Source: Candidatus Latescibacterota bacterium
GTDB lineage: Bacteria > Latescibacterota > UBA2968
Direction of reading: 5' to 3'
Assembly: GCA_965116885.1 (NCBI GenBank)
Contig: OZ220741.1
Coordinates: 4,384,001-4,448,000, forward strand
Length of the DNA: 64,000 nt
Position numbers and translations under genes: made by a program. The notes under the pieces were generated by a model that was given only the letters and a program-made list of their open reading frames with translations, was not told where the DNA came from and ran no database searches. Positions 1-64,000 of the stretch are shown here, one piece after another. Numbering within the stretch: the first letter of the stretch is position 1; every line of letters begins with the position of its first letter.

Positions 1-373
1 ACTGATTCCACAATAGACCTTCAAAGGCATTGGACTCCCGGTTGACCAGCGCAATCGTCACATAATACAGCAGATATATTTCCTGTCGCTTGAGTACAGT
101 AAACGAGCGCTTTGCCAATTCGATGAACAAAATAATCGTGACCCACTGCGCCGCCGCGCCAATTGAGCCGCCGATCATCAGTTCCAGATAAATATTGCCG
201 GGCACCATCACAATCGACACAAATAATGCACCCACAATGGTCTTTGCGTTAAAGCCATCGGCAAATTCGTCGGGTGTTTGGAGCAGATCGCGATACTCTT
301 CGATCTCTTCAAACTGCGTATTTTTTCTTTTTGGTTTGTCTTTGTTGCGTCTTAAAAGATTGCCTAAAGCCAT
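1..373 (-). CDS. Partial (runs off window) polytopic membrane protein, OPT/peptide-transporter-like
   Basis: Manual translation from ATG at 373: MALGNLLRRNKDKPKRKNTQFEEIEEYRDLLQTPDEFADGFNAKTIVGALFVSIVMVPGNIYLELMIGGSIGAAAQWVTIILFIELAKRSF..., open to the window edge, directly downstream of 395..4912; absent from the ORF track. Confidence 0.75.
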   Translation of the reverse strand, partial: MALGNLLRRNKDKPKRKNTQFEEIEEYRDLLQTPDEFADGFNAKTIVGALFVSIVMVPGNIYLELMIGGSIGAAAQWVTIILFIELAKRSFTVLKRQEIYLLYYVTIALVNRESNAFEGLLWNQ

Positions 374-394
374 AGATTGTCCCGTGTATAGATA

Positions 395-3300
395 CTACGC
401 ATTGACCACTGCTGTGGGTGCTGCCAGCAACTCTCGCCCTTTTTCCGTGTATTTGGCGCGATTCGTTGGATCAACTGTTCGCCAGATCAAAAACTGTTTG
501 CGAAGCGCGTTCATAAAGCCCTGATTGCCCCGCCGCCACGAAGCCACATCACCAGAAAGTCGATCTATTGTTAGCGTCATCGCAAAAATATTGTGCTCAC
601 CTATTGGCACGGCTTCAAAATGTACCTGTTGACTCACACCCAAATCATAAGGCGCTAACCAGATTGTCGTATCAATCGTATAGCCCGACCCGGTTTCTGC
701 TTCAACAGAACCAAACCGCGCACCATCTGTATAAAACGCGCCCATGGACTCGCCCATGTGCGACTCGAAATAATCCACCAGAAATACCGACAGCCCAAAC
801 ACGTCTTTACCACCTACGGTAAATGGAAACTCAAAATGCCAGTGATCGCCTTCCGGATCGGGCAACCTCCAGCGGCGCGTCACATCGGGCACAGCCATAA
901 GTGCCGCCTGACGCGCGGGATAGAGCGACGAAATCAAAACCACGACCATCACCAGAGCTGAAGAAATAACCGTTGACAATGCCGAGTAATTCACATTAAG
1001 CCCTTGCAACCACCCCTGCCACAACAAAACTTTGATCACTCCTTGACCGAGCAAATACCCCGATACAGTACCCAATACAGCGTAAACGCACGCTTCGGCA
1101 ATAAACAAAAAAGAGATGTGTACAGGTGCCAACCCCACGGCAGAATAAATACCAATCTCGCGGAAGCGCTCGTACACCGACCCCATCATCGTATTCAGCA
1201 CAATTAGTGCAGCCACCAGAATGGGAACAAACAAATTGGCAAGGCCGGGCAATGGCCCCCATCCCAGCGAACTGTAAATTGACACCTCGATTTTGCCGTC
1301 TTCCCCTGGAATACCCGCGTACACAACCACCGACAACCGCGACACGTATTCTTTGACCTGTTCTTCGACATTTACATCTTCGTGCAAACGAATTGCCACA
1401 GATTGCAGTGGACTGCCCACTTCGCGCAATATCTTATAGGGAATAATGGCAATATCGTCCGGATCTATATGCTCGAATGGCATGTTCTCGAGCTGAGGCT
1501 GTTCCAGACCCTGTTTTTCGCGACTCTCCCGCTGAGTCATCTGAGAGATAATTTCATCATCCGTCAGCTTAAAATCTGCCGGACTCAATATCTCGCCATC
1601 CAGGTCCTTGAGATCGCGCATTTTTTCCGCATCGATCAAACCCACGACTTTCAACTGTTTGCCAAATAAGCGCACGCTCTTTTTGCCAACATCCCCTGGC
1701 TCTACCTCGAGCAATCCGGCTATTTTGCCAGGCAAAATACACGCGATCTCACCCTCTTCAAACCACCGTCCATGGCTCAACAAAGTATCGATGCTCGTGA
1801 CTGCAGGCTCATTGACCGATAGTCCCACTATCCCCAGCACTTTGGTCGATTTTTCAGGCGTTTCAATAGGCGTCTTTTTCAGGTCCCGCGTAACATACCA
1901 ACTGCGCGGCGCGATCTCACCCTGATCAAAAAAATTGATGCGGGCATAATCATAAGCCGTATCCTCCAGCGGCCCCCAGAATTGGCTGCGGATCAACAGC
2001 CCCGGATACTTGCCTTCGGTATCATCCAGCGGAAGTTGATGAAAATCGAGCGTCGTCTTAATCGACGTAAAGGACAACACCGTAAATGTCAATAAGACCA
2101 GCGTTGCAAATGTCAGGCTGGTGCGCATTTTGCGCTTTTTCATATTCGCAATACCCAACTGAAATGCTGCCACTGAAGCACTTATACGCCCCACATCCGT
2201 ATCGTGCAACAACACCTCTTCTGTGCGCAATTGACGGATATTGTCGTGAAACCGCCCCGACACAATGGAAATCACAAAAACCGCCAGTGCCAGAATCACA
2301 AAAGCCAGCAAAATCACAAATGGATTGGAGAGATCAAAAGCGGGATGCACCTGCGCGAGAACGGTCCAGATCACCACAAAAACCACGCTAAAACCGCCGA
2401 TTTGCACCCGGATATCGGAAAAGGTAAAAAGCAACCGCTCGACAAAAAACGCACACGGAATAACCAGCAGCATAAAGAAAATCACGCCTCGAATTACATC
2501 GTTTTGCGTTGATTTTACGTCTGGATAGGCGCGCGATTCGAGGCCCATGCCCGCGCGCGTGTGTTTGACAAACAAATCCCATTTCCTATCTTTCATCGCT
2601 TCTTCGGCCAAATCCAGATGGTATTTGGCCTGATCGTGCAAATTGGTCATCCGCTGATTCTCAATCGAATACTTCGCCAATTCGCGCATCCGCGCCTCGT
2701 TCAGTGTCCACATATCTTTTGCGGCCTGAAACGAAGAGCGAATAAACGCCCCCCCGTGTTGCAAAATCTGAAACCCATCGCCGCGCGCGACTTCCACACT
2801 TTCCGCGCTCTTTGAGTTCAACAACAAATAGCGCACGCCGATCTCTCGCTCCCGCATCACAATTTTGATTCGTTCGCCCGGCGTTGTAAAAATGGTTCCC
2901 ACCGGTTCTTCTGGACCAAAACCAATGGCATAGCCGTATTCCTGTGGCGCAGTATTGCCGGGACCGAGCACACTGATGCTCGACAACTTGGTGAGATAAC
3001 GGGGATCTACTGTATCGTAAAAATCCGTTGCAACACACGGGAACAAAATCCGCGTGCGCTTGGATATCCACCAGTCCATATTAAACTCGCCCCGGTATAT
3101 GCGCGCCTGGCGGCCGTGATTGGGTGCGTATGTGATCTCGCCGCTTTCTGGATCCATATAAAAAGCCTTCACATCCACACGGCGTTCGGCAATGCCCGGC
3201 ATGTAAAATTCGCCATTTTCATCGGCAATATCGTAATAGACGCGGCGCACGCCTTTAATCGATTTGTCATTGCCCATTCGCAGCGAAGCCACAGCACCGG

Positions 3301-4912
3301 GACGGGGGCGATCAGGTGTAATGCTCAGTCGGGGAAATGTGCGCACAAAACCCTGCAACCCGCGCATGCGATCGTCGGGATCCAGCTTGTAATCGGGCAA
3401 AAAATCTTCGGAATTTAACCCGAGGTCAAGCACGCCGGCAAGCAGGCGTATCTGCCCGGTGAGATTTTTGAAATTCACATGTTCGGGTTTATCCAGCGGA
3501 GTATCTACTCTAAAACGCGCATCGTTGACCGTAATGAGCGATAGCGCTGGCGTGCCAGCTTCCAAAACGACCTCACCATCTGTCTTCAGGACTTTTCCCG
3601 GAATATACATATCCCAGTTCATGCCGCCTTTGGGATTGATTCCATCGATGAGGGCATCGGCGGGGTCCAGGTCAAAGCGCTCGGCTATCGCCTCTGAATA
3701 ATGCACAAGCGATTTGCCAAATGGTGTAAAGAAACGCTTGTAATAATAATTGCGCGTGCTGTTCCAAACCCCGATTTCATCTGTCTGACTCGTCAAATCC
3801 AGAGAAATGAACAGCGGCAATTCGAGAGGTTCAGTCATCAATGCGGCAAAATGCTTTTCTTTCCGCGAATGCCTGCTCAAAAAATCGCAAATACCTCTAA
3901 AGCCGAGATGATGCCCAGAAGATGCGAGAAACAAAAGCGTGTGTTTGGGCGGGTACTTGCTGAAATATTCGGCCAACTTCATCAGGCCCACAATCCCACC
4001 TGCCATCTCAGCGCCTGGCGCGAGTGCTGGTACTACAGACATCGCATCGTAATACGTATTGATCACCACGATTTTTTCGCTCAATACGGGATCGATTCCG
4101 CGAATCCAGCCCAAAATATTCCGGGTCTCTTTCTTTTCCCAATCCATTCGCGCCTTCAAAGTGACATTGACCTCATCCTTTTGCGCAATCAATTCCTTCA
4201 GCTTTTCGCCACTTGCCTTATCGATCCAAAAACGCTCAACACTATTGGGCACCTGCAAAAATTTGGTCTCTGCCTGCGCGGTAAACGTGGAATCGGGTTC
4301 GATAAACACAATCTGCTGTGCGCCGAGCATGGCGGCATTGAGCCAGTTGTTCCACGAATTAAATTCCATCAACACCACCGCGCCCTCTATATCGCGCCCA
4401 TTAAATTCCGACACATCGCCAGTGCCTCCCCACAAGAGATGCCCCCGCACGCCACCTGCGGGCAAGGTGGTCGTCTTGACCAGATTGGGCCACAAACCGT
4501 GAATGGTAAAAACCTCGCCTGTATCTTCCACCATTAAGCTGCCGCCCTGGTCTATGGGCACGGCCACGCCATACGTCTCGGATTCTACGTCTTCCATGCC
4601 AAAACGCCGAAACTCAGATTCTATAAAATCCGCGGCTTTTTCATGGCCGGAATAACCCACTACGCGTGAATCGTAGCGCACAAACTGATCCATCAACGCG
4701 CGAATCCCATCTTCGCGCACGGCATCCAAAACCCGTGTACCCACTTCTTCTGCACGAGGAACGGGTACGGGCGGAACCTCGCCGGGCACTTCCAATCCCA
4801 ATAGAGCAGCTATACGGGGATTTACGCGATAGGGACCGGCAATCAGGAGTGCCGTAACAAAAACCCCCAGGACGATAAGGCTCCATGTGATGTGCTTATA
4901 ATATTTATCCAT
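395..4912 (-). CDS. M28-peptidase-like (PA + M28 fold) / FtsX-MacB-type permease fusion membrane protein
   Basis: N-terminal TM; M28-like segments (SRVVGYSGHEKAADFI, RNILGWIRG, LLFLASSGHHLG); C-terminal FtsX-type permease motif (NTMMGSVYERFREIGIYSAVGL...FIAEA) with multiple TMs. Confidence 0.8.
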   Translation of the reverse strand: MDKYYKHITWSLIVLGVFVTALLIAGPYRVNPRIAALLGLEVPGEVPPVPVPRAEEVGTRVLDAVREDGIRALMDQFVRYDSRVVGYSGHEKAADFIESEFRRFGMEDVESETYGVAVPIDQGGSLMVEDTGEVFTIHGLWPNLVKTTTLPAGGVRGHLLWGGTGDVSEFNGRDIEGAVVLMEFNSWNNWLNAAMLGAQQIVFIEPDSTFTAQAETKFLQVPNSVERFWIDKASGEKLKELIAQKDEVNVTLKARMDWEKKETRNILGWIRGIDPVLSEKIVVINTYYDAMSVVPALAPGAEMAGGIVGLMKLAEYFSKYPPKHTLLFLASSGHHLGFRGICDFLSRHSRKEKHFAALMTEPLELPLFISLDLTSQTDEIGVWNSTRNYYYKRFFTPFGKSLVHYSEAIAERFDLDPADALIDGINPKGGMNWDMYIPGKVLKTDGEVVLEAGTPALSLITVNDARFRVDTPLDKPEHVNFKNLTGQIRLLAGVLDLGLNSEDFLPDYKLDPDDRMRGLQGFVRTFPRLSITPDRPRPGAVASLRMGNDKSIKGVRRVYYDIADENGEFYMPGIAERRVDVKAFYMDPESGEITYAPNHGRQARIYRGEFNMDWWISKRTRILFPCVATDFYDTVDPRYLTKLSSISVLGPGNTAPQEYGYAIGFGPEEPVGTIFTTPGERIKIVMREREIGVRYLLLNSKSAESVEVARGDGFQILQHGGAFIRSSFQAAKDMWTLNEARMRELAKYSIENQRMTNLHDQAKYHLDLAEEAMKDRKWDLFVKHTRAGMGLESRAYPDVKSTQNDVIRGVIFFMLLVIPCAFFVERLLFTFSDIRVQIGGFSVVFVVIWTVLAQVHPAFDLSNPFVILLAFVILALAVFVISIVSGRFHDNIRQLRTEEVLLHDTDVGRISASVAAFQLGIANMKKRKMRTSLTFATLVLLTFTVLSFTSIKTTLDFHQLPLDDTEGKYPGLLIRSQFWGPLEDTAYDYARINFFDQGEIAPRSWYVTRDLKKTPIETPEKSTKVLGIVGLSVNEPAVTSIDTLLSHGRWFEEGEIACILPGKIAGLLEVEPGDVGKKSVRLFGKQLKVVGLIDAEKMRDLKDLDGEILSPADFKLTDDEIISQMTQRESREKQGLEQPQLENMPFEHIDPDDIAIIPYKILREVGSPLQSVAIRLHEDVNVEEQVKEYVSRLSVVVYAGIPGEDGKIEVSIYSSLGWGPLPGLANLFVPILVAALIVLNTMMGSVYERFREIGIYSAVGLAPVHISFLFIAEACVYAVLGTVSGYLLGQGVIKVLLWQGWLQGLNVNYSALSTVISSALVMVVVLISSLYPARQAALMAVPDVTRRWRLPDPEGDHWHFEFPFTVGGKDVFGLSVFLVDYFESHMGESMGAFYTDGARFGSVEAETGSGYTIDTTIWLAPYDLGVSQQVHFEAVPIGEHNIFAMTLTIDRLSGDVASWRRGNQGFMNALRKQFLIWRTVDPTNRAKYTEKGRELLAAPTAVVNA

Positions 4913-6896
4913 AGCGATGTACCCAATGTCCGCGTTCAGGGAACCAGATCATGTCGATACCCAATGACAAAGCCACGCCGAGAATATATCCGACGAGCAA
5001 ACCGATGAACAGGGGTCTCGATTTGCGATAAACCGTTGGCCCGCCTACTTTTATGATTACAAACTTAATCAACCAAGCCAGAAAAGTTGTAAAGCTGGTG
5101 CGTCGGGCCAGATAAGAACCCGAAATCGCCAACCCCACGGGATGCAGCGGCCACCACACAAAGCGATAGCGCATATAGATCAATCCAGCCATCAGAAGAC
5201 CGCCAATGCCCAAAAATACCGCTTGTTCGGGATGTTCCTCATAAAATGGCGGCTCGTCAGGTTTTTTGATCGCATCAACCGTGCTCTGAAAATGGCGTTC
5301 GGCTGCCCGCGTGATCTCCCAACTGTTGAAATTATAAGCCCCTTGATCGTAACCCAACCACACGGTAAACAACATATTAAACAGCAAGCTGACCATAAAT
5401 ACCAGTCCAAGCGCCCCCATCAACCGCCGCCGCTGATTGCCGGGAACACCCTCGGAAACACGCCCGGCATGGGAAAGCGCGGGCATAAACAAGCCCTTAA
5501 AATTCTCGTTAATCAGTGCGGAAAAGCGAAAAGAGACGAGGGTGGAAAGCGAGATATTGCGCCTTCCATAAAACGATGCGACCATACTCCATGACCCAAT
5601 GGGTTTGCTCGCAAATGGCATGCCGGTATCGGCGAGGATCTTCGCCATACCCGTATAGACAAAAATCGCTGCCAGAATATATAAAAATCCTTTAAACGGA
5701 TCGAAATTCATCTGCGTCAGCCAGATAAACAAATACGCTATGCTGCACAGCAAACCGATACAAGCGGCGCGATAGGACATCAATTCCTGGGAGTCATCCA
5801 CTGTGGGATCCCTCCCGAGAGCCTTCATCAACACATCGCGCAAATGTTTTCTCGCTACCCAGAATGTCGAACCCACAAAAACGACAAAGGCTCCAAAAGT
5901 CTGCCAGTAATACACTCCCGTGCGATAATAAGGCGTGGTGGCTTTATAGCCCCACTTAGTGAGCTGGCCACCTTCAAAGATGAACACCAGATCAAAAAAC
6001 CAGATTGAAAACAGAACATCCAGGCTGGCAAAATAAGAAAAAAGAATGGTAAAAATGCCAAAGTATCCCCTGATAGGCGGCAATTGGCGATCTATCCAGT
6101 ACCAGCGCGACCGATAAATGGGAAAACGCGGAAAGCCCGGCAAAAAGTAATTGATACAATTCCAGGCCAGCACGCCAAACGCAATGGCAAATCCGATCCA
6201 GAACAAGCGATTGCGCATAAACTCGGGCAACCACCCCTCACCATCACCCGGTTCAGAAGTCATATCGATCAACGGCGCCATTGCGGGAAAAACCAGGCGT
6301 TCGTTTTGCACCCATTGTTTTCTAAAAACAGTGGCCACACAGGCCAGCATTAAAAAAGCCGCCGCCACAACCGTCGTCCACCAAAACAGGGGCAATATCC
6401 ACACGCCCCAGGGGATAGTAGCACCACTCGGCAAGCCTTCGTAAAACCACGCAACGGCATTGCCCTCAGGGCTCGGCAAGAGCCAGTTGGGCAAATGCGG
6501 GTGCAAGTGCTCAGCCCACTGGTTTTCTTCCGTAGCAAAATAATAAGGTGCCGTGATATAGCCGATCAAATAACCCGTCATTCCAAAACACGGGAGTGCT
6601 GCCCCCACAAGACCCATCGCCAAAATTGCATGCCATTCGCCTTTTGAGAGCACCCAGCCGGTCATTTTGGCAACGATTGCGAGTCCGATCATCAAAATCA
6701 TCAAAATGATCAACATGGCCATTGGAATGTGGCTATACGTCATCAGCGAAGCGTGCAAGACATAGCGTACATACATAGCCAGCAGATCGAGGGCAATGAC
6801 GAGAAAAACGCCCAATCCCACAGCGCGCAATGTTACTGCAGGTTGTGAACTCGCATCATCTGTTTCCGTCTGAATATTTTGTATATCAAGAGCCAT
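4905..6896 (-). CDS. Polytopic membrane protein, OPT-like (DUF6785/DUF6784-type)
   Basis: Many TM helices; RKQWVQNERLVFP and WWPLHPVG motifs; overlaps the next gene by 8 nt. Confidence 0.7.
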   Translation of the reverse strand: MALDIQNIQTETDDASSQPAVTLRAVGLGVFLVIALDLLAMYVRYVLHASLMTYSHIPMAMLIILMILMIGLAIVAKMTGWVLSKGEWHAILAMGLVGAALPCFGMTGYLIGYITAPYYFATEENQWAEHLHPHLPNWLLPSPEGNAVAWFYEGLPSGATIPWGVWILPLFWWTTVVAAAFLMLACVATVFRKQWVQNERLVFPAMAPLIDMTSEPGDGEGWLPEFMRNRLFWIGFAIAFGVLAWNCINYFLPGFPRFPIYRSRWYWIDRQLPPIRGYFGIFTILFSYFASLDVLFSIWFFDLVFIFEGGQLTKWGYKATTPYYRTGVYYWQTFGAFVVFVGSTFWVARKHLRDVLMKALGRDPTVDDSQELMSYRAACIGLLCSIAYLFIWLTQMNFDPFKGFLYILAAIFVYTGMAKILADTGMPFASKPIGSWSMVASFYGRRNISLSTLVSFRFSALINENFKGLFMPALSHAGRVSEGVPGNQRRRLMGALGLVFMVSLLFNMLFTVWLGYDQGAYNFNSWEITRAAERHFQSTVDAIKKPDEPPFYEEHPEQAVFLGIGGLLMAGLIYMRYRFVWWPLHPVGLAISGSYLARRTSFTTFLAWLIKFVIIKVGGPTVYRKSRPLFIGLLVGYILGVALSLGIDMIWFPERGHWVHRYG

Positions 6897-7056
6897 CGGT
6901 ATGATTTTCGTGATACAAGGTAAAATCCCTTAAAAAATGTGCGGGGATAATTAACCCTTGCCCCTTGCATTTGTCAAATGGTTTATCTGTTTATAATTGT
7001 AATCCTGCACATAGCGCAACATTGCTCCTGTTTACGAAAAAACGTAAGCAAGAACC

Positions 7057-7085
7057 TTGACACCAATCAGCCGTTTTGTTAAATT
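7057..7085 (+). promoter_or_regulatory. sigma70-type promoter for tRNA-Phe
   Basis: TTGACA-17 bp-TAAATT about 25 bp upstream of the tRNA. Confidence 0.7.
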
Positions 7086-7110
7086 TGGTCGTCTTATCGG
7101 GAAAGATGAT

Positions 7111-7183
<73 letters not shown>

Positions 7184-7240
7184 CCTTTTTTTGTTTGACC
7201 CTACACAGACGTAGATTTCCTTCTAAAAGTTCCAATAAGA

Positions 7241-7276
7241 AAAGGGTGTGAATACTGCAAGTTCACACCCCTTTTT
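7241..7276. terminator. Bidirectional intrinsic terminator
   Basis: GGGTGTGAA...TTCACACCC hairpin with an A-run before and a T-run after, between the convergent tRNA and FGE gene. Confidence 0.7.
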
Positions 7277-7292
7277 GTTTTTTAAAAAAAAC

Positions 7293-7357
7293 GGGCGACC
7301 ACAGGGGGTCGCCCCTACAAATAATATCATTGTAGGGGACGGCCCCTGTGCCGTCCC
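7293..7357. repeat. Pair of GTAG-type REP-like palindromes
   Basis: gggcgaccacagggggtcgcccctac and gtaggggacggcccctgtgccgtccc; related elements at about 50071-50098 and 51955-51981. Confidence 0.6.
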
Positions 7358-7374
7358 AGGTTGTTTTTTTAACG

Positions 7375-8166
7375 TTATAAACTCTGCGCCACCCGAAACC
7401 CCACATAAAGACTCCCGGCAAAGGTTCTGTGTTGGTCGCGAGCAGCCGAGCGAAGGAAATATCCTTCCAGATACCATGCACCACCGCGCACCACGCGCGA
7501 AGTAGAGTCGCCGACCTCCCACGCAGATCCGTCATCGGGTGCGCCCACATATCTATTATTATAACGATCCTGAGTCCATTCCCACACATTGCCGTGCATA
7601 TCGTGAAGGCCCCAGGCATTGGCCTCGAACGATCCCACAGGCGCTGACATCTCATTATCCCACTGACTGCCGCACCCATTGCAATTGGCGAGGTTTTGAC
7701 CGAGATTATTCCCCCAGCTATACCTCGTCACTGTTCCCGCACGCGCCGCATACTCCCACTCCGCCTCGCTCGGCAAACGATAGTTCTTCCCCGTCTGCTC
7801 CGATAACCACGCTGTGTACGCCACCGCATCGTCCCAGGTGATATTGATCACGGGACGCCGCCCCCGACCAAAACCCCGGTCATCTGCTCGCTCGCGCCCC
7901 GTCGCATCCGTGAAGAGATCGTATTCCTCAAATGTCACTTCGTACTTCGACAGCGCGAACGATGCAATCGTCACCTCATGCACCGGCCTCTCGCTATTAT
8001 TACAACTTCTCCCCGACACGCACCCCATCTTAAAATTTCCCGCGGGAATTACCACCATCTCCGGCGTTTTAAAAGAAGCCCCTTCCTCCTGTGAAACACG
8101 AGCAGATGCAACCGTGAAAAATCCCAATGCGATTACAGCGAAAACACTTTTGATTACTCTCTGCAT
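7375..8166 (-). CDS. Secreted FGE-sulfatase (formylglycine-generating enzyme/C-type lectin fold) domain protein
   Basis: RLPSEAEWEYAARAG, GLHDMHGNVWEW, RVVRGGAW...GFRV motifs; start revised to MQRVIK at 8166 (signal peptide ending FFTVASA). Confidence 0.9.
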   Translation of the reverse strand: MQRVIKSVFAVIALGFFTVASARVSQEEGASFKTPEMVVIPAGNFKMGCVSGRSCNNSERPVHEVTIASFALSKYEVTFEEYDLFTDATGRERADDRGFGRGRRPVINITWDDAVAYTAWLSEQTGKNYRLPSEAEWEYAARAGTVTRYSWGNNLGQNLANCNGCGSQWDNEMSAPVGSFEANAWGLHDMHGNVWEWTQDRYNNRYVGAPDDGSAWEVGDSTSRVVRGGAWYLEGYFLRSAARDQHRTFAGSLYVGFRVAQSL

Positions 8167-8410
8167 GATCTCTCTCCTGTCATTACCACCTGATAAATGC
8201 TCATAACAGAAAAAATAAGACAACTTCCTATGGATGAGAAACATATTTTTTACCTTCCGATAGTCACATTGACCAGGGCGCCAGGGCGGACGTACTTTCC
8301 CGCATTCAAAAAAAGACCTGTTACTTTGCACGTCCCATTTTCGGGATCAATTATGGGACTGATCCCGACGACGCGCCCGGGCAGCGCGCTTTCCGCCAGC
8401 GGGTTGTATA

Positions 8411-9604
8411 TCATAGTTGTTCTCCTGTCAGACGAATACGTAACACACCCCTGAATCGCACGTTTTTGCGTTTCAGGGCCTCGATCTCTTTCTGCTTTTC
8501 CGCCAGTTTTCTCTCTACTTGCTCCAGTTTCAGGTAATGCACGGGCGGATAAGCCATTTTTAAGTCCTCCAGTTTTTCATAGATCTCTTGCTTCTGCCTT
8601 AACAAATCTTTTATGCGCTCAGCGAGACCTCTTAAAATGGGCTGAAACCGCAAAATCTCCTTTTTTTGCGCAAATTTGAATTCAATCTCCCGGGTAGTGA
8701 AACTGACAGCACCGCCCAGACGTTCTTCCTCCCCAACTTCAAAAGAAGCATCTGCCTCGAGCAGGCCAGACACAAAACTGTTTGCGGGGATCCGCTCCAC
8801 CAGTTCCTGATAGGTCTCGCCTCTTAACTGAATCGTCTGTATTCTCACGGGACGATCCGTCTCCTCCACGCGCACCTTATCCGGCAAAATGGCACCGTGT
8901 TCTCCGCAGGTCAGAACTCGCCCATTGAAAAAGATCCAGAACCAAGCGGGCCTGGCATCGAGGATCAGGGCTTTTCCACTCACCTTCTCCCGCGTGTGTC
9001 GCCATTGTCCTTCAAAATTCAAATAGGTTTCTGTATTGGCTCTCCGATAATCTGAGTATGCGGCCGAAGGCGTCGCCATCAGGTATCTAAACGATCGCCA
9101 GATACCCCCCTTATGTGATACGGGCATGAACAATAGGAGCAGTATGACAACCACAGCCAATACAGTGCCCTCCCCCATGAGGGATCCCGTTTTGATTCTG
9201 TATCTCGCACTGCCAGGAAAAACGCAAACCGCGGGATGGGGATAAAACAGGGGCACGCCGCTTTTGGTCGTACTATCGGCGATCAGATGGCTCATATAGC
9301 CCAGGAGCACAGCCGCATAACATGCGGTTTCCCAGGCGAGTAAAGGCAGAGTGACAACCGATAGAGCGAGCATACAGAGCAGCGAATGCGTAATCGTGCG
9401 GTGCCCCCATCGCCGCTCAATCGGGATCGAAGCAAAGGGCATCGCCTTGCCAATAGAACTCCTCGGTGAATCCACATCTGGAAGCAGGCTCCCTATGATC
9501 GCGCATGCGACCGCGGGAAGATTGCGGTGAAAGGACATGGAAAAGAGCGAAAAGGAACTCGCCACCGTGAGCAACCCAAATGCAATGTGTGTAGGTGCAG
9601 TCAT
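8411..9604 (-). CDS. YdjM-like membrane metal-dependent hydrolase with C-terminal extension and coiled coil
   Basis: THIAFG, GSLLPDVD, GHRTITHS, SHLIAD..T..GVPLFYP motifs; ATGA overlap with the upstream recombinase gene. Confidence 0.85.
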   Translation of the reverse strand: MTAPTHIAFGLLTVASSFSLFSMSFHRNLPAVACAIIGSLLPDVDSPRSSIGKAMPFASIPIERRWGHRTITHSLLCMLALSVVTLPLLAWETACYAAVLLGYMSHLIADSTTKSGVPLFYPHPAVCVFPGSARYRIKTGSLMGEGTVLAVVVILLLLFMPVSHKGGIWRSFRYLMATPSAAYSDYRRANTETYLNFEGQWRHTREKVSGKALILDARPAWFWIFFNGRVLTCGEHGAILPDKVRVEETDRPVRIQTIQLRGETYQELVERIPANSFVSGLLEADASFEVGEEERLGGAVSFTTREIEFKFAQKKEILRFQPILRGLAERIKDLLRQKQEIYEKLEDLKMAYPPVHYLKLEQVERKLAEKQKEIEALKRKNVRFRGVLRIRLTGEQL

Positions 9605-11091
9605 CGTTTGAACCTGTACATAAAGAATCGAATGCCTACCAGAATCGCACTGCCAATGCCGGCCAGCACATACCCTTCCATACTCCCGATACCGCGCATG
9701 AAGAATCGCGCCGCGACCACGAATAGTAGAATCAGCACCACGGCGAACGTGAGATCGATCTGCGCTCGCGCGCCGGTGTGGGACACATCTCGCACCGCGG
9801 ATCGAGTTACCGCCGGTTCTTTGCGAAGCCGCTCCACAATCTCAATAATGGCGCGCGGATTACCAGCACTCTGTTGTAATACGCGAGTCTCGGTCATGGC
9901 GTAGTCTTCTATGTCGGCGCCCGCGGCGCACTGGCGGATGAGTTTTTTCGCGTCCGCAGTAGATAGGTGCTCTATTTCTACGCGGTCGAACTTCCAGAAG
10001 TATTTCTCGTAAGGCTTCCGGACTTCTGGTAGCGCAGCGATAATGGTAAACTTGCGGTTGAGTTTGTCGATCAATCGCCCGACGGAGGCGGTCATATCCG
10101 ACAGGTCATCCACGATCAACACGAACTCATTTTTCTTCACCGAGCCGAGCACCATATCTGTCCAGCCCTGAATGCTCGTGCGGGTGTGTTGCTTTTTGAT
10201 CGTTTTAAAGTTGTCTGGACCATCCGGACATAGCCTTCCGATTTTGTGCAACCCCTCCGCAATATTTATCAGGTTCTCTTTCACTGGTGAAAGCGTCTTT
10301 ACCTTCAGCGCGTTCTCTGCGTTGAGCAACGCGAGTAAATGACTTTTGCCCACGCCAATCGGGCCAAGCAATAGTGTGTCAATACCCTTGCTCAAGTTGT
10401 CTGTGAGTTGGCACAATTCCTCATCGCGTCCCACTGTCTTTCCCATCTCGACTCTCGACCGCGCAAAAAATCTGTAATTGCGATTCTTCTGGCGCGACCA
10501 CCACCGCGACAACCGCGACCTGCGATCAATGCGATCAACAGAACGCCGCTTTTGCTCTTCACTAACAGAGATGTAGATGGAGGCTGTCTCAATGGACGCA
10601 TGCCCCATCAAGTCCTTGATCCGCTCGACCGGCACATCCCGATCTGCCAGGTCAGTGCCGAAGGTATGCCTGAGCATGTGCGGATGGACGTGGCGGATCC
10701 CCGCGCGCTGCGCGCAGGTCTTCATGGCCGCCCACACAGTCTTGCGGCTGAGTTGCTGTCCGTTGCGGAGATTGTAAAAGACGTATTCAGAATCCGAAAA
10801 CCGACGGGACTCCAGCCATTCTCGGAGCACATCCTGCACCTCGGGGTTCATCGGGACAACGCGCTCTTTGCCACGCTTATCCGCAAAGCGAAGGCTCGGT
10901 GTGTCCGTTGACCAGTGGATATTGTCAACCGTGAGTGAACACGCTTCGGAAACGCGCAGACCACACATCGAGAGCACGGCGATCAGCGCGCGATCACGCG
11001 AATTCATGCGTACAGATTTGAGTGCTTCAAGCTCGTGTTGCGCGAGCGCTTTTGGTACTGCTGGACGGGTTGCGAGTGACTGGTGAACCAG
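9601..11091 (-). CDS. Tyrosine recombinase catalytic domain fused to a P-loop ATPase and two C-terminal TM helices
   Basis: GLRVSE, KRGKERVVP, HPHMLRH, LMGH, TASIY catalytic set; Walker A GPIGVGKS; Walker B LIVDD; GNPR motif; hydrophobic C-terminus. Frame is open upstream of the ATG at 11007 to a CTG at 11091 preceded by AGGAGG. Confidence 0.88.
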   Translation of the reverse strand: MVHQSLATRPAVPKALAQHELEALKSVRMNSRDRALIAVLSMCGLRVSEACSLTVDNIHWSTDTPSLRFADKRGKERVVPMNPEVQDVLREWLESRRFSDSEYVFYNLRNGQQLSRKTVWAAMKTCAQRAGIRHVHPHMLRHTFGTDLADRDVPVERIKDLMGHASIETASIYISVSEEQKRRSVDRIDRRSRLSRWWSRQKNRNYRFFARSRVEMGKTVGRDEELCQLTDNLSKGIDTLLLGPIGVGKSHLLALLNAENALKVKTLSPVKENLINIAEGLHKIGRLCPDGPDNFKTIKKQHTRTSIQGWTDMVLGSVKKNEFVLIVDDLSDMTASVGRLIDKLNRKFTIIAALPEVRKPYEKYFWKFDRVEIEHLSTADAKKLIRQCAAGADIEDYAMTETRVLQQSAGNPRAIIEIVERLRKEPAVTRSAVRDVSHTGARAQIDLTFAVVLILLFVVAARFFMRGIGSMEGYVLAGIGSAILVGIRFFMYRFKR

Positions 11092-11144
11092 GGGAATGCC
11101 CTCCTGAATGGGTTTGGAACTGAAACTTCGTGCCCTTTAAATAG

Positions 11145-11274
11145 TGCAAAAATCGTGCCAAACAAGCCGAAAAACCCGTAAGTGCTTGCAGGAGAGCGTA
11201 TTTTTAAAAAACGCCCAAAAACGGACATGCCGAAAACTGTTTCAAATGAAACAGTTGGTGTGTCATATGACACA
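11145..11274 (-). promoter_or_regulatory. sigma54 promoter with IHF-like site and two palindromic upstream activator sites
   Basis: TTGGCACGATTTTTGCA (11145-11161, minus strand); CAAGCACTTA IHF-like site near 11180; palindromes TGTTTCAAATGAAACA (11238-11253) and TGTGTCATATGACACA (11259-11274). Confidence 0.85.
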
Positions 11275-11403
11275 GTTGGGATAGGAATGAGGCAGGGGGA
11301 TTACAGAGGAAATCACACAAAAAATGCCCTGAAGAACACGGGGCATTTTGGAGGGTAGTTATGATATTGGTGCTCTGATGAGCACTATATTGGAAATGTC
11401 GCG

Positions 11404-11690
11404 AGCGACCAGAGCGATCAGTATCTATCCCTCACATTTGGAAAGCGTTGTCGTGAAGCTGGCAGGCGCCCCTCAATGGGGTCTATAGGCGATTGCTATG
11501 ACAACGTGATGGGCGAAAACTTCTTCTCTACCCTTGAATGTGAGTTAATCAATCGCCATTGTCTCCTTACACCAAGGAAGCACAGTTGAACATCTTCGAA
11601 TACACTGGGGTGTGGTATAATCCGCATCGCAGGCATTCTTCCATCGCCTGCGATGCGCCGATGACTTATGAAAAACTGCATCTATCACAG
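11404..11690 (+). pseudogene. IS3-family transposase integrase-core remnant
   Basis: Reads SDQSDQYLSLTFGKRCREAGRRPSMGSIGDCYDNVMGENFFSTLECELINRH, then frameshifted YNPHRRHS-like sequence; boundaries approximate. Confidence 0.8.
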
Positions 11691-11864
11691 GCTTGATACA
11701 GCTTGCCGTATAGAATCTCTGGATTAAACCATTCCAGAGCAGACTATTACGGCACATGCTTCGCAAGCCATTGGTGCGCGCGATCACCTTGCTCACGTTT
11801 TTCTTCGCGCGAAGGTATCCAGCTCATGCCGGACAGTCTCACTGGACAGCTCAGCCGCGCCCTA

Positions 11865-12887
11865 TCACTGTTTTCCCAGAGAACGGCCGTTCACATAGGT
11901 TTCTGTTTCGGTGGTCCCGTCCAATCCACGCCAGATCCAATGTCCGTGCCTTTTCCCACCCACATAAGAGCCTTCCCCTTGTCCACCTGGATAAGGCTCG
12001 ATCCACTGGCCCTGCTTCTTGCCATCGACATAAGCGCCACCCCCTACGCTACCATCAGATTCATGAGTGACCCATTTTCCGTGTTTCTTGCCAGCGACAT
12101 AAGCACCTTCCGCTTGTTTTGGGCTATAGATGTCCGGCCAACGCTCGACCCACAGGCCGTGCCGCTTGCTATTCACATAGGGTCCTTTCTGTTCCGTAAT
12201 GCCTCCAGTCAGAGTCGATATACGATCGGTCCACAGACCTTGCCGATAGCCGTTCTGGAGATATCCCATGGCTTCTTCTCTTCTTTCGTCCCAGCGATCT
12301 TCATATGGGTTGTAACTGTAATTTCGGAGGCGTGTTCCCGCCCCCTGTGCAAAGCCATCGGAACACACGCCAGACCAGGTCACGGTCTCGTCTTTCTGCA
12401 GGTTCGGGTTCCAGACGTAGCATTCAGGCTGGTCGGTCAACGCCATCCAACAACGGGAGCCTACAGGCTTTCCTTCACACATATTCTCAGGCGTGACCTG
12501 AAGCCCCCCAAGCTCCTTCTCAAGCTCCTCCTCAATCTCCTCAATCTCGATCAACAACGCCAATGCCTCCTTGTAAAACTCACGCCCTCTCCCTGCTGAC
12601 AGATATTTGCTCACCGCGTCAAGCGCGATCTGAATTGAGCCTACTGAAAAGGCAATCTGTGCATATTTGAAGTGGAATTCATCCAGCAACGTGATATTGT
12701 GTTCTTTCTGCAGCGCGAGGATCTTGTCCATCATATTGAGCGCAGCCACATAGTCTTTTCTCTCAAATAACTGTTCTGCCTGCACCAGATATTTATCCGC
12801 GATGACCTCTGGCGGTAGTTGAGCGGATGCAATCGTAAAGAATCCCAGTGAAAATAGAACAAAAATACTTCTGATCACGTTCTGCAT
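11865..12887 (-). CDS. Secreted protein: shared QLPPE/TPR-like N-terminal module, Cys-rich domain and MORN-like repeats
   Basis: Signal peptide MQNVIRS...FFTIASA; repeats of G.YV.GK(K/R)HG.W; paralog of 38681..39847. Confidence 0.85.
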   Translation of the reverse strand: MQNVIRSIFVLFSLGFFTIASAQLPPEVIADKYLVQAEQLFERKDYVAALNMMDKILALQKEHNITLLDEFHFKYAQIAFSVGSIQIALDAVSKYLSAGRGREFYKEALALLIEIEEIEEELEKELGGLQVTPENMCEGKPVGSRCWMALTDQPECYVWNPNLQKDETVTWSGVCSDGFAQGAGTRLRNYSYNPYEDRWDERREEAMGYLQNGYRQGLWTDRISTLTGGITEQKGPYVNSKRHGLWVERWPDIYSPKQAEGAYVAGKKHGKWVTHESDGSVGGGAYVDGKKQGQWIEPYPGGQGEGSYVGGKRHGHWIWRGLDGTTETETYVNGRSLGKQ

Positions 12888-13003
12888 TGTGTCTTTCCTA
12901 TCATCAATTTTCGCCCTATCGCTGCTCAAAGAATTTTCTCTGGACTTCAGATATTTCCACTGTAAATATGCACGTCTTGCACCAAAACGGGAGAAACCCA
13001 ACA

Positions 13004-13744
13004 TTACGGATACATTAATTCTATATTTAATCGCAATTCCTTATCTAAGGAATCACCAAACATCCACTTATCCTCACAAAATATTCGCAATAGGTTTTGA
13101 AGATGCTTTGGTATCGGATCGCCTTCAATACTTAGAATATCCTCAATATCGGCACAGTCTGATGGATCGATAGTAAACCTATATGGCGTGATAGATGATG
13201 AAAAGGGAGCTTTCAATAAATCAAATTTCCTGCATGAATCAGAATCGCGCCAATCAGCAGGTGCGATGGCAAAACCATCCTGACGGATCCATCGATGCTT
13301 TAAACCGCCATCGTCAAGCTGATGAGTCAAAAAAAAATGATCAATTATGATTGCTTTATTTGACATGGTTTTACAATCCAGTTTGTAGATGACCGCCTCT
13401 TGACCCGGCTTAGCATTAAGGAGAGCAAAGAATATCGCTACTTCAAGTTTTGCAGACAGATCAATCAATGGGGTGGGCCATCCGTAGTGCTGGAGTACTG
13501 CAATTCCGTCTAGCGGACCTATACTGTAACCACGTAAGCCCTTGCCGATTTCTTTGGCATAACGGCACGTCGTGTAGGCTTGTCCAATCCGCAGTTTTTC
13601 ACACGCTGGGATACGTGCGAAGCGCGATTTTACACTCGAGTAAATTTGTGATTGTCCACGAAACAAGAATCGTGGTTTTCCTGATGGTAGCATTTCTTTT
13701 TCTAGAGACTCGAGTTGAGTTCTGATTGATGCGAGCTGTGTCAT
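13004..13744 (-). CDS. FRG domain protein
   Basis: LFRGQ, LQHYGWPTPLIDLS, VAIFFA, RWIRQDGF motifs; RBS AAGGAG. Confidence 0.85.
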   Translation of the reverse strand: MTQLASIRTQLESLEKEMLPSGKPRFLFRGQSQIYSSVKSRFARIPACEKLRIGQAYTTCRYAKEIGKGLRGYSIGPLDGIAVLQHYGWPTPLIDLSAKLEVAIFFALLNAKPGQEAVIYKLDCKTMSNKAIIIDHFFLTHQLDDGGLKHRWIRQDGFAIAPADWRDSDSCRKFDLLKAPFSSSITPYRFTIDPSDCADIEDILSIEGDPIPKHLQNLLRIFCEDKWMFGDSLDKELRLNIELMYP

Positions 13745-13759
13745 AGTATTCTTCTCCTT

Positions 13760-13818
13760 GGGTTAAGTCCAAAAAATTCTGTAAAAAGGTAACCTCGTGA
13801 TATGGAGTTGCCCCGCTT
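13760..13818. mobile_element. IS256-type end remnant joined to an IS3-type terminal repeat remnant
   Basis: gggttaagtccaaaaaattctgtaaaaaggtaacctcgtgatat resembles the IS256 end at 47011; tggagttgccccgctt resembles the motifs at 43027 and 23707. Confidence 0.65.
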
Positions 13819-13988
13819 AGAGAGTAGGCTATTACGGCACATGTCTTGTAAGTTGTTGGCGCGTGGTAGGCGATTGAAGAATGCCTGCGATGCCGTGCCT
13901 GCGCCGTCGTGCGGCAGAGGGATTATATTACCAACCTTTCAAAATCACCACCTCCTTTCTCGCCTATAAAAAAATAAAGAATCAGGAG

Positions 13989-16763
13989 CTAAAAAGACCG
14001 GACAACTCGAAAACCGATGTAGAAGTTCCGGCTCTCGGCGGTGTTCTGGAAGCGACTCGCCGAACGCAAGCCACTCGGTTCTTTGCCCCACGAACCACCA
14101 CGAACCACGCGCCTATAACAGTTGCCGCTCTCCCACGCAGAACCGTCAGCAGGCGCCCCCCGGTAATTGTCGTTCCAACAATCTTGCACCCACTCCCACA
14201 CATTGCCGTGCATGTCGTAAAGACCCCATCTGTTGGCACTAAACGAGCCTTCTGGGGCTGTCTTCACTGCATCCCACTGACTGCCGCAACCATCGCAATT
14301 GGCGCGGTTGCGACCAATGTCGTTACCCCAACTATACATCGTCGTTGAGCCAGCACGGGCAGCATACTCCCACTCCGACTCACTCGGCAAGCGATAGTTC
14401 TTCCCTGTCTGAGACGATAGCCAATGCGTATAGGCCACCGCATCATCCCAATAAACATTGATCACTGGACGCCTACCCCTGCCCCAGCCTTCGTCGTCCG
14501 CTCGCTCGCGTCCCGTCGCATCTGTGAAGGCATCGTACTCCTCGAATGTCACCTCGTACTTAGACATTTCGAACGATGCTATACGCACACTATGCACAGG
14601 CTTCTCCCGGTCATAGCAGTCTATACCCGACACGCAACCCATTTGAAAACTCCCCGCTGGAATCACCACCATCTCCGGCATTGGAAAACTTGGGATACGC
14701 AGTTTCACTGTTTCCACGATGAGTCGCGCTTTCGATCCGGCACCACCCCGATGCCGCCAGACCTGCGTTTCCGTGTTCTCTCCGGTAACGCGAATCTCGC
14801 CCGTATTTGCATCTCTGTGGCTACAGTGGTCTCCCTTGTATCCCGTACCGTTGAGCGCTGTCAGTTCCACCTGGTAGGTCTCCCCCCCACGAACCTCTAT
14901 AGCCTGGCAGTCCCACTCATTGAAGATCTCTCCGGAAAATACGGTCCGTCCTTCCACATCAACGCGGATCTCATCCCCATCTTCGCACTCGTGGTCTCGC
15001 ACGCAAATCTCAAGACTCCCTGTCGCACCTCTGATTTTCATCGGGAAGTCCCGAAGCCCCTGATCGCCGGTGACGGTCAGGCACCCATCCAGTGACATAT
15101 CATCACGCGCGGTACGCATCATCTGTGCATCGCTATAGACAGAGCCATCAGCAGCGGCAGAAAGCTCAATTTCTGAACCTGGGCGAACTTCGATCTCGAA
15201 TCGCCCCTCAACATCCGTCGTTGCCTTAGAACGCCCGACATAGTCTTTCCCGTGCGCTGTCACCTCTGCATTTTTGACCGGCTTCCCCTGCTGATCCTGG
15301 ACGCATCCCGTCATCGTAATCGACTCATATAGCACGTCCGCATTCCACGTCGAAAAATGTCCCACGCTTCCCGTATAGGCCCACTTCCCATCTGCGGTCC
15401 TCTCCAGCATTGCTGTGCCTTCCTCAACCCAATAACCCGTCGCATCCGACCAGTAATACAACGGGATTGATTTGGGAGCATCTTCAGGCCGTCGTCCAGA
15501 GGCCAGAGGGATCGAGATACGCGCCTGTTTCCCGCTGGCGAGATTCAGCCGATTGCCATTTCCACCCGTAAATTCCACATTCATCGCACCGAAGGACTCA
15601 ATAGGCTCGGCCTCGCCTGTATCCGCATTCCACTGTTCCATATCGCCCGGCATCACCGAGGGATCTTTCGACGCATCCAGCACTGTTACCCTCGCAGTCG
15701 CCTGTCCGGACGCAACACCTCCGCTGTCTGTCATCAGGACATTGGCAGACAGCGAGACAACCGTTTGACCATCCACCTGTATCGCGGCATTGTTTTCCGG
15801 CAGGAAGGACTGCGTCACCTGCACCGGTATCATGGATAGGTCAGCCGTTCTCCTCGATCCATCAGAGACATCAACAATGATCGATTGGGGCGCGAAGCCT
15901 GTGGCATTTGCAGTGACGGTCAACCTGCCCGGCTTGACCCGCACTTGAACAGTATATTTGCCATCTCTGCGCGTTCTTGCAGTGCCCACCTTTTGAGAGA
16001 TGTCACCCTGATATTGGCGAACGGTAATGGCGGCTCCTGAGATGCCCCTGTACGTCGCATGGTTCTTGATGGTTCCGGACAAAAGAATCCCCAGTACCGT
16101 TCCGGACTGGGGATTTTCCTGTCGTCCATATGTTGCGATCTTCACCATCACTTTATCTGTTGCCGTTGCATTGTCGTCATCCGTGACACGCAAACGAAAC
16201 GTCAGGGTAACGCCGCCCTCGACTTTGGGTGCAACAAAGGACACAGAGGCTTGATTCTCGTTTGAAAGCGACACGGAAGGACCAGCGATCTGCTCCCAAT
16301 GATAGGTCTCAACCGCGCCGTCCGGATCCGATGCACTGCCGCGAAGCCTCACCCTGTCGCCCACATTAACCGTCTGATCGGAACCGGCTTGTGCATTGGG
16401 CGGCTGGTTGAGCTTGCCCACGATCGTCACGGCCACTTGATCGGTTGCCGTTGCATTGTTGTCATCTACGACGGTCAGGCGAAACGCCAATATCTGGGAA
16501 CCTTTGACTCTGGGTGCGACAAAGGACGCAGATGCCTGATTCTCGTTTGAGAGCGACACAGGAGGTCCGGCGATTTGCTCCCAGCGATAGGACTCAATCG
16601 CGCCGTCCGGATCCGATGCACTGCCGAAGAGCCTCACCCTGTCGCCCACATTAACCGTCTGATTGGAACCGACCTGTACATTGGGCGGCTGATTTGACTC
16701 ACAGCCTGCGAACAGGACAACCAGTGCAAGCAATATGAACGTGATCAATTTGTTGTGTGTCAT
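13989..16763 (-). CDS. Lipoprotein with two PKD-like repeats, carboxypeptidase-regulatory-like domains and a C-terminal FGE-sulfatase domain
   Basis: Lipobox LFAGC; two NQPPN...GSASDPDG..Y.WEQIAGP repeats; HFSTWNAD motif; FGE motifs at the C-terminus; start revised to MTHNKL. Confidence 0.85.
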   Translation of the reverse strand: MTHNKLITFILLALVVLFAGCESNQPPNVQVGSNQTVNVGDRVRLFGSASDPDGAIESYRWEQIAGPPVSLSNENQASASFVAPRVKGSQILAFRLTVVDDNNATATDQVAVTIVGKLNQPPNAQAGSDQTVNVGDRVRLRGSASDPDGAVETYHWEQIAGPSVSLSNENQASVSFVAPKVEGGVTLTFRLRVTDDDNATATDKVMVKIATYGRQENPQSGTVLGILLSGTIKNHATYRGISGAAITVRQYQGDISQKVGTARTRRDGKYTVQVRVKPGRLTVTANATGFAPQSIIVDVSDGSRRTADLSMIPVQVTQSFLPENNAAIQVDGQTVVSLSANVLMTDSGGVASGQATARVTVLDASKDPSVMPGDMEQWNADTGEAEPIESFGAMNVEFTGGNGNRLNLASGKQARISIPLASGRRPEDAPKSIPLYYWSDATGYWVEEGTAMLERTADGKWAYTGSVGHFSTWNADVLYESITMTGCVQDQQGKPVKNAEVTAHGKDYVGRSKATTDVEGRFEIEVRPGSEIELSAAADGSVYSDAQMMRTARDDMSLDGCLTVTGDQGLRDFPMKIRGATGSLEICVRDHECEDGDEIRVDVEGRTVFSGEIFNEWDCQAIEVRGGETYQVELTALNGTGYKGDHCSHRDANTGEIRVTGENTETQVWRHRGGAGSKARLIVETVKLRIPSFPMPEMVVIPAGSFQMGCVSGIDCYDREKPVHSVRIASFEMSKYEVTFEEYDAFTDATGRERADDEGWGRGRRPVINVYWDDAVAYTHWLSSQTGKNYRLPSESEWEYAARAGSTTMYSWGNDIGRNRANCDGCGSQWDAVKTAPEGSFSANRWGLYDMHGNVWEWVQDCWNDNYRGAPADGSAWESGNCYRRVVRGGSWGKEPSGLRSASRFQNTAESRNFYIGFRVVRSF

Positions 16764-16876
16764 TTTACTCCCACCCATAGAGGCTGTAAATGTGTGAGCA
16801 GACGGCTTACACATCTCCAGTCAATTTGGGTTAAAACTGAGGGATGATTGTAATCTGCCTGAGGCATACCGCACAC

Positions 16877-19741
16877 CTATCCCGAGCAATTCGAGCCTGC
16901 GGCATCTGTAATACCCTGAAGCCACGCCTGAAAGGCCGCATCAAGCGGCGCACATAGCCCTGTGTTATGAAAGTAAAATTGCTTCAGCTTTGTCAGCCCG
17001 GGCAGGCTTTGGGGAAGCGCACCCATCAAGGATGCGTTATCCTGGAGCCACAGAGTCTCAAGATTAGACAGGTTACCCAATTCTACTGGAATCTCATCAC
17101 TCAACTGATTGTTGCTAAGATCCAATGTCGTAAGATTGGACAGGTTACCCAATTCTACTGGAATCTCATCACTCAACTGATTGCTGTGAAGAGACAGTAT
17201 CGTAAGATTAGACAGGTTGCCCAACTCTGGTGGAATCTGACCTTCTAACTGATTGTCGCCGAGGTCCAGGGTAGTGAGACTGGACAGATTGCCCAATTCT
17301 GGTGGAAGCTCGCCACTCAACTGATTGCCCCAAAGATGCAATTGCGTGAGATTGGAAAGGGCGAACAATTCGGAGGGGATTGCAGTCAGTTGATTCCCTG
17401 CCAGACCGAGCCAACTGAGCGCGGTCAGGTCATCAAAGAAACCATCGGGCAAGCTACTGAGTTGATTCCCTTCCAGGCTGAGCGTTGTCAGACCAGTCAG
17501 ACCAGAAAAATCGCCAGACTTCAATTCTGTGAGGTTTGCATCATCCAAAATAAGAGAATTTATTGCAGATAGATGCTCCGCGGTCACATCGCCGCAAGCA
17601 CTTACAGGCACTTGTGCCACAATCCTGTCGCGCACGGCAGGCGTGCGGTCACATACCGGCACCCCTAACTCTACGCCACAATTCGAGCCATTGTGATCTG
17701 TAATACCCTGAAGCCACGTCTGAAAGGCGGCCTCAAGTGGCGCGCATAGCCCTGTGTTATGAAAGTAAAATCGCTTCAACTTTGTCAGCCCGGTCAGGCT
17801 TTGGGGAATCGCACCCGTCAAGGACGCATTATCTTCGAGCCTCAGAGACTCCAGATCGGAGAGTTTACCCAATTCTACCGGAACCCTACCACTCAACCGA
17901 TTGCCTTGAAGCGTTAGTACTATAAGGTTAGAAAGATTGCCCAATGCTTTGGGTATCTCACCACTCAACTGACTACGGTTAAGACCCAGAACCTCAAGAT
18001 TGGACAGGTTACCCAATTCTTTTGGAATCTCGCCACCCAACTGATTGTTGCCGAGGTCCAGGGTAGTGAGACTGGACAGATTGCCCAATTCTTTGGGAAT
18101 CTCACCTTCCAGTTGATTAGTATGAAGCCATAGGCCCTCAAGGTTAGACAGATTGCCCAATGCTGGTGGAATCTCGCCAACCAACTGATTGTCGCGAAGA
18201 CTCAGTGATATAAGATTAGACAGATTGCCCAATGCTGGTGGAATTGCACCTTCCAACTGATTGTTGTAAAGAACCAGTACCTTAAGATTAGACAGATTGC
18301 CCAATGCTGGTGGAATTGCACCTTCCAGTTGATTAGTATGAAGCCATAGGCCCTCAAGGTTAGACAGATTACCCAATTCTGTTGGAATCTCACCACTTAA
18401 CTGAGTGTCGTTAAGCCATAGTTCCGTAAGGTCAGATAGATCGCCCAATTCTGGTGGAATCGCACCTTCCAGTTGATTAGTACTAAGCCATAGGCCCTCA
18501 AGGTTAGAAAGGTTACCCAATGCTGGTGGAATTGCACCATCCAACCGATTGTTGTAAAGAGCCAGATGCGTGAGGTTAGACAGATTGCCCAATTCTGGTG
18601 GAATTGCACCTTCCAACTGATTGTTGTAAAGAACCAGATGCGTGAGGTTAGACAGATTGCCCAATGCTTTGGGAATCTCACCACTCAACTGAGTGTCGTT
18701 AAGCCATAGTTCCGTAAGGTTAGACAGATTGCCCAATGCTTTGGGAATCTCACCACTCAACTGAGTGTTGTTAAGCCATAGTTCCGTAAGGTCAGATAGA
18801 TCGCCCAATTCTTTTGGTATCTCGCCACCTAACCGATTTCTTTCAATATCCAGTACCCTGAGATTGGACAGATTACCCAATTCTTTTGGGATTCCACCAT
18901 CCAACCGATTGTTGTAAAGAACCAGATGCGTGAGGTTAGACAGGTTGCCCAATGCTGTTGGAATCTCGCCATCCAACCGATTGCCCCAAAGCCATAGTTC
19001 CGTAAGGTTGGATAGGCTACCCAATTCTTTGGGAATCGCACCACCCAACCGATTGTCGCTAAGACTCAGGAATGTAAGATTAGACAGGTTGCCCAATTCT
19101 TTTGGAATCTCGCCACCCAACAGATTACGGGTAAGACTCAGGAACGTAAGGTTAGAAAGGGCGAATAACTCTGAGGGGATTGCAGTCAGTCGATTAACTC
19201 CCATATCGAGCCAACTAAGCGCGGTCAGATCATCAAAAAAACCATCGGGCAGGCTACTGAGTCGATTCTCTCGCAGGTTGAGCTTTGTCAGACCAATCAG
19301 ACCAGATAAATCCCCGGCCTTCAACTCTGTGAGACGTGCACCAGATAGACTCAGAGAATCTATTGCTGATAGATGTGCCGCTGTCACATCCCCACAAGTG
19401 CTTACAGGCACCAATGCCACAATTGAGTCACGCACGGCAGGCGTGCGGTCACATACCGGCACCACTACTGCCTGTGACGGCACTTCTTTGCCAAACAAAT
19501 CGACAAATATCAAAAAGTCAGGAATACCTATCACACCATTGCCATCCAGATCATATTTGGTTTGATAGGTCCCATCACCACGACTTGATCCAAACTGCTC
19601 CACAAATAACAAAAAGTCGGGAATACCTACCACACCATCTCCATCAAAGTCCGCAGAACGTGTCGTATTCGCAGAAGCATTCCACACACACACCAGCACT
19701 GCAAGAGCGACAACATTCATAAACACCCATCTCTTTTTCAA
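16877..19741 (-). CDS. Secreted plant-type (24 aa) LRR protein with N-terminal dockerin/EF-hand-like pair
   Basis: Signal peptide; DFDGDG..DF and DLDGNG..DF motifs; two arrays of LxxLxLxxNxLxGxIPxxLGNLSN repeats with Cys caps; TTG start with AGGAGG. Confidence 0.92.
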   Translation of the reverse strand: MKKRWVFMNVVALAVLVCVWNASANTTRSADFDGDGVVGIPDFLLFVEQFGSSRGDGTYQTKYDLDGNGVIGIPDFLIFVDLFGKEVPSQAVVVPVCDRTPAVRDSIVALVPVSTCGDVTAAHLSAIDSLSLSGARLTELKAGDLSGLIGLTKLNLRENRLSSLPDGFFDDLTALSWLDMGVNRLTAIPSELFALSNLTFLSLTRNLLGGEIPKELGNLSNLTFLSLSDNRLGGAIPKELGSLSNLTELWLWGNRLDGEIPTALGNLSNLTHLVLYNNRLDGGIPKELGNLSNLRVLDIERNRLGGEIPKELGDLSDLTELWLNNTQLSGEIPKALGNLSNLTELWLNDTQLSGEIPKALGNLSNLTHLVLYNNQLEGAIPPELGNLSNLTHLALYNNRLDGAIPPALGNLSNLEGLWLSTNQLEGAIPPELGDLSDLTELWLNDTQLSGEIPTELGNLSNLEGLWLHTNQLEGAIPPALGNLSNLKVLVLYNNQLEGAIPPALGNLSNLISLSLRDNQLVGEIPPALGNLSNLEGLWLHTNQLEGEIPKELGNLSSLTTLDLGNNQLGGEIPKELGNLSNLEVLGLNRSQLSGEIPKALGNLSNLIVLTLQGNRLSGRVPVELGKLSDLESLRLEDNASLTGAIPQSLTGLTKLKRFYFHNTGLCAPLEAAFQTWLQGITDHNGSNCGVELGVPVCDRTPAVRDRIVAQVPVSACGDVTAEHLSAINSLILDDANLTELKSGDFSGLTGLTTLSLEGNQLSSLPDGFFDDLTALSWLGLAGNQLTAIPSELFALSNLTQLHLWGNQLSGELPPELGNLSSLTTLDLGDNQLEGQIPPELGNLSNLTILSLHSNQLSDEIPVELGNLSNLTTLDLSNNQLSDEIPVELGNLSNLETLWLQDNASLMGALPQSLPGLTKLKQFYFHNTGLCAPLDAAFQAWLQGITDAAGSNCSG

Positions 19742-19851
19742 TTCTAACCTCCTTCAATAGATGTGACCCCAAACAGGAACAAGTCTCAAAAATTCTGTCA
19801 AAAGGTAGCCCCGTGATAGAGGTGGTGGTTTTATGTCAAGGTATTTATAAA

Positions 19852-20015
19852 TGCAAAAACCGTGCCAATAGGCGCGTTGTTATAGGGCGCAATACGCGTA
19901 AAGGATTGTTTTAAAAAAGAAAAAGAGCCAATCTGACTATATCATATCGTCGCAGAATAGTCGGATTGGCTCTAAAAAAAAGACTTTATATGGTCTAAAA
20001 GACGTACTATGGTCT
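19852..20015 (-). promoter_or_regulatory. sigma54 promoter module 1 (-24/-12, IHF-like site, inverted repeat, tandem AGAC-N8-GTCT boxes)
   Basis: TTGGCACGGTTTTTGCA at 19852-19868; AAACAATCCTTTA; 17 bp inverted repeat spanning 19924-19973; boxes at 19981-19996 and 20000-20015. Confidence 0.88.
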
Positions 20016-20148
20016 CTATGGTCCTGAGATTATTACACCCTTCATTATTTCTGTTTGCAGGTGTGAGATTCAATATTATGTTTCTTTTATAAGCAGGAGA
20101 TTCTCTTTTTGAATTCGTTTTTTTACCCATATCAAAAGGTTCTTTCTT

Positions 20149-23100
20149 ATGATCAAACCGCTTGTCCGCACGGGCACCTACCGGACTTATTCTATGGCCG
20201 ATGGCCTGGCCGGGGTGCGCATTGAACACATTGCCGAAGATAGCGAGGGGTGTATCTGGTTCGCCACATGGGAAAACGGCGTCAGCCGCTTTGATGGGGA
20301 CGAGTTTCAAAATTTTACGCAACAGAACGGACTTATTGATGATCGTACCTATTTTGTTACACAAGACAGTCAGAACCGATTGTGGTTTGGGACAGCAAAT
20401 GGCGTCTGCTGGTACGACGGAGCCAGATTCCACCATTTGAAGGACGATGGGATTGCAGACCGAGACGTGCGGTGTATCTACGAAGACAATGAAGGCCGTG
20501 TATGGTTCGGTGGTACCCGTACTATAGGGTATTACGATGGCACTGCTTTCCACGACATGATTCCGCTCTACCTGCAAGACTACGAAGAGCCTCCTTCTCC
20601 CAAGTGGCGTCCGTGTTGGGGTATTACTCAGGATCCGCAAGGACACCTGTGGTTCGGCTTTAACTACCTCATCCGCTTCGATGGTGAATCCTTCCACCGC
20701 TACGATGAGAAAGACGGTTTCTCTCAGGAAGGGACCGCCTATGCCGTAGATACGGATCATACCGGCAAAGTGTGGGTCGGACGGTTCGAAAATCGAGATG
20801 AAGTCTGGTGCTATGCCAATGGCACCTTCCAATCTGTTCAGGTCGATTTAGGTGGCGCACTGCGCAAAATACAGTGTGACCGTGAAGGGCGAATGTGGTT
20901 CTGTACGTCAGAAGGGGGATTGTATCAGGACGGTGATGGCTTTAGCAGGTTTACCATTGCCGATGGTTTGCCCCATCCCGCAGTCAAAGCCGTGTTTGAG
21001 GATCGAGATCATCAGTTCTGGTTTGCCACCTGGGGCGGCGTCGGTCTTTACGATGCACATAGTATCAGTGTTTTTGACCTCGATAAGGCTTCTCCCAAAG
21101 AGAAAGAGCCGAGCGAGATCTCGCAGATCGTACAAGACCGGCAAGGTGATATATGGATCGGGTGTGTATCACCCATTTTTTCCTATCTGAACAAAAGCGT
21201 CGCCCGCTTCGATGGTGAGCGCTTTGCATTTGTAGGCTCCGAGCAAGGCTTTGATCTCGACAACTGTTTCTCTATGTACGAGGATCACGAGGGATATATG
21301 TGGTTTGGCGGTCTCAATGGCCTGTTCCGCTACGATGGACAAGAATTCAAAAAGATGAAAATAGCTGCGGTTTCAGGCGACAGGAGTATCAGTGCAATTG
21401 CCCAGGACTTGCAGGGTCAATTCCTTTTCGGCTATTGGAAAAAGGACACTTATAAAACCCAATTTATGATAAAAGCAGAACTCTCGATCAGCCCCTTAAA
21501 GATCATTTACCAGCGGGACGAAACATTCCAAACCATTTTTGTAGAGAAAAAAAAGAAAGATGCTTTAGACCGTATTGGCACTGTGATTGCCGGGCGAGAT
21601 GGCGAGGTCTATTTTCATCTGGTCTGCCACAATTTTTCAGTTGGCAACAGGGGCCTGGCGCGGTGGCATCCCGAAGATGGTCTTAAATTTTATGGCATTG
21701 AAGATGGACTGATCGACGACAGGGTCACAGACCTTATAGAAGACCGCAATAGCAACCTGTGGATCGCTACTCTGAGTGGTCTTTGTCGCTTTGATGGCAA
21801 CACCTTCCAGACCTTCACGACAGACGATGGGCTGCCGAGCAACCGCATCCGTTGTTTGTTCGAGGATCGAAAAGGCCACATCTGGATTGGTACAGACAGG
21901 GGTGTGACGCACTTTGATGGTCAGCTTTTCCAGACCATCAACTCACCGCATATAGGACTGGTTTGTCGGATATTCGAAGATCGCGATGGAACATTCTATT
22001 TTGGCACGCTTCTGGGTTCTATCATACGCTACCGCCTGCGGCAAACTTCGCCCCGGATTCACTTGATACAAGTGATTGCTGATCAAGACTATGAGAATCT
22101 GGAGGAAGTCATCGTATCCACGGCGGGACAGCAGGTGATTTTCGAGTACAAGGGTCTGAGCTTTTCCACACACCCCAGCGACATGCTCTACATCTATCGC
22201 CTGAATGGCTATGACGCCGACTGGCAACCAGCGACCCGAAAGATGCGGGCGCATTACCGGGGCCTGCCACCGGGAGACTACACCTTCCAGGTCCGGGCTA
22301 TAGATCGCGATCTCAATTACTCAGAGATCGCGCAAGCGCGCCTCTCGATCACAGAAGACCCGCGTATCGAAGCATTGACCGACGTCATCAACCGGCGAGA
22401 AAGCCAGCAGTTTATTGGTCATAGCGTGGCTCTGCGCCAGTTTCAGACCAATCTTGAAAAAATTGCATCTACCAATATGACCGTGCTGGTTCTGGGCGAG
22501 ACAGGTGTGGGCAAGGGACTGGCTGCTCGAACACTACACGCGCTGAGTGCCAATAGCGACGGCCCTTTTATAGAGGTCAGTTGCGGTGCATTACCCGAAG
22601 CGTTGATCGACAGTGAGTTGTTTGGTCACGAGAGAGGGGCTTTTACTGGCGCAGTTTTCCACAGGCTGGGCAGGGTGGAACTGGCAGAGGGTGGTACGCT
22701 CTTTCTGGATGAGATCGGCGATATGGCTGTGGAAACGCAGTCCAAACTGTTGCGCTTGCTGGAAGAGGGCAGGTTTGAACGCATTGGGAGCAGCGAAACG
22801 CAGATGGCAAAGACGCGGGTTGTGGCAGCGACCAATCGCGACTTAAAGGAGATGGTCCGCACAGGTGATTTCCGGGAGGATCTGTATTACCGCCTCAATG
22901 CCTTTCCGATGTATTTGCCGCCGCTTCGCGAGCGCAAGGAGGATATACCAGAGTTGGCCGAGTTTTTCAAGACTCGCATGGCGACGCATCTGGGCAAGCG
23001 AATTGCTCCCCTGACACCTGAAATTATCGAGGTGTTGCAAAGCTACGATTGGCCGGGCAATGTGCGGGAACTGGAACATACCATACAGCGAGCCGTGGTT

Positions 23101-23367
23101 TTATGCCCTGATTCTCAAATCAGAAAGGGGAATCTGGGACTGTATGGTTCTCAAATCGAAGATACAGGTCATAAAGGGCAGACCTTATCGGCACCTCAAG
23201 ATCGAGAAGTCGAGTCTTTAGCAGAAATAGAGCGGCGCCACATTCTCGACGCGCTCGAAGCCACCAAATATCGGATAAAGGGACCCAGGGGCGCGGCGAA
23301 GAGGCTTGGCGTACCGCCTTCTACGCTGTATGGAAAAATAAACAGACTGGGCATCAAACTAAGCTGA
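20149..23367 (+). CDS. sigma54-dependent activator with two-component-regulator beta-propeller and Y_Y_Y sensor domains
   Basis: DGL..I..D..G.LWFGT repeats; [51 protein letters not shown]; Fis-type HTH. Confidence 0.95.
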
Positions 23368-23415
23368 CCACGCATGTATTTCAGTGGCTTTTAAGCGGCC
23401 CATTAATTCGCAATC

Positions 23416-23700
23416 ACCGGGTCCGCGTTTTTTTACGCGCGAAGGCATCCAGCTCCTGCCGAACGGTTGAACTACTGGCGTAGTTGTACCCCGCTCGACC
23501 GGACAGTTCGGCATAGCGCTGCGTTGTCTGCAAATTGCGATGACCGAGTAGCTGGCGCACTGTACCAACCCCCACGCCACTGTTCACCAGCTCCGTCGCA
23601 GCCGTGTGCCGAAGCTGGTGGATTTCGCATTTGAAGCCCGGTTTCGGCCAACAGGGTGAAGAGCAGGCGTTCCCGCGGTTTTGAATTCGGAATTCGGCAA
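23416..23700 (-). pseudogene. Tyrosine recombinase C-terminal fragment (frameshifted)
   Basis: Manual translation: FKCEIHQLRHTAATELVNSGVG / VRQLLGHRNLQTTQRYAELS; truncated at an IS3-like end (23707-23725); boundaries approximate. Confidence 0.8.
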
Positions 23701-23738
23701 CATCAACTAAAGCGGGGTAACTCCATTCATTAACACCC

Positions 23739-25799
23739 TCAAAAGCTCATTTCAACCCCTCTGCGTTGAAGGGCTGGAATATGTGTCCTGAGTGATTCGG
23801 CACTTAACGGATTATTCTGTACACCAACCACATCTCCGCTGCCCAATCCCGTATTTGCGACCAGAGGCGCAAGATCCGAGATGCTGTTGTAGTAAAGCCA
23901 CAGCTGTTCCAGATTGGTCAAGCCTGAGAGTGCGGACAAATCTGTGATGTTGTTATTGTCAAGACGCAGTTCTTCCAGATTGGTCAAGCCTGATAATGGC
24001 GTGATATTCGAGATGTTGTTGCGACCAAGAAGCAACTTTTTCAGATTGGTCAAGCCTGACAGCGCGGACAAATCTCTGATGCTGTTCAACGTAAGATTCA
24101 GATAAGTCAGATTGGTCAAGCCTGACAGCGCGGACAAATCTCTAATTTCGTTCACGTTAAGAAACAGCGTTCCCAAGCGGGTCAAATTTGATAGCGCAGA
24201 TACATCCGAGATGGCGTTGACACGAAGATCCAGATAAGTCAAGTTGGTCAAGCCTGATAGGGTAGATAAATCTGAGATGGTGTTGTTAAAAAGGGTCAGA
24301 TATTCCAGGCTGGTCAGGCTTGAGAGAGGTGTGATATCCGAGATAGCGTTATGAGAAAGATGTAGATAGGTCAGGTTGGTCAAGCCTGAAAGGAGCGAGA
24401 TGTCGGATATCTCGTTGCTGTTGGAAAACGGATCAATCACACCGGAACCAAGATGTAGCCACACCAGATTGACAGCAAACTCAAGCCCTGTCAAATCCCT
24501 GACATTCCTATCCCGAGCGCCAAAGCGCGTCAAGGCCGCCATTTCAGCTACCGTGATTAGTGCCCCTTGCTCTTTGCCAAGACTGTCCTCGATAACAGCG
24601 CGCAGATTAACATCTGGAATACTTACATAAAAAGAAATCTCAACCCCTCTGCGGAGCAGGGTTACAATATGCGTTTTGCGTGATGTGTCACTCAACGAAG
24701 TTTCTCTCACATCAATCTCATCTCCACTACCCAATCCCGTATTTGCCACCAGCGGCGCGAGGTCTGAGATGCTGGTCTTGTAAAGTTTTAGACTTTCCAG
24801 ATTAGTTAAGCCTGAGAGTGCTGAAACATCACTGATACCGGTACCTGAAAGATCCAGCCTTTCCAGATTGGTCAAGGCAGACAACACAGATACATCATTG
24901 ATACTGGTGAAGGACAGATCCAGATCTGTCAAGTTGACCAGGACAGACAGCGCTGAAACATCACTGATGCTGGTATTAGCAAGAATCAGCCTTTCCAGGC
25001 CGGTCAAGGCAGATAGTGCTGACACATCCCTTATGAAGTTGAAGGACAGATCCAGATCTTTCAGATTGGTCAAAACTGACAGTACTGAAACATCACCAAT
25101 GAAGTTGGAGGAAAGATCCAACGACCTAAGACGGATCAGGCCGGACAATGCTGACAGATCAGTAATTCTGTTATTAGCAAGACTTAGCCTTTCCAGACTG
25201 GCCAAGACAGACAGCGCTGACACATCCTTGATGCTGATGCCGGAAATATCCAGTGTTGTCAGGCTGGTCAGGCTTGAGAGAGGTGAGAAATCGGTTATCT
25301 CGTTGCTATTGAGAAACTTATTCTCCACGCTCTCGCCACCAAGATCTATCCATATCAGATTAGTTGCAAACTCAAGCCCGGCCAAATCTCTGATATTCTT
25401 GTTCCGCGCCTCAAGGCGCCTCAAGGCCGCCATCTCACTCTGAGTGATCGGCGCACCGCTCGCCTTGCCGAAAATACCTTCAATAACAGCGCGTAAATTC
25501 CCATCCGGAATAGCAACCAGTGCTGCACCATCACCGCCAGAGGAAGGCTCCCCTTTGCCAAAGCTGCTGCTAAAGAGCAGAAAATCGCCAAAGCCAATTT
25601 CGCCATCGCTGTCCAGGTCGTACTTCGCGTCATATCGCCCATCGCCCTGACGCGCTCCAAACTGACCTGCAAACGCCAAAAAGTCGGCAAAATCAACCTG
25701 GCCATTGCCATCAAAATCAGCAGAAACTTGTCCCGAAAGAGATAGCGGATACACCAAAAGCGCGAGTGTGGATAGTATGAACAAAATAAGGTTACGCAT
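23739..25799 (-). CDS. Secreted internalin-type (22 aa) LRR protein with N-terminal dockerin/EF-hand-like pair
   Basis: Signal peptide MRNLIL...; IPD.NLRAVIE caps; ISDLSALSGLTNL..L.L..N repeats in two arrays. Confidence 0.9.
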   Translation of the reverse strand: MRNLILFILSTLALLVYPLSLSGQVSADFDGNGQVDFADFLAFAGQFGARQGDGRYDAKYDLDSDGEIGFGDFLLFSSSFGKGEPSSGGDGAALVAIPDGNLRAVIEGIFGKASGAPITQSEMAALRRLEARNKNIRDLAGLEFATNLIWIDLGGESVENKFLNSNEITDFSPLSSLTSLTTLDISGISIKDVSALSVLASLERLSLANNRITDLSALSGLIRLRSLDLSSNFIGDVSVLSVLTNLKDLDLSFNFIRDVSALSALTGLERLILANTSISDVSALSVLVNLTDLDLSFTSINDVSVLSALTNLERLDLSGTGISDVSALSGLTNLESLKLYKTSISDLAPLVANTGLGSGDEIDVRETSLSDTSRKTHIVTLLRRGVEISFYVSIPDVNLRAVIEDSLGKEQGALITVAEMAALTRFGARDRNVRDLTGLEFAVNLVWLHLGSGVIDPFSNSNEISDISLLSGLTNLTYLHLSHNAISDITPLSSLTSLEYLTLFNNTISDLSTLSGLTNLTYLDLRVNAISDVSALSNLTRLGTLFLNVNEIRDLSALSGLTNLTYLNLTLNSIRDLSALSGLTNLKKLLLGRNNISNITPLSGLTNLEELRLDNNNITDLSALSGLTNLEQLWLYYNSISDLAPLVANTGLGSGDVVGVQNNPLSAESLRTHIPALQRRGVEMSF

Positions 25800-25983
25800 T
25801 GGTCTTTCTTTTCTTTGTGTCATCAATCTCCTTGAAGGCTTCCGCATAGTCTTTTGCGGCATATAACTGTTCTGCATGAATCAGATGCTTGTCCGCCATG
25901 ATCTCCGGCGGTAGTTGGGCAGATGCAACTGTGAAGAAGCCCAATAAGACTGTAAAAAGAATGCCTTTGATTATGCTCTGCAT
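25792..25983 (-). pseudogene. Truncated member of the QLPPE N-terminal-module family
   Basis: MQSIIKG...FFTVASAQLPPEIMADKHLIHAEQL..., homology stops abruptly after about 50 aa. Confidence 0.75.
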
Positions 25984-26160
25984 GGTGTACCTTCCTTCCG
26001 TTGGTGTTTCTGTAAAGAATTAAGAACTAAATTGAATCTGCTGATAGGGCCACACGCGCATAGGGGACGGGCGCCGGATCATCCCTCTTCCTGCCGACGC
26101 CCGGCTTGTCCCAACCCTATGCCTGATAATACCTGCCTGGGAGAGCGGGTTGGGGTCAGT

Positions 26161-27291
26161 TTATAGCTTCACCGGTAGTTCATAATTCCATTCTTCGAAA
26201 GCAAATCGCCAGTCCCGTGAGATGCGCTTCATAGCGGCAGGATCTGGCTCGAATGTATTTTTTTGGTAGTCCGAAAGCGTGCTCAGGTACTCGACGACCG
26301 CCTGCTTTCCTCCGCTTTCCCAACCGGACAATCCGAGAATCGCGTAGATGCGTTCCAGTTCGCCCAGTGGATCAGCTACGAGGTCCTCGTACTTCACTTC
26401 CGCCAGATTGCCTTCTGAGATCAAAGCTCTGTCCTTCAGGTACTGCTTCATCAACACCTGGTACTCGAAAACCACAAAATTCGCAAAATCTTCTGGATCA
26501 TCCTCCAGGAGAAATAACTCGCTCATCTTCCTTAATGTATGAATCACCGAGTAATAGACATCGCATGGGTTTCTTGCGATATGAATGAATTTGGCATTGG
26601 GGAAAAGGCGCAGGATGTGGGGGATTCGACCGGTGTTGGTGGGGCTTTTGAGTACCAACTGCTTTCCACCGCCCGCAAATGTGGCTTTTTTAATGATGTC
26701 CATGATGACGGCGTCCCAGCGCGCCAGTTGCTGACCTGTTAGCCCCCTCATGAAGACATATCTTTGAAGGTATTCCAACGCCCTGGAAGGGAATGTAAGG
26801 AAGTGCGCAAAGGATAGCTCAGAGGAATTAGCAATCGCAAATTCTTCCTCGTTCGGCATGTCCATTGTTATTTTAACATCATCCTGCGGACGTTTCGGAT
26901 CGAGTTGCTTGGCCATGAAACGCTTGATCCAACCACGGCCGATCAAAAAGAATGTCGGGACGATGGATTGGAACAGCGAGACGATTGCGAACTGCGGATC
27001 GCGTGTCAGGAGATAGTGCAAGTGCGTCGTACCCGTGCGGGCATGTCCGATGATAAAGATCGGTGGATGCGCTATCTTCGTCCGAGCCACGGCACGCCCG
27101 TAGCGCATCTTTTCGATCAAGCGTAGTGGTACCATCAGCGCCGAGCCGATGAGAATCCGCCTCACTCGTTCCCGGTGCTGGGGCGCAACCCTCACTCCGT
27201 CCTGACCCCAGAGGAGCCTCGCCCAAACGCGCAACGGTGCGGGCGTGTTGGGGTGATCTACATTCTTGGACTGTGGCTTCTTAGCAGGTAT
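26161..27291 (-). CDS. PAPS-dependent sulfotransferase (Stf3-like, Sulfotransfer_3 type)
   Basis: PIFIIGHARTGTTHLH (5'-PSB), LVLKSP, FPNAKFIHIARNP...S, YEDLVADP; start uncertain (in-frame ATA 7 nt after GGAG). Confidence 0.85.
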   Translation of the reverse strand: MPAKKPQSKNVDHPNTPAPLRVWARLLWGQDGVRVAPQHRERVRRILIGSALMVPLRLIEKMRYGRAVARTKIAHPPIFIIGHARTGTTHLHYLLTRDPQFAIVSLFQSIVPTFFLIGRGWIKRFMAKQLDPKRPQDDVKITMDMPNEEEFAIANSSELSFAHFLTFPSRALEYLQRYVFMRGLTGQQLARWDAVIMDIIKKATFAGGGKQLVLKSPTNTGRIPHILRLFPNAKFIHIARNPCDVYYSVIHTLRKMSELFLLEDDPEDFANFVVFEYQVLMKQYLKDRALISEGNLAEVKYEDLVADPLGELERIYAILGLSGWESGGKQAVVEYLSTLSDYQKNTFEPDPAAMKRISRDWRFAFEEWNYELPVKL

Positions 27292-27308
27292 TTTGACACT
27301 CCATTTTG

Positions 27309-29294
27309 CTATCGGTGCCGACGCATTAGGCGGAACTTGTAGTCGGGTAGAAGGGAATAGGTCTGTTTGGTCTTTAATTCGCAATCGGGCGGATCGAGAA
27401 CCAACTCGGCCTCGCGGAAAATGGTCGCTATGTTGAGCGCAATGAGCGCCTCGGCGAGGCTGGCACCCAGGCATCGGTGTGCTCCTACGCCGAAGGGGGC
27501 ATAGACTCCAGGCTGTCGATGTTCAGCGCGTTCTGCGCTGTAACGGTCGATATCGAAACGCTCTGGATTGGGAAAATATTCCGACATCAGGTGCGGTATG
27601 GTGAACGCAATGAGAAGGGTCTCGCCAGCGGAGACCTTATAGCCCTCAAATTCAAATGAGTTGGCTACCGTGCGCAATGATAGTGCTGGAGAAAGGGGAT
27701 AGAGGCGCATCGTTTCCATTGCCGTGCGGTGCAGGACGTCGAGGTGACGCAGACCGCTCACCTCAGGCATACCCTGGTCAAAGAGGGCGTCTGCTTCAGC
27801 AATTACCTGCTCGCGCAGATCGGGGCGCTTCAACAGTTCATATAACATGAAGGCACACATATTTGCCGCGGTATCAAGACCGGCCGTGAGAGGACCCAGC
27901 ACCTCTGCTTCTAAATCAGTCTCGGGAAGAAATTGCGGATCCCTGTGGTGCAGTTCCAGCAAATGGTCAATTGCATCCAGTGGCTTGTTGCGGCGTTTTT
28001 CTGGTTCGTGATCTGCCAGAATGCGCTGAGTCAGTTCCTCCATTCGCTTGAAGGCACGCCGGACGTGTGGTCGATATAGCATCAGCCTGGGTTGCTGCCG
28101 CATGATATACGTTTTTATCTTGTTGTGAAAAGAAGTGATCAGGTCGTCTAAGTAATCCCGCAAAGGCATGCTGATGGCCAGCACACCGAGCTGATCTAAG
28201 ACGATGCGCTGCCAGGTGTATAAGCCCGGCAGCGGCTTGTCCTGGGGCCATCCAGCGATATCTTGTTGAAGAACGTGGACAACGTCTGCCACACGGCCTT
28301 CAATGAGACGGTGTGTGTACACATTCGCCAGTTCTTTGCGCATGCGAATATGCTCGGGGCCAACCATACTGATTATGGAACGTCCGACTCCATCAGCTTT
28401 ATTGTAATCCACCCAGCCTTCAAGCGTGCGAAAGTACTTACCCCCTCGCTTTGCGAAGGTATTCGCCTTGGGACCTGCGAGGACGACGAAGCGGCGATTG
28501 AATGCCTTGACGCGAAAAATCGGACCTAAGTCTCGGTATTGTTTGACGAGAAACGAGCGCAAATCGCGCGTCATGCCGATGGTGTTGCCAATAAGCGGCA
28601 ACCCCGGTGCCTGTGGTATCTCCTTGCGCGGACGAGGGGAGGCGGATGATGGGCGGGGGGCTCTCTCAAGCTCTCGAATTGCTCTGGTGACCGATTGCCC
28701 GATCAGGTCCATTTTGCGAATCAGTTCGATTCGGTCTTGCACTTCAGACAATTCCGACTGGGACAGAATATTCTTGAAAACGCCGCAGGCATCCGCCAGA
28801 CAGATAATGACGATGTCACGCGGATCTGGAATTTCATCGGTGAACAGTACGCGCATAATGCGTAACTGAACTTCTTCTACTGTTTGTCCATCAATGGTTG
28901 GATAGCGTCGGGAGCGCGACACCAGACGCGAAAGGAGGAAGATATCTTCGGATTCGGACTCCAGAATGCCCCGGTTGATCAGTCGCGCAAGTGCTTTATC
29001 GCGAATTTCGTCGCCCCGTTTGGCTATTTGTGTGATCCAATAGCTGGTATCTCGTGTATTCGTATCCCGTACGATGTCGGCAAGAGTGGGGTCAAGCAGG
29101 TCGTCTTCGAGAGGCATGGCATCAGCCAAAAAGAGATGCTCGAGATCGGTATCGATGCGGTTTTCCAAGGCCAAATCCATCAATACGGCTCCGGCAAGAG
29201 CGATATTCAACGAGTGCTGTGCAAGACCGGGTGCGAAATCGCCTCGGTCTTCGTCGTGAAGGAGTAGAAGTATTTCTTCAGCAAATCTTAGCAT
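27309..29294 (-). CDS. GOLPH3/GPP34-domain - cytochrome P450 fusion
   Basis: N-terminus LRFAEEILLLLHDE...LAGAVLMDLALENRI...L..RGIL...RRYP (GPP34-like); P450 motifs AGLDT, ETMR, PERF and heme motif FGVGAHRCLG. Confidence 0.88.
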   Translation of the reverse strand: MLRFAEEILLLLHDEDRGDFAPGLAQHSLNIALAGAVLMDLALENRIDTDLEHLFLADAMPLEDDLLDPTLADIVRDTNTRDTSYWITQIAKRGDEIRDKALARLINRGILESESEDIFLLSRLVSRSRRYPTIDGQTVEEVQLRIMRVLFTDEIPDPRDIVIICLADACGVFKNILSQSELSEVQDRIELIRKMDLIGQSVTRAIRELERAPRPSSASPRPRKEIPQAPGLPLIGNTIGMTRDLRSFLVKQYRDLGPIFRVKAFNRRFVVLAGPKANTFAKRGGKYFRTLEGWVDYNKADGVGRSIISMVGPEHIRMRKELANVYTHRLIEGRVADVVHVLQQDIAGWPQDKPLPGLYTWQRIVLDQLGVLAISMPLRDYLDDLITSFHNKIKTYIMRQQPRLMLYRPHVRRAFKRMEELTQRILADHEPEKRRNKPLDAIDHLLELHHRDPQFLPETDLEAEVLGPLTAGLDTAANMCAFMLYELLKRPDLREQVIAEADALFDQGMPEVSGLRHLDVLHRTAMETMRLYPLSPALSLRTVANSFEFEGYKVSAGETLLIAFTIPHLMSEYFPNPERFDIDRYSAERAEHRQPGVYAPFGVGAHRCLGASLAEALIALNIATIFREAELVLDPPDCELKTKQTYSLLPDYKFRLMRRHR

Positions 29295-29398
29295 ATATGT
29301 TTCGGGAGAATTTGAGCTTTCCTCAGTTTGTATTCACTTACTTTTCCAATATGGCAAAACGGATTGACGATGGTCATATAACAGGCATTTCGGATTAA

Positions 29399-29575
29399 AT
29401 AGGTCTCAACCGCGCCGTCCGGATCCGATGCACTGCCGAAGAGCCTCACCCTGTCGCCCACATTAACCGTCTGATTGGAACCGACCTGTACATTGGGCGG
29501 GTGATTTGACTCACAGCCTGCGAACAGGACAACCAGTGCAAGCAATATGAACGTGATCAATTTGTTGTGTGTCAT
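29399..29575 (-). pseudogene. Truncated copy of the PKD/FGE lipoprotein gene
   Basis: Near-identical to the 5' end of 13989..16763, breaking after DPDGAVETY. Confidence 0.85.
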
Positions 29576-29688
29576 TTTACTCCCACCCATAGAGGCTGTG
29601 AATGTGTGAGCAGACGGCTTACACATCTCCAGTCAATTTGGGTTAAAACTGAGGGATGATTGTAATCTGCCTGAGGCACACCGCACAC

Positions 29689-32397
29689 CTATCCCGAGCA
29701 ATTCGAGCCTGCGGCATCTTCAATGCCCTGAAGCCACGCCTGAAAGGCAGCACCAAGCGGCGCACATAGCCCTGTGTTATTAAAGTAAAATTGCTTCAGC
29801 TTTGTCAGCCCGGTCAGGCTTTGCGGAAGCGCACCCATCAAGGATGCGTTATCCTGGAGCCACAGAGTCTCAAGATTGGACAGCTTGCCCAATTCTGGTG
29901 GAAGCTCGCCACCCAACTGATTACTGTAAAGATACAGTCCTGTAAGATTGGACAGATTGCCCAATTCTGGTGGAATCGCACCTTCCAACTGATTACTGTA
30001 AAGATACAGTTCCGTGAGATTGGACAGATTGCCCAATTCTGGTGGAATCGCACCGCGCAACTGATTGGTGTTAAGAGCCAGTATCTCAAGGTTAGACAGC
30101 TTGCCCAATTCTGGTGGAAGCTCGCCACCCAACTGATTGTCGCCGAGGTCCAGGGTAGTGAGACTGGACAGATTGCCCAATTCTGGTGGAAGCTCGCCAC
30201 TCAACTGATTGCCCCAAAGATGCAATTGCGTGAGATTGGAAAGGGCGAACAATTCGGAGGGGATTGCGGTCAGTTGATTACCTCCCAGATAGAGCCATCT
30301 GAGCGCGGTCAGGTCATCAAAGAAACCATCGGGCAAGCTACTGAGTTGATTCCCTTCCAGGCTGAGCGTTGTCAGACCGGTCAGACCAGAAAAATCGCCA
30401 GACTTCAATTCTGTGAGGTTTGCATTATCCAAAATGAGAGAATTTATTGCAGATAGATGCTCCGCGGTCACATCGCCGCAAGCACTTACAGGCACTTGTG
30501 CCACAATCCTGTCGCGTACTGCATCCGTGCGGTCACATACCGACAGCCCCACTCCACAATTCGAGCCTGCGGCATCTTCAATGCCCTGAAGCCACGCCTG
30601 AAAGGCAGCACCAAGCGGCGCACATAGCCCTGTGTTATTAAAGTAAAATAGCTTCAGCTTTGTCAGCCCGGTCAGGCTTTGCGGAAGCGCACCCATCAAG
30701 GATGCGTTATCCTGGAGCCACAGAGTCTCAAGATTGGACAGGTTACCCAATGCTGGTGGAAGCTTGCCACTCAACTGATTGCTGTGAAGAATCAGTCGCG
30801 CAAGGTTGGACAGATTACCCAACTCTGGTGGAATCGCACCTTCCAACTGATTACTGTAAAGATACAGTTCCGTGAGATTGGACAGATTGCCCAATGCTGG
30901 TGGAATCGCACCTTCCAACTGATTAATGTAAAGATACAGTTCCGTGAGATTGGACAGATTGCCCAATGCTGGTGGAATTGCACCTTCCAACTGATTGCTG
31001 TGAAGAGCCAGTATCTCAAGGTTAGAAAGGTTACCCAATGCTGGTGGAATTGCACCTTCCAACCGATTGTTGTAAAGAGCCAGATGCGTGAGGTTAGACA
31101 GATTGCCCAATTCTGGTGGAATTGCACCTTCCAGTTGATTAGTATGAAGCCATAGGCCCTCAAGGTTAGAAAGGTTACCCAATGCTGGTGGAATTGCACC
31201 TTCCAACCGATTGTTGTTAAGAGCCAGATGCGTGAGGTTAGACAGATTACCCAACTCTGGTGGAATTGCACCTTCCAACCGATTGTTGTAAAGACCCAGA
31301 TGCGTGAGGTTAGACAGATTGCCCAATTCTGGTGGAATTGCACCTTCCAACCGACTGTTGAAAAGAATCAGATGCGTGAGGTTAGACAGATTGCCCAATG
31401 CTTTGGGAATCTCACCACTCAACTGAGTGTCGTTAAGCCATAGTTCCGTAAGGTCAGATAGATCGCCCAATTCTTTTGGTATCTCGCCACCTAACCGATT
31501 TCTTTCAATATCCAGTACCCTGAGATTGGACAGATTACCCAATTCTGTTGGGATTCCACCATCCAACCGATTATCGTAAAGAGCCAGGTGCGTAAGATTA
31601 GACAGGTTGCCCAATTCTGTTGGAATCTCGCCATCCAACCGATTGCCCCAAAGCCATAGTTCCGTAAGTTTGGATAGGCTACCCAATTCTTTGGGAATCG
31701 CACCACCCAACTGATTGTCGCTAAGACTCAGGAATGTAAGATTAGACAGGTTGCCCAATTCTTTTGGAATCTCGCCACCCAACAGATTACGGGTAAGACT
31801 CAGGTACGTAAGGTTAGAAAGGGCGAATAACTCTGAGGGGATTGCAGTCAGTCGATTATCTCCCATATGGAGCCAACTAAGCGCGGTCAGATCATCAAAA
31901 AAACCATCGGGCAGGCTACTGAGTCGATTCTCTCGCAGGTTGAGCTTTGTCAGACCAGTCAGACCAGATAAATCACCCGCCTTCAACTCTGTGAGGTTGC
32001 TGCCTGCCAAACTAAGAGAATCTATCCCAGCCAAATGCGCCCCCGTCACATCGCCACAAGTGCTTACAGGCACCAATGCCACAATTGAGTCACGCACGGC
32101 AGACGTGCGGTCACATACCGGCACCACTACTGCCTGTGACGGCACTTCTTTGCCAAACGAATCGACAAATATCAAAAAGTCGGGAATACCTATCACACCA
32201 TTGCCATCCAGATCATATTTGGCCTGATAGGTCCCATCGCCACGACTTGATCCAAACTGCTCCACAAATAACAAAAAGTCGGGAATACCTACGATACCAT
32301 CTCCATCAAAGTCCGCAGAACGTGTCGTATTCGCAGAGGCATTCCCCACACATACCAGTACAGAAAGAATGGTCATAAACACCCCTCTCTTTTTCAT
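29689..32397 (-). CDS. Secreted plant-type LRR protein, paralog of 16877..19741
   Basis: Same architecture with different repeat number and order; start MKKRG with RBS AGGAG. Confidence 0.92.
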   Translation of the reverse strand: MKKRGVFMTILSVLVCVGNASANTTRSADFDGDGIVGIPDFLLFVEQFGSSRGDGTYQAKYDLDGNGVIGIPDFLIFVDSFGKEVPSQAVVVPVCDRTSAVRDSIVALVPVSTCGDVTGAHLAGIDSLSLAGSNLTELKAGDLSGLTGLTKLNLRENRLSSLPDGFFDDLTALSWLHMGDNRLTAIPSELFALSNLTYLSLTRNLLGGEIPKELGNLSNLTFLSLSDNQLGGAIPKELGSLSKLTELWLWGNRLDGEIPTELGNLSNLTHLALYDNRLDGGIPTELGNLSNLRVLDIERNRLGGEIPKELGDLSDLTELWLNDTQLSGEIPKALGNLSNLTHLILFNSRLEGAIPPELGNLSNLTHLGLYNNRLEGAIPPELGNLSNLTHLALNNNRLEGAIPPALGNLSNLEGLWLHTNQLEGAIPPELGNLSNLTHLALYNNRLEGAIPPALGNLSNLEILALHSNQLEGAIPPALGNLSNLTELYLYINQLEGAIPPALGNLSNLTELYLYSNQLEGAIPPELGNLSNLARLILHSNQLSGKLPPALGNLSNLETLWLQDNASLMGALPQSLTGLTKLKLFYFNNTGLCAPLGAAFQAWLQGIEDAAGSNCGVGLSVCDRTDAVRDRIVAQVPVSACGDVTAEHLSAINSLILDNANLTELKSGDFSGLTGLTTLSLEGNQLSSLPDGFFDDLTALRWLYLGGNQLTAIPSELFALSNLTQLHLWGNQLSGELPPELGNLSSLTTLDLGDNQLGGELPPELGKLSNLEILALNTNQLRGAIPPELGNLSNLTELYLYSNQLEGAIPPELGNLSNLTGLYLYSNQLGGELPPELGKLSNLETLWLQDNASLMGALPQSLTGLTKLKQFYFNNTGLCAPLGAAFQAWLQGIEDAAGSNCSG

Positions 32398-32540
32398 ATT
32401 CCACACTCCTTCAAAAAATGTGACTCAAATGGGATAAGTCTCAAAAGTTCTGTCAAAAGGTAGCCCCGTGATAGGGATCACAGGTCTCGCGATTCATACC
32501 GCTCGTTCATCACTTTGACAGAATTAAAATTTGTTTATAA

Positions 32541-32704
32541 TGCAAAAATCGTGCCAATGTGAGCGTTGTACCAGATAGATATATGCGTAAATAATTGTTT
32601 TCTATAAAAAAAAGAGCCAATCTGACTATATCATATCGCCGCAGAATCGTCGGATTGGCTCTAAAAAAAAGACTTTATATGGTCTAAAAGACGTACTATG
32701 GTCT
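32541..32704 (-). promoter_or_regulatory. sigma54 promoter module 2
   Basis: TTGGCACGATTTTTGCA at 32541-32557; IHF-like AAACAATTATTTA; same inverted repeat and AGAC-N8-GTCT boxes at 32613-32704. Confidence 0.88.
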
Positions 32705-32838
32705 CACATAGTCCTGAGATTATTACCCCTTCATTATTTCTGTTTGCAGGTGTAAGATATAATATTATGTTTTTCTTTCTAAGTATGAGATCCAATTTAT
32801 AAACCCGTTTTTTTTATTTTTTTCACAAGGTTCTTTCT

Positions 32839-35800
32839 ATGATCAAACCGCTTGAGCGCACGGGCACCTATCAGACCTATTCTATGGCCGACGGCCTGGC
32901 CGGAATGCGCATTGAACACATTGCCGAAGATAGCGAGGGTTATCTCTGGTTCGCCATATGGGACAATGGTGTCAGTCGCTTTGATGGAGACGAGTTCCAG
33001 CATTTTACACGGCAGGAAGGTCTTGTCAGTGACCGCGTTTATTTCATTCAAAAGGACAGTCAGAATCGGTTGTGGTTTGGCACATTAAACGGGGTCTGCT
33101 GGTATGATGGGACAAATTTCCACCATTTGAAGGATGATGGGATTGTAGGCCGTGCTGTGCAGTTCATTTACGAAGACAATGAGGGGCGTATATGGTGTGG
33201 TGGTCACAGGACGCTGGGGTATTACGATGGCACTGCTTACCGCGATTTGGTTCCGCTCTATCTTCAGCACTACGAGGAACCGCCGTCTCCTTCCTGGCCC
33301 AACCAATGTCGGGGTATTGCCCAGGATCCTGAAGGTCACCTGTGGTTTGGTTTTACCTATCTCATCCGCTTTGATGGCGTATCCTTCCGCCGATATGATG
33401 AGAAAGAGGGGTTTCCGCCGCGCCCGACGAGCTATGCCCTGGGTCAGGATCACAATGGCAACGTGTGGTTTGGCCAGCGCAGGGGCGAGAGTAAACTCTG
33501 GCGCTATGCCGACGGCGACTTTGAGGCTGTTCAGATAGAGTTTGGTGGTCCAGTGCGCAAAATTCAGTGCGATAGAGAAGGACGGATGTGGCTTAGCACT
33601 TCAATGGAAGTGCTCTATCAGGATGGTGATGGATTCAGCAGGTTTACCCAGGCAGATGGCCTACCGGATTCCGCGGTTAAAGCCGTGTTACAGGATCGCA
33701 ATCATCAGTATTGGTTTGCCACCTGGGGCGGCGTCGGTCTTTACGATGCATATAGTACCAGTGTTTTCGAAAACAAGGGGCCCAAGGGAGCCCGTGGGGA
33801 GTTATCAAAAATGCGGGACATCTCGCAGATCGTGCAAGACCGGCGAGGTGATATATGGGTCGGGTATGCCGATCCTTTTCTCAACCATCTGGCGTACAGC
33901 CTTTTTCGCTTCAATGGCGAGAAATTTGCCTTTGTAGGCACAGAGGATAACCTGGATATCAACAACTGTTTTTCTATGTACGAGGATCAGGACGGGCATC
34001 TGTGGGTCGGCAGCGGCACTGGCTTATTCTGCTACGATGGGAAGAAGCTGAAAAAAATAGAATCAGTCGCGGATTTAGGCGAAGGGGGAGTTTGTGCAAT
34101 CACCCAGGACTCACAGGAGCGATTCGTTTTGGGATATTGGGAAAATGGCATACAAAAAAGAAGAGACCTTTTTGCCAGCCCATTAAAACTCATTTACCAG
34201 CAGGACGAGGCGTTCCAAACCATTTTTGTGGAGCAGGAGGAGAAAGACCCTGTCAGCCGCATTGGCACTGTGATTGTCGGGCGCAACGGCGAGTTTTATT
34301 TTTATATCCATCACCAAAATTTCTCTGACAATGGCGAGGGTTTCGCGTGCTGGCATCCCGAAGATGGTCTCAAATTTTATGGGATTGAAGACGGGCTGAT
34401 AGACGACAGAGTTACAGATCTTATAGAAGACCGCCATGGAAACTTGTGGATCGCTACTCTGAGTGGTCTTTGTTGCTTTGATGGCAACACCTTCCGGACC
34501 TTTACGACGGAAGACGGTTTGCCGAGTAACCGCATCCGTTGCTTGCTCGAAGATCGGCAAGGGCATCTCTGGCTCGGTACAGACCGGGGTGTGGCGCACT
34601 ACGATGGTCAGGTTTTTCAGACGATCAACTCACCGCATATAGGATCGGTTTGTCGGATACTCGAAGATCGCGATGGCGCCTTCTATTTTGGTACAGCCCA
34701 AAACACTCTGGTGCGCTATCGGCAACAAAAGATCCCACCCCGGATTCACTTGCTACAAGTGATTGCTGATCAAGACTATGAGAATCTGGAGGAAGTCATC
34801 GTATCCACGGCGGGACAGCAGGTGGCTTTTGAATACAAGGGCCTGAGTTTTTCCACCCATCCCAGCGACATGCTCTACATCTATCGCCTGAATGGCTATG
34901 ATACTGACTGGCAACCAGCGACCCGAAAAATGCGGGCGCATTACCGGGACCTGCCACCGGGAGACTACACCTTTCAGGTCCGGGCGATAGATCGCGACCT
35001 CAATTACTCAGAGATCGCGCAAGTGCGCCTCTCGATCACAGCAGACCCGCGTATCGAAGCATTGACCGACGTCATCAACCGGCGAGAAAGCCAGCAGTTT
35101 ATCGGTCATAGCGCGGCACTGCGCCAGTTTCAAACCAATCTTGAAAAAATCGCATCTACCAATATGACCGTGCTGATTCTGGGCGAGACGGGTGTGGGCA
35201 AGGGACTGGCTGCGCGAACACTACACGCGCTGAGTGCCCATAGCGAGGGTCCCTTTATAGAGGTTAGTTGCGGGGCACTGCCCGGGACATTGATCGATAG
35301 TGAACTTTTTGGTCACGAGAGAGGGGCTTTTACTGGCGCAGTTTTCCACAGGCTGGGCAGGGTGGAACTGGCAGAGGGTGGTACGCTCTTTCTGGATGAG
35401 ATCGGCGATATGGCTGTGGAAACGCAGTCCAAACTGTTGCGCTTGCTGGAAGAGGGCAGGTTTGAACGCATTGGGAGCAGCGAAACGCAGATGGCAAAGA
35501 CGCGCATTGTGGCAGCGACCAATCGCGACTTAAAGGAGATGGTCCGCACAGGTGATTTCCGGGAGGATCTGTATTACCGCCTCAATGCCTTTCCGATGTA
35601 TTTGCCGCCGCTGCGCGAGCGCCAGGCGGATATACCAGAGTTGGCCGAGTATTTCAAGACTCGCATGGCGACGCATCTGGGCAAGCAAATAGCTCCTCTG
35701 ACACCTGAAATTATCGAGGTGTTGCAAAGCTACGATTGGCCGGGCAATGTGCGGGAACTGGAACATACCATACAGCGAGCCGTGGTTTTATGCCCTGATT

Positions 35801-36054
35801 CTCAAATCAGAAAGGGGAATCTGGGACTGTATGGTTCTCAAATCGAAGATACAGGTCATAAAGGGCAGACCTTATCGGCACCTCAAGATCAAGAAGTCGT
35901 GTCTTTAGCAGAAATAGAGCGGCGCCACATTCTCGACGCGCTCGAAGCCACCAAATATCGGATAAAGGGACCCAAGGGCGCGGCGAAGAGGCTTGGCGTA
36001 CCGCCTTCTACGCTGTATGGAAAAATAAACAGACTGGGCATCAAACTAAGCTGA
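32839..36054 (+). CDS. sigma54-dependent activator with beta-propeller/Y_Y_Y sensor, paralog 2
   Basis: Same motifs as 20149..23367, including GAFTGA. Confidence 0.95.
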   Translation: MIKPLERTGTYQTYSMADGLAGMRIEHIAEDSEGYLWFAIWDNGVSRFDGDEFQHFTRQEGLVSDRVYFIQKDSQNRLWFGTLNGVCWYDGTNFHHLKDDGIVGRAVQFIYEDNEGRIWCGGHRTLGYYDGTAYRDLVPLYLQHYEEPPSPSWPNQCRGIAQDPEGHLWFGFTYLIRFDGVSFRRYDEKEGFPPRPTSYALGQDHNGNVWFGQRRGESKLWRYADGDFEAVQIEFGGPVRKIQCDREGRMWLSTSMEVLYQDGDGFSRFTQADGLPDSAVKAVLQDRNHQYWFATWGGVGLYDAYSTSVFENKGPKGARGELSKMRDISQIVQDRRGDIWVGYADPFLNHLAYSLFRFNGEKFAFVGTEDNLDINNCFSMYEDQDGHLWVGSGTGLFCYDGKKLKKIESVADLGEGGVCAITQDSQERFVLGYWENGIQKRRDLFASPLKLIYQQDEAFQTIFVEQEEKDPVSRIGTVIVGRNGEFYFYIHHQNFSDNGEGFACWHPEDGLKFYGIEDGLIDDRVTDLIEDRHGNLWIATLSGLCCFDGNTFRTFTTEDGLPSNRIRCLLEDRQGHLWLGTDRGVAHYDGQVFQTINSPHIGSVCRILEDRDGAFYFGTAQNTLVRYRQQKIPPRIHLLQVIADQDYENLEEVIVSTAGQQVAFEYKGLSFSTHPSDMLYIYRLNGYDTDWQPATRKMRAHYRDLPPGDYTFQVRAIDRDLNYSEIAQVRLSITADPRIEALTDVINRRESQQFIGHSAALRQFQTNLEKIASTNMTVLILGETGVGKGLAARTLHALSAHSEGPFIEVSCGALPGTLIDSELFGHERGAFTGAVFHRLGRVELAEGGTLFLDEIGDMAVETQSKLLRLLEEGRFERIGSSETQMAKTRIVAATNRDLKEMVRTGDFREDLYYRLNAFPMYLPPLRERQADIPELAEYFKTRMATHLGKQIAPLTPEIIEVLQSYDWPGNVRELEHTIQRAVVLCPDSQIRKGNLGLYGSQIEDTGHKGQTLSAPQDQEVVSLAEIERRHILDALEATKYRIKGPKGAAKRLGVPPSTLYGKINRLGIKLS

Positions 36055-36110
36055 CCACGCATGTATTTCAGTTGTTCACCAACACTGACTATTTCCTATT
36101 TTCTCACCTC

Positions 36111-37667
36111 TCACGCACCTGCCACCTTAAAGGCCGTGATATTGCGGATATCCTTGCTGAACTCTACCCCGATCAGGTGAATAGGCTGATCCAGACCCCG
36201 ATATTTTTCCGCATATCCCTTTGCTTGCAATTGCGCCATTGCAGTCCCTTCAGACGCCAGTTCCACCACCTTGAACTCGAACAGATACACAGTGTCGTTG
36301 AAACGAACCGCCATGTCCAGACGCCCATCGCTGCCACTGTCTTCCACAACGATGTCGAAGCCCACCGATGCGAAGTAGGAGTAGAACACGCTGGCGTAGT
36401 AGCCTTCGTAGTTCGCTATGTCATTGTTTGTGTGCCACTGGTAGGGAATGCTGGCGAAGAACGCCTTGAACAGGTTTTTTAGGCCAGCGAAGTCATTGAC
36501 CAGCAACAGGTCGTATAAACGGGCACTGTGCTCTGCCTGTTGCGCGGGGCTTCCCGTCAAATGGTTGAGCAAGCTTTCGTTCAGGCTCTGGCGTACTTCC
36601 TGGTTTGGGTAACTCAGACGGTAGTAGGTTCTGCTACCTCGCGGTTCGGTTTGGATAATCGTGAGATAGCCGGTCTGGAACAGCAGGGCTTCGGTGGCGA
36701 TATGGTCAACATCAAAAGCCGACAGCAAATCATCACTGCCCAGCATGTTGTCCAGAGCCAGCGCACCGACCCCGCGCGATAGCAGCGTCTCGACTAAGAA
36801 TGTCGGCGTGCCGGTCTCAAACCAGTAGGCTTCGAAGTTGCGTCGCCGGAATAGCAGGAGGATGTCGAAGGGGTTATAGACCTTCTCATCGCCCCGCCAG
36901 CTATAGCCGTTGTACCAGTCGCGGATCTCATCCCTGTCCAGATCGGGAAGTTCCGGTGCAAATACCGTATCCAGATCCACATCAGTGTAGCCACATATAG
37001 ATGAATAGCGCGTATCCAGCGTGATATTGATCAAGTTGTTGAGGCCAGAGAAGATGCTCGCTTTGGTGAATTGGCTGACGCCCGTGAGGAAGGTGAAGTG
37101 AATGTGTGCGTCGCAGTCTTTAGTGGTGGCGTACAGACTGTGCAAAAAGTCGCGATTAGCCCGGGCGACTTCGGGCACCGCCAGCGCGTCCAGGATCGGC
37201 TTGTCATTTTCATCAACCAGTAGTACAACGCGCTGACCACTTCGCTCGTGGAGCACTTTCATCAAGTGGCGCAAGCGGGCTGATGCGTTTTCGTCGCGCG
37301 GGCTGACCTTTGCTTCGTTTTCCAGAGCGTCCAATTGCACCGCCACTTCCTTCCGCAAGTCGTCCGGCCCCTGATAGTTGCCACTGCTGAAGTCGAATCG
37401 CAGGACAGGATAGCGAACAGACCAATCCCAGTGGTCGTGGATGTACAGCCCCTCAAACAGCGGCTCATTGCCCTCAAACAGTTCCTTCAGAGTATCCAGA
37501 AACAGGCTTTTGCCAAACCGACGTGGACGCGATAGAAAGTAGTGCTTACCTTCGTCTATCAGTCGCTGAATGTGGGCCGTTTTATCGACATAGTAGCAGT
37601 TTTCCTCTCGTATCTCGCGAAAGGTCTGAATGCCGATAGGCAACTTGCGTCTGTCTGATATGCCCAT
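36111..37667 (-). CDS. AAA-ATPase-like protein with C-terminal PD-(D/E)XK nuclease domain
   Basis: LPIGIQTF, YYVDKT, SRPRRFGKS, WYNGY, YNPF, GRLDM..YLFEFK..A..Q...KGY motifs. Confidence 0.9.
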   Translation of the reverse strand: MGISDRRKLPIGIQTFREIREENCYYVDKTAHIQRLIDEGKHYFLSRPRRFGKSLFLDTLKELFEGNEPLFEGLYIHDHWDWSVRYPVLRFDFSSGNYQGPDDLRKEVAVQLDALENEAKVSPRDENASARLRHLMKVLHERSGQRVVLLVDENDKPILDALAVPEVARANRDFLHSLYATTKDCDAHIHFTFLTGVSQFTKASIFSGLNNLINITLDTRYSSICGYTDVDLDTVFAPELPDLDRDEIRDWYNGYSWRGDEKVYNPFDILLLFRRRNFEAYWFETGTPTFLVETLLSRGVGALALDNMLGSDDLLSAFDVDHIATEALLFQTGYLTIIQTEPRGSRTYYRLSYPNQEVRQSLNESLLNHLTGSPAQQAEHSARLYDLLLVNDFAGLKNLFKAFFASIPYQWHTNNDIANYEGYYASVFYSYFASVGFDIVVEDSGSDGRLDMAVRFNDTVYLFEFKVVELASEGTAMAQLQAKGYAEKYRGLDQPIHLIGVEFSKDIRNITAFKVAGA

Positions 37668-37796
37668 CTCTTATCTCCAGATTGTGATGTCAGCACGGTC
37701 GCCCTGCCCGATACAGTATTATACCGTTTTCGCTATCTATTTGGAAGTCAAAACTTTTCGTTTTTCTGTGCCTACATCTATTAGGCGGATCCGGAT

Positions 37797-37980
37797 ATGT
37801 GCGCTGAGGACGATGCGGTTGTTATTGAGGTAGAGGATAATGGGGTAGGGATGGATGAGGCGACCCGGCAGTGTCTTTTTGAGCCGTTTTTCACGACAAA
37901 AGATGCCGACCGCGGCACGGGTTTGGGATTGTCGATTATTTACGCCATTGTTCGCAATCACGATGGGGAGATTACTGTGA
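37797..37980 (+). pseudogene. Histidine kinase HATPase_c fragment
   Basis: IEVEDNGVGM...LFEPFFTTK...GTGLGLSI...H.G.I.V with no upstream kinase domains. Confidence 0.8.
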
Positions 37981-38212
37981 GCTGGTTGTTTTCGATCTGC
38001 CAAGTTCCTTTGCCGCCTTGATCATCTTGCCACGTGCCGTCCGAGTTAAAGCGCGTTTCAAGCCTTGGCGCATTGTAAAATTCGAGATCGCCGAAAGCAA
38101 AACCCACAAGCCTCCACGTCCCTACAAGCTCTTTCTCTGGACCCGTCAGGTTGTCACCGCATGCTAATAGCGTACCCATTATGATAACGGATATTGCAAG
38201 CACTTGTCGCAT
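37958..38212 (-). pseudogene. Lipoprotein, lipocalin-like, probably 3'-truncated
   Basis: Lipobox LLAC; LVGTW...F.SDGT..GTW pattern; runs into the HATPase fragment. Confidence 0.55.
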
Positions 38213-38331
38213 GGTATTTGTCCTCGTAAATTAAAATCGCAATGTGGCCTTTGTCCGTACTTGCCCACGGGTAGGGGAAATTCCAAAAGACAATAATGTA
38301 TTGAAGGGATAAGGTTGACGTAGCCAGTCCA

Positions 38332-38556
38332 TCACGCAAAGTCACCCAGGAGATACCCTTTAGCGGCAGCTTCAACACGGGCGACTTCTCCCTTGTGAAG
38401 AAGGGCAAGCGGTTCTGCTCCGTCGAGTGCGTCGTTTGGCACGGTTAGCCAATACCATGCTGCATCGGCGTCGCCGTCGAATATCTGTTTGATACGATCA
38501 AACCCTTCGGGAGGCTGCATGTGTTCGTTCTGTATAATTATTTGTTGCATTTCCAT
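38332..38556 (-). CDS. MbcA/ParS/Xre antitoxin C-terminal (DUF2384-like) domain protein
   Basis: IFDGDADAAWYWLTVPNDALDGAEPLALL...V; RBS AGGAGG. Confidence 0.75.
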   Translation of the reverse strand: MEMQQIIIQNEHMQPPEGFDRIKQIFDGDADAAWYWLTVPNDALDGAEPLALLHKGEVARVEAAAKGYLLGDFA

Positions 38557-38680
38557 TTTGATCCTCCTGTGCTTGATGCTTATTCTCAGAACTTCCTGAA
38601 ACAAGGATACAGCAACGTCTGAACCAGGACATAGACGGCTTTCCCAGTCCACAAACGCGATCGGGGGACTTCTGCAAAGG

Positions 38681-39847
38681 CTATTGCTCCTCGCCGTTCA
38701 CATAGGTTACTTCCTCTACAGGTCCGTCACGATAGTACCGATAGATCCAGCGTCCGTGCGGCTTACCGTTCACATAGGGCCCTTTGATCATTCTCCCGTT
38801 CTTCGTATTCAGGACCCATTGTCCGTGCTTCTTGCCATTCACATAAGATCCTTCTTCCCTCCTCTCATGTTTCGGAAACTCAAAGAAATAGCGTCCGTGC
38901 AATATGCCGTTCATATAGTTTCTTTCCTCTACAAACTCCCCATCCGCTCCACGCTTGACCCATTGTCCGTGTTTCTTGTCGTTCGCATAGGATCCTTTGT
39001 CCACTACACCCATGGCCAAATACTCGACCCATTGTCCGTGCTTCTTGCTATTCACATAAGATCCTTTCGATGCAGGCTCGACCCATTGCCCGTACTTCCT
39101 GCCGTTCTGGAAGTGTCCTATTTCTTCGGTAGTATATTCAGTATCATTGTACACCTGCGTAACGATGAGCGTTCCCTCGCCTTCAGCAAGGCTATCGGAA
39201 CACGCGCCAGACCAGGTCATGGTCTCGTCCTTCTGAAGATAAGGATTCCAGAAGTAGCATTCAGGCTGGTTGGCCAACGCCATCCAGCAACTGGAGCCTA
39301 CAGGCTTTCCAACACATGTTCTATCGGGGGAGAACTCAAATTCCACAAGTTTCTCCTCAATCTTGAGCAACAATACCAGTGCTTCCTTGTAGGATTTGCC
39401 CTCCGTCTCTGCTGAGAGATACTTACTCACCAACTCAAGCGCGACCCTGATTGAATCTGCTGGAACGGGAACCTGTTCATACTTGAAGAAGGTAGCCTGT
39501 GCATACTGGAAGTGGAACTCGTCCGGCAATATAAGACTGTGCTCTTTTTGCAACGCGATGAACCTGTCGATGATGTTGAGCGCAGTGATATAGTCTTTTT
39601 TCTCAAGTAGCTGTGCCACTGCATCCTTGAAGTAGAGATTGCCCGTCAATGTGAGATTGTGCTCTTTTTGTAGCGCGATGCTCTTTTCTACCAGGTTGAG
39701 CGCAGCTTCATAGTCTTGTTTTTCAAGTAGCTGTTCTGCCTGCACCAGATATTTGTCCGCGATGACCTTTGGCGGCAGTTGGGCGGATGCAACCGTGGAG
39801 AATTCCAATAAAAATAGGATGAAAATACTTCTGATCATTCTCTGCAT
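38681..39847 (-). CDS. Secreted QLPPE-module, Cys-rich and MORN-like repeat protein
   Basis: Signal peptide; duplicated TPR-like segment; CVGKPVGSSCWMAL..QPECY; G.Y.N.KKHGQWV repeats. Confidence 0.85.
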   Translation of the reverse strand: MQRMIRSIFILFLLEFSTVASAQLPPKVIADKYLVQAEQLLEKQDYEAALNLVEKSIALQKEHNLTLTGNLYFKDAVAQLLEKKDYITALNIIDRFIALQKEHSLILPDEFHFQYAQATFFKYEQVPVPADSIRVALELVSKYLSAETEGKSYKEALVLLLKIEEKLVEFEFSPDRTCVGKPVGSSCWMALANQPECYFWNPYLQKDETMTWSGACSDSLAEGEGTLIVTQVYNDTEYTTEEIGHFQNGRKYGQWVEPASKGSYVNSKKHGQWVEYLAMGVVDKGSYANDKKHGQWVKRGADGEFVEERNYMNGILHGRYFFEFPKHERREEGSYVNGKKHGQWVLNTKNGRMIKGPYVNGKPHGRWIYRYYRDGPVEEVTYVNGEEQ

Positions 39848-39927
39848 GATTGATCTCCTGCCATTATCACCTATATGGGTTGAAATATCGTTTTCTAACA
39901 GCATGATGGCCCTCAAAACAGGCCAGT

Positions 39928-42261
39928 TTATTTGCAATACGAACACTTACTATCTGCACCAACACTTTTCAAGACCGCACAATTCTGTTGCAGACTCGCA
40001 CGCAATTTACTTATGGCCTCGTCACTTTTCGCTCTCTTGAGCGCGCAGTAGTCATTAAAAGCGGCCAGACAGAAAAACCGCGCGTGATCATCGACCGAAA
40101 AATTGCCCTGGTATTTTTCCCCGCACACATTCTCGAGATTTTGAAGTGCCTGTTGCATCGGATCTTGCGCTTGCCCACCCTGAGTTTGCGAAGATGTCCC
40201 AGCCGAATTGATATGCCCATCAGGTTGCTCACTTAACACACCTTCCATGTACTCGCGTACAGTTTCTGTGACTGCCTCCTGATCTGCAGCATCCTTGCCA
40301 GCATACATAATCGCGGCACCGCCTAAAAGTGCGGCTGCTGCTTTGCCGAAACCGTCCCCTTCCTGTGATTTTCCCGCTATTTTTGTCTGGCTGGCCCCGG
40401 CGGCGCGCAGAACCCTGACCACTTCCGGATTCTCGTTGTGCTCAACTGCCAGACCCAGAGGTGTGAAGCCCTTTTTATTTTCTGCATTCAGGTCGGCACC
40501 AGCACTGAGTAGGATTCTAATGACATCCGGATTCTCGTTGTGCTCAGCTGCCTCATGCAGAGGGGTCGAGTCATCATAACCTTGTGCCTCCAGGTTAGCC
40601 CCAGCATGAACCAGCACCACAATAATATCCGGGTTCTCATTGCTCGCAGCCGCACAGTGCAGGGGTGTCCAGCCTTCTTTGCTCCGCGCCATAGGGTCTG
40701 CGCCAGCATCAATCAGGACTTTGATCACATCCGAGTTCTCACTGTTCCGGGCCGCATAATGCAGGGGCGTCCAGTCAATGTTGTCCCGCGCCATAGGGTC
40801 TGCGCCAGCATTGAGCAGGATTTTAACGATACCCAGATTCTCGTTGCTTCGAGTTGCCCGATGCAGAGGTGTACTTTTCCATCTATTCCGAGCATTGGGA
40901 TCGGCCCCGGCATTGAGCAGGGTTTTAACGACATCCAGATTTTCGTTGCGCACGGCCCAATGCAAGGGCGTCGTTTTAGAAAATGGGGCCTCGTCGGGAT
41001 CGACGCCATCTTCAATCAGAGCCAAGACAGCCTCTGAATTCTTATTGTATTTTGCCGCATGATACAGAAGTGCCCATCTATTTTTTTTTCGATCCTTATC
41101 ATCGGTTTCTGCTTCGAACAAGGCTTCAACGATCTCCGGATTTGGGTTGTTCCAGGCCGCAAAATGCAGAGGTGTCCGTTTATCTCTGGTCCTCGCTTTT
41201 GGATCGGCCCCGGCATTGAGTAGGGTTTTAACGATCTCCGGATTCTCGCTATACTTGACCGCACGATGCAGAGGTGTCCATGTATGATAGTCCTTGGCAT
41301 TGGGATCGGCCCCGGCATTGAGTAGAGCTTGGATAGCAACCAGATTCCCGAACAGCGCTGCTGTGTGTAAGGGCGTCTGTGAATATGTTATTAAGGGTGT
41401 ATAATCGGCCCTGGCATTGAGATCGGCCCCGGCATTGAGTAGAGCCTGGATAGCAACTGGATTTTCATTATACATAGCTGCCCAATGTAGAGAAGTCCAT
41501 TTATCTTGGCCCCGCGTATCAGCTCCGGCCTCAATCAGAACCTTTATAGCGGCAGGACGCTTGAAAAAGACCGCGTCATACAGGGGGGTGCGTTTATTTT
41601 CGCTCTGCGCCTCTATGTCGGCTCCGGCATTGAGCAGGATCTCAATAATGTCTGTATTCTTGTTCAGGACTGCATAATGCAGAGGTGTCCTTTTATCATT
41701 GTGCCTCGCTTTTAGGTCGGCACCCGCATTGAGCAGGGCTTTAATAACATCCGGATTCTCAGTATTTTCGACCGCGCGATGTAAAGGCGTAGCACCTGCA
41801 TCATCCCGCGCGTTCAGATCAACCCCTGTGTCAAGGCAGGCGGACACTTCCTCGAGGGTCGCTGTCTTAAAATAGTCTTCCGTATCCCATCCCTTGCAAC
41901 TCACCGCTGTCTGTACCTTGTTCATCAACGCCAGAGCCTCGACATAGTGTTGGCCTTCGCGTCCTGATGCCACCAGATATTTTAAGACGGATTCGAGTGC
42001 CTGATCGGACAAATCTACGGCGTCCGCTGCTTTCGCATATCTGAAGTGGAACTCATCCGATAGATCCAGTTCGTGCTCTGTCTGAAGGTGCAGGATGTTT
42101 TGTATTGCGGCTTGTGCTCGGAAGGTGTCTCCATTGCGAATAGCCTGCTCTGCTTGCAGCAGATAGGCGTCTGCTCTGATCTCTGGCGGCAGTTGAGCAG
42201 ATGCAACCGTGAAGAATCCCAATAAAAATAGGATGAAAATATTTCTGATCATTCTTTGCAT
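39928..42261 (-). CDS. Secreted ankyrin-repeat protein with QLPPE N-terminal module
   Basis: Numerous TPLH.A..N.N..++..LL.AGAD repeats; start revised to MQRMIRN at 42261 because upstream sequence is intron. Confidence 0.92.
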   Translation of the reverse strand: MQRMIRNIFILFLLGFFTVASAQLPPEIRADAYLLQAEQAIRNGDTFRAQAAIQNILHLQTEHELDLSDEFHFRYAKAADAVDLSDQALESVLKYLVASGREGQHYVEALALMNKVQTAVSCKGWDTEDYFKTATLEEVSACLDTGVDLNARDDAGATPLHRAVENTENPDVIKALLNAGADLKARHNDKRTPLHYAVLNKNTDIIEILLNAGADIEAQSENKRTPLYDAVFFKRPAAIKVLIEAGADTRGQDKWTSLHWAAMYNENPVAIQALLNAGADLNARADYTPLITYSQTPLHTAALFGNLVAIQALLNAGADPNAKDYHTWTPLHRAVKYSENPEIVKTLLNAGADPKARTRDKRTPLHFAAWNNPNPEIVEALFEAETDDKDRKKNRWALLYHAAKYNKNSEAVLALIEDGVDPDEAPFSKTTPLHWAVRNENLDVVKTLLNAGADPNARNRWKSTPLHRATRSNENLGIVKILLNAGADPMARDNIDWTPLHYAARNSENSDVIKVLIDAGADPMARSKEGWTPLHCAAASNENPDIIVVLVHAGANLEAQGYDDSTPLHEAAEHNENPDVIRILLSAGADLNAENKKGFTPLGLAVEHNENPEVVRVLRAAGASQTKIAGKSQEGDGFGKAAAALLGGAAIMYAGKDAADQEAVTETVREYMEGVLSEQPDGHINSAGTSSQTQGGQAQDPMQQALQNLENVCGEKYQGNFSVDDHARFFCLAAFNDYCALKRAKSDEAISKLRASLQQNCAVLKSVGADSKCSYCK

Positions 42262-42284
42262 GGTGTCTCCCTTTACAGATCGAA

Positions 42285-43026
42285 GTAGGGTAGGCTGCTG
42301 GCGAGTTACCCAAAGGCACTTTTCCATCAGCCCCCCTCCGAACCGGACGTGATAGTTTCCCATCATCCGGCTCTCCAGTAACTTTCACCGTTTAGAGGTT
42401 GGCCCGCCTCGATGGATGTTAATATGACAGCTTTTGCAGACGACAAGAGTTTTTCTTTGTCTTGATGCCATTTTGTGTTTCCATCTCGGCTTTTTCTTCC
42501 TTCCCGGCTTGTCCACATCCGATAACTTTCGTATGTGGTGAACTTCCACTTCTTGCAGGGAGCCACATAATTCGCATTCTTTTGCCGTTAAGCGTCGTAT
42601 TAGCTCGCTACGGCTCCAGTATGGTTTTATGTCTTTCAGGCCGTCCTTGATTGCCACATTCTCTGTTTTGCGTATTAAAGGAACCCCTCCGAAGTATGCG
42701 ATTAGGGGCTTTTTACCTTCTCTTTCTACGGCTACTTGTATGCATTTTCGTGGGCCTCGTGGAGTAGTGATTTTACCCTTATACTTCTTTGCCATTTTTC
42801 TTACCTGCGATTTGTGTTTGTTCGCAAGTGTTTTCAGCAGAGAAGTTTCTGTGACCCATTCCAATTTACTCAGTCTCCGTATATTGTTTGCGAGTTGGTA
42901 GTATTGCACAAAGCCTCTATATTCCCTTTGATAGCGGGATATGATGTCAAAGTCGCTGTCCTGTAACAATTGGGGTCGCGCCTCTGGCTTTCCGTTTATC
43001 ATATAGGTATTGCATCTCGCATCGCT
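42285..43026 (-). mobile_element. 5'-truncated group II intron (3' part with domains V and VI)
   Basis: DV hairpin GAGCCGGATGATGGGAAACTATCACGTCCGGTTC (42340-42373), DVI ending CCCTAC at 42285. Confidence 0.9.
42385..43026 (-). pseudogene. Group II intron-encoded protein remnant (maturase X domain and HNH); RT domain lost
   Basis: YRGFVQYYQLA, SLLKTLANKHK, CELCG..EVHHIRKL, RKTLVVC..CH..IH motifs. Confidence 0.88.
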
Positions 43027-43057
43027 TGGAGTTACCCCGCTTCGGTGGAGAGTTTAG

Positions 43058-43209
43058 GGCTTGTGAACGTCTCATCGGCGCCTTGTGTATGGAATGGTCT
43101 GACGAGTGGATCACAGGCAGACGCTACCTGGACATGACGGATTGAAAATAAACGCTCTGACCCCTATATCACGGAGCTACAATTTTACAGAACTTTTTGG
43201 ACTTGACCC
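43058..43209 (+). mobile_element. IS256-family 3' fragment with right end
   Basis: 152 bp inverted copy (one mismatch seen) of 47011-47162, ending TTTTACAGAACTTTTTGGACTTGACCC. Confidence 0.88.
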
Positions 43210-43223
43210 ACCATACCTTACTT

Positions 43224-46200
43224 TTAGTCACTACAACCGCCTATCACTACACTTGCTGTACCACTACGTTCAGTAATCTTGCTGAACAGTAAATCTGGGC
43301 TAAAGTCAAATCTTACAGTATTACCAGAGGCAGTGCCATGCTCGGATTTTTGCTCGTGACGCGAACCGCCGTATTGGTAAGCAACAGTCACACACTTGTT
43401 GTCTGTGAACCAATTTTTAGCGGTCACGGAAGGTCCTTTCTTATTTGACTGTCCGAATCCCACGTCCCAAGACTGTTGATCCTGAATAGTGAACTCTGCA
43501 AAATCAACATAAACATTGTCTGTTGGCTGTGTATAAGCAGCTACTCTAAAGTACCCAGGGACTCTGTTTGTCTCTAATTTCAACCTCGTATCTTCTTCTG
43601 CACGAACAAGTGCAGAGTACATATCAGCTTTGCCATTAACAATCTCAGGACGACCTGTGCCTGAATAGCTACTGTTCATCCTTATGTCATCCCACATGGG
43701 ATAGTAAGAATTGCCTCTTATATCATCAGTATAAGATGTATTGCCAGCTACCCTGACTTGAAACTTGACATAAGCAGGAAAGTACTCGTTCTTGTTGCGT
43801 GAGACCGTCCTTGTAATACTCATAGATTGCGGACTGTTCCAATTACTGGAATTAAATTCAAATATCCGTCCGCCGAAGTTGTAAATACCAGTAAAATCTT
43901 CATAAAATTCAACGGTCACATTCGTCTGATCATCGGGACGCGATAACAATTTTATCGTAATATTGTTGCTGTCATTGTACAAAGGCATTCCGCTTATGCC
44001 AGCATAAACTGGCACTCGTACTCGCCAGTTATCAGGACGTGACGTTATAGTATCTCGATAAGAACCAGAACTCATGATAAAACCGCTATCATCCGAGTCC
44101 GTAATCCTGAGATTAGAGCGACCAACAACCTTTCCTTTCCTAACAACCTCGATATTGAGATACTCAGTCGACTCATAAATGTTGTCAAGTATCGCAGTCA
44201 CATCTGGAAACGTCGCAGTGACTGACATCGTTCTGTCAGCTTTGATTGTTATGGGAACCTCAGACGGGAGAATAATATCTGAGTTGTTGGCTGGTAGCTC
44301 TCTGCTGTTAGCCGCTATCGGATAAGCCATTCGTAACGTAACATCAGCATCCAAACCTAAGTTTCGTTTGCTATTAACGGATAGTGTTATATCCGTTGGA
44401 ACACCCTCTACGATGGTGCTACCACCAACGAAATCTACATTTATGGCATGTTCGCCATGAAAAGGTCCTTGTGGATGAAACAGATAAACATAGTTGTGAG
44501 CAGTAAATGTTGGTTTGCCTGGTTTGGTCAGGCGATAATCTATTCTATAGCGGTTGTAGTGCCAATTACTTGTGCGAAAATTACGACCAGTAGGAGGGTC
44601 AAGCTCATGTCCTGCATAGAGATGGAACCTTAGCCTTCTTCTCGAATCGGTTTTCATCATCTTCGTATCAGTCCCGCCATCAAAACGGAAACCTGTACCA
44701 CCTGTTATTTTGGCTTCAACATCAAACTCTTCGGCAAAATTGGGAAAAGTCACACTGAATCTCTCGGTCTTTTCTTTGCCAGCATCGATCCTAAGTCTAT
44801 AATCAAGAGGTGGAAGCGTCATACGTCCAAGATGGTACCATAATTTCATAAATCCTATATCACCGCCTAAACTCGAAATAATAACAGGAGGAGTGGTTTC
44901 GACTTGCGGAGGTGGTGGTACGCAAGCATTGTTATCATCATCAATGAACGATATACGAGCATTCAGAGTGCGTTGACCATGAAGCTCGTTGCGATTCTTA
45001 ATATGTCGTAGAGTCGCTATAAAATCTACATGTTGGTGAATAGAACGACAATCGTCATTGATAAATACAAGATCGCTTGTACTCACAACAGACGTAGGCC
45101 CTGCACCTAGAGAGCCTTGAATATCAAGCGACCTATTATTTAGCACAGGTGGCAAAGTAGTCTCATCGGCAAAATCAATATCATACAAGATATAATCATC
45201 TTCAGGTAGATTGGGAATATTGGAGAAATTGAAATCAACAGCCGCACTTCCATTAACATGATTCTCAGCTATTGAAGTTGGTCGCTCATAATCATTTCTC
45301 TCTATAACCCAATAGAGCCAGTTAGCACTAACTCGAATACGATTCAGCTCAGATGTAGGCGAAGTAGAAATTGTCGTTGTACCAGTAACATCTTGAACTG
45401 TAACAACAAAATCTCTATAATTACTTGCCCCATTATCGACATTTGCAGTAATTCTAACATTGTAGCTAGCAGGATTGGCAGTGGTTAAAGGAGTACCTGT
45501 AATCTCTCCATTACTAAGCGTTAATCCGTCTGGCAGTCCAGTGGCGGACAAGGTTGCAGGATAAGTGTGCGTGTGATCTACGCTGATACTTATCGGACTG
45601 ATTTCAAGTCCGTGACGAACAAATAATGTGTCAGGTAATCCTGAGATTACAGGACCTACAAATATGCTAAATTGTGCACTGTAAGTATTGGTATCATTGG
45701 ATTGTGAGATACTTGAAGCGGTTGTTGCCTTGACAGTAACAACATGTTCTCCTGTGCGAGCATTGAGAGATATTGTCCCTTCTACGGTAATTACTACGTG
45801 TTCTGTTGCTCTGACAGTCGTTGATGATCCGCGACCAGATAAACGAAGACCATGTGGAAGTCCATCAATCGTAATGATCATGCGATCTTCATTTAAGTCA
45901 CCAACTTCAATATCGAAAGCATCTATGGCTTGTCCTCGCACATACGACTTTGTTTCAAGGGCACTAATAGAAGGAAGGATGTCGCCTTTAACCTCAAACG
46001 TTATTGTTCTCACTGTTGTAGCAGTACCATCAGATACCGAGATAGTTACAGTATATTCCTGTACAGTCGCATTCCTTGAAATCTTACCAGATATATTTCC
46101 AGTAGGATGACTATTCCATGTACCACCAGTAGGACTGTAAGACAACCCAGCAGGTAGTCCTGTAACCGTTGTAGTGAGCACGTCACCGTCAGTATCGCCC

Positions 46201-46985
46201 ACCTGAACAGAGAACGTTCTTAATGTATAACCTTGAAAATAGCTATATTTAGGACGCTGTGCTAAGTCTGTTGGAACAGGCTTACCACGAACATTGATCC
46301 AGGGCGCATTGTTAGTATTTCTGGCCGCATTGTTATTGTTCTTATCCTCTTTATCTTTGTCATCATCACTAGAAACACTCCTTCCACTGTTACCAGTGGT
46401 TGTTCCTTCTGAGTCACGGCTTTCAGAATCACCAGAATTAGATTCATTGGTATCAGAATCACCGCTTTCTGGTTCACTGGTTCCTGACTCACTTGAATCG
46501 TCCTCGCAAGCGAGTGTAGATGCACTTGCCTCTGTCCAATCGCCACTCCAGCCGTTAAATCGGGCGCGAACTTCAACAGAATAAGATATGCCACATTCAA
46601 GATCGTTGATGGTATAAGAGTTGCTTGTGGGATAAGCATTTCCATTGGCATCTTTCCATGAAGGATAGGATGCATCACTTGTCTTTTTCCAACGGACTCT
46701 GTGATCTTTTGGTGGTACTTCGACAGAATTCGACGGTGCTACGACAGCATCCCAAGTTGCTGTAATTGATGAGTCGGTGGCCGTCAATACAAGATTTGTG
46801 ATATCAGACCAGGACGATACGACAACTTTGGCTGCACGGATGGTATCTTCAGTTGTTGAACTATAATTGACTTCTGGACTAGTTGTTAGTGTCTTATCCT
46901 TTCCACAAGAAAGTACAATGAGTACGCCTAGAATTGCAAGTGAGTAGAAAATCGGAGAAGAATTATTTAGTAATTTGCTAAACAT
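43224..46985 (-). CDS. Large surface lipoprotein with FN3 and putative Ig-like (He_PIG-type) domains
   Basis: Lipobox IVLSC; SITATW...YTINDL..G.SY.VEVRA; TGLP.GL repeats; Ser/Asp-rich linker; start revised to MFSKLL (RBS AGAGGA); visibly AT-richer DNA. Confidence 0.8.
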   Translation of the reverse strand: MFSKLLNNSSPIFYSLAILGVLIVLSCGKDKTLTTSPEVNYSSTTEDTIRAAKVVVSSWSDITNLVLTATDSSITATWDAVVAPSNSVEVPPKDHRVRWKKTSDASYPSWKDANGNAYPTSNSYTINDLECGISYSVEVRARFNGWSGDWTEASASTLACEDDSSESGTSEPESGDSDTNESNSGDSESRDSEGTTTGNSGRSVSSDDDKDKEDKNNNNAARNTNNAPWINVRGKPVPTDLAQRPKYSYFQGYTLRTFSVQVGDTDGDVLTTTVTGLPAGLSYSPTGGTWNSHPTGNISGKISRNATVQEYTVTISVSDGTATTVRTITFEVKGDILPSISALETKSYVRGQAIDAFDIEVGDLNEDRMIITIDGLPHGLRLSGRGSSTTVRATEHVVITVEGTISLNARTGEHVVTVKATTASSISQSNDTNTYSAQFSIFVGPVISGLPDTLFVRHGLEISPISISVDHTHTYPATLSATGLPDGLTLSNGEITGTPLTTANPASYNVRITANVDNGASNYRDFVVTVQDVTGTTTISTSPTSELNRIRVSANWLYWVIERNDYERPTSIAENHVNGSAAVDFNFSNIPNLPEDDYILYDIDFADETTLPPVLNNRSLDIQGSLGAGPTSVVSTSDLVFINDDCRSIHQHVDFIATLRHIKNRNELHGQRTLNARISFIDDDNNACVPPPPQVETTPPVIISSLGGDIGFMKLWYHLGRMTLPPLDYRLRIDAGKEKTERFSVTFPNFAEEFDVEAKITGGTGFRFDGGTDTKMMKTDSRRRLRFHLYAGHELDPPTGRNFRTSNWHYNRYRIDYRLTKPGKPTFTAHNYVYLFHPQGPFHGEHAINVDFVGGSTIVEGVPTDITLSVNSKRNLGLDADVTLRMAYPIAANSRELPANNSDIILPSEVPITIKADRTMSVTATFPDVTAILDNIYESTEYLNIEVVRKGKVVGRSNLRITDSDDSGFIMSSGSYRDTITSRPDNWRVRVPVYAGISGMPLYNDSNNITIKLLSRPDDQTNVTVEFYEDFTGIYNFGGRIFEFNSSNWNSPQSMSITRTVSRNKNEYFPAYVKFQVRVAGNTSYTDDIRGNSYYPMWDDIRMNSSYSGTGRPEIVNGKADMYSALVRAEEDTRLKLETNRVPGYFRVAAYTQPTDNVYVDFAEFTIQDQQSWDVGFGQSNKKGPSVTAKNWFTDNKCVTVAYQYGGSRHEQKSEHGTASGNTVRFDFSPDLLFSKITERSGTASVVIGGCSD

Positions 46986-47010
46986 TCGTTTTATCCTCTG
47001 GTTGTTTGTG

Positions 47011-47279
47011 GGGTCAAGTCCAAAAAGTTCTGTAAAATTGTAGCTCCGTGATATAGGGGTCAGAGCGTTTATTTCCAATCCGTCATGTCCAGGTAGCGTC
47101 TGCCTGTGATCCACTCGTCAGACCATTCCATACACAAGGCGCCGATGAGACGTTCACAAGCCTTTTCATTGGGGAAGATCTGCACCACATCAGCCCGTCT
47201 TTTGATCTCTCGGTTGAGTCTTTCCAACAGGTTCGTCGTACGGATGCGTCTTTGATGCTGTTGAGGAAAGTGGAAGCAA
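47011..47279 (-). mobile_element. IS256-family transposase 3' fragment with right end
   Basis: FPQQHQRRIRTTNLLERLNREIKRRADVVQIFPNEKACERLIGALCMEWSDEW.GRRYL is a typical IS256 C-terminus. Confidence 0.9.
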
Positions 47280-47482
47280 AGAGTCGAAGGCGGTATTCCC
47301 AACAGCTCGGCTGCCCCACCTGTTCCCTTGATTCGCCAATTGGTGTATTTAAGTGCTTCGAGAATGTAGCGACGTTCATTTTTCTTTAATGTCTGGAAGG
47401 GAGGAGAAGAGTCTTTTAATAAGATTGTGAGAATTTTATCGACCTTGCCTTCAAGCCTATCTAAATGTTGTTCATTTGTCAT
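47280..47482 (-). pseudogene. Small stand-alone Fis-type HTH protein, interrupted by and fused in frame to IS256
   Basis: MTNEQHLDRLEGKVDKIL...TLKKNERRYILEALKYTNWRIKGTGGAAELLGIPPSTL resembles the activators' HTH. Confidence 0.75.
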
Positions 47483-47575
47483 TTTACGTCCCTGTGAACG
47501 TTCAAAGACTCGTCACATATTGGTGTTATACTCTTTTCGATGGTGGATTGAATCTAATCCAAAAATTATTTATAA

Positions 47576-47739
47576 TGCAAAAACCGTGCCAATGTGCGCG
47601 TTGTTATAGAAAGCTATACTCGTAAAGTGTTATTTTATAGGAAATAAAAAACCAATCTGACTATGTTATCTCTTCGCAAAATAGTCGGATTGGCTCTTGA
47701 AAAAAGACTTTATATGGTCTAAAAGACGTACTATGGTCT
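47576..47739 (-). promoter_or_regulatory. sigma54 promoter module 3
   Basis: TTGGCACGGTTTTTGCA at 47576-47592; same inverted repeat; identical AGAC-N8-GTCT boxes at 47705-47739. Confidence 0.85.
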
Positions 47740-47871
47740 GTATGGTCCCGAGACTATAGTAAATTCCTGGTCGGAGAATCGTGGCGCCGATAAAAATAAG
47801 GTTCGCATACGCCGCGGGTTGTCTGCTGTGCTTATCGCGACCGACATGCGCGGGTTCCGTCATTCTCCCAG

Positions 47872-48290
47872 GTGTTGGAGAGCCAGGCTGTGGATATTGT
47901 GATTGCGGGGGCGTTTGATTTCTTCAACAAGCCTTTCAAAGTGGAGGATCTGAATGCGGCTATCCAGCGCACAATGCGCTACCAGGTGCTTCGCAAAGAG
48001 ACAAGTAGGATGCAAGATAGGCTGGATCAGTTAGTGGCACAGGAGCGAGAGAGGAGCGGTTTGAATGCGATTATAGGGGAGAGTGAGGTGGTTGTGAAGA
48101 TGAAGGCGCGGATCAAACAGGTGGCAGCGACTGGTCAGACAACGGTGCTCATCATGGGGGAGACGGGTACGGGGAAGGAACTGGTTGCCCGAGCCGTGCA
48201 TAGCGAGAGCGATCGCGCTGGCGGTCCGTTTATTGCTGTGAATTGCTCCGCTATTCAGGGCAATTTATTTGAGAGCGCGTTTGAGAGGGC
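47872..48290 (+). pseudogene. Internal fragment of an NtrC-type response regulator
   Basis: GAFDFFNKPF (receiver end), IIGES, VLIMGETGTGKELVARAVH, PFIAVNC..., breaking before GAFTGA. Confidence 0.85.
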
Positions 48291-48434
48291 ACTACTTCGA
48301 GAAGCATTGCCGCGGCTGAGGCCAATGGCAAATGAAAAGACTGGACATCAAACTAACTTGAAGACGATGCAAAATCGGCTTACAGGTCCTGAAGAGGATA
48401 ATCTGCCCTGCGGACATTGTTTGCGTTTTACCAT

Positions 48435-49834
48435 TCAATTTCCCCTCCCAATCTGTGCTCTGGTCGCCACGGCTTTTACAGCTTCTATGCCCAGGCGGTC
48501 TTCGAGTTGTTTCAAGTACAAACTGCGCGGAGAGACTTTCCGCCCGTGTGATTCCCAATATCCATCTTCACGCCTGTACCAGCCGTCTCGTTTTTCGCCG
48601 ATGCAACCAATGGCGTAATTTTGCGATGTTGGGGGTTTTTGCACGATAAAGCTCTCTGCCTCGCAATTCCACAATACTTTTTGTGCACCTGCCCAACCGT
48701 GGCCAGTGCCCGAACCTTGCCGATCCTGAACATTAATGGCATTGCCGTTTACGATTACGTTGTCAAACAGGGTGCAAACAGACCACCGGTGATGGGGGCC
48801 TGAATCATTATGCGCGATATCCGCCGTGCAATCCAAAAACACATTTGGCCCCGGTACGCGTGCGTGTAGCACATAATCGTGACGCCCTCGCCGGGTATAA
48901 CACCGTTGCACGAGGGACAATTGTCCGTGGATGGGAAATGAATATCGCCGTCCCCCGGTGATCTGTGATACGGGGTCGAGACACTGGCTATCCTGCACGG
49001 TCATCCATTTTGCCAGGTTGCCAATGGTTACACATGCATAGCCAAAGTGAACCGAGGTGATATTGCGCGCCCACGCATTCTGCACGCGTGAAAATACGAC
49101 AAAGTTCCAGGCGTGATCTTCATCGATAAACTCATCCTCCCTACTTTCATCTTTTTCGCTGTCATCAAACTCCGATACGCCGCGCAAGTTCTCAATGCCG
49201 ACCTGTTCAATGCGCCCGAGATATTCGTATTTGAGAACCCACCCGCCGCCGTATTCGCGTTCAAATGCATTGCCCATGGGCGCGTCGATTGTTATCCGGT
49301 TGCCTTCTATGGCAGTTATGGTGCGATCAAAGCGAAAGTCATAAGTGCCCGGTTCCCACTGCCGAACGTCGGGATGTGACATCTCAATGCGATCCATCCC
49401 TATTGCCGAAATCCACTGTGCCGTACTGGGGCGATGCACGAGGATGTCATCGCCAACTGCAAAACCCGAAGCATCTGCGATGGCGAATGTTTTTGCGCCT
49501 ACGGGGACATAATCATCTACAATGGCCTGTCGCGTTCCCCCTACCTCTTGCCAGAATGATCTGCCTTCAAACTCGATCAATGTGCGCTGTTCTGTTCCCG
49601 TTGCAATCAATACCGTGCCGTTTTCACCTTCGCCTTCACCGCGCAGTACGACGCCACTTGCCCGAATGTACAGGGTCCCACCAATCCGATATTTTCCGCG
49701 GCATCTCTGGATAACTGTACATTGTTGGACCAACCGGAGAGATTATCGCAATAGGTCAGCGTTTGCACCGGATCGCTGGCAGAGCAAGGACAGGCCCACA
49801 GCAATAGAATTGTGCAGGTGATAAATGATCTCAT
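48435..49834 (-). pseudogene. Secreted beta-helix (pectin-lyase-like) protein with a frameshift or deletion after the signal peptide region
   Basis: GKYRI..TL.I.ASGVVLRGEG, GGRRYSF, DSGPHHRWS, GHGWAGA motifs; the signal peptide MRSFITCTILLLWACPCSA is in another frame, junction near 49700. Confidence 0.65.
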
Positions 49835-50149
49835 TGTGTGTTTTCCTGACCGCTGATCGCTTGTTTCTATATTTGCAAATATCTGTAATTTACTCGAAAA
49901 AATAGGGGTTTTCAAGGTCGTTTTGGCGTATAATGTAGGCGTTGTTGGAGATGTTTCTGACAAAACTATGGAGGTGTCCCTATTGAGATAGACAATTTTA
50001 GGATAGTGTCTCTTTTGAGACTGACAATTGCAAGATTATGTCTATAACTACGTAACATGACCAAATAAAATAGGGCAGACCTTGTGTGGCCTGCCCTATT
50101 GTTGGAATTATTTTGCGTTCAGGTGAATCCAGAAACGCCTTAATGCTGT

Positions 50150-50929
50150 TTACTCAGCCGTTGGATCAAAGCCTTCAATACGCCCTTCCTGAATCTCAAT
50201 CTCATCCCGCCGTCTCACCCGCTCAACCTGTCCATCGCGCAAATCGACCACGCGATCAGACACGCCGAGCATCTTGTGATCGTGGGTATTGGTCACAATG
50301 GTCACACCGCTTTCGCCCTGCATCTTGAGCAACAACTCAATAATTTCCTGCCCGGTCTTCAAATCGAGATTTCCAGTCGGCTCATCGGCCAGAATCAAAT
50401 CGGGATCATTGGCCATGGCTCTCGCAATAGCCACGCGCTGCTGCTGTCCGCCCGACAGTTCGTAGGGTTTGTGATGCAGGCGGTCGGAAAGCCCCACCAG
50501 CGACAATTTGTGTGCGGCTTTTTCTTCGTAATCACTGCGCGACATGCCCGAAAACACCATGGGCAAAGACACATTTTCAAGTGCCGACATAACGGGAATC
50601 AGGTTAAACGACTGGAAAATATACCCCACACTGTGGCAGCGCAAATAGGCAATTTGCCCCTGACTCATATCGCCCATATTGGCACCATTGACCAATACGG
50701 TACCCTTAGTGGGCGTATCCAGTGCCCCAACCATGTTAAACATCGTGGTTTTGCCCGAACCCGAAGGCCCCATAATTGACAAATACTCACCGCGAATCAC
50801 ATCGAGATATACCCCGCGCAGGGCATGCACTTCCTGATCGCCCATCCGATAGGTCTTCCAGACCCCCTGGACTTTGATAATATAATCTTCAGTATCAACC
50901 TGTTGTTCAGCAGCCGATTCCTGAGCCAT
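50150..50929 (-). CDS. ABC transporter ATP-binding protein, LolD/MacB type
   Basis: GPSGSGKT, LSGGQQQRVAIARA, LILADEPTGNLD, THD motifs. Confidence 0.95.
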   Translation of the reverse strand: MAQESAAEQQVDTEDYIIKVQGVWKTYRMGDQEVHALRGVYLDVIRGEYLSIMGPSGSGKTTMFNMVGALDTPTKGTVLVNGANMGDMSQGQIAYLRCHSVGYIFQSFNLIPVMSALENVSLPMVFSGMSRSDYEEKAAHKLSLVGLSDRLHHKPYELSGGQQQRVAIARAMANDPDLILADEPTGNLDLKTGQEIIELLLKMQGESGVTIVTNTHDHKMLGVSDRVVDLRDGQVERVRRRDEIEIQEGRIEGFDPTAE

Positions 50930-51119
50930 TGTGTTCTCCTCTGAAACAATAAAGTTCACCATTGAACTCACGTATGGTAGCGAAAACCCATGGGCATGTC
51001 AAGCCATTTTCATCCCAATAAAATTCTACGTGATTCCACAGGCCTCTTCTACTATATTCTAAGCCGCGTTGTGCGACAGACCTATCGCATCACCAAAACC
51101 AATACGAAAGGATAGCATC

Positions 51120-51944
51120 ATGAAACTCGCAGTATGCAATGAATTTTTTGAAGATTGGAAAATTGAAGACGTCTTTAACTACGCAGCGGAAATTGGCTGT
51201 GACGGCGTTGAACTCGCGCCTTTTACACTGGCGGAAAGCGTCACACAAATCTCTGCCAAACAGCGCAGCGACATTCGCAAAGCCGCTGAAAAAGCCGGCG
51301 TCGAAATCGTTGGCTTGCACTGGCTACTCGCCAGTCCACCCGGGCTTTATCTCACGCATCCCGACAAAGCCATTCGCGACAAAACTGAGGACTATATCAA
51401 AGCATTGATCAATTTCTGTGGCGATCTGGGTGGGTCAATTATGATCCACGGTTCTCCGGCACAGCGCAACATCCAAAAAGGCTGGGACCGCGAAGAATGC
51501 TGGAAATACGCCGTCGATGTCTTTTCGAACTGCACCGCAGAAATGCAACAAAACAACGTCACCTATTGCATCGAAGCACTCACGGGCAAAGAGACCAATA
51601 TTTTGAACGCCATCTCTGAAGCCCTAAAAATGGTCGCCGATGTCGGCCACCCAAATTTCCAGACCATGGTCGATACCAAAGCCGCAGCCGCTGAAAACAA
51701 ATCCCATGTAGATGTAATCGCCGAAGCCGGCAAAGCCATGCGCCATGTCCATGTCAACGACCCCAATTTGCGCGGTCCGGGATTTGGCGATCTGCAATTT
51801 GCATCCATCCTCCGCGCCCTCAAAGACCGCCACTACGATGGTTATATATCCGTAGAAGTCTTTGACTTCAAACCCGACCCGAAAACCATTGCCGCACGCA
51901 GCATCGGCTATCTCAAGGGTATCTTGGAAGGATTAGAAAATTAG
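51120..51944 (+). CDS. Sugar phosphate isomerase/epimerase (ketose 3-epimerase-like TIM barrel)
   Basis: DGVEL, CIEAL...ETN, HVHVND...GPG.G, ISVEVF motifs. Confidence 0.85.
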   Translation: MKLAVCNEFFEDWKIEDVFNYAAEIGCDGVELAPFTLAESVTQISAKQRSDIRKAAEKAGVEIVGLHWLLASPPGLYLTHPDKAIRDKTEDYIKALINFCGDLGGSIMIHGSPAQRNIQKGWDREECWKYAVDVFSNCTAEMQQNNVTYCIEALTGKETNILNAISEALKMVADVGHPNFQTMVDTKAAAAENKSHVDVIAEAGKAMRHVHVNDPNLRGPGFGDLQFASILRALKDRHYDGYISVEVFDFKPDPKTIAARSIGYLKGILEGLEN

Positions 51945-51977
51945 AGGTAATGACGGGCGGGCACGGGGGCACCGCCC

Positions 51978-52916
51978 CTACACACATCTCACTACCCACT
52001 TCTCATCCAATCCCGGCAAGTACTTTGGCGGGCTGTGATACATGTAACCCTGCATAAATCGCACCGATGTCTCCAGAGACAGCGACCGCCGCAACGCGAG
52101 TGCCTCCTGTAATTTGTCGTAGTCTGGCCCATCGCCGCCGAGGTCTGCCGATTGCCGCGTCGCCTGCCAGTGTTCATAGCTCGCGTATCGCGTCATCATC
52201 AAGATCTCGTCAAAATCGGGGCTCTCTTTGCGATCACATGCAGGGGGCGGTGGATAAATGACGCGCCATTGCCCAATAATGCGCGCGCCAATTTTTTCAA
52301 AATAGGGCCACACGCCCGCCAGGCTCGCCCGATAAAATTCGTCGTAACAACCCTTCTTCACCTTCCAATAACGCAGCGTCACAATCTCTTGCCCGAGTTG
52401 CGCTATATCATTGCGCACAGGCCTGACATCAGTTTCTCCCGATTTCCCATCCATCAACTGATATGATTCCTCAACACCGGGCATATAATAGGGCTTATCG
52501 GGCGCCATGTGCCCTTGTAAAAAAAAGGGACCATCAGAACCGATCAACACCTCGTTGCGATCTCTCAGCGCCTTTGTATTTGCCTCGCTATCGGGACCAT
52601 CGCCGCCCAACCCGATATTTGCAGGCGGTCGCGTGTGCTGCCAGTGCTTGAAACTCGCATATCGCGCCAGGCGATACCCCTCGTCGTAATCTCCCGGCTC
52701 GCCCACCCCATCGGGATAAACGATCTGCCATTGCCCGACCATACGCACACCGATCTTTTCAAACCACGGCCATACGCCTGCCCGGCTAATTTCGTAAAAC
52801 GTCTGATGCTCACCCTTTTTGAGCTTTTGATGGCGCAGAACCAATACCTCCTCACCCGGCTGCGCGACCTGATTCCTCACGGGACGGGGTATCTGTTGTT
52901 TGGCTTTATCAATCAT
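51978..52916 (-). CDS. Protein with two tandem NIPSNAP-like repeats
   Basis: Internal duplication of GVWP(W/Y)FEKIG.R..GQW...RYAS..HWQ.TR...GGDGPD. Confidence 0.65.
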   Translation of the reverse strand: MIDKAKQQIPRPVRNQVAQPGEEVLVLRHQKLKKGEHQTFYEISRAGVWPWFEKIGVRMVGQWQIVYPDGVGEPGDYDEGYRLARYASFKHWQHTRPPANIGLGGDGPDSEANTKALRDRNEVLIGSDGPFFLQGHMAPDKPYYMPGVEESYQLMDGKSGETDVRPVRNDIAQLGQEIVTLRYWKVKKGCYDEFYRASLAGVWPYFEKIGARIIGQWRVIYPPPPACDRKESPDFDEILMMTRYASYEHWQATRQSADLGGDGPDYDKLQEALALRRSLSLETSVRFMQGYMYHSPPKYLPGLDEKWVVRCV

Positions 52917-53754
52917 CAGAACCTCCGCGTTCCGGCAACCGCTCTGCCACAAATCCCAATTCTTCTTTAATCCGACTCACATCGTAAACACTATCGTATT
53001 CATGCCCGGGCTGTTCAAAATGCGACAGATCCACCTCATCGCCCCACCATGCGCGAAAAATATCCGCCACGGGTACGGCAACCCACGCTGTGGGACCAGC
53101 GGCATTCATAATGCGAACCCCGGGTTTGTGCGGTGACAGTGCAGACAGCGTGAAGACCCGAACTGCATCTGGCAAATCCATAATGGTCATGCTGCCCAGC
53201 CCCCACTGTCGCGTCGGAGAAATATTTCGCAAAGGCGGCAATCCGGCGTGCGGCACCGAAGACAGCCGCAAATTGATCACATCGATATCGCCATTTTGCC
53301 GCGCATAGAATTTTGTAATCTCCTCCATCAAAAATTTCGACAAACCATACCCATTGCTGTCCAGACATGGGTGTTCATCGGGAATCGGCAATGTCTGGGG
53401 ACGAAAAGCCGGATTCTGCATCCCAACCGCTGCGATCGAACTCGCCATCACAAATTTGCGGCATCCGCGATCCATCAAATAGCGCATCAAACACCGCGTG
53501 CCCTCCACATTGACAATCAGCGCATCGCGCTCCGAACAACCGCCAGTCACAGCCGCGAGGTGAATCACCACATCAATCGCCTCATCATTGAGCTGTTGCA
53601 AATCTTCAAAAGAGCCAAACTCGCCGTTCACATAGGGCAAATCCAATTCTGGATCTTTTCGGCTCATACAAATCACCCTGTGATCTTCCGCCATCAAGGC
53701 CGACAGTGCTCGACCAATAAAACCACTCGCCCCGGTAATCAGTATTGTACTCAC
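52909..53754 (-). CDS. NAD-dependent epimerase/dehydratase
   Basis: ITGASGFIG, VIHLAA, YGLSK motifs. Confidence 0.92.
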   Translation of the reverse strand: MSTILITGASGFIGRALSALMAEDHRVICMSRKDPELDLPYVNGEFGSFEDLQQLNDEAIDVVIHLAAVTGGCSERDALIVNVEGTRCLMRYLMDRGCRKFVMASSIAAVGMQNPAFRPQTLPIPDEHPCLDSNGYGLSKFLMEEITKFYARQNGDIDVINLRLSSVPHAGLPPLRNISPTRQWGLGSMTIMDLPDAVRVFTLSALSPHKPGVRIMNAAGPTAWVAVPVADIFRAWWGDEVDLSHFEQPGHEYDSVYDVSRIKEELGFVAERLPERGGSDD

Positions 53755-53769
53755 AATCCCTCCTCAGTT

Positions 53770-55002
53770 TTAATTGCTAAAAACATCACTCGCCCCACTC
53801 AAAACATCTGCGATAACCTCCCCCTCTTTCATCACCATCTCCACCTGTCGCAAGCATTCGATATCCTCAAGCGGATTGCCCGACAGTGCTATCACATCTG
53901 CGAACATCCCAACACCGAGATATCCCACACAATCCGCCATGCCCAACATCTCAGCCGTATTCGTCGTTACCGCTTTCAACGCATCCACCTCCGACACACC
54001 CAGCCCAACGAGTTCTTTTGCCTCGCGCCAGAGCGTTGCATGCGTGCTATCGGTACCCAAACACACTTTCACACCCGCACGCACGGCTTCGGGAATATAT
54101 TTTGCCGTCAATTCGCGCGCGCGTTCAACCCGCTCGCGCCACCAATCCCATGACCACGTATCAAAAGACGCAAAACCCACTTCATCGTCGAAAAACAGTT
54201 GTAAATTTGGATCGCTCAAATACGCGCCCGATTTCACAAACAAAGCCACATCCTCTTCGGTCAACAAATTGGCGTGTTCAATACTATCGATCCCCGCTTC
54301 CATTGCCCAGCGCATTGCTGGCCCACCAATCGCGTGTGCGGCCACGGGCAGTCCCTGATCGTGTGAAACAGCAATCGCCGCATCAATTTCCCGCCTCGAA
54401 TACGCCGCCACATCTGTCAAATCACCTCGAATATAGTCCTCATACGCATCGCCCTGCCGCACATTGGTAATAAACAACTTGGTCCAATCCGCACCCTGAG
54501 AAAAATTCTCTCTGATCTTCAGCGTCAGCTCTTCTTCCCCATCTGCTGGAAAACACAAAAAAGGCGCAGTCCCATGACTCGGTCTCAATGCCCGCACACA
54601 CACCTTCAACCTCGGCCCCACGGCTTCGCCGCGATCAATCGCCCCTTGAAAAGCCTTCTCAACACCCGGACGATCTCCCAGAGTGCGCATAGTCGTAACG
54701 CCTGTACTAAGATCGCTTCGCAAATTCATCGCACCGCGCAACACAGCCGTTGTCGCATCCAGATCGAAATGCGCGCTCAAAGGCGTGTTGAACCGATTGT
54801 TAATCGTAATATGTACATGAGAATCAATCAACGCCGGCATCACAGTATATGACGAGCAATCCACCACCTCGGCGTCTGGAGGCACATCCACTTCAGTTCC
54901 GACATCGACCACGCGCCCTTTGTCCACCACGACCATCCCCCGCGGAACAGGTACACAATCGGGATGAACAATCAACAATTTGGATTTAATCACTTTTGAC
55001 AT
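53770..55002 (-). CDS. Amidohydrolase family protein
   Basis: MPALIDSHVH, GVTTMR, VAAHA, SIEHA, GTD, G..AD.I...GNPL motifs. Confidence 0.92.
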   Translation of the reverse strand: MSKVIKSKLLIVHPDCVPVPRGMVVVDKGRVVDVGTEVDVPPDAEVVDCSSYTVMPALIDSHVHITINNRFNTPLSAHFDLDATTAVLRGAMNLRSDLSTGVTTMRTLGDRPGVEKAFQGAIDRGEAVGPRLKVCVRALRPSHGTAPFLCFPADGEEELTLKIRENFSQGADWTKLFITNVRQGDAYEDYIRGDLTDVAAYSRREIDAAIAVSHDQGLPVAAHAIGGPAMRWAMEAGIDSIEHANLLTEEDVALFVKSGAYLSDPNLQLFFDDEVGFASFDTWSWDWWRERVERARELTAKYIPEAVRAGVKVCLGTDSTHATLWREAKELVGLGVSEVDALKAVTTNTAEMLGMADCVGYLGVGMFADVIALSGNPLEDIECLRQVEMVMKEGEVIADVLSGASDVFSN

Positions 55003-55071
55003 ACTTATTTTGTTTGTATAATGTAGGTGGAACAACAAAACACCGTCATATTGACCACCGGAGATCTATTC

Positions 55072-56325
55072 ATGCAATTTGGCATCTTTTACGAACACCA
55101 GATACCCCGCCCCTGGGCAGAAGGCGAAGAACACCAGCTATTCAAAGACGCGCTCGAACAAGTCGAAGTCGCCGACCGGATCGGCATTGAATATGTTTGG
55201 GAAGTTGAACATCACTTTTTGGAAGAATATTCCCACTCCTCAGCACCGGAAGTCTTTCTCGCCGCCTGTAGCCAACGCTCGAAAAATATCCGCCTGGGAC
55301 ACGGCATTGTACTCATGCCCCCCAATTACAACCATCCGGCTCGCGTTGCCGAACGCATCGCAACCCTCGATCTGATCAGCGACGGACGCGTCGAATGGGG
55401 CACGGGAGAATCGGCCTCCCGCGCAGAACTCGAAGGATTCAACGTGCCGCCCGGAGAGAAAAAAGCCATGTGGGCGGAAACCGTACGAGAAACCGCCAAA
55501 ATGCTCGCATCGGACCCGTATCCCGGATATGACGGCGAATTTTTCTCCATGCCCGAACGCAACGTCTTGCCCAAACCCCTGCAAAAACCCCATCCACCGC
55601 TATGGGTCGCCTGTTCCAACCGCGAAAGCATTCGCTGGGCGGGAAAACACGGCATTGGCGCACTCACCTTTGCCTTTATCGAACCCGAAGACGCCAAATA
55701 CTGGGTTGACGAATACTACACCGCATTTGAAAACGAATGCGAACCCCTCGGACAAGCCGTCAACCCCACCATCGCCATGGTCGCCGGATTCATGTGTCAT
55801 GAAAACGGAGAAACAGCGAGGGCACAAGGTCTCGAAGGATTTCAATTTTTCGGCTATGCACTTTCCCATTACTACCGCCACGGAACTCACATCCCCGGCG
55901 AATTTGACATCTGGGCAGACTTCCAGCAAAACAAACCAGAACGAAAAAAAGGTTCGGGATCGGGCTGCATTGGCTCCCCGGATGAAATACGCGCTCACCT
56001 CGAATCAATGGAAGAAATCGGCGTCGATCAGGTCGTCTTCCTGCAGCAAGCCGGCAACAACAGACACGATCATATATGCGAATCACTCGAACATTTCGCA
56101 CAAAATGTATTGCCAGACTTCAAAGCGCGACACGAAATATACGCCGCACAAAAAGCAGAACGGCTCGGTCCAGCCATCGAAAAAGCACTTACTAAAATTC
56201 CACCAATAGACAAACCCAAATCCACCCCCTTCGAAGCCTATCCACTCTTAAAATCACCCGAAGAAAAGCAGGAAGACCTCGAAATTGTGGAATCTGTTGC
56301 GGGAAAGCGGGATGATTCGCCTTAG
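55072..56325 (+). CDS. LLM-class (luciferase-like) flavin-dependent monooxygenase
   Basis: VWEVEHHF, HPARVAERIATLDLIS.GR, PKPLQKPHPPLW motifs. Confidence 0.93.
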   Translation: MQFGIFYEHQIPRPWAEGEEHQLFKDALEQVEVADRIGIEYVWEVEHHFLEEYSHSSAPEVFLAACSQRSKNIRLGHGIVLMPPNYNHPARVAERIATLDLISDGRVEWGTGESASRAELEGFNVPPGEKKAMWAETVRETAKMLASDPYPGYDGEFFSMPERNVLPKPLQKPHPPLWVACSNRESIRWAGKHGIGALTFAFIEPEDAKYWVDEYYTAFENECEPLGQAVNPTIAMVAGFMCHENGETARAQGLEGFQFFGYALSHYYRHGTHIPGEFDIWADFQQNKPERKKGSGSGCIGSPDEIRAHLESMEEIGVDQVVFLQQAGNNRHDHICESLEHFAQNVLPDFKARHEIYAAQKAERLGPAIEKALTKIPPIDKPKSTPFEAYPLLKSPEEKQEDLEIVESVAGKRDDSP

Positions 56326-56361
56326 CCATAGATCGCTGATTTTATCTGCGTTCATCTGCGT

Positions 56362-57573
56362 TCATCTGCGGATGCGTCCAATAGCCTCGCGCACCGCTTC
56401 TATTGTATCTTCAATATCCGCTTCCGTATGTGCCAGAGAGAGAAACATCGGATGCGAGGGATGTAAGTAATACCCCCGTGCAAGACATCCCCGCAACATC
56501 TCCATGCAGCGATCGCGGTCAGAATCTTCCATCACGGGACGCGGCATTGGCCCGACACCAATGAGATGATAACTCAGCCCTCCTGCTTTGCAAACAGCGT
56601 TGACACCTTCGATCAACCGATTTCCAATCTTCCATTGATAAGCAATGCCACTGCGCCTCTGCAGTTCCCCTATCACGACCTCCATAGCCGCCAAACTGAG
56701 CGGATCCCCGTGCGCGGTAGCCGTCATCCACGCCGACTGGCACGCTTTTGACCCCAGAATCTCGCGTTTCCCTGCAATAAAACTTCCCGCATACCCATTG
56801 CAACACGCTTTGCCAAACGTCGCAATATCGGGTACAACCCCATAATATTCACCCGCGCCGCCCATTGCCACGCGAAACCCCACCTTTGTCTCGTCAAACA
56901 CGCAGATTGCGCCGTGTGCATGCGCCAGATCCACACAGCCTTGTAAAAACCCATCCGGCGGTCCGCTTCCTTGAATCGTCTCCATAACCACACACGCCAC
57001 CTGATTGTCATACTTCTTCAAATGCGATTCCAAAGCGTCTAAATCGCCGTAGGGAACCGCACAGGTCAACGCGCTGACGGCCTGTGGAACGCCCTCATCG
57101 CCGGGACGCGCCCAATCGTGCCAGCCGTGATACCCGCACATAATCACTCTATCGCGCCCCGTATATACCCGCGACAGGCGCATCGCACTGGAAGTCGCTG
57201 CACTGCCCCCAATAAAAAAACCCACCATCTCCGCACACGGAATCACCTCGATGAGTAATTCTGCAACCGTCAACTCTCGGGGATGAGCCAGACCGTACAC
57301 CGTGCCATTCGCCATCTGATCCTGTACTGCACGGCATACAGCGGGGTCATCATACCCCAGAACAATTGGTCCAAAACCCATTAAATAATCCAGATACGCA
57401 TTGCCATCCACATCCCAAAACCGCGCCCCCGATGCGCGCTGGACAAATGCGGGATAGCCTCTATCCGCCATACCAAAAATATTCTTATGCGGAATGTACC
57501 CGCGAAACAGAACATCGTCATAGCGATTCAGCAGAGCCTTTGACTTTGCAATGGAGTAATTCTCTTTTGACAT
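56362..57573 (-). CDS. Class III PLP aminotransferase (GSA-aminomutase-like)
   Basis: DVDGN.YLDY, YHGWHD, FDETKVGFR, PDIATFGKA motifs. Confidence 0.9.
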   Translation of the reverse strand: MSKENYSIAKSKALLNRYDDVLFRGYIPHKNIFGMADRGYPAFVQRASGARFWDVDGNAYLDYLMGFGPIVLGYDDPAVCRAVQDQMANGTVYGLAHPRELTVAELLIEVIPCAEMVGFFIGGSAATSSAMRLSRVYTGRDRVIMCGYHGWHDWARPGDEGVPQAVSALTCAVPYGDLDALESHLKKYDNQVACVVMETIQGSGPPDGFLQGCVDLAHAHGAICVFDETKVGFRVAMGGAGEYYGVVPDIATFGKACCNGYAGSFIAGKREILGSKACQSAWMTATAHGDPLSLAAMEVVIGELQRRSGIAYQWKIGNRLIEGVNAVCKAGGLSYHLIGVGPMPRPVMEDSDRDRCMEMLRGCLARGYYLHPSHPMFLSLAHTEADIEDTIEAVREAIGRIRR

Positions 57574-57784
57574 TTCGCCCCCTGTATTCATAAATTGAAC
57601 CTCTTTTTTCAACAAATAAACTTCTCGCATAAACACAAGCACAAAATAGACTGCTTGCGCGTTTCTATTTACTTGCTACCCGTCTTTTCTTATCCTATTT
57701 TTTATAATATAAAACTACAGGAGCCTACCTGCCTCCTTTCTCTCGCCTCTTACGTCTCACCTCTTGCCTCTCACTGGATAATTT

Positions 57785-58819
57785 ATGCCACGCGAACTCA
57801 TAGCAGACCGACCGGGGAATACGACATTGCGGGAATACGACGAAGAACCCTTAAAACCCGATCAAGTACGCGCAAAAACCCTGTTTTCAGCAGTAAAACA
57901 CGGCACGGAGTTCCGGGGTTTTCAGGCCAATACACTCGATGCGTCCGATGTTTTTAGCTGGGAATGGCGCATGCACCTGCGCGGGCAAAAACAGAAAGAT
58001 GCGTTTCCAAAACGGCTGGGCAATATGTATGTCGCCGAAGTGACAGATGTGGGACGAGACGTGTCAAATATTCGGGTGGGAGATCGAATATTTGGCCATG
58101 GTCCCGTTCGAGAAACGCATACACTTTCGGCGGACCGCGTAGAAAAAGCCCCGGATGGCGTATCGTGGCAGGCTCTAATGGCTACAGACCCCGCAGGCGT
58201 TGCCCTCGGCGGCGTCAGAGATGCCAATATCCGCATTGGGGATCGCGTCGCAGTCTTTGGTTTAGGGGCGATTGGATTGATGACCGTACAACTCGCCCGC
58301 ATCGCAGGCGCGCGCTGGGTTGCGGCAATTGACCCCATTGAAAAGCGATGCCTGATTTCCGAAGCCTACGGTGCAGACCTCGTCCTGGACCCGCGCGAAG
58401 CCGATGTGGGCCTGGTCATTAAGCAAGCCACCGCAAAACTCGGCGTCGATGTATCCATGGAAACCAGTGGATCGTCCGCCGCTATGACCGACGCACTGCG
58501 TTCAACGCGCTATCAGGGCACCGTTGTATCCACAGCATATTACAACACCCCCATGCAAAACCTGCACTTGACCGGCGAATGGCATCGCAATCGAATTCGC
58601 ATTATATCCGTGAGATCCGACAGCGAACCCTGGCTGGATTACGGATGGGACAAAAAGCGCGGCAATAAAGAAGCCTACGACCTGCTCGTTGAAGGCCGTC
58701 TAAACGCCGAGGGCTTAATCGATCCCATCGTGCCATTTAATCGCGTTGCCGAAGCCTATATGCAAATGAACGAACATCCGGAAACGGGCATTAAACTCGG
58801 TGTTGATCATTCCCTCTAA
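57785..58819 (+). CDS. MDR-family (zinc-binding alcohol dehydrogenase-like) oxidoreductase
   Basis: HGTE, VFGLGAIG Rossmann motif. Confidence 0.85.
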   Translation: MPRELIADRPGNTTLREYDEEPLKPDQVRAKTLFSAVKHGTEFRGFQANTLDASDVFSWEWRMHLRGQKQKDAFPKRLGNMYVAEVTDVGRDVSNIRVGDRIFGHGPVRETHTLSADRVEKAPDGVSWQALMATDPAGVALGGVRDANIRIGDRVAVFGLGAIGLMTVQLARIAGARWVAAIDPIEKRCLISEAYGADLVLDPREADVGLVIKQATAKLGVDVSMETSGSSAAMTDALRSTRYQGTVVSTAYYNTPMQNLHLTGEWHRNRIRIISVRSDSEPWLDYGWDKKRGNKEAYDLLVEGRLNAEGLIDPIVPFNRVAEAYMQMNEHPETGIKLGVDHSL

Positions 58820-61308
58820 TGGGTGATCTCACCACTTTACTCATGCAAAAAATTCAAACCATATCGATATGTCTATCCATCCTGTTGACCACTACGGACC
58901 TGCTGGCGAGTGAGGGCACAGTACAGCAAGTCTCGGGGGACCTCGTTTACGTCACGGGCATGAACGGTTTGGCTCCGCTCTGGTCAAATCTCACAGTGCA
59001 AAACGGACAGGAGACAGGCGCAAAACTCGAAGTCATCAAAGAATTGCCAGAACTGGTCATAGCAAGAGTTGTAGAGGCGAATGGAACAGCGGTGAATACC
59101 GGCGATATGGTGACACTGAGTAGCGCACAATCAGACGTATCAGCGCGAAAATCCAGGCGAATCGTTTACGCTGCTCGCGTTGACGAAAATCCAAATGTAG
59201 ATGGCATACTGGACGACGCCGTATGGTTGCGGGCGACGCCGATCAGGGGTTTTGTACAGCGCGATCCAAACTACTGGATGCCGAGTCCCGAACAAACAAT
59301 CGTGCGGATTATCTACACGGACAAAAGCATCTACTTTGGCTTTGAATGCCTCGTCCCGGACTCCTCTCAATTTATCGCAAACAACATGCGACGAGATTCC
59401 GAAATCCGCGGCGATGACAATATTCAAATCCTGCTCGACACGTACAATGATCGGCAAAATGGCTTCTTTTTCTCTGTCAATCCCCTTGGGGCACAAAGCG
59501 ATTTGATGCTCTCCAACGAGGGGCGAACCTATAACCGCGATTGGGATTGCAATTGGGTCGCCCGCACCAAACACTATCCCGACCGATGGACAGTCGAAAT
59601 CGAAATACCGTTTAGCCAACTGCGGTTTAAGCAAGCTGCCGACGCCACATGGGGCATCAATCTCGCGCGCTATATTGCCCGAAAAAATCTGGCGACCCAA
59701 CTCGTCGTCGGCCAGCAGACTTCTTCATCCACAGAGCGTTACCGCACGGCGGACATCGGCGAACTTCACGGCCTCCAACACATTCGCGCCAGACGTCCGA
59801 TTTATCTCAAACCCTACGCTTTGCCGGGCACGACCATGGACGATCAGGCAATCAACCCCTCTGAAAGCCGCACATTTGAAACGGGCCTCGATCTGCGCTA
59901 TGGCATCACGTCAAATATCTCGCTCGACTTATCCTACAACACGGATTTCGCACAGGTAGAAGGCGACCAGGAACAAACCAACCTGACGCAGTTCCGTCTC
60001 TTCTTCCCCGAAAAACGCGAGTTCTTTCTCGAGGGCGCCAACCTATTCCAATTTGGCGAACAAGCGCGAAGAACCGGCAGCGGCACCAGACCCCCCACCC
60101 TCCTTTTTTACACCAGACGCATCGGCCTTGAAAAAGGGAAAAAAATCCCGATTATCGTCGGTTCAAAAATCGCGGGCAAAGAAGGGCGAACCAGTATTGG
60201 CGGCCTCAATGTGCTGACCGACGCGGCATTGTTTGCCGAAGATGGAGACACAGTCCAGGTACACCGCACCAACTACTCGGTCCTCAGCATAAGACGCGAC
60301 GTATTCGCGCGGTCAAACTTCGGTTTCATCATGGTCAACAAACAAATTGACGATCCTCATGAGGGATGGAACCAGTACAACCGCGCAGGGGGTGTTGATT
60401 TCAACTATTCTCCTACGTCAACCTTGAATTTCCAGGCTTTTGCAGCGCGAACATGGGATTCACAGATTGAAAACGCAGACGATGCGCGGTTTGCATCTAT
60501 GAATTACCGCGGCACCAAATATTGGGCGCGTCTAAAATTTCTCGATGTCGAGGAACAATTTGAACCCGCTGTGGGATTCATCAATAGCAGAAGTGGATTG
60601 GAAGGTTTCAGACGCTATGACCTCTATGCGCGCTACCGCCCCAGACCGAAATTCGCCAATATTCGCTACATGTCAATCGGTCCCGAAGCGCAACTCTTTA
60701 CAGACCGCGACAACAATGTGAAATACTGGACAGTCGAACTCTCGACATTTGCCATCTTTAATACCGGTGACTACTGGCGGATAGAATTAAAACGCACACG
60801 CGACGTAGTCGATGAGGAATTCTCTCCCTCTGCGCGAAACAAAGATGTAATCATCCCCCCCGATACCTATACCTTCACGTCATTTACCACGGGACCGCGT
60901 CCCAGCCGATCCCGAAAATTGCGCCCCGGCATCACCTTTGAAGCCGGCACATACTACACGGGAAGACGCTATACCGTACGCTCGGAAAGCTCTTTTCGCC
61001 CCTCTGGCCAACTGTCTTATGAAGTGGAATATCAGGGCGACTGGGTCCGACTTCCGCAGGGGAACTTTAACATCCACACACTCAGCAATCGCCTGCAGTA
61101 CTCCTTTTCCACAGACTTTTTTGTCAAACTCTTTGTGCAGTGGAACAACGACAAAGAGTTCGCAAGCGCGAATTTTCTCCTCAACTACCGGTATCGCCCC
61201 GGCAGCGACATCTTTCTCGTCTTCGACAGCGCTTATGGCACAGACCCGACCTTAACCCGTCGAAACCGCTCAGTGCTCCTCAAACTCTCCTATCTCCTGG
61301 GTCTGTGA
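58819..61308 (+). CDS. CBM9-like/DUF5916 outer-membrane protein
   Basis: VDG.LDD..W, W.VE..IPF..LRF, N.DFAQVE.D, FFPEKREFFLEG, FYTRRIG motifs; beta-strand C-terminus. Confidence 0.8.
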   Translation: MGDLTTLLMQKIQTISICLSILLTTTDLLASEGTVQQVSGDLVYVTGMNGLAPLWSNLTVQNGQETGAKLEVIKELPELVIARVVEANGTAVNTGDMVTLSSAQSDVSARKSRRIVYAARVDENPNVDGILDDAVWLRATPIRGFVQRDPNYWMPSPEQTIVRIIYTDKSIYFGFECLVPDSSQFIANNMRRDSEIRGDDNIQILLDTYNDRQNGFFFSVNPLGAQSDLMLSNEGRTYNRDWDCNWVARTKHYPDRWTVEIEIPFSQLRFKQAADATWGINLARYIARKNLATQLVVGQQTSSSTERYRTADIGELHGLQHIRARRPIYLKPYALPGTTMDDQAINPSESRTFETGLDLRYGITSNISLDLSYNTDFAQVEGDQEQTNLTQFRLFFPEKREFFLEGANLFQFGEQARRTGSGTRPPTLLFYTRRIGLEKGKKIPIIVGSKIAGKEGRTSIGGLNVLTDAALFAEDGDTVQVHRTNYSVLSIRRDVFARSNFGFIMVNKQIDDPHEGWNQYNRAGGVDFNYSPTSTLNFQAFAARTWDSQIENADDARFASMNYRGTKYWARLKFLDVEEQFEPAVGFINSRSGLEGFRRYDLYARYRPRPKFANIRYMSIGPEAQLFTDRDNNVKYWTVELSTFAIFNTGDYWRIELKRTRDVVDEEFSPSARNKDVIIPPDTYTFTSFTTGPRPSRSRKLRPGITFEAGTYYTGRRYTVRSESSFRPSGQLSYEVEYQGDWVRLPQGNFNIHTLSNRLQYSFSTDFFVKLFVQWNNDKEFASANFLLNYRYRPGSDIFLVFDSAYGTDPTLTRRNRSVLLKLSYLLGL

Positions 61309-61313
61309 GGAAT

Positions 61314-62489
61314 TTAAATTCGTCTAACAGCCAGCGCGACGGCCTCGCCTCCGCCAATGCACAGGGCGGCAATGCCAATGCGCTTATCGGCGCGTTTTAG
61401 AGCGTGAATAAGGGTTACGAGAATGCGCGTGCCGCTCGCCCCAATGGGATGCCCCAGTGCAACAGCACCGCCATTGACATTGAGTTTTTCTCCCGAAATG
61501 CCCAGATCCTGAGCCGCCGCCATTGGAACGCCGGAAAAGGCTTCGTTGATTTCAAACAGATCGACATCCGAGACCGCAAGGGAGAGTTTGGACAAAAGTT
61601 TGGAGATGGCACCAATAGGCGCGAGCGTGAACCACTCCGGCTCCTGGGCGTGTGTGGCATACCCCAAAATCTCAACTTCGGGTGCAATACCGCAATCTTC
61701 TGCTTTTTCGCCAGAAAGGACAATAACAGACGCCGCGCCATCGTTGATACTCGACGCATTGCCGGGCGTCACCGTGCCATCTTTTGAAAACGCAGGGCGC
61801 AGTTGGCGGAGTTTGTCCTCGTCAAATCTCAGGGGTTCTTCATCTCGGTCTATCGTTGTAATTGTCTTGCCAGAAGATGCTTTTACGGGTACAATCTCGC
61901 TGCGGAACCGGCCTTCACTATCGGCGCGAAGTGCTCTTTTATAACTGCTGATGGCAAAATCATCCTGATCTTCGCGCGAAAAATCGTAGCGTTCAGCACA
62001 TCGGTCGCCACAGGTACCCATGTGCAGGTCATTGTACACATCCCATAAGCCATCGCGGATCATGGCGTCAACGAGTTCGCCTGCCCCCAGTCTGTAACCC
62101 GTTCGCGCATTTTCGAGAAGATAGGGCGCGCGGCTCATGTTTTCCGCGCCTCCAGCGAGAATCAAATCGGCATCGCCGCACTGGATGGCTTGAGCGGCGA
62201 GCATAATGGATTTGAGGCCCGAACCGCAAACTTTATTGACCGTTGTCGCCCCCACCGACGTATCGAGATCCGCGCCAATAGCAACCTGACGCGCGACATT
62301 TTGACCCAGTCCTGCACTGAGCACATTGCCAAAAATCACTTCATCAACTTCACTGCCAATTATGCCCGCCTGCGCTATCGAAGCCGCCGCGACAGCACTG
62401 CCCAATTCAGGAGCAGACACCTCGGCAAAGCCGCCCATAAATCCACCAATAGCCGTGCGCTTGCTCCCGGTGATATAAATGTGTTTCAT
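61314..62489 (-). CDS. atoB: Acetyl-CoA C-acetyltransferase (thiolase)
   Basis: NKVCGSG, EINEAF, GHPIGASG, CIGGG motifs. Confidence 0.93.
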   Translation of the reverse strand: MKHIYITGSKRTAIGGFMGGFAEVSAPELGSAVAAASIAQAGIIGSEVDEVIFGNVLSAGLGQNVARQVAIGADLDTSVGATTVNKVCGSGLKSIMLAAQAIQCGDADLILAGGAENMSRAPYLLENARTGYRLGAGELVDAMIRDGLWDVYNDLHMGTCGDRCAERYDFSREDQDDFAISSYKRALRADSEGRFRSEIVPVKASSGKTITTIDRDEEPLRFDEDKLRQLRPAFSKDGTVTPGNASSINDGAASVIVLSGEKAEDCGIAPEVEILGYATHAQEPEWFTLAPIGAISKLLSKLSLAVSDVDLFEINEAFSGVPMAAAQDLGISGEKLNVNGGAVALGHPIGASGTRILVTLIHALKRADKRIGIAALCIGGGEAVALAVRRI

Positions 62490-62559
62490 AGTTATTCCTC
62501 CATTTTACTATCAAGATACGTCCAGACCTGAAAATAATGCAAGAAATAAGAGATAAAAG

Positions 62560-62910
62560 GTGAAATATCTAATCGCCATTGCCCTGTGTAGCATTCTGTG
62601 TGTATTGATCCTCATGATGGCCTGTTCTGCTCCCCCCAATGGCAAAACCGTATTTATCGAATCGGGTTGTGCAAGATGCCATGAAATCAATGGCACTGGC
62701 GGTTCTCAGGCTCCGCGACTACAGGGCTTACAGAGCAAGTGGACACCCGAATCACTGGAAGAATTTTTGACTGATCCCCCTGCTTATGCAAAAGACAATG
62801 CCCGATTGCTGGCGTATCTAAAAAAATACCCAACGCCAATGCCCAGACTTGAAATTGCGCCTGCACGGCGAAAAATACTCGTCCAATATCTCCTTAAAAG
62901 GTATCCATGA
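62560..62910 (+). CDS. c-type cytochrome (probable lipoprotein)
   Basis: CARCH heme motif, distal MP, N-terminal signal ending MAC. Confidence 0.85.
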   Translation: MKYLIAIALCSILCVLILMMACSAPPNGKTVFIESGCARCHEINGTGGSQAPRLQGLQSKWTPESLEEFLTDPPAYAKDNARLLAYLKKYPTPMPRLEIAPARRKILVQYLLKRYP

Positions 62911-63227
62911 GAAATCAGATCGATAAAAAATACGAACGGATTTACAGAGAAGTTGCCAAAATTCCCGAAGGAACTGTGGCAACTTATGGGCAGATTGCCG
63001 AACGGGTTGGATGTGGACCGCGTGAAGTGGGCAGGGCACTGTCGGAATTGCCACCGCACACATCCTGTCCCTGGCATCGGGTCATCAATGCGCGGGGGAT
63101 GGTATCCATTCGCAGTGGGAATCACATGGCACATTACGACCAGGAAGCCCGCCTCGAACGAGAAGGCATCGTATTTGTGAATGGTCGCGTCGATCTCGAA
63201 ATTTACAGGTGGGAGGCAGATCTTTAA
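62907..63227 (+). CDS. Alkyltransferase-like protein (MGMT family, Trp variant)
   Basis: IPEG.VATYGQIA, R.VG.AL, PWHRV motifs. Confidence 0.9.
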   Translation: MRNQIDKKYERIYREVAKIPEGTVATYGQIAERVGCGPREVGRALSELPPHTSCPWHRVINARGMVSIRSGNHMAHYDQEARLEREGIVFVNGRVDLEIYRWEADL

Positions 63228-63248
63228 GACCTGAATCAAATTTGTGTA

Positions 63249-63277
63249 TTGACAAGGATAATCGGTTTTTTTATCAT
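63249..63277 (+). promoter_or_regulatory. sigma70-type promoter
   Basis: TTGACA-17 bp-TATCAT upstream of the HU/IHF gene. Confidence 0.7.
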
Positions 63278-63328
63278 TCACGCGCTTAGGGGAGAAATAC
63301 GTCTGTAAATACTGAGAAAGGGGATGCA

Positions 63329-63625
63329 GTGACCAAAGCTGATATTGTCAATCAGATTGCCGACGCTACGGGGTTGACCAAAACAGATACCTCTGTCGTT
63401 GTAGAGGGCTTTCTCACTTCGATCATTGCGGCAATGGAGCAGGGTGAACACATCGAAATTCGCGGCTTTGGCACGTTTAAAGTCGTTCATCGCGCACCGC
63501 GCACAGGTCGCAACCCCAAAACAGGTGAGGTGGTCAAAATCCCCTCGCGCGCAATGCCCGTGTTCAAACCCTCACGTGAATTGCGTAATTCTATTTCTGA
63601 GGTTTCTGTTCTTCCATCCAGCTAA
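63329..63625 (+). CDS. HU/IHF family DNA-binding protein
   Basis: MTKAD, IEIRGFGTF, GRNPKTGE, PVFKPS motifs. Confidence 0.95.
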   Translation: MTKADIVNQIADATGLTKTDTSVVVEGFLTSIIAAMEQGEHIEIRGFGTFKVVHRAPRTGRNPKTGEVVKIPSRAMPVFKPSRELRNSISEVSVLPSS

Positions 63626-63646
63626 TGCACCCACAGGAGGTAGCTC

Positions 63647-63739
63647 TTGCCCAGCGGAAAAAAGCGCAAACGCGCAAAAATCGCAACGCACAAGCGAAAA
63701 AAAAGGCGCCGAAGAGACCGACATAAAAAGAAGATCTAA
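63647..63739 (+). CDS. bS22-like (AURKAIP1/COX24 domain) small basic ribosomal protein, 30 aa
   Basis: AGGAGG then TTG: MPSGKKRKRAKIATHKRKKRRRRDRHKKKI*. Confidence 0.8.
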   Translation: MPSGKKRKRAKIATHKRKKRRRRDRHKKKI

Positions 63740-63740
63740 A

Positions 63741-63885
63741 GGCGATCCTACTGCACTGGTGTTATGGATTTAGCCCCTGGACCTGGATATACCGACGTTT
63801 TCAGCCACAAACGGCTGTGATACACTCTGGTATAGGCCATGAAGGCAGGGGCCTATCCATAGTCTGCCTGCCGGAGGGGACATCT
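63741..63885 (+). ncRNA. Candidate structured ncRNA (long irregular hairpin, possibly 6S-like)
   Basis: Nested complementary pairs TATGGAT/ATCCATA, GCCCCTG/CAGGGGC, TATACC/GGTATA, CAGCC/GGCTG. Confidence 0.45.
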
Positions 63886-63962
63886 GCGGCATTAGCTCAG
63901 TTGGATAGAGCACTGGTCTCCGGAACCAGAGGTCACAGGTTCGAATCCTGTATGTCGCACCA
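63886..63962 (+). tRNA. tRNA-Arg (CCG) with encoded CCA
   Basis: GCGGCAT/ATGTCGC acceptor stem; anticodon arm CTGGT-CTCCGGA-ACCAG; TTCGAAT loop. Confidence 0.97.
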
Positions 63963-63970
63963 CAAGCAAT

Positions 63971-64000
63971 GGGGCGAGAGTCACAAGCGACTCTCGCCCC
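63971..64000 (+). terminator. Probable terminator hairpin
   Basis: GGGGCGAGAGTC...GACTCTCGCCCC; any U-tract would lie beyond the window. Confidence 0.6.

Follow-up and report, generated by a model that had tools for sequence, protein, structure and literature searches.

Tyrosine recombinases are soluble, ATP-independent enzymes that combine a core-binding with a catalytic domain. The chromosome-dimer resolvases XerC, XerD, XerA and XerH are simple members of this group and are activated by FtsK, a membrane-anchored ATPase, while IstB of IS21 and TnsC of Tn7 are AAA+ partners of DNA-breaking enzymes. In its available part, a classification of tyrosine recombinases builds every one of them from a core-binding and a catalytic domain, to which an arm-binding domain may be added, and makes no mention of an ATPase or a transmembrane segment (PMC8138268). 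Here we describe a gene pair from a 64-kb stretch of DNA (the window), one member of which belongs to a family that keeps the catalytic half of a tyrosine recombinase together with its active site, drops the half that clamps DNA and gains an ATPase and a presumed membrane anchor. No description of this architecture was found in the literature searched. It occurs in at least 83 clusters (50% identity) from several phyla and from plasmids and, whatever the role of the family, would represent a new use of the tyrosine recombinase fold.

The catalytic domain is Xer-like in sequence, in fold and in its R-K-H-R-H-Y residues, and both systems have a link to a membrane-anchored ATPase. Unlike Xer/FtsK, the window protein is a fusion without a core-binding domain, with the ATPase in cis and of the AAA+/STAND rather than the FtsK/HerA type. 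Separate XerC/D-like genes are present in the host genome. Similar to IstB and TnsC, the AAA+ part could provide ATP-dependent DNA binding to a catalytic domain that lacks a DNA-targeting part, and the NCBIfam IstB model matches the fusion protein weakly (E 0.0012, far below cut-off); in contrast to those systems, the ATPase is fused rather than separate, is presumably membrane-anchored and is joined to a tyrosine recombinase instead of serving a DDE transposase. STAND/NLR-like conflict NTPases (Avs, nSTAND) likewise place an enzymatic domain N-terminal to a P-loop NTPase and have a patchy, plasmid-borne distribution, and there are weak sequence matches to AAA_16, NB-ARC and nSTAND as well as fold matches to NB-ARC. 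The fusion protein differs from them in having a presumed membrane hairpin in place of a C-terminal repeat sensor, in its obligate YdjM-like partner and in its absence from PADLOC; the available portions of two papers naming nSTAND1 mention neither an integrase nor YdjM. That partner resembles the E. coli membrane-bound, metal-dependent hydrolases YdjM/YbcI (DUF457) in that its N-terminal 168 residues match PF04307, but it carries an extension of ~230 residues and is obligatorily paired with the ATPase. Lastly, the consensus -24/-12 element, the tandem palindromes upstream and the NtrC-type gene beside sister loci resemble NtrC-type sigma54 regulons, whereas the genes that would be controlled are unlike any known sigma54 target.

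The fusion ORF lies at 9601..11007 on the minus strand and encodes 468 aa from its first canonical ATG; its frame stays open as far as the family start at 11091, for a total of 496 codons. An Xer-type catalytic domain comes first, a P-loop ATPase of the AAA+/STAND-like type second, and two hydrophobic helices form a hairpin at the C-terminus; the AlphaFold model of the 496-aa protein has a pLDDT of 81.6. An earlier note on this DNA had read recombinase and ATPase as parts of one ORF that overlaps a membrane hydrolase gene by ATGA. Both readings hold: the overlap with the ORF at 8411..9604, also on the minus strand, is 4 nt, and the single fused ORF is matched by the family data. Neither homologs that are always split nor a chimeric junction was found; the fused form accounts for 83 of the 150 best representatives, and fused genes occur in single-contig genomes and on plasmids of cultured strains. 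These comparisons indicate that the recombinase-ATPase fusion is genuine and conserved and not an artefact.

The Xer-type catalytic domain (10558..11001, minus strand) was delimited by PF00589, by fold matches and by its catalytic columns. Pfam Phage_integrase (PF00589) matches residues 3-150 with E 3.3e-39, and Foldseek retrieves XerH and XerA with E 6e-12 to 3e-10. The NCBIfam XerA, XerD and XerC models are matched by their C-terminal halves alone, starting only at about model position 111-133 (e.g. XerD positions 124-280 of 290), and thus the core-binding domain is absent, as the earlier note had proposed. Consistent with this, a stop closes the frame 48 codons upstream of the ATG of the fusion ORF, in family members the catalytic domain is preceded by only 10-40 residues, and the AlphaFold model shows no additional N-terminal domain; the recombinase domain starts right at the linker that would mark the end of a core-binding domain. 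The full R-K-H-R-H-Y set that had been claimed is also in place, with R, K, H-x-x-R, H and Y invariant or nearly so in the 22-sequence family alignment.

Downstream of this domain, the ATPase (9763..10440, minus strand) carries the Walker A motif GPIGVGKS, the Walker B motif LIVDD and the GNPR motif, all three as previously noted, and has an AAA+-type fold with a lid. Walker A residues G246, G248 and K249 and the first Walker B aspartate, D328, are invariant in the 22-sequence alignment; among the 83 fused representatives the Walker A lysine is kept in 81 and the Walker B aspartate in 73. The Pfam AAA_16 model gives a sub-threshold 21.8 bits (gathering cut-off 32.6), a threshold that is met by some relatives such as L136, at 38.0 bits. 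In the Foldseek search with the AlphaFold model the domain matches RFC, ORC and NB-ARC ATPases. An FtsK/HerA-type translocase motor with a gamma domain was considered and rejected, since the fold matches are AAA+ clamp-loader, ORC and NB-ARC proteins; no FtsK-family match to the fusion protein was found in Pfam or NCBIfam. There is no C-terminal repeat or sensor domain of the STAND type, and the lid helices lead instead into two hydrophobic helices (9610..9750, minus strand), which AlphaFold models at residues 448-468 and 471-494 of the 496-aa protein. This hairpin, described earlier as two terminal TM helices, is conserved in fused as well as unfused family members and is presumed to be a membrane anchor.

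The second gene of the pair (8411..9604, minus strand, 397 aa) encodes a predicted polytopic membrane metal-hydrolase of the YdjM/DUF457 family. PF04307 (YdjM) matches residues 1-168 with 96.6 bits against a cut-off of 29, NCBIfam PRK11648 matches at E 5e-24, below that model's cut-off, and beyond residue 168 follows a ~230-residue extension that is beta-rich with a helical hairpin (coiled coil), in agreement with the long C-terminal extension noted before. His6, Asp43, Asp45, His68, His73, His106 and Asp110, which we take to be metal ligands, are invariant in 22 hydrolase sequences, suggesting that the enzyme is probably active. The protein also has a sub-threshold match to Zn-dependent phospholipase C (E 1.6e-4). 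Searches by sequence and by fold found no solved relative, and the extension gave no match to membrane-fusion proteins. Complex prediction lends weak support to a pairing of ATPase and hydrolase: the pair scored 0.33, compared to 0.00 for the best of 3 controls, with runs agreeing in at least 96% of contacts and a partner pLDDT of at least 76. Among reference cases, 116 of 157 solved complexes and 2 of 215 mismatched pairs attain the same mark; at scores of 0.60 or less, only 18 of the 157 solved complexes do so, along with both of the passing mismatched pairs.

There are 489 homologs at E<=1e-3. With a profile of the ATPase part, clusters at 50% identity number 664 at E<=1e-3, of which 165 pass E<=1e-30. 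Besides the 83 fused proteins, the best 150 representatives comprise 35 full-length unfused ones, 18 that are unclear and 14 fragments, placing the recombinase domain at the ATPase N-terminus in just over half of the family. The YdjM-like gene adjoins the ATPase gene in 20/20 loci from related genomes (with shared end/start coordinates in 19), follows it in 6 of 7 metagenome contigs (directly in 5) and is its neighbour in 7/7 plasmid records examined; the two genes co-occur in every locus examined. In L124 the YdjM-like gene lies ~1.7 kb downstream, beyond an RDD-family ORF, and in L129 it is seen only as a below-cutoff trace at the contig end. The ATPase and the YdjM-like gene together make up the invariant core, with the recombinase domain outside it. 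The pair is found in 15/20 genomes of the genus yet in only 3/17 genera sampled, and many deletion variants of the operon exist among the relatives, in keeping with an accessory or mobile character. Eleven plasmid records carry the family, all typed non-mobilizable, and fused genes include those on plasmids of cultured Bacteroidota; the ATPase was found in 0 of 50,697 phage records. The gene pair is real and widespread but unstudied, and its function would provide a first way into that of the large YdjM/DUF457 family. Since there are cultured carriers, among them Olivibacter sitiensis, Haliscomenobacter hydrossis DSM 1100, Spirosoma taeanense and a 14-kb Flavobacterium plasmid, the family is directly testable.

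Where it is present, the recombinase domain is kept under selection, with synonymous to nonsynonymous codon differences of 12:4, 32:14, 35:16 and 36:19 within the genus. The full R-K-H-R-H/W-Y set is found in 45 of the 83 fused representatives, the second Arg in 78 and the Tyr in 77. In about a dozen of the 83 the first Arg is replaced by F/T and the second His by I/L, and there the domain cannot work catalytically. On the ATPase tree the domain has been lost about five times, with in-frame deletion junctions visible, which indicates that it is optional and dispensable; because the rest was kept each time, the core function does not need it. The in-frame deletion series within the genus amounts to a natural dissection, showing which parts can be dispensed with.

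Upstream of the pair, a perfect sigma54 -24/-12 element, TGGCACGATTTTTGCA, matches the GG-N10-GC consensus at 11145-11160 on the minus strand; the window holds 4 such sites where 0.08 are expected. The promoter that the earlier note had recognised is conserved in related loci and within the genus; on plasmids the motif is present in 0/7 loci, and predicted sigma54 control is lineage-specific. Two 16-bp palindromes, likewise reported before, lie at 11238-11253 and 11259-11274 (strand unspecified), 21 bp apart start to start and 87-108 bp upstream, as a putative enhancer (UAS) for an NtrC-type activator. Two matches were observed against 0.14 expected, a number reached in 2/100 shuffles. In relatives there are 2-3 such palindromes, also where the recombinase domain is missing. 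Across the 5.56-Mb genome the double palindrome is limited to 3 occurrences (0 for the reversed control pattern), at exactly three sigma54 promoters, the third of them unrelated. With this distribution, which includes loci that lack the recombinase domain, the palindromes behave as enhancer sites, and they are best described as putative enhancers. Their alternative use as recombination sites was rejected because they are also present at loci without a recombinase. A gene for an NtrC-type (response-regulator) activator adjoins 7/9 clade B loci and L121, and an intact ortholog lies elsewhere in the host genome; from its adjacency, the activator may act on the promoter. The IHF-like site of the earlier note was not recovered: WATCARNNNNTTR, which we take as the IHF consensus, is absent at up to 2 mismatches between the palindromes and the -24 element. 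That interval holds an A/T tract only. At the upstream edge of the conserved module, a terminator-like hairpin and T-run was read at 11319..11346 (minus strand); it aligns in clade A and clade B loci, and homology of the window to related loci begins near 11400.

Our best guess is that the locus encodes neither an integrase nor an invertase but a membrane-located module that handles DNA in an ATP-dependent way and serves in conflict or maintenance. We hold this explanation tentatively, with confidence a little short of even. The recombinase domain would be an optional add-on to the ATPase-hydrolase core, and the DNA against which the module acts, or which it maintains, would be extrachromosomal or incoming; integration and promoter inversion are not meant. 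In place of a core-binding domain, an oligomer of the ATPase would load the recombinase domain onto DNA at the membrane's inner face, where it would nick the DNA or hold it covalently, and the metal-hydrolase would act as a second effector. In the genus the operon is read from the predicted sigma54 promoter with its 2-3 palindromic putative enhancer sites. Several observations count against this explanation: the HlyD-like, OEP-like and CPBP genes nearby suggest the envelope and not DNA; no PADLOC v2 model of known or candidate anti-phage defence matches either protein (best mad8, E 0.0023, over the P-loop stretch, and none for the hydrolase), the flanks show no PADLOC enrichment (14/94 flanking ORFs versus 5/21 baseline ORFs) and no phage record has the ATPase; and the active site is degenerate in about a dozen of 83 members, with the domain repeatedly lost. 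In a bolder form, which we judge quite unlikely, an AAA+ ring anchored in the inner membrane would station there Xer-type catalytic domains that need no core-binding domain and that nick and covalently bind incoming or extrachromosomal DNA, and a paired membrane phosphodiesterase would destroy the DNA or kill the cell; if true, this would be a defence or exclusion principle with a tyrosine recombinase as effector and not as recombinase.

The neighbouring genes raise the alternative that the ATPase, the hydrolase and an HlyD-like adaptor act on lipids or envelope substrates (export, remodelling, stress) under a sigma54/NtrC-type signal, leaving the recombinase domain as a mere DNA-binding or regulatory appendage, e.g. 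a membrane-sequestered regulator. An HlyD-like gene follows in 10/10 clade A relatives, in L120 and in 4/7 metagenome contigs, OEP-like genes occur at the Truepera locus and, weakly, on pA5BP1, and fuller operons include a CPBP/Rce1-like protease gene; the phospholipase C match, sigma54 control and the persistence of the core without the recombinase domain fit as well. However, most fused members retain catalytic residues that mere DNA binding would not need, the extension of the YdjM-like protein does not resemble membrane-fusion proteins, and other neighbours are of a DNA type (HTH_36 + DnaA_N, SSB, RecD-like helicase), one of them fused to YdjM, which makes this alternative unlikely. The same DNA-type genes might instead suggest episome replication or maintenance, the AAA+ protein being a membrane-anchored initiator- or loader-like factor that works with a HTH_36/DnaA_N Rep-like protein while the recombinase resolves multimers: an HTH_36 + DnaA_N gene is present in the fuller operons L118 and L122, a YdjM-HTH_36-DnaA_N fusion in P0215, rep, ssb, Gp157 and RecD-like genes in plasmid contexts, and the ATPase fold resembles ORC and RFC. 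But the HTH_36 gene is missing from most loci, most loci are chromosomal and sigma54-controlled, and the plasmids have their own annotated Rep and ParA, and we consider this very improbable. The earlier note had favoured a signal-induced, ATP-gated recombination system that could act as an invertase. On this reading the protein is a true site-specific recombinase (invertase/resolvase), and the fused ATPase at the membrane gates its synapsis or strand exchange. The complete catalytic set under purifying selection, the fold matches to XerH and XerA and carriage by small plasmids, where a resolvase would be useful, speak for it. Nevertheless, the promoter segment is collinear in 20/20 related loci, without any inverted arrangement; no inversion, target site, dif-like site, transposon ends or conserved inverted repeats flanking a segment were found, and the read joints seen were single-contig, short-sided or palindrome fold-backs. 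Given also the missing core-binding domain, the palindromes at recombinase-less loci and at a third, unrelated promoter, the repeated loss of the domain and its degenerate active site in some subclades, true recombination is improbable.

Comparison with relatives shows that the window retains two genes of an accessory operon that is conserved and patchily distributed, in a copy eroded by loss of its ATG start, deletion of the CPBP-protease gene and reduction of the HlyD-like gene. The family start position (11089..11091, minus strand), 28 codons upstream of the ATG of the ORF, is CTG in the window and ATG in 19/19 alignable relatives (8/8 + 11/11). It lies 8 nt after a Shine-Dalgarno AGGAGG (11100..11105, minus strand) that aligns with the ribosome-binding site of the relatives. 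At a deletion junction (11053..11055, minus strand), ~750 bp of the fuller locus L118 are missing, comprising the body of the CPBP/Rce1-like protease gene and the recombinase gene's own ribosome-binding site and start. A contig of run X1 (record 7), a run that may be the source sample, spans 11053-11339 without difference. Of the HlyD-like (membrane-fusion-protein family) gene, which in relatives follows the YdjM-like gene, the window keeps only a remnant of 45 codons (8259..8393, minus strand) that corresponds to residues 196-240 with 84% identity; this copy therefore lacks the HlyD-family adaptor gene that would mark a tripartite-efflux type assembly. Whether this copy alone is a decaying relic, poorly or not expressed, is close to an even call. 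The CTG, the two deletions, the lack of any Shine-Dalgarno seen before the internal ATG at 11007 and a sister locus in the host genome without its ATPase gene all favour decay. Against it, CTG can initiate translation at low efficiency, and an RNA-library contig covers 9767-9929 with 2 differences, a weak point as DNA carry-over is possible. Furthermore, neither ORF is disrupted, their identity to relatives is 92-97% with synonymous changes in excess, and the promoter, the putative enhancer sites and an intact activator ortholog are all present.

The fusion ORF (9601..11007, minus strand) encodes 468 aa and overlaps the hydrolase ORF by ATGA. Pfam Phage_integrase covers its residues 3-150 (E 3.3e-39), which are joined to an ATPase carrying Walker A (GPIGVGKS), Walker B (LIVDD) and GNPR motifs; the complete catalytic set (Arg, Lys, His-x-x-Arg, His, Tyr) is present. 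NCBIfam Xer models match the fusion through their C-terminal halves only, and Pfam AAA_16 scores 21.8 bits, under its 32.6-bit cut-off. A stop 48 codons ahead of the ATG closes the frame, and the in-frame upstream stretch encodes no additional domain. An AlphaFold model made from a 22-sequence alignment (mean pLDDT 81.6) ends in two hydrophobic helices. In Foldseek searches the N-terminal part of the fusion matched XerH and XerA (E 6e-12 to 3e-10) and the middle part RFC, ORC and NB-ARC ATPases; a PDB sequence search with the ATPase and hydrolase family profiles found no relative, with nothing under E 0.03. A search for longer fusions of 820-2340 aa found none, a result that the tool itself grades as weak evidence. 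According to a published classification, all tyrosine recombinases comprise a core-binding and a catalytic domain, with an arm-binding domain being optional, and the accessible part of that classification mentions no ATPase or transmembrane segment (PMC8138268). The accessible part of the literature naming the nSTAND1 clade mentions neither an integrase nor YdjM, and both the architecture and the gene pair are undescribed in the full-text literature searched, a body that mostly excludes subscription journals.

The YdjM/DUF457 ORF (8411..9604, minus strand; 397 aa) scores 96.6 bits in Pfam against a cut-off of 29, and seven of its His/Asp positions are invariant across the family alignment. Its extension of about 230 residues is modelled as beta-rich with a terminal helical hairpin (pLDDT 82.4). 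Foldseek of this protein against the PDB gave no match at E<=0.001, and VIA-align found likeness to the TrmB sugar-binding domain at residues 165-252 (Z 11, rmsd 1.8, 77 aligned) and otherwise generic helical hairpins only; reading the extension as a lipoyl/hairpin unit of a membrane-fusion protein is thus unsupported. An ESM Atlas search with the extension gave no usable match.

Comparison across genomes, metagenomes and plasmids shows the ATPase and the hydrolase to be the invariant core of the system. The genome containing the window is a single contig of 5.56 Mb; it has one copy of the fusion and, at other positions, two Xer-like genes of the ordinary kind. Sixty related genomes were sampled: the ATPase occurs in 15 of the 20 that share the window's genus, and only 3 of the 17 genera sampled have it. 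At all 20 loci from related genomes a YdjM-like gene directly follows the ATPase gene, the two sharing end and start coordinates at 19, and the recombinase domain is fused at 8 loci and missing from 12. Metagenome contigs with 45-59% identity carry the recombinase part in five of seven cases; on six of the seven the hydrolase lies 3′ of the ATPase gene, directly in five and about 1.7 kb downstream in one (L124), and the other contig (L129) holds only a hydrolase trace below cutoff at its end. Eleven plasmid records matched, all typed non-mobilizable, and the ATPase-hydrolase order was found in all seven examined. The fused form is carried by Flavobacterium pA5BP1 (14.4 kb), Spirosoma pTS, Haliscomenobacter pHALHY02 and a Flammeovirga plasmid, and the unfused form by plasmids of Methylobacter, Allochromatium (pALVIN01) and Nitrosococcus oceani (plasmid A). 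Phage records gave no match to the ATPase. Complex prediction for the ATPase-hairpin part with the hydrolase, at a score of 0.33 versus 0.00 for the best of three controls, gives weak support to the pairing; of 157 solved complexes 116 reach this mark, as do 2 of 215 mismatched pairs, and at scores of 0.60 or below it is reached by only 18 of the 157 together with both passing mismatches. The runs agreed in at least 96% of contacts, with partner pLDDT of at least 76.

Searching with the fusion returned 489 homologs at E<=1e-3, from sources including Gemmatimonadetes, Latescibacteria and Proteobacteria MAGs and Olivibacter sitiensis. Only 10-40 residues precede the catalytic domain in family members, which start at an LPKAL...EL..L linker. 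A scan of genome contigs with the whole-fusion alignment was set aside: nearly all of its 80 loci were ordinary Xer genes, one of its two patterns being a generic HxLRH motif, and only one locus, in Truepera (L011), had the ATPase/YdjM pair. When 1.84 billion representatives were scored with a profile restricted to the ATPase-hairpin part, 664 proteins passed E<=1e-3, of which 165 reached E<=1e-30. The best 150 of the 664 comprise 83 with the recombinase domain, 35 full-length proteins lacking it, 18 unclear cases and 14 fragments. The domain appears to be optional. The catalytic set is complete in 45 of these 83 fused representatives; 78 keep the second Arg, 77 the Tyr and 81 the Walker A Lys. 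In a group of about 12 of the 83, F/T replaces the first Arg and I/L the second His. Codon differences between the window's recombinase domain and those of four relatives are mostly synonymous (synonymous to nonsynonymous 12:4, 32:14, 35:16 and 36:19), and it is probable that the domain is constrained wherever it is kept. In a FastTree phylogeny of the ATPase part (35 sequences, 281 columns), unfused forms are nested within fused clades with key-node support of 0.34-1.0, and Fitch parsimony gives a fused root with five changes, the root being placed by assumption on five Bacteroidota-like fused sequences.

Within the genus, L118 and L122 are the fullest loci and run from a sigma54 promoter through a CPBP/Rce1-like membrane protease starting MVHQSL..., a recombinase-ATPase with its own start, and the YdjM-like gene to an HlyD-like gene, a receiver-domain gene and an HTH_36 + DnaA_N gene. 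Other loci retain the promoter, the ribosome-binding site (RBS) and the MVHQS leader, with the leader joined in frame to later points. Protease genes are partly deleted in L119 and L123; in the window and the family protein P0001 the leader is fused at the same junction onto the recombinase N-terminus; and in L106, L108 and P0061 it is fused directly onto the ATPase, P0061 retaining LPK of the recombinase linker. All loci of clade B, one group of related loci, are among these leader-joined forms. The pattern points to an operon undergoing progressive whittling-down. A stand-alone CPBP/Rce1-like gene at L105 19348-19983 (genome G006) shares its RBS and MVHQS leader with that of L118, to which it is 93% identical; an operon about 8 kb away has no such gene.

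The window's own copy is eroded. Relative to L118 about 750 bp are absent at 11053-11055, and the protease gene is gone. The codon at 11089-11091, 8 nt downstream of an AGGAGG, is CTG in the window versus ATG in 8/8 and 11/11 aligned relatives; the CTG is matched by a contig of run X1, possibly the source sample. An HlyD-like gene lies 3′ of the hydrolase in 10/10 relatives of another group, clade A, and in the window only residues 196-240 of it are left (8259-8393). Despite this erosion both the fusion and the hydrolase ORFs are intact. A sister clade B locus in the same genome (L132, G000:C1:1.625-1.628 Mb) has the double palindrome, an HlyD-like gene and a YdjM-like gene (65% identical) and is without exactly the ATPase gene, which in locus L113 of genome G002 sits between the HlyD-like and YdjM-like genes.

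The sigma54 promoter and the paired palindromes that the earlier note had placed upstream of the fusion were both located. The -24/-12 site TGGCACGATTTTTGCA at 11145-11160 (minus strand) is one of four perfect sites in the window versus 0.08 expected, and the two 16-bp palindromes, 21 bp apart, lie at 11238-11253 and 11259-11274. The IHF-like site of the same note was not borne out, the consensus being absent between the palindromes and the -24 element. A conserved upstream block (a hairpin with a T-run, two to three palindromes, an A/T tract, the -24/-12 element, RBS and ATG) is shared by the loci of both clades, A and B, those with the recombinase domain and those lacking it alike. The double palindrome occurs three times in the genome, and a reversed control pattern not at all: at the fusion operon, ahead of the sister HlyD/YdjM locus, and ahead of a further sigma54 site in front of a receiver/HTH regulator gene. 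We regard the palindromes as putative enhancer sites, and a single small regulon may comprise all three promoters. The third occurrence (G000:C1:1833533-1833569; L141 1501-1537) has its sigma54 site at L141 1614-1629 and a downstream 233-aa ORF, read by eye as a putative receiver plus AraC-type HTH protein. An NtrC-type response regulator (receiver, sigma54 interaction domain, HTH_8) adjoins 7 of 9 clade B loci and lies directly upstream of locus L121; its ortholog in the window's genome, at about 1.036 Mb, is intact, and its reading as a pseudogene was rejected on translation, which puts both stops upstream of the gene start. Sigma54 control is not universal in the family: the motif is found upstream in loci L125 and L126 and in 0/7 plasmid loci.

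The other perfect sigma54 sites of the window (19852-19867, 32541-32556 and 47576-47591, all minus strand) precede very large ORFs (16877..19741, an LRR protein; 29689..32406; 43224..47114), and Reg_prop/Y_Y_Y sigma54 activators lie near them (20149..23367 and 32839..36054); the palindromes of the fusion promoter are absent at all three. The genome has 26 matches spanning the sigma54-interaction domain. An ORF at 47872..48618 (plus strand, 248 aa) has the first half only of this domain and 81-84% identity with residues 120-249 of the NtrC-type activator adjoining the sister loci; it looks like a truncated duplicate.

The recombination that the earlier note had attributed to the fusion left no sign in our comparisons. 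Related loci are collinear; inverted repeats on either side of a segment were sought, and only short, low-identity pairs came up, none credible; one 17-18 nt inverted-repeat pair within the coding region recurs in L118. The read data (four runs, all in contig form) yielded no solid joint: an opposite-strand joint at 11240/11293 sits on the palindromes and was read as an assembly fold-back, and joints at 7576/11624 and 11659/12200 come from a single contig, with 36-nt sides, beside a high-depth repeat; no joint was taken as an inversion. RNA-library contigs cover only 8403-8563 (9 differences), 8995-9215 (22), 9767-9929 (2) and 11236-11274, too little for a claim about transcription.

Taken together, the lack of any sign of recombination, the persistence of the ATPase-hydrolase core without the recombinase domain, the mostly complete active sites of fused members, the invariant His/Asp positions of the hydrolase, and a patchy, plasmid-borne distribution with frequent deletion variants lead us to favour, tentatively and somewhat short of an even chance, a module at the inner membrane that handles DNA in an ATP-dependent way, for conflict or for maintenance. 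In such a module an AAA+ oligomer would substitute for the absent core-binding domain, and the recombinase domain would serve as a nicking or covalent-capture effector. Neighbouring HlyD-like, OEP-like and CPBP genes suggest a module directed at the envelope, which is a serious rival. A role in episome replication and maintenance, also a serious rival, is suggested by the HTH_36/DnaA_N neighbour and by a 601-aa metagenome protein (P0215) in which YdjM, HTH_36 and DnaA_N are joined, a fusion that would link the hydrolase to the Rep-like gene ending the fuller operons. The signal-induced, membrane-tethered, ATP-gated recombinase first proposed is a serious rival too, set against the collinearity of the related loci.

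The conflict side of the DNA-handling module that we favour was compared with defence models. Neither the fusion nor the hydrolase matches a PADLOC model. By a crude count, ORFs flanking the system are not enriched in PADLOC matches at E<=1e-8 (14 of 94 at 13 loci versus 5 of 21 ORFs elsewhere in the window), many of the matches being generic. Neighbours include toxin-antitoxin pairs and AbiD, DUF3644/PDC-S19, NsnA-like and FRG genes; the specific ones, as leads only, are PDC-S19/DUF3644 on pA5BP1, AbiD on the Nitrosococcus plasmid, NsnA/PD-T4-2_A at L120 and FRG/PDC-S15 in the window, where 13004..13744 (minus strand) encodes an FRG-domain protein matching PADLOC candidate family PDC-S15 (E 4e-11). 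By clade B loci, L110 13144-15588 and its paralogs, often in two copies, encode 815-aa STAND-like proteins adjoining the NtrC-type activator, with a Schlafen/AlbA_2-HATPase_c_4 protein on the opposite side; Pfam assigns them AAA_16/ATPase_2 plus TPR, and a reading as histidine kinase was dropped.

The left flank is syntenic in clade A, with tRNA-Phe at 7111-7185 (plus strand) and, within 239-8402, an FtsX-domain protein of 1505 aa, a DUF6785/DUF6784 protein and an FGE-sulfatase protein. To the right of about 11400 content varies between genomes, and at about 11480-11710, right of the promoter block, synteny is broken relative to all relatives; two metagenome runs show a depth spike at 11542-11708, and the plus-strand translation of about 11480-11710 resembles by eye the C-terminal end of a putative IS3-type transposase. 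Elsewhere the window encodes ankyrin, leucine-rich-repeat and several FGE-sulfatase-domain proteins (39931..42366, 16877..19741, 23739..25877), and the closest public DNA is from sponge metagenomes.
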